NCBI GenBank assembly: GCA_964016885.1
Contig: OZ024748.1
Coordinates: 25,234,001 to 25,298,000 of the forward strand
Source: Eledone cirrhosa
Lineage: Eukaryota
Direction of reading: 5' to 3'
Length of the DNA: 64,000 bases
Part shown: one piece after another, positions 1 to 64,000 of the stretch
How the letters are laid out: each line of letters opens with the position of its first letter
Position numbering within the stretch: position 1 is the stretch's first letter
Position numbers and translations under genes: made by a program
The notes under the pieces: model-generated
What the model saw: the letters and a program-made list of their open reading frames with translations, nothing else
Databases searched by the model: none
Told to the model about the DNA's origin: nothing

Positions 1-128
1 AGGATGATACAATGAAAGATATATTCCTTCAATGCTACAATATTAAAGAAAATGTAAAAGAAGGGGTGAAGAACGGAGCCAACACCAGAGCAAAAGACAG
101 CAACGTCGCGAGTACTGGGCAACCTCTC

Positions 129-962
129 TAATGATTTTTGAGGCAAGCCAGCACACTCGCAGCGGTGCCTCGGGTGATGCGCTGAAACCACTAAGCACCC
201 TCACGAGATTCGCCAGCCACCTCTATTAGGCGAGCCGCCAGTGAGAAAAGGAACCTCGCAGTCAACGGCCCGACTCCCCCAAACGTCTCGAAAGCTACAG
301 GCTGAAAAATGTAGCTGGCCGACAGATCAGAGTATTTGAGGGTCTTACTCCGCTCGGCTGCAGAAGCTGTGGCTCTCGTCCTAACCGCAGCATCTGGGAA
401 AGAGCAAAGGAGTCACTAACAGTGACGTCCTAGACAAGGCACCTGCCTCTCGACCAGGGGCACAGGGTAAGACCGTCAGGTCTTTTGCCGTCACTTCTGG
501 ACAACCGAGATGGTTCCAAGACTGAGGGGATATTCGCCCAGGCCAAAGCTCTCTTCAGAATGAGGTTTAGCTCCGTGTGACGCGCGAAGCGGCCGGCATT
601 CAGGCGGCAAGAAAGACCGTGGAGGCCTGTAGAGTCGAGGAGTTTGCCGCATCGGCACCTCAAACCCATGCAGACGTCGGCTCCCACTCTGAGGGCGATG
701 GAGACACGAGGTTCGTCCAGGCTGAGTAGGCCACCAACGTTGGTCACGGGTAGGGCATCGACCCAGTCGCCTGAGTATTTGGCGCTGGCAGATAGTAAGC
801 GGCACCTTGCAAACTGATCTGACTTGGACGAAGAGGGAGTCGAAGGTGGCCTTCGAACTTATGCTGTCCCAAGCTCTCTGACTTTGACTGTCCTCCACCT
901 TCCCAGGAAGAGACAAGCCCAACTCACTCCATTGCTGGAGAGCTTCACCCAACTCCCTGTTG
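129..962 (-). mobile_element. Degenerate C-terminal fragment of a restriction-like-endonuclease (RLE) non-LTR retrotransposon, CRE-clade-like
   Basis: Minus-strand translation gives a CCHC knuckle (CRCGKLLDSTGLHGLSC), RHTELN and the RLE motif DGKRPDGLTLCPWSRGRCLV*DVT, ending GTAASVLACLKNH* at 129. It has an in-frame stop and frameshifts. Confidence 0.75.
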
Positions 963-1235
963 GAACTTGTTCATCATTAAACATGTATCTTTGGTTTAGT
1001 GGAGAAAAGTAGTTGTTTTTGCCGCTTTGTTTGGGTTTTTGATTTTCACTATTTAACGTGTAGGTTTTGTTGTTTTTCTCTTCACATATCTTCAGATTAT
1101 CACTCAATCTTTTATGGTACCAATTTCTTAGAATTCCTCATGAAGTATATATTGTCTGTGGACGTATTGACACTTGAAATGCCGATAAAATGCAGTAAAA
1201 AAACAACCAAACCATAAAGCAACTCTGATTTATAT

Positions 1236-1272
1236 AATTGTTTCTACTTTAGCCACAAGGCCAGCAATTAAT
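1236..1272 (-). mobile_element. 3' tail fragment of tRNA-derived SINE
   Basis: aattgtttctactttagccacaaggccagcaatta nearly matches the SINE end at 56728-56763. Confidence 0.55.
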
Positions 1273-1787
1273 ACAGGAAAATAATATACTTTCCCTACTT
1301 TCTGTCTGCTAATTGGAATTGGGTGAAATAGGGGTGTTGAGTTCGAAAACAGTTGTAGTGCACCTGAGCACTTTACACAATAATTTCATTATTATATGAA
1401 ACCTGGGTGGAAATGGAGAAAACAGGTGTTGAAGTACAATTAACAATTGACCATATGTTCAAAACTGTTGTCTGCTAAGTTAAAAAATGGTGAGTCAAAT
1501 GAAAACCTAGACAAAAAAATATTGAACGTGACGATTTTTGAACAAACAAAATAATCTAATAATCTTTTTTTCTTAACATAAAGATAAATTTTATTACAGT
1601 TGTATAAATTTACAGCAGAATAACGTTGCAAATATGTTTTAAATATATACATAAATAACATAACAAATATAAAATCATGAACAAAAATGATAAAGGAAAG
1701 AAAGAAGATAAAAGAGGGGGGGCGGGGTCCACCACCAAGAGCGACAATTGGCAACACCTCACACCTTGTGGGTTAATTGTACACTTT

Positions 1788-2195
1788 CAGGCAAGCCAAC
1801 ATGCTCGCGGCATTACCACGGGTGATGGTGAGGCTAATGCGCTGAAATAACCAGGCAACCTCACTGGCACCTAAGTAAGGCGAGCTGCCAGTGAAGACAA
1901 GAACTTCGCAGCCCAACTCCACCAAACGTCTCGAACGCCACAGGCTGGAAAAAATAATTGTTTGATAATGTCCTGGTATTTCCGAATTTTATTCCGTTCG
2001 GCAGCGGAAGCAGTGACCTCCACATTCACCGCGGCGTCCATAATGGTAGGGAGGTAGCATTAGGGCCGAGGACACCAGAAGTCTCCACTGCCAAGGGTAC
2101 AACCGCAAACCTGTCGGAGAGCGACCGGTATTTGAAGAGTTTGGCCTCCTTAGCCGAGAAAGTGTCGGTGCGTGTGGCATCCCAGACGAGATGAT
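1788..2195 (-). mobile_element. Two further fragments of the same CRE-like RLE element family
   Basis: 2195-2040 reads LVWDATRTDTFS..KYRSLSDRFAVVPLAVETSGVLGP. 1950-1788 reads FQPVAFETFG...WLFQRISLTITRGNAASMLA and is paralogous to 140-310. Confidence 0.7.
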
Positions 2196-2402
2196 CTTCT
2201 GTTGTCTGGAAATGAATGACAGAAGAAAGAGTTATATTTTTCTTCAACGACAGCTGTTAGTTCAATAGACCTTAAACGACTAGTGTTGGAATTACACAGT
2301 TACCTCCCTTGATTCAGTTTTATCTCAGTTATAGCTTCAGGTCGAACAATGCTTTGCGAGAGAAATTTGATTGATGGAAGCTGTGAGAAATATATGTATA
2401 TA

Positions 2403-2857
2403 TCATCATAGTCATCGTTTAACGTCCATTTTCCGCGCTAGAATGAGTTAGACGAGCTGTCCTGTTCCTGTTGTATGATAAGCCAGGTCGGAGGACCGTG
2501 TTTTGCTCATACAGAACTGATTTTGGTTTGGTTTCTACGGTTGGATGACCTTCCAAACGCCAACCACATTTATAGTGTGTACTGGGCACCTACACGACCA
2601 CTTCACAGTGTAGAGTAGGTGCTTTTTATAGTGACACCTACAAAACCACTTTACAGTTTGTGTTGGGCACTTTTTGTTGTATTGACTGGGCACTCATTGC
2701 AGTGGCACCAAGATGACCACTTTATAGTGAGTTGGGGACTTGAGTAGGGTGATTACAACGTGGTAGGAAAGGTGGTGCATACTTGATGTATGCCTTAGCC
2801 TCTGTATAAGGGAAGGCGGGTCTTCTGTATTACTACATAGTGTCAGAGATCATGGTA
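2403..2857 (-). mobile_element. Diverged RTE LINE 3' end (ORF tail + 3' UTR)
   Basis: Begins tcatcatagtcatcgtttaacgtcc (reverse complement of the RTE terminus ggacgttaaacgatgatg). Contains ggatgaccttccaaacgccaaccac and aggcgggtcttctg, as in the other copies. Confidence 0.75.
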
Positions 2858-2960
2858 CTGTGTTTAAGAGTTGGTTAGAAGCGAAGTCAATGCAGACAGG
2901 TAGACATACAGACATATTATAAGGGCGCGACGTTATAACTATGTATCTATCTAAAAAGAC

Positions 2961-3850
2961 AGCTTTTGTCAACTTGGAGAAAGCCTTCGACAGAGTCCCC
3001 CGTTCCATTATCTGGTGGGCTCTTAGAAAACTAGGTGTTGACGAATGGCTTGTGAGAGCTATACAAGCCATGTATAAAGAAACAGTCAGCAAGGTTAGAA
3101 TTAACAACGAATATAGTGAAGAGTTTAGCGTAAAAGTTGGTGTTCATCAGGGCTCCGTTCTTAGCCCCCTACTATTTATTATTGCCCTTCAGGCTATAAC
3201 AGTGGAGTTCAAGACCGGCTGCCCATGGGAACTCCTATACGCAGATGATCTAACGCTCATAGCTGAATCAATGGCCGAACTAGAGAAGAAATTCCAAACA
3301 TGGAAGCACGGCCTAGAATCAAAAGGCCTTAAAATTAACCTGGCTAAGACTAAAGTTCTAGTTTGTAGGAAGGAAAATAGGGCGCCAGTCCCATCCGGGA
3401 AATGGCCATGCTCAGTGTGTAGGAAAGGAGTAGGTAGAAACTCCATTTTATGTCCCAAATGCAAAGTATGGGTGCATAAAAGATGTAGTGGGATCACAGG
3501 TAAGCTAACTAAGAACATAGATTTTACATGTGGCCGGTGCTCTGGTGCAATAAGTAGCAGCAAGTGCCCACAAAAATACTAGCTCTTTCAATTGCACAGA
3601 GGGTTCTATAGAAATAGTGGACAGCTTCCGTTACCTGGGTGACAAAATGAGCAGTGGGGGAGGGTGCTCTGAAAGTACAGTAGCTAGAGTCAGAACTGGA
3701 TGGAAAAAGTTCAGAGAGCTTATACCACTATTAGCCACTAAAGGGTTCTCCCTAAAAATGAAAGGCAGGCTGTATGATGCCTGCATATGAACAGCAATGT
3801 TGCATGGCAGTGAGACCTGGGCATTGTGTGCAGAGGATATATGCAGACTA
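2961..3850 (+). mobile_element. Internal RTE LINE fragment (RT region), pseudogenised
   Basis: Near-identical to 26017-26905 (YADD, PHD-like Cys cluster). It has a +1 A frameshift at ~3575 and CGA>TGA at ~3788, and lacks both the 5' part and the 3' tail. Confidence 0.9.
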
Positions 3851-4165
3851 CCTAGGGTGTTGTTATTGCCCATATAGCTTGAGGGAGGTCTGGCCGAGAG
3901 GTGTTTTCATGCCCTATAGCTTGAGGGGAGTTCACATCTTCCTGTGTTGCTACTCTCCATATATCTTAAATCTTGATCTCTCTTTATTAATTTCTTATTT
4001 GTTTTCTGCCCTCTTCACTGTATCACCTTATATTTATTTTTAAGTTGAGATTGATTATAACACAAACACATTTAGTTTGAATATCTCATCTTAACATCTT
4101 GTATCATACCAATCTATCCAACATATTCTGACCTTGAGATTGGTTATAGCACACACACACTTTAT

Positions 4166-4377
4166 TATTTCAAGGGCAACCAAGACAACATTGGTGCGCT
4201 TTCATCAGATAAAAAAAATACAAAGTTTGTTTTATAAATAAAGACGTACCCATGAAAATCATACCTTATCGGTCGGAAATTCACTGGATTTTCATGGATA
4301 CGTCTTTATTTATAAAACAAACTTTGTATTTTATCTGATGAAAGTGCACCAAGGTTGGCTTGGTTGCCCTTGAAATA
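4166..4377. repeat. Long imperfect inverted repeat (~90-95 bp arms, 26-bp spacer), probably Penelope-like element derived
   Basis: 4166-4260 is the reverse complement of 4287-4377, with a few substitutions and a different poly-A length. Both arms contain a hammerhead core. Confidence 0.85.
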
Positions 4378-4391
4378 TATATAATAAAATA
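4327..4391 (+). ncRNA. Candidate type I hammerhead ribozyme with minimal palindromic stem III
   Basis: Stem I TATTTTAT (4327-34) pairs with ATAAAATA (4384-91). Core CTGATGA at 4335-41. Stem II AAGtGCA-CCAAG / CTTGGtTGCcCTT at 4342-71. GAAA at 4372-75. Stem III ATATATAT, with UH = T4382 A4383. Confidence 0.65.
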
Positions 4392-4631
4392 AATATGGTT
4401 TTATAAATATAGTTTCCAATTATTTAATATCATGGAATATTTACTCCAGTAAACTGTTGAGTGCTCTAAATCAGTTATAAACATTTATGTTTGTCAGAAT
4501 TCCAACAAATTAAATACAACTTCTACTTATATATATATATATATAGTAATAATAATAAATTTGAAGACTAAAATCCAAAGAGGGCTCAATAAGGATAAAT
4601 ATATATCAGATATATAAGAACCGTAGAGCGA

Positions 4632-4712
4632 ATATTTATTAAAATAACAGATTAAAGTTTAAGCAAAGAATTGCTGCTTTCTTCTTTGCTTAAACTTTAA
4701 TCTGTTATTTTA

Positions 4713-4720
<8 letters not shown>
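4632..4720. repeat. Perfect 39-bp-arm palindrome with 11-nt loop
   Basis: atatttattaaaataacagattaaagtttaagcaaagaa (4632-4670) is the exact reverse complement of 4682-4720. Confidence 0.95.
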
Positions 4721-4767
<47 letters not shown>

Positions 4768-5358
4768 GCTTATCTATATATATAGTCTGCTCATCTATAT
4801 ATAGTCTGCTCATCTATATCTTTATATATATATATATAGTCTGCTCATCTCTATATATATAGTCTGGTCATCTATATCTTTATATATATATATAGTCTGC
4901 TCATCTATATATATATATAGTCTGCTCATCTATATATATATAGTCTGCTCATCTATATCTTTATATATATATATATATAGTCTGCTTATCTATATATATA
5001 TAGTCTGCTCATCTATATATATATAGTTTGCTCATCTATATATATATAGTCTGCTCATCTATATCTTTATATATATATAGTCTGCTTATCTATATATATA
5101 GTCTGCTTATCTATATATATATATAGTCTGGTCATCTATATCTATAGTCTGGTCATCTATATCTTTATATATATATATAGTCTGCTTATTTATATATAGT
5201 CTGCTTATCTATATATATAGTCTGCTTATCTATATATATAGTCTGGTCATCTATATATATAGTCTGGTCATCTATATCTTTATATATATATATAGTCTGC
5301 TTATTTATATATATAGTCTGCTCATCTATATATATAGTCTGCTCATCTATATCTTTAT

Positions 5359-5406
<48 letters not shown>

Positions 5407-6635
5407 GTTTAACATCCATATTCCACACTCGCATGAGTTTGGACGGGAGTTTTCTCACTTGAGGCAACAGTGGTTGTCTTACTCGTATAGGACTGTCTGG
5501 CTGGTTTTCTACGGCTGGATGCCCTTCCTAACACCAACCACGTTTACAGTGTGGACTGGGAGGTTTTACCGTGTTACCTACACGGCCACATTACAGCGTG
5601 GACTGTGTGTTTTTTTGTCGTGACACCTACACGACCTCATTTGTTTCGGGCTGGATGTTGTGGTACCAACATAACTTTACATTGAGAGGGGTGGTGTGGA
5701 TGGGGTGGGGGTGGTGGGAGACGGGGGTGTATTTTTGTTAGAGGTGCCTACTGACTGTAGGTTTCGCTTTGTACTTAGGCAAGGCGGGTCTTCTGTATGA
5801 CTGTGTAGCGCCAAAGATCTCGGTCCAGTGACATTGTCTTGGAGAGGTGTAAGTGTGTGAGATCGGAATTTATCAAGTCGTCCCAGGTTTTTCTGGGTCT
5901 GCCTACTCCGCTGCTTATCTACATATATAATCTGCTTATCTATATATACAGTCTGGTCATCTATATCTTTATATATATATATAGTCTGGTCATCTATATA
6001 CAGTCTGGTCATCTATATCTTTATATATATATATAATCTGCTTATCTATATATATAGTCTACTCATCTAAATATATAGTCTGGTCATCTATATCTTTATA
6101 TATATATAGTCTGTTTATCTATATATATAGTCTCGTCATCTATATATACAGTCTGGTCATCTATATCTTTATATATATATATAGTCTGCTTATATATATA
6201 TATAGTCTGCTTATCTATATATATAGTCTGCTCATCTATATATAGTCTGGTCATCTATATCTTTATATATATATATAATCTGCTCATCTATATATAGTCT
6301 GCTCATCTATATCTTTATATATATATATATAATCTGCTTATCTAAATATATAGTCTGGTCATCTATATCTTTATATATATATATATAGTCTGCTTATCTC
6401 TATATATATATAGTCTGGTCATCTATATCTTTATATATATAGTCTGCTCATCTATATATATAGTCTGGTCATCTATATATATAGTCTGGTCATTTATATC
6501 TTTATATATATATAGTCTGCTCATCTATATAAATATAATCTGCTCATCTATATCTTTATATATATATATATAGTCTGCTTATCTATATATATAGTTTGGT
6601 CATCTATATATACAGTCTGGTCATCTATATCTTTA
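4717..6635. repeat. (TA)n microsatellite grading into a variable-length minisatellite AGTCTG(C/G)T(C/T)ATCT(AT)n[CTTT(AT)n]
   Basis: Pure TA at 4717-4763, then units of ~19-37 bp related to the 31-bp satellite. Interrupted by the RTE at 5361-5910. Confidence 0.9.
5361..5910 (-). mobile_element. 5'-truncated RTE LINE (last ~45 codons + 3' UTR + (GAT)n tail)
   Basis: (CAT)15 is followed by the reverse complement of the sequence at ~40080-40610 / 27115-27597. Confidence 0.92.
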
Positions 6636-6740
6636 TACCTATATCAATGAACAGAGACCATCTCTATAAAAATATAGTGTGAGACCTCTCTTCATCTGTA
6701 TCTTATAGTTTGGAATATGGGTTGTATATACCCTGTATCT

Positions 6741-9700
6741 AGTCTCTTCATCCATATCTTTATATTTATATAGTCTCTTCATCCATATCTTTATATTTAT
6801 ATAGTCTCTTCATCCATATCTTTATATTTATATAGTCTCTTCATCCATATCTTTATATTTATATAGTCTCTTCATCCATATCTTTATATTTATATAGTCT
6901 CTTCATCTATATCTTTATATCTATATAGTCTCTTCACCTATATCTTTATATTTATATAGTCTCTTCATCCATATCTTTATATTTATATAGTCTCTTCATC
7001 CATATATTTATATTTATATAGTCTCTTCATCCATATCTTTATATCTATAAAGTCTCTTCATCCATATCTTTATATTTATATAGTCTCTTCATCTATATCT
7101 TTATATCTATATAGTCTCTTCACCTATATCTTTATATTTATATAGTCTCTTCATCCATATCTTTATATTTATATAGTCTCTTCATCCATATCTTTATATC
7201 TATATAGTCTCTTCATCCATATCTTTATATTTATATAGTCTCTTCACCTATATCTTTATATTTATATAGTCTCTTCATCTATATCTTTATATCTATATAG
7301 TCTCTTCACCTATATCTTTATATTTATATAGTCTCTTCATCCATATCTTTATATCTATATAGTCTCTTCACCTATATCTTTATATTTATAGAGTCTCTTC
7401 ATCCATATCTTTATATTTATATAGTCTCTTCATCCATATCTTTATATCTATAAAGTCTCTTCATCTATATCTTTATATCTATATAGTCTCTTCATCTATA
7501 TCTTTATATCTATATAGTCTCTTCATCTATATCTTTATATCTATATAGTCTCTTCATCCATATCTTTATATTTATATAGTCTCTTCATCCATATCTTTAT
7601 ATTTATATAGTCTCTTCATCCATATCTTTATATCTATAAAGTCTCTTCATCTATATCTTTATATCTATATAGTCTCTTCACCTGTATCTTTATATCTATA
7701 TAGTCTCTTCATCTATATCTTTATATCTATATAGTCTCTTCATCTATATCTTTATATCTATATAGTCTCTTCATCCATATCTTTATATTTATATAGTCTC
7801 TTCACCTATATCTTTATATTTATATAGTCTCTTCACCTATATCTTTATATTTATATAGTCTCTTCACCTATATCTTTATATCTATATAGTCTCTTCATCC
7901 ATATCTTTATATTTATATAGTCTCTTCACCTATATCTTTATATTTATATAGTCTCTTCACCTATATCTTTATATCTATATAGTCTCTTCATCCATATCTT
8001 TATATTTATATAGTCTCTTCATCCATATCTTTATATTTATATAGTCTCTTCATCCATATCTTTATATCTATATAGTCTCTTCATCTATATCTTTATATCC
8101 ATATAGTCTCTTCATCTATATCTTTATATTTATATAGTCTCTTCATCTATATCTTTATATTTATATAGTCTCTTCACCTATATCTTTATATCTATATAGT
8201 CTCTTCATCTATATCTTTATATTTATATAGTCTCTTCATCTATATCTTTATATTTATATAGTCTCTTCACCTATATCTTTATATTTATATAGTCTCTTCA
8301 TCTATATCTTTATATTTATATAGTCTCTTCATCTATATCTTTATATCTATATAGTCTCTTCACCTATATCTTTATATCTATATAGTCTCTTCATCTATAT
8401 CTTTATATTTATATAGTCTCTTCATCTATATCTTTATATCTATATAGTCTCTTCACCTATATCTTTATATCTATATAGTCTCTTCATCCATATCTTTATA
8501 TTTATATAGTCTCTTCACCTATATCTTTATATCTATATAGTCTCTTCGTCTATATCTTTATATCTATATAGTCTCTTCATCTATATCTTTATGTTTATAT
8601 AGTCTCTTCATCTATATCTTTATATTTATATAGTCTCTTCATCTATATCTTTATATTTATATAGACTCTTCATCCATATCTTTATATCTATATAGTCTCT
8701 TCATCCATATCTTTATATTTATATAGTCTCTTCATCTATATCTTTATATTTATATAGTCTCTTCATCTATATCTTTATATCTATATAGTCTCTTCATCTA
8801 TATCTTTATATTTATATAGTCTCTTCATCCATATCTTTATATTTATATAGACTCTTCATCCATATCTTTATATCTATATAGTCTCTTCATCTATATCTTT
8901 ATATTTATATAGACTCTTCATCCATATCTTTATATCTATATAGTCTCTTCATCCATATATTTATATCTATATAGTTTCTTCATCTATATCTTTATATTTA
9001 TATAGTCTCTTCATCTATATCATCATATCTATATAGTCTCTTCATCTATATCTTTATATCCATATAGTCACTTCATCCATATCTTTATATCTATATAGTC
9101 TCTTCATCCATATCTTTATATTTATATAGTCTCTTCATCTATATCTTTATATTTATATAGTCTCTTCATCTATATCTTTATATTTATATAGTCTCTTCAT
9201 CCATATCTTTATATTTATATAGTCTCCTCATCCATATCTTTATATCTATATAGTCTCTTCATCCATATCTTTATATTTATATAGTCTCTTCATCTATATC
9301 TTTATATCTATATAGTCTCTTCATCCATATCTTTATATTTATATAGTCTCTTCATCTATATCTTTATATCTATATAGTCTCTTCATCCATATCTTTATAT
9401 CTATATAGTCTCTTCATCTATATCTTTATATTTATATAGTCTCTTCATCCATATCTTTATATTTATATAGTCTCCTCATCTATATCTTTATATTTATATA
9501 GTCTCTTCATCTATATCTTTATATCTATATAGTCTCTTCATCCATATCTTTATATTTATATAGTTTCTTCATCTATATCTTTATATCTATATAGTCTCTT
9601 CATCTATATCTTTATATTTATATAGTCTCTTCATCCATATCTTTATATCTATATATTCTCTTCATCTATATCTTTATATCCATATAGTCTCTTCATCTAT

Positions 9701-12700
9701 ATCTTTATATTTATATAGTCTCTTCATCTATATCTTTATATTTATATAGTCTCTTCATCTATATCTTTATATTTATATAGTCTCTTCATCTATATCTTTA
9801 TATCTATATAGTCTCTTCACCTATATCTTTATATCTATATAGTCTCTTCATCTATATCTTTATATCTATATAGTCTCTTCATCTATATCTTTATATCTAT
9901 ATAGTCTCTTCATCCATATCTTTATATCTATATAGTCTCTTGATCCATATCTTTATATTTATATAGTCTCCTCATCTATATCTTTATATTTATATAGTCT
10001 CTTCATCTATATCTTTATATTTATATAGACTCTTCATCCATATCTTTATATCTATATAGTCTCTTCATCCATATCTTTATATTTATATAGTCTCTTCATC
10101 TATATCTTTATATTTATATAGTCTCTTCATCTATATCTTTATATCTATATAGTCTCTTCATCCATATCTTTATATTTATATAGTCTCCTCATCCATATCT
10201 TTATATCTATATAGTCTCTTCATCCATATCTTTATATTTATATAGTCTCTTCATCTATATCTTTATATTTATATAGTCTCTTCATCTATATCTTTATATC
10301 TATATATTCTCTTCATCTATATCTTTATATCCATATAGTCTCTTCATCTATATCTTTATATTTATATAGTCTCTTCATCTATATCTTTATATTTATATAG
10401 TCTCTTCATCTATATCTTTATATCTATATAGTCTCTTCACCTATATCTTTATATCTGTATAGCCTCTTCATCTATATCTTTATATCTATATAGTCTCTTC
10501 ATCTATATCTTTATATCTATATAGTCTCTTCATCCATATCTTTATATCTATATAGTCTCTTCATCCATATCTTTATATTTATATAGTCTCCTCATCTATA
10601 TCTTTATATTTATATAGACTCTTCATCCATATCTTTATATTTATATAGTCTCTTCATCTATATCTTTATATCTATATAGTCTCTTCATCCATATCTTTAT
10701 ATCTATATAGTCTCTTCATCCATATCTTTATATTTATATAGTCTCTTCACCTATATCTTTATATTTATATAGTCTCTTCATCCATATCTTTATATTTATA
10801 TAGTCTCTTCATCCATATATTTATATTTATATAGTCTCTTCATCCATATCTTTATATCTATAAAGTCTCTTCATCCATATCTTTATATTTATATAGTCTC
10901 TTCATCTATATCTTTATATCTATATAGTCTCTTCACCTATATCTTTATATTTATATAGTCTCTTCATCCATATCTTTATATCTATATAGTCTCTTCATCT
11001 ATATCTTTATATTTATAGAGTCTCTTCATCTATATCTTTATATTTATATAGTCTCTTCATCTATATCATCATATCTATATAGTCTCTTCATCCATATATT
11101 TATATTTATATAGTCTCTTCATCCATATCTTTATATCTATAAAGTCTCTTCATCCATATCTTTATATTTATATAGTCTCTTCATCTATATCTTTATATCT
11201 ATATAGTCTCTTCACCTATATCTTTATATTTATATAGTCTCTTCATCCATATCTTTATATCTATATAGTCTCTTCACCTATATCTTTATATTTATAGAGT
11301 CTCTTCATCCATATCTTTATATCTATATAGTCTCTTCATCCATATCTTTATATTTATATAGTCTCCTCATCCATATCTTTATATTTATATAGTCTCCTCA
11401 TCCATATCTTTATATCTATATAGTCTCTTCATCCATATCTTTATATTTATATAGTCTCTTCATCTATATCTTTATATCTATATAGTCTCTTCATCCATAT
11501 CTTTATATTTATATAGTCTCTTCACCTGTATCTTTATATCTATATAGTCTCTTCATCTATATCTTTATATTTATATAGTCTCTTCATCTATATCTTTATA
11601 TTTATATAGTCTCTTCATCCATATCTTTATATTTATATAGTCTCTTCATCTATATCTTTATATTTATATAGTCTCTTCATCTATATCTTTATATTTATAT
11701 AGTCTCTTCATCTATATCTTTATATTTATATAGTCTCTTCATCCATATCTTTATATTTATATAGTCTCTTCATCCATATCTTTATATCTATATAGTCTCT
11801 TCACCTATATCTTTATATTTATAGAGTCTCTTCATCCATATCTTTATATCTATATAGTCTCTTCATCCATATCTTTATATTTATATAGTCTCTTCATCCA
11901 TATCTTTATATCTATATAGTCTCTTCACCTATATCTTTATATTTATAGAGTCTCTTCATCCATATCTTTATATCTATATAGTCTCTTCATCCATATCTTT
12001 ATATTTATATAGTCTCCTCATCCATATCTTTATATCTATATAGTCTCTTCATCCATATCTTTATATTTATATAGTCTCTTCATCTATATCTTTATATCTA
12101 TATAGTCTCTTCATCCATATCTTTATATTTATATAGTCTCTTCATCTATATCTTTATATTTATATAGTCTCTTCATCCATATCTTTATATCTATATAGTC
12201 TCTTCATCCATATCTTTATATTTATATAGTCTCTTCATCTATATATTTATATTTATATAGTCTCTTTATCTTTATATTTATATAGTCTCATCATCCATAT
12301 CTTTATATTTATATAGTCTCCTCATCCATATCTTTATATCTATATGGTCTCTTCATCCATATCTTTATATTTATATAGTCTCTTCATCTATATCTTTATA
12401 TCTATATAGTCTCTTCATCTATATCTTTATATTTATATAGTCTATTCATCTATATCTTTATATCTATATAGTCTCTTCATCTATATCTTTATATTTATAT
12501 AGTCTCTTTATCTTTATATTTATATAGTCTCTTCATCCATATCTTTATATTTATATAGTCTCCTCATCTATATCTTTATATCTATATAGTTTCTTCACCT
12601 ATATCTTTATATTTATATAGTCTCTTCATCCATATCTTTATATTTATATAGTCTCTTCACCTATATCTTTATATCTATATAGTCTCTTCATCCATATCTT

Positions 12701-15700
12701 TATATTTATATAGTCTCTTCATCTATATGTTTGTATCTATATAGTCTCTTCATCCATATCTTTATATTTATATAGTTTCTTCATCTATATCATTATATCT
12801 ATATAGTCTCTTCATCTATATCTTTATATTTATATAGTCTCTTCATCCATGTCTTTATATCTATATAGTCTCTTCATCTATATCTTTATATCTATATAGT
12901 CTCTTCATCCATATCTTTATATTTATATAGTCTCTTCATCTATATCTTTATATCTATATAGTCTCTTCATCCATATCTTTATATCTATATAGTCTCTTCA
13001 TCTATATCTTTATATTTATATAGTCTCTTCATCCATATCTTTATATTTATATAGTCTCCTCATCTATATCTTTATATTTATATAGTCTCTTCATCTATAT
13101 CTTTATATCTATATAGTCTCTTCATCCATATCTTTATATTTATATAGTTTCTTCATCTATATCTTTATATCTATATAGTCTCTTCATCTATATCTTTATA
13201 TTTATATAGTCTCTTCATCCATATCTTTATATCTATATATTCTCTTCATCTATATCTTTATATCCATATAGTCTCTTCATCTATATCTTTATATTTATAT
13301 AGTCTCTTCATCTATATCTTTATATTTATATAGTCTCTTCATCTATATCTTTATATTTATATAGTCTCTTCATCTATATCTTTATATCTATATAGTCTCT
13401 TCACCTATATCTTTATATCTATATAGTCTCTTCATCTATATCTTTATATCTATATAGTCTCTTCATCTATATCTTTATATCTATATAGTCTCTTCATCCA
13501 TATCTTTATATCTATATAGTCTCTTGATCCATATCTTTATATTTATATAGTCTCCTCATCTATATCTTTATATTTATATAGTCTCTTCATCTATATCTTT
13601 ATATTTATATAGACTCTTCATCCATATCTTTATATCTATATAGTCTCTTCATCCATATCTTTATATTTATATAGTCTCTTCATCTATATCTTTATATTTA
13701 TATAGTCTCTTCATCTATATCTTTATATCTATATAGTCTCTTCATCCATATCTTTATATTTATATAGTCTCCTCATCCATATCTTTATATCTATATAGTC
13801 TCTTCATCCATATCTTTATATTTATATAGTCTCTTCATCTATATCTTTATATTTATATAGTCTCTTCATCTATATCTTTATATCTATATATTCTCTTCAT
13901 CTATATCTTTATATCCATATAGTCTCTTCATCTATATCTTTATATTTATATAGTCTCTTCATCTATATCTTTATATTTATATAGTCTCTTCATCTATATC
14001 TTTATATCTATATAGTCTCTTCACCTATATCTTTATATCTGTATAGCCTCTTCATCTATATCTTTATATCTATATAGTCTCTTCATCTATATCTTTATAT
14101 CTATATAGTCTCTTCATCCATATCTTTATATCTATATAGTCTCTTCATCCATATCTTTATATTTATATACTCTCCTCATCTATATCTTTATATTTATATA
14201 GACTCTTCATCCATATCTTTATATTTATATAGTCTCTTCATCTATATCTTTATATCTATATAGTCTCTTCATCCATATCTTTATATCTATATAGTCTCTT
14301 CATCCATATCTTTATATTTATATAGTCTCTTCACCTATATCTTTATATTTATATAGTCTCTTCATCCATATCTTTATATTTATATAGTCTCTTCATCCAT
14401 ATCTTTATATCTATAAAGTCTCTTCATCTATATCTTTATATCTATATAGTCTCTTCACCTATATCTTTATATTTATATAGTCTCTTCATCCATATCTTTA
14501 TATTTATATAGTCTCTTCATCCATATATTTATATCTATATAGTCTCTTCATCCATATCTTTATATTTATATAGTCTCTTCATCTATATCTTTATATTTAT
14601 ATAGTCTCTTCATCTATATCTTTATATCTATATAGTCTCTTCATCCATATCTTTATATTTATATAGTCTCCTCATCCATATCTTTATATCTATATAGTCT
14701 CTTCATCCATATCTTTATATTTATATAGTCTCTTCATCTATATCTTTATATTTATATAGTCTCTTCATCTATATCTTTATATCTATATATTCTCTTCATC
14801 TATATCTTTATATCCATATAGTCTCTTCATCTATATCTTTATATTTATATAGTCTCTTCATCTATATCTTTATATTTATATAGTCTCTTCATCTATATCT
14901 TTATATCTATATAGTCTCTTCACCTATATCTTTATATCTGTATAGCCTCTTCATCTATATCTTTATATCTATATAGTCTCTTCATCTATATCTTTATATC
15001 TATATAGTCTCTTCATCCATATCTTTATATCTATATAGTCTCCTCATCTATATCTTTATATTTATATAGTCTCTTCATCTATATCTTTATATTTATATAG
15101 ACTCTTCATCCATATCTTTATATCTATATAGTCTCTTCATCCATATCTTTATATTTATATAGTCTCTTCATCTATATCTTTATATTTATATAGTCTCTTC
15201 ATCTATATCTTTATATCTATATAGTCTCTTCATCCATATCTTTATATTTATATAGTCTCCTCATCCATATCTTTATATCTATATAGTCTCTTCATCCATA
15301 TCTTTATATTTATATAGTCTCTTCATCTATATCTTTATATTTATATAGTCTCTTCATCCATATCTTTATATCTATATAGTCTATTCATCTATATCATCAT
15401 ATCTATATAGTCTCTTCATCTATATCTTTATATCCATATAGTCACTTCATCCATATCTTTATATCTATATAGTCTCTTCACCCATATCTTTATATTTATA
15501 TAGTCTCTTCATCTATATCTTTATATTTATATAGTCTCTTCATCTATATCTTTATATTTATATAGTCTCTTCATCCATATCTTTATATTTATATAGTCTC
15601 TTCATCCATATCTTTATATTTATATAGTCTCTTCATCTATATCTTTATATTTATATAGTCTCCTCATCCATATCTTTATATCTATATAGTCTGTTCATCC

Positions 15701-18700
15701 ATATCTTTATATTTATATAGTCTCTTCATCTATATCTTTATATCTATATAGTCTCTTCATCCATATCTTTATATCTATATAGTCTATTCATCTATATCTT
15801 TATATTTATATAGTCTCTTCATCTATATCTTTATATCTATATAGTCTCTTCACCTATATCTTTATATTTATATAGTCTCTTCATCCATATCTTTATATTT
15901 ATATAGTCTCTTCATCCATATATTTATATTTATATAGTCTCTTCATCCATATCTTTATATCTATAAAGTCTCTTCATCCATATCTTTATATTTATATAGT
16001 CTCTTCATCTATATCTTTATATCTATATAGTCTCTTCACCTATATCTTTATATTTATATAGTCTCTTCATCCATATCTTTATATCTATATAGTCTCTTCA
16101 CCTATATCTTTATATTTATAGAGTCTCTTCATCCATATCTTTATATTTATATAGTCTCTTCATCCATATCTTTATATCTATAAAGTCTCTTCATCTATAT
16201 CTTTATATCTATATAGTCTCTTCATCTATATCTTTATATCTATATAGTCTCTTCATCTATATCTTTATATCTATATAGTCTCTTCATCCATATCTTTATA
16301 TTTATATAGTCTCTTCACCTGTATCTTTATATCTATATAGTCTCTTCATCTATATCTTTATATTTATATAGTCTCTTCATCTATATCTTTATATTTATAT
16401 AGTCTCTTCATCCATATCTTTATATTTATATAGTCTCTTCACCTATATCTTTATATTTATATAGTCTCTTCACCTATATCTTTATATCTATATAGTCTCT
16501 TCATCTATATCTTTATATTTATATAGTCTCTTCACCTATATCTTTATATCTATATAGTCTCTTCATCTATATCTTTATATTTATATAGTCTCTTCATCTA
16601 TATCTTTATATCTATATAGTCTCTTCACCTATATCTTTATATCTATATAGTCTCTTCATCCATATCTTTATATTTATATAGTCTCTTCACCTATATCTTT
16701 ATATCTATATAGTCTCTTCGTCTATATCTTTATATCTATATAGTCTCTTCATCTATATCTTTATGTTTATATAGTCTCTTCATCTATATCTTTATATTTA
16801 TATAGTCTCTTCATCTATATCTTTATATTTATATAGTCTCTTCATCTATATCTTTATATTTATATAGACTCTTCATCCATATCTTTATATCTATATAGTC
16901 TCTTCATCCATATCTTTATATTTATATAGTCTCTTCATCTATATCTTTATATTTATATAGTCTCTTCATCTATATCTTTATATCTATATAGTCTCTTCAT
17001 CCATATCTTTATATCTATATAGTCTCTTCATCTATATCATCATATCTATATAGTCTCTTCATCTATATCTTTATATCCATATAGTCACTTCATCCATATC
17101 TTTATATCTATATAGTCTCTTCACCCATATCTTTATATTTATATAGTCTCTTCATCTATATCTTTATATTTATATAGTCTCTTCATCTATATCTTTATAT
17201 TTATATAGTCTCTTCATCCATATCTTTATATTTATATAGTCTCTTCATCCATATCTTTATATTTATATAGTCTCTTCATCTATATCTTTATATTTATATA
17301 GTCTCCTCATCCATATCTTTATATCTATATAGTCTCTTCATCCATATCTTTATATTTATATAGTCTCTTCATCTATATCTTTATATCTATATAGTCTCTT
17401 CATCCATATCTTTATATCTATATAGTCTCTTCATCCCTATCTTTATATTTATATAGTCTCTTCATCCATATCTTTATATTTATATAGTCTCTTCATCTAT
17501 ATCTTTATATTTATATAGTCTCTCACCTATATCTTTATATTTATATAGTCTCTTATCCATATCTTTATATTTATATAGTCTCTTCATCCATATCTTTATA
17601 TCTATATAGTCTCTTCATCCATATCTTTATATCTATATAGTCTCCTCATCCATATCTTTATATCTATATAGTCTCTTCATCCATATCTTTATATTTATAT
17701 AGTCTCTTCATCTATATCTTTATATCTATATAGTCTCTTCATCGATATCTTTATATTTATATAGTCTCTTCATCTATATCTTTATATCTATATAGCCTCT
17801 TCATCTATATCTTTATATCTATATAGTCTCTTCATCTATATCTTTATATGTATATAGTCTCTTCATCCATATCTTTATATCTATATAGTCTCTTCATCCA
17901 TATCTTTATATTTATATAGTCTCTTCATCTCTATCTTTATATCTATATAGTCTCTTCATCCATATCTTTATATTTATATAGTTTCTTCATCTATATCTTT
18001 ATATATATATAGTCTCTTCATCTATATCTTTATATTTATATAGTCTCTTCATCCATATCTTTATATCTATATATTCTCTTCATCTATATCTTTATATCCA
18101 TATAGTCTCTTCATCTATATCTTTATATTTATATAGTCTCTTCATCTATATCTTTATATTTATATAGTCTCTTCATCTATATCTTTATATTTATATAGTC
18201 TCTTCATCTATATCTTTATATCTATATAGTCTCTTCACCTATATCTTTATATCTATATAGTCTCTTCATCTATATCTTTATATCTATATAGTCTCTTCAT
18301 CTATATCTTTATATCCATATAGTCTCTTCATCTATATCTTTATATTTATATAGACTCTTCATCCATATCTTTATATTTATATAGTCTCTTCATCTATATG
18401 TTTATATCTATATAGTCTCTTCATCTATATCTTTATATTTATATAGTCTCTTCATCCATATCTTTATATTTATATAGTCTATTCATCTATATCTTTATAT
18501 CTATATAGTCTCTTCATCCATATCTTTATATTTATATAGTCTCTTCATCCATATCTTTATATTTATATAGTCTCTCCATCCATATCTTTATATTTATATA
18601 GTCTCTTCATCTATATCTTTATATCTATATAGTCTCTTCATCCATATCTTTATATTTATATAGTCTCTTCATCCATATCTTTATATTTATATAGTCTCTT

Positions 18701-20785
18701 CATCCATATCTTTATATTTATATAGTCTATTCATCTATATCTTTATATCTATATAGTCTCTTCATCCATATCTTTATATTTATATAGTCTCTTCATCCAT
18801 ATCTTTATATTTATATAGTCTATTCATCTATATCTTTATATCTATATAGTCTCTTCATCCATATCTTTATATTTATATAGTCTCTTCATCCATATCTTTA
18901 TATTTATATAGTCTCTTCATCTATATCTTTATATTTATATAGTCTCTTCACCTATATCTTTATATTTATATAGTCTCTTATCCATATCTTTATATTTATA
19001 TAGTCTCTTCATCCATATCTTTATATTTATATAGTCTCTTCATCTATATCTTTATATCTATATAGTCTCTTCATCCATATATTTATATCTATATAGTCTC
19101 TTCATCCCTATCTTTATATTTATATAGTCTCTTCATCCATATCTTTATATTTATATAGTCTCTTCATCTATATCTTTATATTTATATAGTCTCTTCACCT
19201 ATATCTTTATATTTATATAGTCTCTTATCCATATCTTTATATTTATATAGTCTCTTCATCCATATCTTTATATTTATATAGTCTCTTCATCTATATCTTT
19301 ATATCTATATAGTCTCTTCATCCATATCTTTATATCTATATAGTCTCCTCATCCATATCTTTATATCTATATAGTCTCTTCATCCATATCTTTATATTTA
19401 TATAGTCTCTTCATCTATATCTATATATTTATATAGTCTCTTCATCCATATCTTTATATCTATATAGTCTCTTCATCGATATCTTTATATTTATATAGTT
19501 TCTTCATCTATATCTTTATATCTATATAGTCTCTTCATCTATATCTTTATATTTATATAGTCTCTTCATCCATATCTTTATATCTATATATTCTCTTCAT
19601 CTATATCTTTATATCCATATAGTCTCTTCATCTATATCTTTATATTTATATAGTCTCTTCATCTATATCTTTATATTTATATAGTCTCTTCATCTATATC
19701 TTTATATTTATATAGTCTCTTCATCTATATCTTTATATCTATATAGTCTCTTCACCTATATCTTTATATCTATATAGCCTCTTCATCTATATCTTTATAT
19801 CTATATAGTCTCTTCATCTATATCTTTATATCTATATAGTCTCTTCATCCATATCTTTATATCTATATAGTCTCTTCATCCATATCTTTATATTTATATA
19901 GTCTCCTCATCTATATCTTTATATTTATATAGTCTCTTCATCTCTATCTTTATATCTATATAGTCTCTCCATCCATATCTTTATATTTATATAGTTTCTT
20001 CATCTATATCTTTATAAATATATAGTCTCTTCATCTATATCTTTATATTTATATAGTCTCTTCATCCATATCTTTATATCTATATATTCTCTTCATCTAT
20101 ATCTTTATATCCATATAGTCTCTTCATCTATATCTTTATATTTATATAGTCTCTTCATCTATATCTTTATATTTATATAGTCTTTTCATCTATATCTTTA
20201 TATTTATATAGTCTCTTCATCTATATCTTTATATCTATATAGTCTCTTCACCTATATCTTTATATCTATATAGTCTCTTCATCTATATCTTTATATCTAT
20301 ATAGTCTCTTCATCTATATCTTTATATCTATATAGTCTCTTCATCCATATCTTTATATCTATATAGTCTCTTCATCCATATCTTTATATTTATATAGTCT
20401 CCTCATCTATATCTTTATATTTATATAGTCTCTTCACCTATATCTTTATATTTATATAGTCTCTTCATCCATATCTTTATATCTATATAGTCTCTTCATC
20501 TATATCTTTATATTTATATAGTCTCTTCATCTATATCTTTATATTTATATAGTCTCATCATCCATATCTTTATATTTATATAGTCTCCTCATCCATATCT
20601 TTATATCTATATAGTCTCTTCATCCATATCTTTATATTTATATAGTCTCTTCATCGATATCTTTATATCTATATAGTCTCTTCATCCATATCTTTATATT
20701 TATATAGTCTCTTCACCTATATCTTTATATTTATATAGTCTCTTCACCTATATCTTTATATCTATATAGTCTCTTCATCCATATC
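6741..20785. repeat. 31-bp satellite, left block (~450 units), consensus ATAGTCTCTTCATCYATATCTTTATATYTAT
   Basis: Continuous 31-bp periodicity with recurrent variant units. Confidence 0.98.
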
Positions 20786-21035
20786 GTCTAATTCCTTAAT
20801 TCTATCGTATTCTCAAACAAAAAACAAAATCCTTCCCATTCTACTTCTTATAAATTACTTTAAATATATATATTATGCTACTTGAAAGTCAAAAAATCCG
20901 CTCTACGCCCTTCACCCTCCAGCTACTCCACGAGGGGCTGCAGTCAGCCACAATCTCTCTCCCCCTTCCCCTCTCTCTTTCTTCCCTTTCCCCTCTCTCT
21001 CTCTCTTCCCCTTCCCCTCTCTCTCATTCTTAGCT

Positions 21036-21076
<41 letters not shown>

Positions 21077-22071
21077 AGATAAGTTCTCCTTCATGTTTAT
21101 TCACTTTCGCCAATCCACCGCTGCTTCAATTATTCCTACTACGGTGTACCCATGTAAATCGTAAAGTACAAATTTTTCTCTATCTAGTCCACGCTCAATT
21201 TCGTACATAGTCCAAACATCCAATCTCGCAAAATCCGAAATCTGTATTTTTTGTTATCTATTTAAGGTTTAAATACGGTGTTTTTGTCGTATTGAACAGA
21301 ACAAATCTTGCAGTTTTGCTTTTTGTTAAATCGCTTGTTAAACATTCATAACCTTCCACGCTCAATTTCGTACATAGTCCAAACATCCAATCTCGCAAAA
21401 TCCGAAATCTGTATTTTTTTGTTATCTATTTAAGGTTTAAATACGGTGTTTTTGTCGTATTGAACAGAACAAATCTTGCAGTTTTGCTTTTTGTTAAATC
21501 GCTTGTTAAACATTCATAACCTTCCACGCTCAATTTCGTACATAGTCCAAACATCCAATCTCGCAAAATCCGAAATCTGTATTTTTTGTTATCTATTTAA
21601 GGTTTAAATACGGTGTTTTTGTCGTATTGAACAGAACAAATCTTGCAGTTTTGCTTTTTGTTAAATCGCTTGTTAAACATTCATAACCTTCCAGCTCCTC
21701 AATTCCTTAATTCTATCGTATTCTCCAATTCCTTAAATTCCTTAATTCTATCGTATCCCCAAACAAAAAACAAAATCCTTCCAATTCCTTAATTCTATCG
21801 TATTCTATCTTAATTCTCTCGTATCGTCCAATTCCTTAATTCTATCGTATTCTCAAACAAAAAACAAAATCCTTCCCATTCTACTTCTTATAAATTACTT
21901 TAAATATATATATTATGCTACTTGAAAGTCAAAAAATCCGCTCTACGCCCTTCACCCTCCAGCTACTCCACGAGGGGCTTCGGTCAGCCACAATCTCTCT
22001 CCCCCTTCCCCTCTCTCTTTCTTCCCTTTCCCCTCTCTCTCTCTTCCCCTTCCCCTCTCTCTCTCTCTTAG

Positions 22072-22164
<93 letters not shown>

Positions 22165-23867
22165 ATAAGTTCTCCTTCATGTTTATTCACTTTCGCCAAT
22201 CCATCGCTGCTTCAATTATTCCTACTACGGTGTACCCATGTAAATCGTAAAGTACAAATTTTTCTCTATCTAGACCACGATCAATTTCGTACATAGTCCA
22301 AACATCCAATCTCGCAAAATCCGAAATCTGTATTTTTTGTTATCTATTTAAGGTTTAAATACGGTGCTTTAGTCGTATTGAACAGAACAAATCTTGCAGT
22401 TTTGCTTTTTGTTAAATCGCTTGTTAAACATTCATAACCTTCCACGCTCAATTTCGTACATAGTCCAAACATCCAATCTCGCAAAATCCGAAATCTGTAT
22501 TTTTTGTTATCTATTTAAGGTTTAAATACGGTGTTTTTGTCGTATTGAACAGAACAAATCTTGCAGTTTTGCTTTTTGTTAAATCGCTTGTTAAACATTC
22601 ATAACCTTCCACGCTCAATTTCGTACATAGTCCAAACATCCAATCTCGCAAAATCCGAAATCTGTATTTTTTGTTATCTATTTAAGGTTTAAATACGGTG
22701 TTTTTGTCGTATTGAACAGAACAAATCTTGCAGTTTTGCTTTTTGTTAAATCGCTTGTTAAACATTCATAACCTTCCACGCTCAATTTCGTACATAGTCC
22801 AAACATCCAATCTCGCAAAATCCGAAATCTGTATTTTTTTGTTATCTATTTAAGGTTTAAATACGGTATTTTTGTCGTATTGAACAGAACAAATCTTGCA
22901 GTTTTGCTTTTTGTTAAATCGCTTGTTAAACATTCATAACCTTCCACGCTCAATTTCGTACATAGTCCAAACATCCAATCTCGCAAAATCCGAAATCTGT
23001 ATTTTTTGTTATCTATTTAAGGTTTAAATACGGTGTTTTTGTCGTATTGAACAGAACAAATCTTGCAGTTTTGCTTTTTGTTAAATCGCTTGTTAAACAT
23101 TCATAACCTTCCACGCTCAATTTCGTACATAGTCCAAACATCCAATCTCGCAAAATCCGAAATCTGTATTTTTTGTTATCTATTTAAGGTTTAAATACGG
23201 TGTTTTTGTCGTATTGAACAGAACAAATCTTGCAGTTTTGCTTTTTGTTAAATCGCTTGTTAAACATTCATAACCTTCCACGCTCAATTTCGTACATAGT
23301 CCAAACATCCAATCTCGCAAAATCCGAAATCTGTATTTTTTGTTATCTATTTAAGGTTTAAATACGGTGTTTTTGTCGTATTGAACAGAACAAATCTTGC
23401 AGTTTTGCTTTTTGTTAAATCGCTTGTTAAACATTCATAACCTTCCACGCTCAATTTCGTACATAGTCCAAACATCCAATCTCGCAAAATCCGAAATCTG
23501 TATTTTTTGTTATCTATTTAAGGTTTAAATACGGTGTTTTTGTCGTATTGAACAGAACAAATCTTGCAGTTTTGCTTTTTGTTAAATCGCTTGTTAAACA
23601 TTCATAACCTTCCACGCTCAATTTCGTACATAGTCCAAACATCCAATCTCGCAAAATCCGAAATCTGTATTTTTTGTTATCTATTTAAGGTTTAAATACG
23701 GTGTTTTTGTCGTATTGAACAGAACAAATCTTGCAGTTTTGCTTTTTGTTAAATCGCTTGTTAAACATTCATAACCTTCCACGCTCAATTTCGTACATAG
23801 TCCAAACATCCAATCTCGCAAAATCCGAAATCTGTATTTTTTGTTATCTATTTAAGGTTTAAATACG
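20786..23867. repeat. Composite block: two copies of a ~400-450 bp unit (CT-rich, (CA)n, (TA)n), each followed by 167-bp tandem repeats
   Basis: The unit recurs at a 1040-bp offset (atgctacttgaaag at 20875 and 21915). The 167-mer occurs x3 at 21189-21690 and x9.5 at 22275-23867, with near-identical copies. Confidence 0.95.
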
Positions 23868-26800
23868 CATCACCATTATTATTATAAGCCAGAGCCCCCC
23901 CCCCCCCCCCCCCCCACTCATCACCATTATTATTATTACGCGGACCAATCATAAGCCAGAGGCCTATACTATCGCTTGCCCGGTTGCCCTCGATATATGA
24001 TAGATGGATGGATGGATGGACGGACTGCGGAATACTGGAGAGTGGAAGGGAGAGAAAAATCTGGACGCTCAGAGCGAAAATGCCAAAGTTAAAGTCAAAT
24101 TCACCTCGTGGACGAGAATGCGAGCACTCCTCTTTGTTTCGTCCGCGGATGGCTAACATAACCCTATCTCCCCCCGCCCCCCACCACCCCCACCCTCCAA
24201 ACGCAACCCAAAACTTCAGAGTTGGTACCATAAATGTAGGCACCCTAAAGGGTCGCGCTAACGAGGTTGTAGAAATGCTTGAACGTAAGGAGGTCGATGT
24301 TTGTTGTATTCAAGAAACCAGGTGGAGGGCTGGGTCTGCTAGATTCATTGAGGGTAAAAAACGATGTTATAAGCTTTTCTGGGTGGGAAACGACGATGGG
24401 CTGGGTGGAGTAGGAATCATGGTAGCAGAAAAGTGGGCAGATAAGATAATAGACGTAAATAGAGTGAACGACAGAATAATTAAAATACGACTTGTCCTCA
24501 ATAGAACTACGGTGACAGTAATATCTGCGTACGCACCCCAATCCGGACTGCCCGGCACTATAAAAGACAGATTCTATGAGACACTGTTGCTAACTACCTC
24601 CCAAATATCTGACAGTGACTATATAATTATTGCAGGCGACCTAAATGGTCACGTTGGACAACATTGTGACGGCTACGACGAAATCCATGTAGGCTATGGG
24701 TTTGGTACTAGAAATGAGGAAGGCTCCAGAATCCTGGAATTCTGTGATGCAAATAACCTAACTATCTGTAACACTAACTTCAAAAAACGTGACAATCACC
24801 TGATCACCTATAGATCCGGGGAACACACAAGCCAGGTAGATTATATCCTTACCAGAAGACGTGACAGAGTGTCTGTTGTAAACACTAAATCCCTCCCCCA
24901 TGAAGAATGCACCTCCCAACATAGACTGATAATTAGCGACCTCATAGTTAGGACGAGACGTACTCGACAGCAGAAGAGGACTATCCTCAGGAGGAAAATA
25001 TGGAAACTAAAGGACCCCACAGCCAGAAATAAATTTCAAAGCATATTACTTGATGCTTTCGACAGTAAGGAAGAGCATCTAGAATCGGACAATATAGAGG
25101 GACAGTGGGAATTTCTGAAAGCAAACCTGCTGTTGGCGACAGGCGAAGTCTGTGGCTGGAGCAGGCCGGTAGGCAGGAGGAGAGTAACATGGTGGTGGAA
25201 CAGTAGGGTGGAGGGGTCAATTAAGGCCAAAAAGCAGGCTTGGAAAGTATGGCGGGATGGGGGAAGTAGAGTAGACTATCAAGTGGCCAGGAGGGAAGCT
25301 AGGAGAGAAGTGTACTTAGCAAGAAGGGAAGCTGAGGAAAGAAAGTTCAAGCATGTTCTACAATGCGATGACCAAAAACGTGAGGTGTTCAGGATTGCTA
25401 GGCAATGCGTCAAGGAAAACCGTGATATTGTCGGGGAGAAGTGTGTATTTAACGATGATGGCATACTTGCCATCACCGACACTGATAAGAAGGTAGCTTG
25501 GAAGTGTCACTATGAAAGGCTACTAAATGAGGAGAATAAATGGGAGAAAGACAGTCTCCCCCATATCGACCCAATAGAGGGACCAGCAGTGTTAGTCGAG
25601 GGGAGTATAATAAGTAAGGCAATCAAGGATATGAAGACGGGTAAGGCGGCTGGGCCTTCGGAAATAGTTGCTGAGATGCTGAAGGCATCTGGCACGGTGG
25701 GACACACCATGGTCACCCGCATAGTTAACCAAGTCGTACAGAATGGGGTTGTTCCGAAGGACTGGCATAGCAGCATCATCGTTAACTGTTATAAGGGTAA
25801 AGGAGACACCCTAGATAGGAGTAACTATAGAGGCATTAAATTAATCGACCAGGTTATGAAGGTCACGGAAAAAGTAATAGCGCAACTAATCAGAGAGAGA
25901 ATTGACCTAGATGAAATGCAGTTCGGGTTTGTGTCAGGCAAAAGCACCACAGACGCTCTTTTCATAGTACGACAACTACAGGAGAAGTACCTAGCTAAAG
26001 GTAAACCCCTCTACTTAGCTTTTGTCGACCTGGAGAAAGCCTTCGACAGAGTCCCCCGCTCCATTATCTGGTGGGCTCTTAGAAAACTAGGCGTTGACGA
26101 ATGGCTTGTGAGGGCTATACAAGCCATGTATAAAGAAACAGTCAGCAAGGTTAGAATTAACAACGAATATAGTGAAGAGTTTAGCGTAAAAGTTGGCGTC
26201 CATCAGGGCTCTGTTCTCAGCCCCCTACTATTTATTATTGCCCTTCAGGCTATAACAGAGGAGTTCAAGACAGGCTGCCCATGGGAACTCCTATACGCAG
26301 ACGACCTGACACTCATAGCGGAATCAATGGCCGAGCTAGAGAAGAAATTCCAAACATGGAAGCACGGCCTAGAGTCAAAAGGACTTAAAATTAACCTGGC
26401 TAAGACCAAAGTTCTAGTTTGTAGGAAAGAAAATAAGGCGGCGGTCCCTTCTGGGAAATGGTCGTGCTCGGTGTGTAGGAAAGGCGTAGGTAGAAACTCC
26501 ATTTTATGTCCTAAATGCAAAGTATGGGTGCATAAAAGATGTAGTGGGATCACAGGTAAGCTAACTAAGAACATAGATTTTACATGTGGCCGGTGTTCTG
26601 GTGCAATAAGTAGCAGCAAGTGCCCACAAAATACTAGCTCTTTCAATTGCGCAGAGGGTTCTATAGAAATAGTGGACAGCTTCCGTTACCTGGGCGATAA
26701 AATCAGCAGTGGGGGAGGGTGCTCTGAAAGTACTGTAGCTAGAGTCAGAACTGGTTGGAAAAAGTTCAGAGAGCTTATACCACTATTAGCTGCTAAAGGG

Positions 26801-27597
26801 TTCTCCCTAAAAATGAAAGGCAGGTTGTACGATGCCTGCATACGAACAGCAATGTTGCATGGTAGTGAGACCTGGGCATTGTGTGCAGAGGATATACGCA
26901 GACTAGAGAGGAACGAAGCTTGCATGCTCCGCTGGATGTGTAACAGTAATATACGTGAACGGCAAAGCATAAACGAACTAAGGAAAAAATTAGAGATAAG
27001 AGGGATCAGATGTTGTTTACTCGAGAGAAGGCTGCGTTGGTATGGACACGTGATGTGCATGAAAGTCGATTGCTGTATAACAAAGTGCAGGGCAATAAAG
27101 ATAGACGGTAGCCACGGAATAGGCAGACCTAGAAAAACCTGGGATGAGCTGATAAACTCCGACCTCACACACTTACACCTCTCCAAGACAATGTCACTGG
27201 ACCGAGACCTTTGGCGGTACTCAGTAACAGAGAAGACCCGCCTTGCCAGTAGGCATCTCTAACAAAATACACCCCCCCCCCATCCTCACCACCCCGTTCT
27301 ATGTAAAGTTATGTTGGTGCCGCGCCATCCAGGCCGAAACAAATGAGATCGTGTAGGTGTCACGACAAAAAAACACACAGTCCACGCTGTAATGTGGCCG
27401 TGTAGGCAACACGGTAAAAACCTCCCAGACCCACACTGTAAATGTGGTTGGTGTTAGGAAGGGCATCCAACTGTAGAAAATCTGCCAGACAGTCCTATGC
27501 GAGCAAGACAATCACTCTTGCCTCAAGTGGGACTACCCCCGTCCAAACCCATGCAAGCGTGGAACACGGACGTTAAACGTTGATGATGATGATGATG
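23868..27597 (+). mobile_element. Apparently full-length RTE-clade non-LTR retrotransposon
   Basis: Single uninterrupted ORF with APE and RT, a ~330-bp 3' UTR and the tail ggacgttaaacgttgatgatgatgatgatg. Confidence 0.95.
23984..27262 (+). CDS. RTE ORF: apurinic-like endonuclease + reverse transcriptase with inserted PHD-type zinc finger (true start probably ATG at 24008, 24080 or 24149)
   Basis: APE motifs TINVGTL, IQETRW, GDLNGH, QVDYIL, SQHR. RT motifs KAAGP, NYRGI, QFGF, FVDLEKAFD, GVHQGSVLSP, YADD (26294), FRYLG. RTE C-terminus RRLRWYGHV...GRPRKTW. C4HC3 cluster at 26465-26596. Confidence 0.95.
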   Translation: MPSIYDRWMDGWTDCGILESGRERKIWTLRAKMPKLKSNSPRGRECEHSSLFRPRMANITLSPPAPHHPHPPNATQNFRVGTINVGTLKGRANEVVEMLERKEVDVCCIQETRWRAGSARFIEGKKRCYKLFWVGNDDGLGGVGIMVAEKWADKIIDVNRVNDRIIKIRLVLNRTTVTVISAYAPQSGLPGTIKDRFYETLLLTTSQISDSDYIIIAGDLNGHVGQHCDGYDEIHVGYGFGTRNEEGSRILEFCDANNLTICNTNFKKRDNHLITYRSGEHTSQVDYILTRRRDRVSVVNTKSLPHEECTSQHRLIISDLIVRTRRTRQQKRTILRRKIWKLKDPTARNKFQSILLDAFDSKEEHLESDNIEGQWEFLKANLLLATGEVCGWSRPVGRRRVTWWWNSRVEGSIKAKKQAWKVWRDGGSRVDYQVARREARREVYLARREAEERKFKHVLQCDDQKREVFRIARQCVKENRDIVGEKCVFNDDGILAITDTDKKVAWKCHYERLLNEENKWEKDSLPHIDPIEGPAVLVEGSIISKAIKDMKTGKAAGPSEIVAEMLKASGTVGHTMVTRIVNQVVQNGVVPKDWHSSIIVNCYKGKGDTLDRSNYRGIKLIDQVMKVTEKVIAQLIRERIDLDEMQFGFVSGKSTTDALFIVRQLQEKYLAKGKPLYLAFVDLEKAFDRVPRSIIWWALRKLGVDEWLVRAIQAMYKETVSKVRINNEYSEEFSVKVGVHQGSVLSPLLFIIALQAITEEFKTGCPWELLYADDLTLIAESMAELEKKFQTWKHGLESKGLKINLAKTKVLVCRKENKAAVPSGKWSCSVCRKGVGRNSILCPKCKVWVHKRCSGITGKLTKNIDFTCGRCSGAISSSKCPQNTSSFNCAEGSIEIVDSFRYLGDKISSGGGCSESTVARVRTGWKKFRELIPLLAAKGFSLKMKGRLYDACIRTAMLHGSETWALCAEDIRRLERNEACMLRWMCNSNIRERQSINELRKKLEIRGIRCCLLERRLRWYGHVMCMKVDCCITKCRAIKIDGSHGIGRPRKTWDELINSDLTHLHLSKTMSLDRDLWRYSVTEKTRLASRHL

Positions 27598-30500
27598 ATA
27601 GTCTCTTCATCTATATCTTTATATCTATATAGTCGATTCATCTATATCTTTATATTTATATAGTCTCTTCATCTATATCTTTATATTTATATAGTCTCTT
27701 CATCTATATCTTTATATCTATATAGTCTCTTCATCCATATCTTTATATCTATATAGTCTCTTCATCTATATCTTTATATTTATATAGTCTCTTCATCCAT
27801 ATCTTTATATTTATATAGTCTCTTCATCTATATGTTTATATCTATATAGTCTCTTCATCTATATCTTTATATATATATAGTCTCTTCATCCATATCTTTA
27901 TATTTATATAGTCTATTCATCTATATCTTTATATCTATATAGTCTCTTCATCCATATCTTCATATTTATATAGTCTCTTCATCCATATCTTTATATTTAT
28001 ATAGTCTCTTCATCCATATCTTTATATTTATATAGTCTCTTCATCTATATCTTTATATCTATACAGTCTCTTCACATATATATTTATATCTATATAGTCT
28101 CTTCATCCATATCTTTATATTTATATAGTCTCTTCACCTATATCTTTATATCTATATAGTCTCTTCATCTATATCTTTATATCTATATAGTCTCTTCATC
28201 TATATCTTTATATCTATATAGTCTCTTCATCCATATCTTTATATCTGTATAGTCTCTTCATCCATATCTTTATATTTATATAGTCTCTTCATCTATATCT
28301 TTATATTTATATAGCCTCTTCATCTATATCTTTATATCTATATAGTCTCTTCATCCATATCTTTATATCTATATAGTCTCTTCCTCCATATCTTTATATT
28401 TATATAGTCTCTTCATCCATATCTTTATATTTATATAGTGTCTTCATCCATATCTTTATATCTATATAGTCTCTTCATCCCTATCTTTATATTTATATAG
28501 TCTCTTCATCCATATCTTTATATTTATATAGTCTCTTCATCTATATCTTTATATTTATATAGTCTCTTCATCTATATCTTTATATCTATATAGTCTCTTC
28601 ATCCATATCTTTATATCTATATAGTCTCTTCATCTATATCATCATATCTATATAGTCTCTTCATCTATATCTTTATATCCATATAGTCTCTTCATCCATA
28701 TCTTTATATTTATATAGTCTCTTCATCTATATCTTTATATCTATATAGTCTCTTCATCCATATCTTTATATTTATATAGTCTCCTCATCCATATCTTTAT
28801 ATCTATATAGTCTCTTCATCCATATCTTTATATTTATATAGTTTCTTCATCTAAATCATTATAACTATATAGTCTCTTCATCTATATCTTTATATTTATA
28901 TAGTCTCTTCATCCATATCTTTATATCTATATAGTCTCTTCATCTATATCTTTATATCCATATAGTCTCTTCATCTATATCTTTATATTTATATAGTCTC
29001 TTCATCTATATCTTTATATTTATATAGTCTCTTCATCCATATCTTTATATTTATATAGTCTCTTCATCCAAATCTTTATATTTACATAGTCTCTTCATCC
29101 ATATCTTTATATCTATATAGTCTCTTCATCCATATCTTTATATCTATATAGTCTCTTCATCCATATCTTTATATTAATATAGTCTCTTCATCTATATCTT
29201 TATATTTATATAGTCTCTTCATCCATATCTTTATATTTATATAGTCTCTTCATCCATATCTTTATATTTACATAGTCTCTTCATCCATATCTTTATATTT
29301 ATATAGTCTCTTCATCCATATCTTTATATTTATATAGTCTCTTCATCTATATCTTTATATCTATTTCGTCTCTTCATCCATATCTTTATATTTATATAGT
29401 CTCCTCATCCATATCTTTATATCTATATAGTCTCTTCATCCATATCTTTATATTTATATAGTCTCTTCATCCATATCTTTATATTTACATAGTCTCTTCA
29501 TCCATATCTTTATATTTATATAGTCTCTTCATCCATATCTTTATATTTATATAGTCTCTTCATCTATATCTTTATATCTATATAGTCTCTTCATCCATAT
29601 CTTTATATTTATATAGTTTCTTCATCTAAATCATTATATCTATATAGTCTCTTCATCTATATCTTTATATTTATATAGTCTCTTCATCCATATCTTTATA
29701 TCTATATAGTCTCTTCATCTATATCTTTATATCCATATAGTCTCTTCATCTATATCTTTATATTTATATAGTCTCTTCATCCATATCTTTATATTTATAT
29801 AGTCTCTTCATCTATATCTTTATATCTATATAGTCTCTTCATCCATATCTTTATATTTATATAGTTTCTTCATCTAAATCATTATATCTATATAGTCTCT
29901 TCATCTATATCTTTATATTTATATAGTCTCTTCATCCATATCTTTATATCTATATAGTCTCTTCATCTATATCTTTATATCTATATAGTCACTTCATCCA
30001 TATCTTTATATCTATATAGTCTCTTCATCCCTATCTTTATATTTATATAGTCTCTTCATCCATATCTTCATATTTATATAGTCTTTCATCTATATCTTTA
30101 TATCTATATAGTCTCTTCATCCATATCTTTATATTTATATAGTTTCTTCATCTATATCATTATATCTATATAGTCTCTTCATCTATATCTTTATATTTAT
30201 ATAGTCTCTTCATCCATATCTTTATATTTATATAGTTTCTTCATCTATATCTTTATATCTATATAGTCTCTTCATCTATATCTTTATATTTATATAGTCT
30301 CTTCATCCATATCTTTATATCTATATAGTCTCTTCATCTATATCTTTATATCCATATAGTCTCTTCATCTATATCTTTATATTTATATAGTCCCTTCATC
30401 CATTTCTTTATATTTATATAGTCTCTTCATCTATATCTTTATATCTATATAGTCTCTTCATCCATATCTTTATATCCATATAGTCTCTTCATCTATATCT

Positions 30501-33500
30501 TTATATTTATATAGTCCCTTCATCCATTTCTTTATATTTATATAGTCTCTTCATCTATATCTTTATATCTATATAGTCTCTTCATCCATATCTTTATATC
30601 CATATAGTCTCTTCATCTATATCTTTATATTTATATAGTCCCTTCATCCATTTCTTTATATTTATATAGTCTCTTCATCTATATCTTTATATCTATATAG
30701 TCTCTTCATCCATATCTTTATATTTATATAGTCTCTTCATCTATATCTTTATATCTATATAGTCTCTTCATCTATAACTTTATATCTATATAGTCTCTTC
30801 ATCCATATCTTTATATCTATTTAGTCTCTTCATCTATATCTTTATATTTATATAGTCTCTTCATCTATATCTTTATATCTATATAGTCTCTTCACCTATA
30901 TCTTTATATTTATATAGTCTCTTCATCTATATCTTTATATCTATATAGTCTCTTCATCTATATCTTTATATCTATATCTATATAGTCTCTTCATCTATAT
31001 CTTTATATTTATATAGTCTCTTCATCCATATCTTTATATTTATATAGTCTCTTCATCCATATCTATATATCTATATAGTCTCTTCATCCATATCTTTATA
31101 TTTATATAGTTTCTTGATCTAAATCATTATATCTATATAGTCTCTTCATCTATATCTTTATATTTATATAGTCTCTTCATCCATATCTTTATATCTATAT
31201 AGTCTCTTCATCTATATCTTTATATCCATATAGTCTCTTCATCTATATCTTTATATTTATATAGTCTCTTCATCCATATCTTTATATTTATATAGTCTCT
31301 TCATCTATATCTTTATATCTATATAGTCTCTTCATCCATATCTTTATATTTATATAGTTTCTTCATCTAAATCATTATATCTATATAGTCTCTTCATCTA
31401 TATCTTTATATTTATATAGTCTCTTCATCCATATCTTTATATCTATATAGTCTCTTCATCTATATCTTTATATCTATATAGTCTCTTCATCCATATCTTT
31501 ATATCTATATAGTCTCTTCATCCCTATCTTTATATTTATATAGTCTCTTCATCCATATCTTCATATTTATATAGTCTTTCATCTATATCTTTATATCTAT
31601 ATAGTCTCTTCATCCATATCTTTATATTTATATAGTTTCTTCATCTATATCATTATATCTATATAGTCTCTTCATCTATATCTTTATATTTATATAGTCT
31701 CTTCATCCATATCTTTATATTTATATAGTTTCTTCATCTATATCTTTATATCTATATAGTCTCTTCATCTATATCTTTATATTTATATAGTCTCTTCATC
31801 CATATCTTTATATCTATATAGTCTCTTCATCTATATCTTTATATCCATATAGTCTCTTCATCTATATCTTTATATTTATATAGTCTCTTCATCCATTTCT
31901 TTATATTTATATAGTCTCTTCATCTATATCTTTATATCTATATAGTCTCTTCATCCATATCTTTATATTTATATAGTCTCTTCATCTATATCTTTATATC
32001 TATATAGTCTCTTCATCTATAACTTTATATCTATATAGTCTCTTCATCCATATCTTTATATCTATATAGTCTCTTCATCTATATCTTTATATTTATATAG
32101 TCTCTTCATCTATATCTTTATATCTATATAGTCTCTTCACCTGTATCTTTATATTTATATAGTCTCTTCATCTATATCTTTATATCTATATAGTCTCTTC
32201 ATCTATATCTTTATATCTATATCTATATAGTCTCTTCATCTATATCTTTATATTTATATAGTCTCTTCATCCATATCTTTATATTTATATAGTCTCTTCA
32301 TCCATATCTATATATCTATATAGTCTCTTCATCCATATCTTTATATTTATATAGTCTCTTCACCTATATCTTTATATTTATATAGTCTCTTCATCCATAT
32401 CTTTATATTTATATAGTCTCTTCATCTATATCTTTATATCTATATAGTCTCTTCATCCATATCTTTATATTTATATAGTCTCTTCATCTATATCTTTATA
32501 TCTATATAGTCTCTTCATCCATATCTTTATATTTATATAGTCTCTTCATCTATATCTTTATATTTATATAGTCTCTTCATCTATATCTTTATATTTATAT
32601 AGTCTCTTCATCTATATCTTTATATGTATATAGTCTCTTCATCCACATCTTTATATCTATATAGTCTCTTCATCTATATCTTTATATTTATATAGTCTCT
32701 TCATCCATATCTTTATATCTATATAGTCTCTTTATCCATATCTTTATATCTATATAGTCTCTTCATCCATATCTTTATATCTATATAGTCTCTTCATCCA
32801 CATCTTTATATCTATATAGTCTCTTCATCTATATCTTTATATTTATATAGTCTCTTCATCCATATCTTTATATCTATATAGTCTCTTCATCTATATCTTT
32901 ATATCTATATAGTGTCTTCATCCATATCTTTATATTTATATAGTCTCTTCATCCATATCTTTATATTTATATAGTCTCTTCATCCATATCTTTATATTTA
33001 CATAGTATCTTCATCTATATCTTTATATTTATATAGTCTTTTCATCCATATCTTTATATCTATATAGTCTCTTCATCCATATCTTTATATTTATATAGTC
33101 TCTTCATCTATATCTTTATATCTATATAGTCTCTTCATCCATATCTTTATATCTATATAGTCTCTTCATCCATATCTTTATATCTATATAGTCTCTTCAT
33201 TCATATCTTTATATTTATATAGTCTCTTCATCCATATCTTTATATCTATATAGTCTCTTCATCCATATCTTTATATTTATATAGTCTCTTCATCCATATC
33301 TTTATATCTATATAGTCTCTTCATCCATATCTTTATATTTATATAGTCTCCTCATCCATATCTTTATATCTATATAGTCTCTTCATCCATATCTTTATAT
33401 TTATATAGTCTCTTCATCCATATCTTTATATTTACATAGTCTCTTCATCCATATCTTTATATTTATATAGTCTCTTCATCCATATCTTTATATTTATATA

Positions 33501-36500
33501 GTCTCTTCATCTATATCTTTATATCTATATAGTCTCTTCATCCATATCTTTATATTTATATAGTTTCTTCATCTAAATCATTATATCTATATAGTCTCTT
33601 CATCTATATCTTTATATTTATATAGTCTCTTCATCCATATCTTTATATCTATATAGTCTCTTCATCTATATCTTTATATCCATATAGTCTCTTCATCTAT
33701 ATCTTTATATTTATATAGTAGTCTCTTCATCCATATCTTTATATTTATATAGTCTCTTCATCTATATCTTTATATCTATATAGTCTCTTCATCCATATCT
33801 TTATATTTATATAGTTTCTTCATCTAAATCATTATATCTATATAGTCTCTTCATTTATATCTTTATATTTATATAGTCTCTTCATCCATATCTTTATATC
33901 TATATAGTCTCTTCATCTATATCTTTATATCTATATAGTCACTTCATCCATATCTTTATATCTATATAGTCTCTTCATCCCTATCTTTATATTTATATAG
34001 TCTCTTCATCCATATCTTCATATTTATATAGTCTTTCATCTATATCTTTATATCTATATAGTCTCTTCATCCATATCTTTATATTTATATAGTTTCTTCA
34101 TCTATATCATTATATCTATATAGTCTCTTCATCTATATCTTTATATTTATATAGTCTCTTCATCCATATCTTTATATTTATATAGTTTCTTCATCTATAT
34201 CTTTATATCTATATAGTCTCTTCATCTATATCTTTATATTTATATAGTCTCTTCATCCATATCTTTATATCCATATAGTCTCTTCATCTATATCTTTATA
34301 TTTATATAGTCCCTTCATCCATTTCTTTATATTTATATAGTCTCTTCATCTATATCTTTATATCTATATAGTCTCTTCATCCATATCTTTCTATTTATAT
34401 AGTCTCTTCATCTATATCTTTATATCTATATAGTCTCTTCATCTATAACTTTATATCTATATAGTCTCTTCATCCATATCTTTATATCTATTTAGTCTCT
34501 TCATCTATATCTTTATATTTATATAGTCTCTTCATCTATATCTTTATATCTATATAGTCTCTTCACCTATATCTTTATATTTATATAGTCTCTTCATCTA
34601 TATCTTTATATCTATATAGTCTCTTCATCTATATCTTTATATCTATATCTATATAGTCTCTTCATCTATATCTTTATATTTATATAGTCTCTTCATCCAT
34701 ATCTTTATATTTATATAGTCTCTTCATCCATATATATATATCTATATAGTCTCTTCATCCATATCTTTATATTTATATAGTTTCTTCATCTAAATCATTA
34801 TATCTATATAGTCTCTTCATCTATATCTTTATATTTATATAGTCTCTTCATCCATATCTTTATATCTATATAGTCTCTTCATCTATATCTTTATATCCAT
34901 ATAGTCTCTTCATCTATATCTTTATATTTATATAGTCTCTTCATCCATATCTTTATATTTATATAGTCTCTTCATCTATATCTTTATATCTATATAGTCT
35001 CTTCATCCATATCTTTATATTTATATAGTTTCTTCATCTAAATCATTATATCTATATAGTCTCTTCATCTATATCTTTATATTTATATAGTCTCTTCATC
35101 CATATCTTTATATCTATATAGTCTCTTCATCTATATCTTTATATCTATATAGTCTCTTCATCCATATCTTTATATCTATATAGTCTCTTCATCCCTATCT
35201 TTATATTTATATAGTCTCTTCATCCATATCTTCATATTTATATAGTCTTTCATCTATATCTTTATATCTATATAGTCTCTTCATCCATATCTTTATATTT
35301 ATATAGTTTCTTCATCTATATCATTATATCTATATAGTCTCTTCATCTATATCTTTATATTTATATAGTCTCTTCATCCATATCTTTATATTTATATAGT
35401 TTCTTCATCTATATCTTTATATCTATATAGTCTCTTCATCTATATCTTTATATTTATATAGTCTCTTCATCCATATCTTTATATCTATATAGTCTCTTCA
35501 TCTATATCTTTATATCCATATAGTCTCTTCATCTATATCTTTATATTTATATAGTCTCTTCATCCATTTCTTTATATTTATATAGTCTCTTCATCTATAT
35601 CTTTATATCTATATAGTCTCTTCATCCATATCTTTATATTTATATAGTCTCTTCATCTATATCTTTATATCTATATAGTCTCTTCATCTATAACTTTATA
35701 TCTATATAGTCTCTTCATCCATATCTTTATATCTATATAGTCTCTTCATCTATATCTTTATATTTATATAGTCTCTTCATCTATATCTTTATATCTATAT
35801 AGTCTCTTCACCTATATCTTTATATTTATATAGTCTCTTCATCTATATCTTTATATCTATATAGTCTCTTCATCTATATCTTTATATCTATATCTATATA
35901 GTCTCTTCATCTATATCTTTATATTTATATAGTCTCTTCATCCATATCTTTATATTTATATAGTCTCTTCATCCATATCTATATATCTATATAGTCTCTT
36001 CATCCATATCTTTATATTTATATAGTCTCTTCACCTATATCTTTATATTTATATAGTCTCTTCATCCATATCTTTATATTTATATAGTCTCTTCATCTAT
36101 ATCTTTATATCTATATAGTCTCTTCATCCATATCTTTATATTTATATAGTCTCTTCATCTATATCTTTATATCTATATAGTCTCTTCATCCATATCTTTA
36201 TATTTATATAGTCTCTTCATCTATATCTTTATATTTATATAGTCTCTTTATCTATATCTTTATATGTATATAGTCTCTTCATCTATATCTTTATATCTAT
36301 ATAGTCTCTTCATCCATATCTTTATATTTATATAGTCTCTTCATCTATATCTTTATATTTATATAGTCTCTTCATCCATATCTTTATATTTATATAGTCT
36401 CTTCATCCACATCTTTATATCTATATAGTCTCTTCATCTATATCTTTATATCTATATAGTCTCTTCATCCATATCTTTATATTTATATAGTCTCTTCATC

Positions 36501-39346
36501 CATATCTTTATATTTATATAGTCTCTTCATCCATATCTTTATATTTATATAGTCTCTTCATCCATATCTTTATATTTATATAGTATCTTCATCTATATCT
36601 TTATATTTATATAGTCTTTTCATCTATATCTTTATATCTATATAGTCTCTTCATCCATATCTTTATATCTATATAGTCTCTTCATCTATATCTTTATATC
36701 TATATAGTCTCTTCATCTATATCTTTATATTTATATAGTCTCTTCATCTATACCTTTATATCTATATAGTCTCTTCATGCATATCTTTATATTTATATAG
36801 TCTCTTCATCTATATCTTTATATCTATATAGTCTCTTCATCTATAACTTTATATCTATATAGTCTCTTCATCCATATCTTTATATCTATGTAGTCTCTTC
36901 ATCTATATCTTTATATTTATATAGTCTCTTCATCTATATCTTTATATCTATATAGTCTCTTCACCTATATCTTTATATTTATATAGTCTCTTCATCTATA
37001 TCTTTATATCTATATAGTCTCTTCAACTATATCTTTATATCTATATCTATATAGTCTCTTCATCTATATCTTTATATTTATATAGTCTCTTCATCCATAC
37101 ATTTATATCTATATAGTCTCTTCATCCATATCTTTATATCTATATAGTCTCTTCATCCATATCTTTATATTTATATAGTCTCTTCACCTATATCTTTATA
37201 TCTATATAGTCTCTTCATCCATATCTTTATATTTATATAGTCTCTTCATCTATATCTTTATATCTATATAGTCTCTTCATCCATATCTTTATATCTATAT
37301 AGTCTCTTCATCCATATCTTTATATCTATATAGTCTCTTCATTCATATCTTTATATTTATATAGTCTCTTCATCCATATCTTTATATCTATATAGTCTCT
37401 TCATCCATATCTTTATATTTATATAGTCTCTTCATCCATATCTTTATATCTATATAGTCTCTTCATCTATATCTTTATATTTATATAGTCTCTTCATCCA
37501 TATCTTTATATTTATATAGTCTCTTCATCCATATCTATATATCTATATAGTCTCTTCATCCATATCTTTATATTTATATAGTCTCTTCATCCATATCTTT
37601 ATATTTATATAGTCTCTTCATCTATATCTTTATATTTATATAGTCTCTTCATCTATATCTTTATATCTATATAGTCTCTTCATCTATATCTTTATATTTA
37701 TATAGTCTCTTCATCCATATCTTTATATTTATATAGTCTCTTCATCTATATCTATATATTTATATAGTCTCTTCATCTATATCTTTATATGTATATAGTC
37801 TCTTCATCTATATCTTTATATCTATATAGTCTCTTCATCCCTATCTTTATATTTATATAGTCTCTTCATCTATATCTTTATATTTATATAGTCTCTTCAT
37901 CTATATCTTTATATCTATATAGTCTCTTCATCCATATCTTTATATCTGTATAGTCTCTTTATCCATATCTTTATATCTATATAGTCTCTTTATCTATATC
38001 TTTATATCTATATAGTCTCTTCATCCATATCTTTATATCTATATAGTCTCTTCATCTATATCTTTATATCTATATAGTCTCTTCATCTATATCTTTATAT
38101 CTATATAGTCTCTTTATCCATATCTTTATATCTATATAGTCTCTTCATCTATATCTTTATATTTATATAGTCTCTTCATCTATATCTTTATATCTATATA
38201 GTCTCTTCATCTATATCTTTATATCTATATAGTCTCTTCATCAATATCTTTATATCTATATAGTCTCTTCATCCATATCTTTATATCTATATAGTCTCCT
38301 CATCTATATCTTTATATTTATATAGTCTCTTCATGTATATCTTTATATCCATATAGTCTCTTCATCCCTATCTTTCTATTTATATTGTCTCTTCATCTAT
38401 ATCTTTATATCTATATAGTCTCTTCATCCATATCTTTATATTTATATAGTCTCTTCATCCATATCTTTATATTTATATAGTCTCTTCATCTTTATCTTTA
38501 TATCTATATAGTCTCTTCATCCATATCTTTATATCTATATAGACTCTTCATCCCTATCTTTATATTTATATATTCTCTTCATGTATATCTTTATATCTAT
38601 ATAGTCTCTTCATCCATATCTTTATATCTAAATAGTCTCTTCATCTATATCTTTATATCTATATAGTCTCTTCACCTATATCTTTATATCTATATAGTCT
38701 CTTCATCCATATCTTTATATCTATATAGTCTCTTCATCCATATCTTTATATCTATATAGTCTCTTCATCCATATCTTTATATATATATAGTCTCTTCATC
38801 TATATCTTTATATCTATATAGTCTCTTCATCCATATCTTTATATTTATATAGTCTCTTCATCCATATCTTTATATTTATATAGTCTCTTCATCCATATCT
38901 TTATATTTATATAGTCTCTTCATCCATATCTTTATATTTATATAGTCTCTTCACCTATATCTTTATATTTATATAGTCTCTTCATCGATATCTTTATATT
39001 TATATAGTCTCTTCATCTATATCTTTATATTTATATAGTCTCTTCATCTATATCTTTATATTTATATAGTCTCTTCACCTATATCTTTATATTTATATAG
39101 TCTCTTCATCTATATCTTTATATCTATATAGTCTCTTCATCTATATCTTTATATCTATATAGACTCTTCATCCATATCTTTATATCTATATAGTCTCTTC
39201 ATCTATATCTTTATATTTATATAATCTCTTCATCTATATCTTTATATCCATATAGTCTCTTCACCTATATCTTTATATTTATATAGTCTCTTCATCTATA
39301 TCTTTATATTTATATAGTCTCTTCATCTATATCTTTATATCTACAG
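27598..39346. repeat. 31-bp satellite, right block (~380 units), ending at a splice acceptor
   Basis: Same unit as 6741-20785. The final unit reads TCTCTTCATCTATATCTTTATATCTACAG. Confidence 0.98.
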
Positions 39347-39407
39347 GGTGCTGTTGTATCATTGGCCATCAGTTATCCTTTTGAAACTGCAAGGACACGA
39401 ATGCAAG
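39347..39407 (+). CDS. SLC25A17: Exon (61 nt, phase 0 to 1) of PMP34/SLC25A17-like carrier: GAVVSLAISYPFETARTRMQ
   Basis: CAG|GGT...CAAG|GTAAGA. Carries the carrier signature Px[DE]xx[KR]x[KR] (PFETARTR) and aligns with remembered PMP34 [20 protein letters not shown]. Confidence 0.88.
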
Positions 39408-39562
39408 GTAAGAAATAGTCAATAAAATAAAGTGTCAGTAATGAGCCTGGGCCGATTTATTCGACTTTCCTGTCCCCCCAAATTGCTAGCCCTCTGCCTA
39501 TTATTTTGAGTTTGTAGGATTAAACATTTTAATTGTATTAAATATATGGAAAAATGTAATTA

Positions 39563-40613
39563 CATTTACATGTGGCCGGTGCTCTGGTGCAATAAGTATC
39601 AGCAAGTGCCCACAGAATACTAGCTCATTCCATTGCACAGATGATTCTATAGAAATAGTGGACACCTCCCGTTACCTGGGTGACAAAATGAGCAGTGGGG
39701 GAGGGTGCTCTGAAAGTACAGTAGCTAGAGTCAGAACGGGATGGAAAAAGTTCAGATAGCTTATACCACTATTAGCCGCTAAAGGGTTCTCTCTAAAAAT
39801 GAAAGGCAGGCTGTATGATGCCTGCATACGAACAGCAATGCTGCATGGCAGTGAGACCTGGGCATTGTGTGCAGAGGATATACGCAGACTGGAGAGGAAC
39901 GAAGCTTGCATGCTCCGCTGGATGTGTAATAGTAATATACGTGAATGGCAAAGCATAAACTAACTAAGGGAGAAATTAGGAATAAGAGGGATCAGATGTT
40001 GTTTACTCGAGAGAAGACTACGTTGGTATGGTCACGTGATGCGCATGAAAGATGACAGCTGTATAAAAAAGTGCAGGGCGATAAAAATAGACAGTAGCCA
40101 CGGAGTAGGCAGACCCAGAAAATCCTGGGACGACTTGATAAATTCCGACCTCACACACTTACACCTCTCCAAGACAATGTCACTGGACTGAGATCGTTGG
40201 CGTTACACAGTCATACAGAAGACCCGCCTTGCCTAAGTACAAAGCGAAACCTACAGTCAGTAGGCACCTCTAACAAAATACACCCCCGGCCCACTACCCC
40301 ATCCACACCACCCCCTTAAATGTGAAGTTATGTTGGTACCACAACATCCAGTCCGAAACAAATGAGGTCGTGTAGGTGTCACAACAAAAAAACACAGAGT
40401 CCACGCTATAATGTGGCCATGTAGGTAACACGGTAAAAACCTCCCAGTCCACACTGTAAACGTGGTTGGTGTTAGGAAGGGCATCCAGCTGTAGAAAACC
40501 TGTGAGACAGTCCTATGCGAGCAGGACAACAAATCTTGCCTCAAGTGGGAAAATTCCCGTCCAAACCCATGCAAGCGTGGAAGATGGACGTTAAACGATG
40601 ATGATGATGATGT
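39563..40613 (+). mobile_element. 5'-truncated RTE LINE with 13-bp TSD
   Basis: Matches 26578-27597 with in-frame stops and has a (GAT)n tail. TSD AAAAATGTAATTA at 39550-39562 and 40614-40626. Confidence 0.93.
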
Positions 40614-40623
40614 AAAAATGTAA

Positions 40624-43600
40624 TTATATATAAGCATGTATGTATAGAAGACAGCAATGGTTATATATAAGCATGTATGTATAGAAGACAGCAATGGTTA
40701 TATATAAGCATGTATGTATAGAAGACAGTGATGGTTATATATAAGCATGTATGTATAGAAGACAGCAATGGTTATATATAAACATATATGTATAGAAGAC
40801 AGCAATGGTTATATATAAGCATGTATGTATAGAAGACAGCAATGGTTATATATAAACATATATGTATAGAAGACAGCAATGGTTATATATAAGCATGTAT
40901 GTATAGAAGACAGCAATGGTTATATATAAGCATGTATGTATAGAAGACAGCAATGGTTATATATAAGCATGTATGTATAGAAGACAGCAATGGTTATATA
41001 TAAGCATGTATCTATAGAAGACAGCAATGGTTATATATAAGCATGTATGTATAGAAGACAGTGATGGTTATATATAAGCATGTATGTATAGAAGACAGCG
41101 ATGGTTATATATAAGCATGTATGTATAGAAGACAGTGATGGTTATATATAAGCATGTATGTATAGAAGACAGCAATGGTTATATATAAGCATGTATGTAT
41201 AGAAGACAGTGATGGTTATATATAAGCATGTATGTATAGAAGACAGTGATGGTTATATATAAGCATGTATGTATAGAAAACAGTGATGGTTATATATAAG
41301 CATGTATGTATAGAAGACAGTGATGGTTATATATAAGCATGTATGTATAGAAGACAGCAATGGTTATATATAAGCATGTATGTATAGAAGACAGCGATGG
41401 TTATATATAAGCATGTATGTATAGAAGACAGCAATGGTTATATATAACCATGTATGTATAGAAGACAGTGATGGTTATATATAAGCATATATGTATAGAA
41501 GACAGTGATGGTTATATATAAGCATATATGTATAGAAGACAGTGATGGTTATATATAAGCATGTATGTATAGAAGACAGTGATGGTTATATATAAGCATG
41601 TATGTATAGAAGACGGCAATGGTTATATATAAGCATGTATGTATAGAAGACAGTGATGGTTATATATAAGCATGTATGTATAGAAGACAGCAATGGTTAT
41701 ATATAAGCATGTATGTATAGAAGACAGCAATGGTTATATATAAGCATGTATGTACAGAAGACAGTGATGGTTATATATAAGCATGTATGTATAGAAGACA
41801 GTGATGGTTATATATAAGCATGTATGTATAGAAGACAGCAATGGTTATATATAAGAATGTATGTATAGAAGACAGCAATGGTTATATATAAGCATGTTTG
41901 TATAGAAGACAGCAATGGTTATATATAAGCATGTATGTATAGAAGACAGTGATGGTTATATATAAGCATGTATGTATAGACGACAGTGATGGTTATATAT
42001 AAGCATGTATGTACAGAAGACAGTGATGGTTATATATAAGCATGTATGTATAGAAGACAGCAATGGTTATATATAAGCATGTATGTATGGAAGACAGCAA
42101 TGGTTATATATAAGCATGTATGTATAGAAGTCAGTGATGGTTATATATAAGCATGTATGTATAGAAGACAGTGATGGTTATATATAAGCATGTATGTATA
42201 GAAGACAGCAATGGTTATATATAAGCATGTATGTATAGAAGACAGTGATGGTTATATATAAGCATGTATGTATAGAAGACAGTGATGGTAATACATAAGT
42301 ATGTATGTATAGAAGACAGCAATGGTTATATATAAGCATGTATGTATAGAAGACAGCAAGGGTTATATATAAGCATGTATGTATAGAAGTCAGTGATGGT
42401 TATATATAAGCATGTATGTATAGAAGACAGCAATGGTTATATATAAGCATGTATGTATAGAAGACAGTGATGGTTATATATAAGCATGTATGTATAGAAG
42501 ACAGTGATGGTAATATATAAGCATGTATGTATAGAAGACAGCAATGGTTATATATAAGCATGTATGTATAGAAGACAGCAAGGGTTATATATAAGCATGT
42601 ATGTATAGAAGTCAGTGATGGTTATATATAAGCATGTATGTATAGAAGACAGCAATGGTTATATATAAGCATGTATGTATAGAAGACAGTGATGGTTATA
42701 TATAAGCATGTATGTATAGAAGACAGTGATGGTTATATATAAGCATGTATGTATAGAAGACAGTGATGGTAATATATAAGCATGTATGTATAGAAGACAG
42801 TGATGGTTATATATAAGCATGTATGTATAGAAGACAGCGATGGTTATATATAAGCATGTATGTATAGAAGACAGCAATGGTTATATATAAGCATGTATAG
42901 AAGAGAGCAATGGTTATATATAAGCATGTATGTATAGAAGACAGTGATGGTTATATATAAGCATGTATGTATAGAAGACAGCAATGGTTATATATAAGCA
43001 TGTATGTATAGAAGACAGTGATGGTTATATATAAGCATGTATGTATAGAAGACAGTGATGGTTATATATAAGCATGTATGTATAGAAGACAGCAATGGTT
43101 ATATATAAGCATGTATGTATAGAAGACAGTGATGGTTATATATAAGCATGTATGTATAGAAGACAGTGATGGTAATATATAAGCATGTATGTATAGAAGA
43201 CAGCAATGGTTATATATAAGCATGTATGTATAGAAGACAGCAAGGGTTATATATAAGCATGTATGTATAGAAGTCAGTGATGGTTATATATAAGCATGTA
43301 TGTATAGAAGACAGCAATGGTTATATATAAGCATGTATGTATAGAAGACAGTGATGGTTATATATAAGCATGTATGTATAGAAGACAGTGATGGTTATAT
43401 ATAAGCATGTATGTATAGAAGACAGTGATGGTAATATATAAGCATGTATGTATAGAAGACAGTGATGGTTATATATAAGCATGTATGTATAGAAGACAGC
43501 GATGGTTATATATAAGCATGTATGTATAGAAGACAGCAATGGTTATATATAAGCATGTATAGAAGAGAGCAATGGTTATATATAAGCATGTATGTATAGA

Positions 43601-46600
43601 AGACAGTGATGGTTATATATAAGCATGTATGTATAGAAGACAGCAATGGTTATATATAAGCATGTATGTATAGAAGACAGTGATGGTTATATATAAGCAT
43701 GTATGTATAGAAGACAGTGATGGTTATATATAAGCATGTATGTATAGAAGACAGCAATGGTTATATATAAGCATATATGTATAGAAGACAGCAATGGTTA
43801 TATATAAGCATGTATGTATAGAAGACAGTGATGGTTATATATAAGCATGTATGTACAGAAGACAGTGATGGTTATATATAAGCATGTATGTATAGAAGAC
43901 AGTGATGGTTATATATAAGCATGTATGTATAGAAGACAGTGATGGTTATATATAAGCATGTATGTATAGAAGACAGTGATGGTTATATATAAGCATGTAT
44001 GTATAGAAGACAGCAATGGTTATATATAAGCATGTATGTATAGAAGACAGCGATGGTTATATATAAGCATGTATGTATAGAAGACAGTGATGGTTATATA
44101 TAAGCATATATGTATAGAAGACAGTGATGGTTATATATAAGCATATATGTATGGAAGACAGTGATGGTTATATATAAGCATGTATGTATAGAAGACAGCA
44201 ATGGTTATATATAAGCATGTATGTATAGAAGACAGCGATGGTTATATATAAGCATGTATGTATAGAAGACAGCAATGGTTATATATAAGCATGTATGTAT
44301 AGAAGACAGCGATGGTTATATATAAGCATGTATGTATAGAAGACAGCAATGGTTATATATAAGCATGTATGTATAGAAGACAGTGATGGTTATATATAAG
44401 CATATATGTATAGAAGACAGTGATGGTTATATATAAGCATGTATGTATAGAAGACAGTGATGGTTATATATAAGCATGTATGTATAGAAGACAGCAATGG
44501 TTATATATAAGCATGTATGTATAGAAGACAGCAATGGTTATATATAAGCATGTATGTATAGAAGACAGCAATGGTTATATATAAGCATGTATGTATAGAA
44601 GACAGTGATGGTTATATATAAGCATGTATGTATAGAAGACAGCAATGGTTATATATAAGCATGTATGTATAGAAGACAGTGATGGTTATATATAAGCATG
44701 TATGTATAGAAGACAGTGATGCTTATATATAACCATGTATGTATAGAAGATGGCAATGGTTATATATAAGCATGTATGTATAGAAGACAGCAATGGTTAT
44801 ATATAAGCATGTATGTATAGAAGACAGCAATGGTTATATATAAGCATGTATGTATAGAAGACAGTGATGGTTATATATAAGCATGTATGTATAGAAGACA
44901 GCAATGGTTATATATAAACATTTATGTATAGAAGACAGCACTGTTATATATAAGCATGTATGTATAGAAAACAGCAATGGTTATATATAAGCATGTATGT
45001 ATAGAAGACAGCAATGGTTATATATAAGCATGTATGTATAGAAGACAGCAATGGTTATATATAAGCATGTATCTATAGAAGACAGCAATGGTTATATATA
45101 AGCATGTATGTATAGAAGACAGTGATGGTTATATATAAGCATGTATGTATAGAAGACAGCGATGGTTATATATAAGCATGTATGTATAGAAGACAGTGAT
45201 GGTTATATATAAGCATGTATGTATAGAAGACAGCAATGGTTATATATAAGCATGTATGTATAGAAGACAGTGATGGTTATATATAAGCATGTATGTATAG
45301 AAGACAGTGATGGTTATATATAAGCATGTATGTATAGAAGACAGCAATGGTTATATATAAGCATGTATGTATAGAAGACAGCGATGGTTATATATAAGCA
45401 TGTATGTATAGAAGACAGCAATGGTTATATATAAGCATGTATGTATAGAAGACAGTGATGGTTATATATAAGCATGTATGTATAGAAGACAGTGATGGTT
45501 ATATATAAGCATGTATGTATAGAAGACAGTGATGGTTATATATAAGCATGTATGTATAGAAGACAGCAATGGTTATATATAAGCATGTATGTATAGAAGA
45601 CAGCGATGGTTATATATAAGCATGTATGTATAGAAGACAGCAATGGTTATATATAACCATGTATGTATAGAAGACAGTGATGGTTATATATAAGCATATA
45701 TGTATAGAAAACAGTGATGGTTATATATATGCATGTATGTATAGAAGACAGTGATGGTTATATATAAGCATGTATGTATAGAAGACAGCAATGATTATAT
45801 ATAAGCATGTATGTATAGAAGACAGTGATGGTTATATATAAGCATGTATGTATAGAAGACAGCGATGGTTATATATAAGCATGTATGTATAGAAGACAGC
45901 AATGGTTATATATAAGCATGTATGTATAGAAGAGAGCAATGGTTATATATAAGCATGTATGTATAGAAGACAGTGATGGTTATATATAAGCATGTATGTA
46001 TAGAAGACAGCAATGGTTATATATAAGCATGTATGTATAGAAGACAGTGATGGTTATATATAAGCATGTATGTATAGAAGACAGTGATGGTTATATATAA
46101 GCATGTATGTATAGAAGACAGCAATGGTTATATATAAGCATGTATGTATAGAAGACAGCAATGGTTATATATAAGCATGTATGTATAGAAGACAGTGATG
46201 GTTATATATAAGCATGTATGTACAGAAGACAGTGATGGTTATATATAAGCATGTATGTATAGAAGACAGTGATGGTTATATATAAGCATGTATGTATAGA
46301 AGACAGTGATGGTTATATATAAGCATGTATGTATAGAAGAGAGTGATGGTTATATATAAGCATGTATGTATAGAAGACAGTGATGGTTATATATAAGCAT
46401 GTATGTATAGAAGACAGTGATGGTTATATATAAGCATATATGTATAGAAGACAGTGATGGTTATATATAAGCATATATGTATAGAAGACAGTGATGGTTA
46501 TACATAAGCATGTATGTATAGAAGACAGTGATGGTTATACATAAGCATGTATGTATAGAAGACAGTGATGGTTATATATAAGCATGTATGTATAGAAGAC

Positions 46601-47121
46601 AGCGATGGTTATATATAAGCATGTATGTATAGAAGACAGTGATGGTTATATATAAGCATATATGTATAGAAGACAGTGATGGTTATATATAAGCATGTAT
46701 GTATAGAAGACAACAATGGTTATATATAAGCATGTATGTATAGAAGACAGTGATGCTTATATATAAGCATGTATGTATAGAAGACGGCAATGGTTATATA
46801 TAAGCATGTATGTATAGAAGACAGTGATGGTTATATATAAGCATGTATGTATAGAAGACAGCAATGGTTATATATAAGCATGTATGTATAGAAGACAGTG
46901 ATGCTTATATATAAGCATGTATGTATAGAAGACGGCAATGGTTATATATAAGCATGTATGTATAGAAGACAGTGATGGTTATATATAAGCATGTATGTAT
47001 AGAAGACAGCAATGGTTATATATAAGCATGTATGTATAGAAGACAGCGATGGTTATATATAAGCATATATGTATAGAAGACAGCGATGGTTATATATAAG
47101 CATGTATGTATAGAAGACAGT
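40624..47121. repeat. 37-bp satellite, left block (~175 units), TTATATATAAGCATGTATGTATAGAAGACAGYRATGG
   Basis: Continuous 37-bp periodicity. Confidence 0.98.
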
Positions 47122-49587
47122 CATCATCATCATCATCATCACCGTTTTACGTCCGTTCTTCCACGCTAGCATGGGTTAGACGGGTTGTCCTGTTGTGGGC
47201 AGTGTCTGGTCGGCTGACCATGCCTTGCTCATACAGCAACTGATCTGGCTTGATTTCTACAGCTGGATGCCCTTTCTAACACCAACCTCATTTACAGTGA
47301 GTGCTGGGTGCTTTTTCGTGGCGCCTACACGTCCACTTTACAGTGTGGGCTGGGTGCTTTTTTGCCGTGGCACCTCCACGGCCACCTTGCGGTGGGGGGG
47401 GGGGGCATATTGTTTATATGCTTCAGCATGTACCCATGGGAGGTCGGGTACCCTGTATTACTGCGTGACGCCAGAAGTCACGGTCGTGTGTCATTGACTT
47501 TGAGAGGTGTAGTTGGGTAAGGTCGGCTTTTATCACCTCATCCCAAGTCATCTTGGGTCTCCCCACTCTGCGGTTTCCATCAACTTCTAGTGCTCTGCAC
47601 CTTTTTATGCAGCTGTCATCCTTCATACGCATCACATGTCCATACCAGCGTAACCGCCTCTCCTGCACGCAGCATTTGATTCCTCTTATGCTCAGTCTCT
47701 CTCTCAATTCCTTTATGCTTTGTCGTTCACGTATATTACTGTTACACATCCATCGGAGCATGCAGGCTTCGTTTCTCTCTAATCTACGTAAGTCTTCCAC
47801 CTTCAGCGCCCAGGTCTCACTACCATGCAACATCGCTGTTCGGATACACGCATCATACAGTCTGCCTTTCATTCTGAGGGAGAAGCCTTTTGCAGCTAGC
47901 AGTGGTAGTAGTTCCCTAAACTTCTTCCATCCCGTTCTTACCCTAGTTATTGTACTTTCTGAGCACCCACCTCCGTTGCTAATTCGGTCACCTAGGTAGC
48001 AGAAGCTGTCTACTGTTTCTACAGGGCCCTCCCAGAGATTGGTGGTACTTGTTTCCTGTGGCTGTTTGCTTGCTGTTTCAGCACAGCTGCTGCATGTGAA
48101 TCCTACATTCTTAATTAAGCTTCCTGAGATCCCGCTACATCTCTTGTGTACCCATTGTTTGCATTTGGGGCAGAGAATGGAGTTCCTACCTACACCTTTC
48201 CTACATACTGAGCAAGGCCATTTCCCTGAGGGGATCTGGGTTCTGTTTTCTCGTCTACTTACAAGGACCTTAGTCTTTGTCATGTTGACTTTGAGGCCCT
48301 TTCTCTCTAGTCCCTGCTTCCAGGTTTGGAATTTATTCTCTAGTTCTACCATAGATTCAGCTATGAGTGCGAGGTCATCAGCATACAGGAGTTCCCATGG
48401 GCATCCGGTCTTAAACTCCTCCGTTATTGCCTGCAGGACTATGATGAACAGGAGAGGGCTAAGAACAGAGCCCTGGTGGACCCCAACCTGTACGCTAAAT
48501 TCCTCGCTATACTCATTGCCAATCCTAACTTTGCTGACTGCTCCCCTATACATGGCTTGTACCGCTTTCACAAGCCATTCATCTACTCCTAGTTTTCTAA
48601 GAGCCCACCAGATTACTGCACGTGGAACTCTGTCAAAGGCTTTCTCAAGGTCGACAAATGCCAAGTAGAGTGGCTTACTTTTAGCTAGGTACTTTTCCTG
48701 TAATTGCCTCACAAGGAAGAGGGCATCAGTGGTGCCTTTCCCTGGTACAAACCCAAATTGCATCTCGTCTATATTCACCCGGTCCCTAATCAGCTGTGCT
48801 ATAACTCTTTCTGTTACTTTCATGACCTGGTCCATCAACTTTATACCTCTATAGTTTCCTCTATCTAGTGCATCGCCTTTACCTTTGTAGCAGTTGACAA
48901 TGATGCTACTGCACCAATCTTTTGGTATAGCCCCCTCTAGTATTACCTGGTTAACGATACGTGTGGTTATAGTGTGACCTACAGACCCAGATGCCTTCAG
49001 CATCTCGGCAGCTATACCCGATGGACCGGTTGCCTTCCCTATCTTCATATCTCTGATTGCCTTACTTACTACGCTGCCGCTGACTTGTACTGCTGGTCCC
49101 TCTATAGGGTCTACGTGGGGTAGGGTCTCTTCTTCCCATGCATTCTCCTCATTTAGTAATCTATCATAATGACTCTTCCATGCATCTTTCTTCTCAGCAC
49201 TTGTGAGGGCAAGCTCACCTTTATCATTCCGGATACACTTTTCACCAATGACATCACAACTATCTCTGACACACTGCCTCGCAATCTTGAATACCTCCTG
49301 TTTCTGGTCCTCACGTTGTAAAACATGCTTGAATTTTCTATCCTCTGCTTCCCTCCTAGCTAAGTATACTTGTCGCCTAGCTTCCTCTTGGTCTCTATGT
49401 AATGTACCCTGCTCCCCCCGTTCTTCCATTCTTTCCATGCCTGTCTCTTGGCCTTGACTGCTTCATCTACCTTATTGTTCCACCACCAAGTCACTCTCCT
49501 CCTGCTTGAGGTCTTACTCCAGCCACAAACCTCATCCGTCGCCTCTAGTAAGTTATTTTTTAGGAACTCCCAGTTCTCTTCTACGTT
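47122..49587 (-). mobile_element. 5'-truncated RTE LINE of a second subfamily, inserted in the 37-bp satellite, 8-bp TSD
   Basis: RT ORF 49438-47423 (YADD, same PHD-like cluster), with one frameshift at ~49385. (CAT)n tail at the left. TSD AAGACAGT at 47114-47121 and 49588-49595. Confidence 0.95.
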
Positions 49588-52500
49588 AAGACAGTGATGG
49601 TTATATATAAGCATGTATGTATGGAAGACAGTGATGGTTATATATAAGCATGTATGTATAGAAGACAGTGATGGTTATATATAAGCATGTATGTATAGAA
49701 GACAGTGATGGTTATATATAAGCATGTATGTATAGAAGACAGCGATGGTTATATATAAGCATGTATGTATAGAAGACAGCAATGGTTATATATAAGCATG
49801 TATGTATAGAAGACAGTGATGGTTATATATAAGAATGTATGTATAGAAGTCAGTGATGGTTATATATAAGCATGTATGTATAGAAGACAGTGATGGTTAT
49901 ATATAAGCATGTATGTATAGAAGACAGTGATGGTTATATATAAACATATATGTATAGAAGACAGCAATGGTTATATATAAGCATGTATGTATAGAAGACA
50001 GCAATGGTTATATATAAGGCATGTATGTATAGAAGACAGTGATGGTTATATATAAGCATATATGTATAGAAGACAGTGATGGTTATATATAAGCATGTAT
50101 GTATAGAAGACAGTGATGGTTATATATAAGCATGTATGTATAGAAGACAGTGATGGTTATATATAAGCATGTATGTATAGAAGACGGCAATGGTTATATA
50201 TAAGCATGTATGTATAGAAGACGGCAATGGTTATATATAAGAATGTATGTATAGAAGACAGCGAAGGTTATATATAAGCATGTATGTATAGAAGACGGCA
50301 ATGGTTATATATAAGCATGTATGTATAGAAGACAGTGATGGTTATATATAAGCATGTATGTATAGAAGACAGCGAAGGTTATATATAAGCATGTATGTAT
50401 AGAAGACGGCAATGGTTATATATAAGCATGTATGTATAGAAGACAGTGATGGTTATATATAAGCATGTATGTATAGAAGACAGCAATGGTTATATATAAG
50501 CATGTATGTATAGAAGACAGCGATGGTTATATATAAGCATGTATGTATAGAAGACAGCAATGGTTATATATAAGCATGTATGTATAGAAGACAGTGATGG
50601 TTATATATAAGCATGTATGTATAGAAGACAGTGATGGTTATATATAAGCATGTATGTATAGAAGACAGTGATGGTTATATATAAGCATGTATGTATAGAA
50701 GACAGTGATGGTTATATATAAGCATGTATGTATAGAAGACAGTGATCGTTATATATAAGCATGTATGTATAGAAGACAGTGATGGTTATATATAAGCATG
50801 TATGTATAGAAGACAGTGATGGTTATATATAAGCATGTATGTATAGAAGACAGCAATGGTTATATATAAGCATGTATGTATAGAAGACAGTGATGGTTAT
50901 ATATAAGCATATATGTATAGAAGACAGTGATGGTTATATATAAGCATATATGTATAGAAGACAGTGATGGTTATATATAAGCATGTATGTATAGAAGACA
51001 GTGATGGTTATATATAAGCATGTATGTATAGAAGACAGTGATGGTTATATATAAGCATGTATGTATAGAAGACGGCAATGGTTATATATAAGCATGTATG
51101 TATAGAAGACGGCAATGGTTATATATAAGAATGTATGTATAGAAGACAGCGAAGGTTATATATAAGCATGTATGTATAGAAGACGGCAATGGTTATATAT
51201 AAGCATGTATGTATAGAAGACAGTGATGGTTATATATAAGCATGTATGTATAGAAGACAGCAATGGTTATATATAAGCATGTATGTATAGAAGACAGCGA
51301 TGGTTATATATAAGCATGTATGTATAGAAGACAGCAATGGTTATATATAAGCATGTATGTATAGAAGACAGTGATGGTTATATATAAGCATGTATGTATA
51401 GAAGACAGTGATGGTTATATATAAGCATGTATGTATAGAAGACAGTGATGGTTATATATAAGCATGTATGTATAGAAGACAGCAATGGTTATATATAAGC
51501 ATGTATGTATAGAAGACAGCGATGGTTATATATAAGCATGTATGTATAGAAGACAGCAATGGTTATATATAACCATGTATGTATAGAAGACAGTGATGGT
51601 TATATATAAGCATATATGTATAGAAGACAGTGATGGTTATATATAAGCATGTATGTATAGAAGACAGTGATGGTTATATATAAGCATGTATGTATAGAAG
51701 ACAGCAATGGTTATATATAAGCATGTATGTATAGAAGACAGTGATGGTTATATATAAGCATGTATGTATAGAAGACAGTGATGGTAATATATAAGCATGT
51801 ATGTATAGAAGACAGCAATGGTTATATATAAGCATGTATGTATAGAAGACAGCAAGGGTTATATATAAGCATGTATGTATAGAAGTCAGTGATGGTTATA
51901 TATAAGCATGTATGTATAGAAGACAGCAATGGTTATATATAAGCATGTATGTATAGAAGACAGTGATGGTTATATATAAGCATGTATGTATAGAAGACAG
52001 TGATGGTAATATATAAGCATGTATGTATAGAAGACAGCAATGGTTATATATAAGCATGTATGTATAGAAGACAGCAAGGGTTATATATAAGCATGTATGT
52101 ATAGAAGTCAGTGATGGTTATATATAAGCATGTATGTATAGAAGAGAGCAATGGTTATATATAAGCATGTATGTATAGAAGACAGTGATGGTTATATATA
52201 AGCATGTATGTATAGAAGACAGTGATGGTTATATATAAGCATGTATGTATAGAAGACAGTGATGGTAATATATAAGCATGTATGTATAGAAGACAGTGAT
52301 GGTTATATATAAGCATGTATGTATAGAAGACAGTGATGGTTATATATAAGCATGTATGTATAGAAGACAGCGATGGTTATATATAAGCATGTATGTATAG
52401 AAGACAGCAATGGTTATATATAAGCATGTATGTATAGAAGAGAGCAATGGTTATATATAAGCATGTATGTATAGAAGACAGTGATGGTTATATATAAGCA

Positions 52501-55301
52501 TGTATGTATAGAAGACAGCAATGGTTATATATAAGCATGTATGTATAGAAGACAGTGATGGTTATATATAAGCATGTATGTATAGAAGACAGTGATGGTT
52601 ATATATAAGCATGTATGTATAGAAGACAGCAATTGTTATATATAAGCATGTATGTATAGAAGACAGCAATGGTTATATATAAGCATGTATGTATAGAAGA
52701 CAGTGATGGTTATATATAAGCATGTATGTACAGAAGACAGTGATGGTTATATATAAGCATGTATGTATAGAAGACAGTGATGGTTATATATAAGCATGTA
52801 TGTATAGAAGACAGTGATGGTTATATATAAGCATGTATGTATAGAAGACAGTGATGGTTATATATAAGCATGTATGTATAGAAGACAGTGATGGTTATAT
52901 ATAAGCATGTATGTATAGAAGACAGCAATTGTTATATATAAGCATGTATGTATAGAAGACAGCGATGGTTATATATAAGCATGTATGTATAGAAGACAGC
53001 AATGGTTATATATAAGCATGTATGTATAGAAGACAGTGATGGTTAAAATATAAGCATGTATGTATAGAAGACAGCGATGGTTATATATAAGCATGTATGT
53101 ATAGAAGACAGCAATGGTTATATATAAGCATGTATGTATAGAAGACAGCAATGGTTATATATAAGCATGTATGTATAGAAGACAGCAATGGTTATATATA
53201 AGCACGTATGTATAGAAGACAGTGATGGTTATATATAAGCATGTATGTATAGAAGACAGTGATGGTTATATATAAGCATGTATGTATAGAAGACAGTGAT
53301 GGTTATATATAAGCATGTATGTATAGAAGACAGTGATGGTTATATATAAGCATGTATGTATAGAAGACAGCAATGGTTATATATAAGCATGTATGTATAG
53401 AAGACAGTGATGGTTATATATAAGCATGTATGTATAGAAGACAGTGATGGTTATATATAAGCATATATGTATAGAAGACAGTGATGGTTATATATAAGCA
53501 TGTATGTATAGAAGACAGTGATGGTTATATATAAGCATGTATGTATAGAAGACAGTGATGGTTATATATAAGCATGTATGTATAGAAGACGGCAATGGTT
53601 ATATATAAGCATGTATGTATAGAAGACGGCAATGGTTATATATAAGAATGTATGTATAGAAGACAGCGAAGGTTATATATAAGCATGTATGTATAGAAGA
53701 CGGCAATGGTTATATATAAGCATGTAAGTATAGAAGACAGTGATGGTTATATATAAGCATGTATGTATAGAAGACAGTGATGGTTATATATAAGCATGTA
53801 TGTATAGAAGACAGTGATGGTTATATATATGCATGTATGTATAGAAGACAGTGATGGTTATATATAAGCATGTATGTATAGAAGACAGTGATGGTTATAT
53901 ATAAGCATGTATGTATAGAAGACAGCGATTGTTATATATAAGCATGTATGTATAGAAGACAGCAATGGTTATATATAAGCATGTATGTATAGAAGACGGC
54001 AATGGTTATATATAAGCATGTATGTATAGAAGACAGTGATGGTTATATATAAGCATGTATGTATAGAAGACAGCAATGGTTATATATAAGCATGTATGTA
54101 TAGAAGACAGTGATGCTTATATATAAGCATGTATGTATAGAAGACGGCAATGGTTATATATAAGCATGTATGTATAGAAGACAGTGATGGTTATATATAT
54201 GCATGTATGTATAGAAGACAGTGATGGTTATATATAAGCATGTATGTATAGAAGACGGCAATGGTTATATATAAGCATGTATGTATAGAAGACAGTGATG
54301 GTTATATATAAGCATGTATGTATAGAAGACAGCGATGGTTATATATAAGCATGTATGTATAGAAGACAGCAATGGTTATATATAAGCATGTATGTATAGA
54401 AGTCAGTGATGGTTATATATAAGCATGTATGTATAGAAGACAGTGATGGTTATATATAAACATATATGTATAGAAGACAGCAATGGTTATATATAAGCAT
54501 GTATGTATAGAAGACAGCAATGGTTATATATAAGCATGTATGTATAGAAGACAGTGATGGTTATATATAAGCATGTATGTATAGAAGTCAGTGATGGTTA
54601 TATATAAGCATGTATGTATAGAAGACAGTGATGGTTATATATAAGCATGTGTGTATAGAAGACAGTGATGGTTATATATAAACATATATGTATAGAAGAC
54701 AGCAATGGTTATATATAAGCATGTATGTATAGAAGACAGCAATGGTTATATATAAGCATGTATGTATAGAAGACAGTGATGGTTATATATAAGCATATAT
54801 GTATAGAAGACAGTGATGGTTATATATAAGCATATATGTATAGAAGACAGTGATGGTTATATATAAGCATGTATGTATAGAAGACAGTGATGGTTATATA
54901 TAAGCATGTATGTATAGAAGACGGCAATGGTTATATATAAGCATGTATGTATAGAAGACGGCAATGGTTATATATAAGAATGTATGTATAGAAGACGGCA
55001 ATGGTTATATATAAGCATGTATGTATAGAAGACGGCAATGGTTATATATAAGCATGTATGTATAGAAGACAGTGATGGTTATATATAAGCATGTATGTAT
55101 AGAAGACAGTGATGGTTATATATAAGCATGTATGTATAGAAGACAGTGATGGTTATATATAAGCATGTATGTATAGAAGACGGCAATGGTTATATATAAG
55201 CATGTATGTATAGAAGACAGTGATGGTTATATATAAGCATGTATGTATAGAAGATGGCAATGGTTATATATAAGCATGTATGTATAGAAGATGTCAATGG
55301 C
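49588..55301. repeat. 37-bp satellite, right block (~155 units)
   Basis: Same unit; degenerates at ...gaagatgtcaatggct. Confidence 0.98.
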
Positions 55302-55714
55302 TGGAATTTGAAAATTGAATTACTAGATTTTTCTGTATTTTGACTACAAAAATAGTCTAATAACAAGGCATATAAGTTCCCATAAGGGAAAAATATGGGC
55401 ATCAGTACATGGGGGAATGCCCATTTTTTTCCATTTTGGGGGTTTTATGTGCTGTTTTGGGGGGTTTTCTTTACTTCTTTCTGTAGTCAAAATACAACGA
55501 AGCTACTATTTCAATTTCTAATTGTAATTTGTAATATTAAAGAAAGAAATAAAAATGAAAATTGACATTTTAATGCCTTTTTTAAGAAAATGAATGTGAT
55601 GCTCCAGCCTTGGCTGTTATGGCTAAAACAAACCAAAGAACTTAAGAGCTTAAATGGCTACCAGTTCCTCATCCCTCATATATGTTATAGAATTTATTCA
55701 AACAGTTAGTGAAC

Positions 55715-55998
55715 TCCACACACCAACAACCCATATTACATACCTACATTTCACACACCAACAACCCATGTTCCATACCTACATTTCACAACACATACAA
55801 CCCATATTCCATACCTACACTTCACAACACATACAACCCATATTCCATACCTACACTTCACAACACATACAACCCATATTCCATACCTACACTTCACAAC
55901 ACATACAACCCATATTCCATACCTACACTTCACAACACATACAACCCATATTCCATACCTACATTTCACACACCAACAACCCATATTCCATACCTACA
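55715..55998. repeat. 36-bp minisatellite (~8 units) ACATACAACCCATATTCCATACCTACACTTCACAAC
   Basis: Direct tandem repeats, visible as 12-aa repeats in three spurious ORFs. Confidence 0.95.
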
Positions 55999-56162
55999 GT
56001 AGTTATCTCAAACTCTTAACATCCTATAATGATTTAGCAGAAAATACCTAAAAATATGTTAGTTAATTCAATGTAGTCATAGTGCTGTTTTGTACTTTTC
56101 AAGAATGCCTTGTTAATGTGGTACAGGACTTTAAGAGTTAATTATCTTTCCTTTCTTACTAG

Positions 56163-56229
56163 TTGATAATGATGGATATGAGAAAAAAACCTTTCCTCTG
56201 ATAAAGAAAATTATTCGTGATGAAGGAAT
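56163..56229 (+). CDS. SLC25A17: Exon (67 nt, phase 1 to 2) of PMP34/SLC25A17-like carrier: (V)DNDGYEKKTFPLIKKIIRDEG(I)
   Basis: Polypyrimidine tract + TAG|TT...GAAT|GTAAGT. In frame with the previous exon and carries the carrier motif IIRDEG. Confidence 0.88.
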
Positions 56230-56330
56230 GTAAGTAGATGTTGTTTCTATCCAGAACTCTGACCAATGTTAAATATTTCAGGCTCATACCAAGTAGAGTA
56301 TGTAACATATCTTATTAGAGGTGTATATGA

Positions 56331-56504
56331 AGGCATATATGATGTGTTTACGTATAATAAACATACAAGAGTCTCGCTGTGAATATTTTAAGCTGTGATC
56401 AAGTCACAGCTATCTTAGTAGCTGGTGAGATTGTTGTGACATGATCAAATATTCATAGCGAGACTCCTGTATATTTATTATACATAAACATATTATATAT
56501 GCCT
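56331..56504. repeat. Inverted repeat, 58-bp arms with 6 transition mismatches, plus inner hairpin AGCTGTGA/TCACAGCT
   Basis: 56331-56388 versus the reverse complement of 56447-56504. Confidence 0.9.
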
Positions 56505-56570
56505 CTAAATATATCCCTATTATGAACCATGCCATGGTAGTTCTACTGCTAATTAATATATATATATTAT

Positions 56571-56633
56571 AAGGGCAGTGCCCCAGCATGGCCTCAGCCG
56601 GATGGCTGATACAGGTAAAAGAGTAAAAGAGTA
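56571..56633 (+). mobile_element. 3' tail fragment of a SINE/LINE
   Basis: ggcagtgccccagcatggcctcagccggatggctgatacaggtaaaagagtaaaagagta: a terminal stem-loop plus short tandem tail. Resembles remembered octopus SINE ends. Confidence 0.5.
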
Positions 56634-56730
56634 TTGAAAATCCATTTGTAGTGTTTTATAGTGTTTTATGACTATGATGACCCATTTTGTCAGGTTGTCA
56701 AGAAATAAAATTTCCATTGTAAACAATAAT

Positions 56731-56913
56731 TGTTTCTACTTTTGGCACAAGGCCAGCAATTAACCAGTAGATTACTGGTACTTTATTTTATCGACCCTAT
56801 AAGGATGAAAGGCAAAGTTAACCTCGGCGGGATTTGAACTCAGAATGGCAAGGGCCGTAACTCTATACGTCAAAGCATGGCGTCCGACCCTCTACCGATA
56901 CTGCCAATTCACC
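56731..56913 (-). mobile_element. Full-length tRNA-derived SINE with 13-bp TSD
   Basis: Minus strand has an A-box-like TGGCAGTATCGGTAGAG, B box GAGTTCAAATCCC and central GCCTTTCATCC..GGGTCGATAAAATAAAGTACCAG. TSD TGTAAACAATAAT at 56718-30 and 56914-26. Confidence 0.85.
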
Positions 56914-56976
56914 TGTAAACAATAATGATGTGATATTTCATTTAACATGATGTATTAATATTTAATTTGTCATAGA

Positions 56977-57243
56977 AGGTGAGGGGTTGGCAGAATTGGT
57001 AGAGCATCCAATAAAATGCCATTGTGGTATTTGTTCTGACTCTTTACATTCTGAGTTCAAATCTCACAGAGGTCAACTTTGCCTTTCATCCTTCCAGGGT
57101 CGATAAAATAAAGTAGCAGTCAAGTACTGGGGTTGATTTAATCGATTTTGCCCTTTCCCCAGATTTGTCATAGAGGGTGGTGGAATTGCAGAATTGGTAG
57201 AGCATCTAATAAAAGGCCATTGTGGTATTTGTTCTGTTTCTTT
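56977..57243 (+). mobile_element. tRNA-derived SINE followed by a partial tandem copy of its 5' head
   Basis: TGGCAGAATTGGTAGAGC, GAGTTCAAATC and the same central domain. The head is repeated from ~57175, and atttgtcataga precedes both copies. Confidence 0.8.
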
Positions 57244-57316
57244 AAAATTATTATATCATTTTCAAGTAAGAAAATTGAAGTTATCTTTTCTTTTATATTC
57301 TCCAAAATTCCACCAG

Positions 57317-57471
57317 TTTTGCAGTCTACCGAGGGTTTAGCTCAGCAATTCTGATCTTGTCGGGTTCATATTTCATATATTTCTATGTATTTAACACCCT
57401 TAAGAACATAGTTTCCATAGACAAAGAAAACTGGTTTTCTCTGAAATACCTCCTGATGGGATATTTTTCAG
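57317..57471 (+). CDS. SLC25A17: Exon (155 nt, phase 2 to 1) of PMP34/SLC25A17-like carrier: FAVYRGFSSAILILSGSYFIYFYVFNTLKNIVSIDKENWFSLKYLLMGYFS
   Basis: CAG|T...TCAG|GTAAGT. In frame. YRG motif; FIYFYVFNTLK matches PMP34 FVYFYTFNSLK. Confidence 0.9.
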
Positions 57472-57599
57472 GTAAGTTTAATTATATATTTGATATTTCA
57501 TTCTAAACAATAACAATAACTATTTTAGGGCCATTTTCCCTTCTAAAGCAGGTGCCATTGACAAGCTTCTTCATTTTTCCCTATTATTTGCATCCTCCC

Positions 57600-58050
57600 T
57601 CACTAAACTACTGGCTTTCATTTCCTCCTCCATTATTTTGACAATATCTTTCTTGGTCTTCCCTTCCTCTACTTCCTTCCACTTCCGTTATTCCTCTTAC
57701 CTAGTCACTTTTATTCTTTCTCGACACATCAACTAATCATCTCATTCCATTTCTCTACTCAACATTCACCACTAGTTCTATTTCTTTCAACGATTCATTG
57801 TTTTTCTTCCCCTCTCTCTCATCAATACTCCACTCATCTATTTCCATTCTTTCCAACCTTATCTGCTGCTCCATGGTCATCACCCAACATATACTTCTCC
57901 TTTCAGATTCTGCAACTCTCCCCTCCTCATTAGCACACCATAGGCCCCAGAACTTCTTCCATGCACATCTTGCTCTAGTTACTGTCATAGGGCCACCTTC
58001 TCCATTCAACATGTCTCCAAAGTATCAGCACCTTCCATTTTCACACCATT
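57600..58050 (-). mobile_element. Old, highly decayed RTE LINE fragment
   Basis: Minus-strand remnants YFGDML..GG, RARCAWKKF, RLERME and GRGRPRK follow the order of the RTE C-terminal half. Confidence 0.65.
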
Positions 58051-58069
58051 CCTGAGATCCGGTTCACCA

Positions 58070-58199
58070 AAAGTGCCAACTTAATAATGAAAAAGTTAAG
58101 TCATATAAATAAATTCCTCCAAATTCTTGATTATTTTCAAAATGGTTTGAAAATCACAGGAAGTGTCTTTCATTATAAATATGGTAATGAAAGGGTTAA
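58070..58199. mobile_element. Probable end of a TTAA-target (piggyBac-like) non-autonomous DNA element
   Basis: Unique sequence runs into ...aaatatggtaatgaaagggTTAA (minus strand TTAA-CCCTTTCATTACCATATTT). The other end was not found. Confidence 0.5.
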
Positions 58200-61100
58200 A
58201 GATATAGACAGTGTCTTTCATTATAAATATGGTAATGAAAGGGTTAATGACATAGGAAGTGTCTTTCATTTGAAATATGGTAATGAAAGGGTTAATGACA
58301 TAGGAAGTGTCTTTCATTAGAAATATGGTAATGAAAGAGTTAATGACATAGGTAGTGTCTTTCATTAGAAATATGGTAATGAAAGGGTTAATGACATAGG
58401 GAGTGTCTTTCATTAGAAATATGGTAATGAAAGAGTTAATGATATAGACAGTGTCTTTCATTAGAAATATGGTAATGAAAGGGTTAATGGCATAGGCAGA
58501 GTCTTTCATTAGAAATATGATGAAGAAAGAGCTAATGACATAGAGAGTGTCTTTCATTATAAATATGGTAATGAAAGGGTTAATGACATAGACAGTGTCT
58601 TTCATTATAAATATGGTAATGAAAGAGTTAATGGTATAGACAGTGTCTTTCATTAGAAATATGGTAATGAAAGAGTTAATGACATAGGAAGTGTCTTTCA
58701 TTATAAATATGGTAATGAAAGGGTTAATGATATAGGAAATGTCTTTCATTAGAAATATGGTAATGAAAGGGTTAATGACAGGAAGTGTCTTTCATTATAA
58801 ATATGGTAATGAAAGAGTTAATGGTATAGACAGTGTCTTTCATTAGAAATATGGTATGAGAGGGTTAATGACATAGACAGTCTCTTTCATTAGAAATATG
58901 TTAATGAAAGGGTTAATGACATAGGCAGTATCTTTCATTAGAAATATGGTAATGAAAGGGTTAATGACATAGGAAGTGTCTTTCATTAGAAATATGGTAA
59001 TGGAAGGGTTAATGACATAGACAGTGTCTTTCATTAGAAATATGGTAATGAAAGGGTTAATGACATAGACAATGTCTTTCATTAGAAATATGGTAATGGA
59101 AGGGTTAATGACATAGACAGTGTCTTTCATTAGAAATATGGTAATGAAAGGGTTAATGACATAGGAAGTGTCTTTCATTTGAAATATGGTAATGAAAGAG
59201 TTAATGACATAGACAATGTCTTTCATTAGAAATATGGTAATGGAAGGGTTAATGACATAGACAGTGTCTTTCATTAGAAATATGGTAATGAAAGGGTTAA
59301 TGACATAGACAGTGTCTTTCATTAGAAATATGGTAATGGAAGGGTTAATGACATAGACAGTGTCTTTCATTAGAAATATGGTAATGAAAGGGTTAATGAC
59401 ATAGACAATGTCTTTCATTAGAAATATGGTAATGGAAGGGTTAATGACATAGACAGTGTCTTTCATTAGAAATATGGTAATGAAAGGGTTAATGACATAG
59501 ACAGTGTCTTTCATTAGAAATATGGTAATGAAAGGGTTAATGACATAGACAGTGTCTTTCATTAGAAATATGGTAATGGAAGGGTTAATGACATAGACAG
59601 TGTCTTTCATTAGAAATATGGTAATGGAAGGGTTAATGACATAGACAATGTCTTTCATTAGAAATATGGTAATGAAAGGGTTAATGACATAGGAAGTGTC
59701 TTTCATTTGAAATATGGTAATGAAAGGGTTAATGACATAGGTAGTGTCTTTCATTAGAAATATGGTAATGAAAGGGTTAATGACATAGGGAGTGTCTTTC
59801 ATTAGAAATATGGTAATGAAAGGGTTAATGACATAGGAAGTGTCTTTCATTAGAAATATGGTAATGAAAGAGTTAATGACATAGGTAGTGTCTTTCATTA
59901 GAAATATGGTAATGAAAGGGTTAATGACACAGGGAGTGTCTTTCATTAGAAATATGGTAATGAAAGAGTTAATGATATAGACAGTGTCTTTCATTAGAAA
60001 TATGGTAATGAAAGGGTTAATGGCATAGGCAGTGTCTTTCATTAGAAATATGATGAAGAAAGAGCTAATGACATAGACAGTGTCTTTCATTATAAATATG
60101 GTAATGAAAGGGTTAATGACATAGGAAGTGTCTTTCATTAGAAATATGGTAATGAAAGAGTTAATGGTATAGACAGTGTCTTTCATTAGAAATATGGTAA
60201 TGGAAGGGTTAATGACATAGACAGTGTCTTTCATTAGAAATATGGTAATGAAAGGGTTAATGACATAGGAAGTGTCTTTCATTAGAAATATGGTAATGAA
60301 AGGGTTAATGATATAGGAAATGTCTTTCATTAGAAATATGGTAATGAAAGAGTTAATGGTATAGACAGTGTCTTTCATTAGAAATATGGTAATGAAAGGG
60401 TTAATGGCATAGGCAGTGTCTTTCATTAGAAATATGATGAAGAAAGAGCTAATGACATAGACAGTGTCTTTCATTATAAATATGGTAATGAAAGGGTTAA
60501 TGACATAGGAAGTGTCTTTCATTATAAATATGGTAATGAAAGAGTTAATGGTATAGACAGTGTCTTTCATTAGAAATATGGTAATGAAAGAGTTAATGAC
60601 ATAGGCAGTGTCTTTCATTATAAATATGGTAATGAAAGGGTTAATGACATAGGAAGTGTCTTTCATTAGAAATATGGTAATGAAAGAGTTAATGGTATAG
60701 ACAGTGTCTTTCATTAGAAATATGGTAATGGAAGGGTTAATGACATAGACAGTGTCTTTCATTAGAAATATGGTAATGAAAGGGTTAATGACATACGAAG
60801 TGTCTTTCATTAGAAATATGGTAATGAAAGGGTTAATGATATAGGAAATGTCTTTCATTAGAAATATGGTAATGAAAGAGTTAATGGTATAGACAGTGTC
60901 TTTCATTAGAAATATGGTATGAGAGGGTTAATGACATAGACAGTGTCTTTCATTAGAAATATGTTAATGAAAGGGTTAATGACATAGGCAGTGTCTTTCA
61001 TTAGAAATATGATGAAGAAAGAGCTAATGACATAGACAGTGTCTTTCATTATAAATATGGTAATGAAAGGGTTAATGACATAGGAAGTGTCTTTCATTTG

Positions 61101-62510
61101 AAATATGGTAATGAAAGGGTTAATGACATAGGTAGTGTCTTTCATTAGAAATATGGTAATGAAAGGGTTAATGACATAGGGAGTGTCTTTCATTAGAAAT
61201 ATGGTAATGAAAGAGTTAATGACATAGGTAGTGTCTTTCATTAGAAATATGGTAATGAAAGGGTTAATGACATAGGGAGTGTCTTTCATTAGAAATATGG
61301 TAATGGAAGGGTTAATGACATAGGAAGTGTCTTTCATTAGAAATATGGTAATGAAAGAGTTAATGACATAGGTAGTGTCTTTCATTAGAAATATGGTAAT
61401 GAAAGGGTTAATGACATAGGGAGTGTCTTTCATTAGAAATATGGTAATGAAAGGGTTAATGGCATAGGCAGAGTCTTTCATTAGAAATATGATGAAGAAA
61501 GAGCTAATGACATAGAGAGTGTCTTTCATTATAAATATGGTAATGAAAGGGTTAATGACATAGGAAGTGTCTTTCATTATAAATATGGTAATGAAAGAGT
61601 TAATGGTATAGACAGTGTCTTTCATTAGAAATATGGTAATGAAAGAGTTAATGACATAGGAAGTGTCTTTCATTATAAATATGGTAATGAAAGGGTTAAT
61701 GATATAGGAAATGTCTTTCATTAGAAATATGGTAATGAAAGGGTTAATGACAGGAAGTGTCTTTCATTATAAATATGGTAATGAAAGAGTTAATGGTATA
61801 GACAGTGTCTTTCATTAGAAATATGGTATGAGAGGGTTAATGACATAGACAGTCTCTTTCATTAGAAATATGTTAATGAAAGGGTTAATGACATAGGCAG
61901 TACCTTTCATTAGAAATATGGTAATGAAAGGGTTAATGACATAGGAAGTGTCTTTCATTAGAAATATGGTAATGGAAGGGTTAATGACATAGACAGTGTC
62001 TTTCATTAGAAATATGGTAATAGAAGGGTTAATGACATAGGCAGTGTCTTTCATTAGAAATATGGTAATGAAAGGGTTAAAGACATAGATAGTGTCCTTC
62101 ATTAGAAATATGGTAATGAAAGGGTTAATGACATAGACAGTGTCTTTCATTAGAAATATGGTAATGGAAGGGTTAATGACATAGACAGTGTCTTTCATTA
62201 GAAATATGGTAATGAAAGGGTTAATGACATAGACAGTGTCTTTCATTAGAAATATGGTAATGAAAGGGTTAAAGACATAGACAATGTCTTTCATTAGAAA
62301 TATGGTAATGAAAGGGTTAAAGACATAGATAGTGTCCTTCATTAGAAATATGGTAATGAAAGGGTTAATGACATAGGCAGTGTCTATCATTAGAAATATG
62401 GTAATGGAAGGGTTAATGATATAGGAAGTGTCTTTCATTATAAATATGGTAATGGAAGGGTTAATGACATAGACAATGTGTTTCATCAGAAATATGGTAA
62501 TGATAAGGTA
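58160..62510. repeat. 48-bp satellite (~90 units) AGTGTCTTTCATTAGAAATATGGTAATGAAAGGGTTAATGACATAGAC
   Basis: 48-bp periodicity, with an internal 9-bp inverted repeat CTTTCATTA/TAATGAAAG in each unit. Confidence 0.98.
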
Positions 62511-62914
62511 AATAATTGCTCAAGGATAAAATACATGTTGGCCTTGAAGTGAAAGTTACCTCCTTGATGCAGCTTTAGCTATATCTAATACAGTTGAATC
62601 AAAGATAAGTTAACCAACACATTGTGATTAAAAATAAATTCAAGCTCCTAAATGTAAATAATTAGTCTTGTTTCAAAGTAATTATTTCTATTTTTGATTG
62701 TTGTTATTTATTATTTTTTTTATATTTCCTTTAAAATCAATCTCAAAATCAATTTCTGTTTAAATTCAAATGTAAATCTGTTTTGTTACACAATAGAGAT
62801 ATTGATTAAGTGGAAAGAATTAGTATTTTCTTTTTTTTTCAATTTCAAAAATAATTCATGTTTGTATTTGTTTTACAAAATTCTTGATGTGAAATCATAT
62901 GTTGGAACAGAGCG

Positions 62915-63410
62915 AGACTCTGGGAAGGTCAACTTTGCTTTTCATCTTTACGGGGTCGATAAAATAAAGTACCAGTAATACACTGGGATAATTGCTGGCC
63001 TTGTGCCAAGAGTAGAAACAATTATTAGCTGGTTTATTATTAGATGCTTTGCAGCATAGAGTTACGGCCCTTTACGGTCCGAGTCCAAATCCCACCGAGG
63101 TTAACTTTGCCTTTCATCCCCTCACAGGGTCAATAAAATAAAGTACCAGTAATGCACTGGGGTAATTGCTGGCATTGTGCCAAAAGTAGAAACAATTATT
63201 AAGTGGATTGGAAGAGGCATTAGAGTATCAAACAAAAGCTTGGCAGTAGTTGTTTCAGCACTTTATGTTCCATGTTCAAATCCTAGTGAAGTCCAAATTG
63301 CTTTTCAGGATCAATAATAAAAAGAACCAGTCATGTACTAGGCTTGATTTAATCAATTTCACACTTCCTCCAAATTACTAGCCTTATGCCTGTTTGAAAC
63401 CATTAATTGG
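62915..63410 (+). mobile_element. Cluster of three partial/degenerate tRNA-derived SINEs
   Basis: Central domain ctttgc(c/t)tttcatc..gggtc(g/a)ataaaataaagtaccag and end gctggccttgtgcc..agtagaaacaattatt occur at 62925-63028 and 63040-63200. A decayed third copy runs to ~63410. Confidence 0.75.
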
Positions 63411-63446
63411 TCAGATAACTCATCCATTCATCAGTTATCTAACTGC

Positions 63447-63563
63447 CAAAGCTCTTTTGTCACATACTTTGTGACTTTTTCAATGACTTTTTTTGGCCCT
63501 TATTCTACAGAGGGTCAAAATAATCATAGCGAAGGTCACAAAATGTGTGATGAAAGAACTTTG
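63447..63563. repeat. Imperfect hairpin / MITE-like inverted repeat
   Basis: caaagctcttttgtcacatactttgtgac...ttttggccct pairs with agggtcaaaa...gtcacaaaatgtgtgatgaaagaactttg. Confidence 0.75.
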
Positions 63564-63748
63564 AGAATTAAATAAACACCAGGTTGTTAAAACAACCAAA
63601 GAATGGATTAGTTACATGACTAATAATAAAAACTCAAGTGAAACTCAACTGGCGTGTATGTTTTTATCCTAAAGTATAACAAAAATAATTTAATCATTTA
63701 AATACTAATTTTGTTTTATTTATTTTTTTTTTTTTCAATTTATTTAAG

Positions 63749-63877
63749 CTGTAGTCAATGTGCTGATAACTTCACCATTCTGGAGTGCCAATACTCGGTT
63801 AAAGATGCAAGGAGTAAAACTTAACAGCAAAAAATTTCAGAATTATCGACAAAAACAATTGTATACTGGCGTTTTTG
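63749..63877 (+). CDS. SLC25A17: Exon (129 nt, phase 1 to 1) of PMP34/SLC25A17-like carrier: (A)VVNVLITSPFWSANTRLKMQGVKLNSKKFQNYRQKQLYTGVF
   Basis: Poly-T tract + AAG|CT...TTTG|GTAACT. In frame. VVNVL..P.W..NTRLK.QG is characteristic of PMP34 repeat 2. Confidence 0.92.
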
Positions 63878-63890
63878 GTAACTAACATCA

Positions 63891-63978
63891 TTCTTCTTCT
63901 TCTTCTTCTTCTTCTTCTTCTTCTTCTTCTTCTTCTTCTTCTTCTTTTTCTTTTCCTTTTTCTTTTTCTTCTTCTTTT
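63891..63978. repeat. (TTC)n microsatellite and pyrimidine tract
   Basis: About 18 TTC units, then a T/C-rich run. Confidence 0.95.
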
Positions 63979-64000
63979 AGAAATATGCTAACAAAAGTAT

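Follow-up and report, generated by a model that had tools for sequence, protein, structure and literature searches.

The 64-kb stretch of Eledone cirrhosa DNA analysed here (the window) carries exons 2 to 5 of an intact octopod PMP34/SLC25A17 gene, and the 61-nt exon that abuts the satellite is exon 2 of this gene. All nine exons were recovered by tblastn in the window plus flanks of 100 kb at either end, and a spliced alignment scored on protein alone placed the eight introns with zero indels. The spliced reading frame (9 exons, 312 aa) is identical to three Octopus PMP34s at 239-241 of 312 positions (77%), with no gaps; the translation of exon 4 shows 73-75% identity to three Octopus PMP34 proteins. 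The 61- and 67-nt lengths of exons 2 and 3 agree with the layout of human SLC25A17. Coding exon 1 lies 484-546 nt ahead of the window (L001:9454-9516) and exons 6-9 lie beyond it; intron 1 is 39,830 nt long, and its donor is weak (3.3 bits). Just 3' of that donor, at L001:9595, a small tandem repeat is shorter by 29 nt in contigs of the DNA-type runs X1 and X3, likely a nascent VNTR allele. The features of the window are as follows:

4736..6650, + strand: older sister arrays of the 31-bp family, with 19-37-nt units, interrupted by a dispersed repeat at ~5360-5910
6687..6708, + strand: single degenerate unit copy in the gap that separates the sister arrays from the main one
6740..20785, + strand: 5' block of the 31-bp array, 453 units
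20786..27598, + strand: RTE-type non-LTR retrotransposon, 6.8 kb, with 167-bp tandem repeats and an ORF of 1124 aa at 23888-27262
27599..39317, + strand: 3' block of the 31-bp array, 374 units including the terminal one
39318..39346, + strand: terminal 29-nt satellite unit, the authentic 3' splice-site tract ending in CAG (11.5 bits, a score exceeding that of 76% of 66 real acceptors)
39322..39326, + strand: candidate branch point TTCAT, its putative branch A at -22 (A39325)
39347..39407, + strand: PMP34/SLC25A17 exon 2, 61 nt, GAVVSLAISYPFETARTRMQ (zero-indel spliced alignment; a contig joins 39407 to exon 3)
39408..39413, + strand: exon 2 donor AAG/GTAAGA, 10.1 bits; no other donor is within reach of the array's 3' end
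56163..56229, + strand: PMP34 exon 3, 67 nt (spliced alignment; contig link from exon 2)
57317..57471, + strand: PMP34 exon 4, 155 nt (homology, spliced alignment)
63749..63877, + strand: PMP34 exon 5, 129 nt (tblastn, spliced alignment)

The satellite array of intron 1

The array sits wholly inside PMP34 intron 1 and comprises 827 units of 31 bp, or 25.8 kb of the 64-kb window, with 453 units in the block that starts at 6740 and 374 in the block from 27599 to 39346. An earlier note on this DNA had described a 26-kb satellite, which is right as to size, but the array is not continuous, since the 6.8-kb RTE insertion divides it. At the target site of the insertion, 18-20 nt of the satellite unit are duplicated. 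We take the element to be of the RTE class from its endonuclease and RT and its (GAT)n tail; it is young-looking, its 1124-aa frame being open and its 5' region duplicated, and it was inserted in sense orientation into the satellite.

Pyrimidines make up 70.6% of the array, G 3.4% and A ~26%, so that the satellite tract is an interrupted pyrimidine tract. The earlier description of units as pyrimidine-rich and nearly G-free thus holds, whereas the TAG ending ascribed to every one of them is found in 796 of 827; likewise the PTB-type motif TCTCTT, said to occur in each unit, is present in 727 of 827, including the terminal one, and does not discriminate the decoys. We counted 58 and 73 distinct unit variants in the array. 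After the AG, array units read TC, while the exon starts with GG, and CAG was found just twice within the array. Neither block contains AATAAA, ATTAAA or AGGT. Recursive (ratchet) splice sites juxtapose acceptor and donor as YAG/GT, and given the lack of AGGT in both blocks the array units do not belong to this class. The missing poly(A) hexamers likewise speak against capture of a terminal exon inside the array.

The terminal unit and the exon 2 acceptor

The terminal unit ends ...TCTTTATATCTACAG/GGT, with zero unique DNA between it and the 61-nt exon, which is PMP34 exon 2 by homology; the original observation that the acceptor of a real exon is the terminal satellite unit is thereby upheld. 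It agrees with the common unit across 26 nt (127 of 809 31-mers agree with it across its first 26 nt), and the real site differs from the decoys in having C for A at -6, C for T at -3 and G for T at +1. Within it, TTCAT matches the branch-point consensus yUnAy and has its A at -22, compared with -24 for the motif in typical units. Branch points have been placed within a range of 19-37 nt (PMC10078293, in the part available), and the candidate branch A at -22 falls within this range, 3' of the nearest decoy AG (-29). An upstream AG is equally close in 12 of 66 real acceptors. Contigs from two DNA-type runs, which are possibly the source of the assembly, cover 39318-39560 with no differences. 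The view that satellite sequence supplies the acceptor tract of exon 2 and, likely, its branch point is supported, as the earlier note had reasoned it must.

In the spliced alignment, acceptor 39347 is 20 points ahead of any other acceptor tried, over a range that began ~60 nt upstream and reached into the exon. A single contig, from run X4 (RNA-type; depth 2.4; kind of run unrecorded), reads 39375-39407 and then continues into exon 3, which indicates that exon 2 is spliced at its donor. This contig begins 28 nt inside exon 2, short of the acceptor, and X4 had no contig on exon 1, so the use of acceptor 39347 is predicted from homology.

Origin of the array

In the 3.0-Gb genome, all matches to an exact 34-nt pattern of the satellite (494 of 494) and to an exact 22-nt pattern (596 of 596) lie inside the window, the 596 all falling in PMP34 intron 1, and 100 other loci returned TA-rich low-complexity matches only. 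By these exact patterns and in these loci, the satellite has no copies at unrelated places and is not a member of a dispersed satellite family. The older sister arrays have a variable (TA)n ahead of the final G, and four of their units end in TACAG. The left flank of the array ends in TATCTAG, typical units in TAT(C/T)TATATAG, and the right flank reads TATCTACAG, so that both array ends can be read as variant unit ends.

The earlier note had proposed that the satellite either grew out of the acceptor region or replaced it. We favour growth, by tandem duplication of the exon 2 acceptor tract, on the grounds that the family is private to this locus, that variant ends occur at both flanks, and that a second acceptor-amplifying repeat exists in this genome. 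The latter is a true acceptor mirage (a class discussed below) in a muscle-type myosin heavy chain gene at L110:7107-7680 (G000:C27:18037107-18037680), consisting of a 130-bp unit repeated 4.4 times. Its four decoys ...TTTATTTCAG/CCTTGAAA precede the real acceptor and share its AG context along with 8 bases of the exon, and it is one case among 66 other acceptors. Local amplification is well supported; that the acceptor seeded the array, as opposed to being overrun by it, is only probable. Similarity to the terminal unit shows no gradient, nearby units resembling it no more than remote ones, and the search for an orthologous intron gave none: 91 pattern matches in a metagenome scan led to two loci, neither of them an octopod intron (L121 has a PMP34-like frame with no introns at these positions, and L122 is without an open PMP34-like frame).

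Tandem arrays are frequent in the sample studied. They number 69 and cover 23% of 664 kb; five of the eight PMP34 introns hold one, and six of the seven arrays of at least 5 kb lie in the PMP34 region. The chance that an array ends within 30 nt of a given acceptor is ~0.3%, and 0.03% for arrays of at least 5 kb, values that are biased by the inclusion of the PMP34 region. At the sampled density, cases of this sort would be expected to run into the tens genome-wide. Among 52 further loci, whose boundaries are approximate, none had a long array that extended to an acceptor, and one degenerate donor duplication was found.

The other PMP34 arrays are of several kinds. Intron 2 has a 37-bp array (40624-55291), divided by an antisense RTE fragment (~47120-49590); this stretch contains 323 donor-like sites, and the unit carries CAT/GTATGT, whose hexamer is that of the real exon 1 donor. 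Introns 4 and 8 hold 48-bp arrays (58162-62508 and L012:568-3630), and a 16/32-bp array in intron 6 (L011:186-8218) begins 12 nt 3' of the donor. Dispersed repeats that match the two 48-mers occur in 17 and 28 of 100 other loci, these two arrays being amplified parts of such repeats. In the myosin genes, a 192-bp unit present twice repeats a donor (L108:316-706), a degenerate 24-bp repeat spans another donor (L067 ~1707-1763, read along the gene), and, in the G000:C27 gene (L106-L112), microsatellites of the CT, TTA, TATC and CAAC types serve as pyrimidine tracts of several real acceptors.

The family could also have been seeded upstream, in the (TA)n-rich sister arrays, and have spread exonward until it replaced the old tract up to the CAG, with splicing proceeding as it would under growth from the acceptor. 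We regard this as unlikely, although it has some points in its favour: the sister arrays, 33 kb upstream, are more diverged and include units ending in TACAG, the unit tail resembles a TA/TATT microsatellite, and the terminal unit lends itself to being read as a copy cut off at position 26, with three unique bases after it. Such a history requires a deletion or conversion that ended precisely at the CAG and left a site that equals the top 0.3% of AGs in ordinary introns and has a branch motif at -22, whereas direct duplication of an acceptor is observed elsewhere in the same genome.

Strength and surroundings of the decoy acceptors

Sites were scored with weight matrices built from the animal's own sites in three genes only: 67 of 78 candidate junctions were kept (no indel, margin of at least 9) and 11 dropped, and 66 junctions trained the matrices, the focal site being excluded from training. 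Array AGs, 825 in all, score 5.9 bits at the median and 8.4 at most, and none of them reaches the 11.5 bits of the terminal unit; the gap of ~5.5 bits between the latter and the median decoy stems from positions -6, -3 and +1. The ~830 near-identical decoy acceptors announced by the earlier note are thus there in number, but they are not near-identical to the real site at these three positions. Among the real acceptors, 10 of 66 score under the decoy median, so that the decoys overlap the weakest 15% of real sites, and the acceptor of PMP34 exon 8 is itself TAG/TC. In view of these two facts the decoys are still plausible sites, which would not be inert by their sequence.

What the array does lack is donors, as none of its 832 GTs passes the fifth-percentile donor threshold. 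A donor lies within 300 nt of only 6 of the 825 decoys, and this donor is exon 2's own. The picture of an exon competing on equal terms with 830 sites was therefore overstated, no decoy reaching the real score and six having a donor within 300 nt; the inference that exon definition selects the exon is by contrast a sound one. As to the products, the decoy at 39287 (-60) is in frame and would add 20 codons with no stop, those at 39318 (-29) and 39256 (-91) would shift the frame, and a premature stop would follow five of the six nearest decoys. Unused pseudo-splice sites outnumber real ones in ordinary introns too (PMC1557585, in the part available), and those of this genome have 1.8 AGs per kb that score at or above the median decoy. 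Compared with such pseudo-acceptors, the decoys are ~9-fold denser (half of 32 AG per kb), have a regular period and extend up to the true site.

Two further candidate discriminators were considered. In predicted folds, the probability of being unpaired is mostly 0.01-0.27 for decoy AGs and 0.05 for the real AG, with a median of 0.30 for real acceptors; the tract from -12 to -3 is predicted to be more open at the real site (0.69 versus ~0.33 at decoys). RNA structure thus gives no clear separation, the real AG being predicted as paired like the decoys. The PTB motif TCTCTT does not mark decoys, as it is carried by the real site as well.

Appreciable use of the nearest decoys, by which the array would tune PMP34 output through frameshifts from -29 and -91 and through 20 extra residues near the N-terminus from -60, seems improbable to us. 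Six decoys would yield exons of at most 300 nt, the one at -60 being in frame and stop-free, decoy scores overlap those of the weakest real sites, and pseudo-site use has a donor-side precedent in the human 6-16 and CBS genes (PMC1557585, in the part available). On the other hand, the real site is ahead by ~5 bits, mirages are reported as not disturbing splicing in the available parts of PMC3087553 and PMC3902484, and no insertion occurs here in 11 listed Octopus PMP34 isoforms, from species in which the array is possibly absent. Equally doubtful is a broader idea, that the ~825 modules are splicing-competent, are transcribed from as far as 33 kb ahead of the real one and act as a length-variable rheostat in which copy number and decoy leak, or sequestration of U2AF/PTB, set PMP34 output.

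That the array is a functional RNA, serving as a sink for PTB or U2AF or as a series of steps by which the 39.8-kb intron is removed piecemeal, we hold to be very unlikely: each pre-mRNA would offer 727 UCUCUU motifs and 825 AG modules, but the array is without an AG/GT ratchet site, the UCUCUU motif is on the real site too, unrelated long arrays occupy four other PMP34 introns, and PMP34 is a housekeeping carrier. An assembly artefact, with the array inflated or misjoined to the exon, is barely credible, since contigs of two DNA-type runs cross the unit-exon junction and the 58 and 73 distinct unit variants, together with an insertion bearing a target-site duplication, imply real DNA.

Comparison with known splice-site minisatellites

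The closest parallels are the mirages of amphioxus (Adh3, the globins BflGb6 and BflGb9, TnC, PGBD5), in which intron/exon boundaries on both sides are duplicated with splicing undisturbed, according to the available parts of the reports (PMC3087553, PMC3902484). Like these, the array described here is a locus-private splice-site minisatellite that reiterates AGs upstream of the true acceptor of an intact gene. It is a tandem array private to its locus, and its splice signals are homologous to the authentic site (26-nt identity, with the AG kept and TAG/T for CAG/G). Unlike the mirages, as far as the consulted portions of these papers describe them, whose units straddle the boundary and take in part of the exon, the unit here stops at the AG and includes no exon base. 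Copies also differ in number, 3-6 in the BflGb6 mirage (same sources, same portions) as against 827 here, and the true site differs from the units at -6, -3 and +1.

A donor-side counterpart is provided by the minisatellites of human F7 IVS7 (37 bp), 6-16, CBS IVS13, LMNB2 and PDGF, in which the first of 5-25 copies is the authentic donor. Only the exon-proximal donor is used in F7, where the VNTR does not disturb splicing, while in 6-16 and CBS the next two pseudo-sites are used as well (PMC1557585, in the part available). In PMP34 too, the unit at the end of the minisatellite is the authentic splice site, as is the winning, exon-proximal copy in the human cases. In contrast to these donor VNTRs, whose F7 pseudo-sites are identical in the portion of that report at hand, the PMP34 array is on the acceptor side, has at least 30-fold more copies and has weaker decoys.

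Proposed scenario and implications

Our preferred reading, to which we give a probability of roughly 0.72, is that the array is a locus-private minisatellite, likely a duplicated exon 2 acceptor tract and likely neutral, whose last unit wins through having the top score and being nearly the sole one with a donor in range. Slippage or unequal exchange would have amplified a 29-31-nt segment holding branch point, pyrimidines and AG, an amplification of arbitrary local sequence such as would be occurring all over this genome, and selection would retain CAG/G solely in the exon-adjacent copy. U1 at the strong exon 2 donor would then define the 61-nt exon. AG scanning proceeds from the branch point (PMC1431707, in the part available); with the putative branch point at -22, 3' of the decoy AG at -29, the CAG would be the first AG met. 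Judged from sequence, site strength plus exon definition are likely to suffice for correct splicing, and the nearest decoys may be used on rare occasions.

The structure is real and striking, and is most likely a neutral and extreme example of a class already described, whose correct splicing can be explained conventionally. No new mechanism is indicated; what is new is the scale, and units without exon bases. In the literature searched, which was covered in part, we found no report of this locus or of cephalopod acceptor satellites.

Even if neutral, the array is a natural experiment, and a clean one, on how acceptors that come first are passed over in a long invertebrate intron: hundreds of near-uniform, donor-less modules precede one better site, such that site strength and exon definition can be separated by junction and lariat reads. 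It also extends splice-site minisatellites to a cephalopod, at ~30 times the copy numbers of the cited papers. Should the rheostat reading be true after all, acceptor-born satellites would be a recurrent route to intron inflation and new isoforms in cephalopods.
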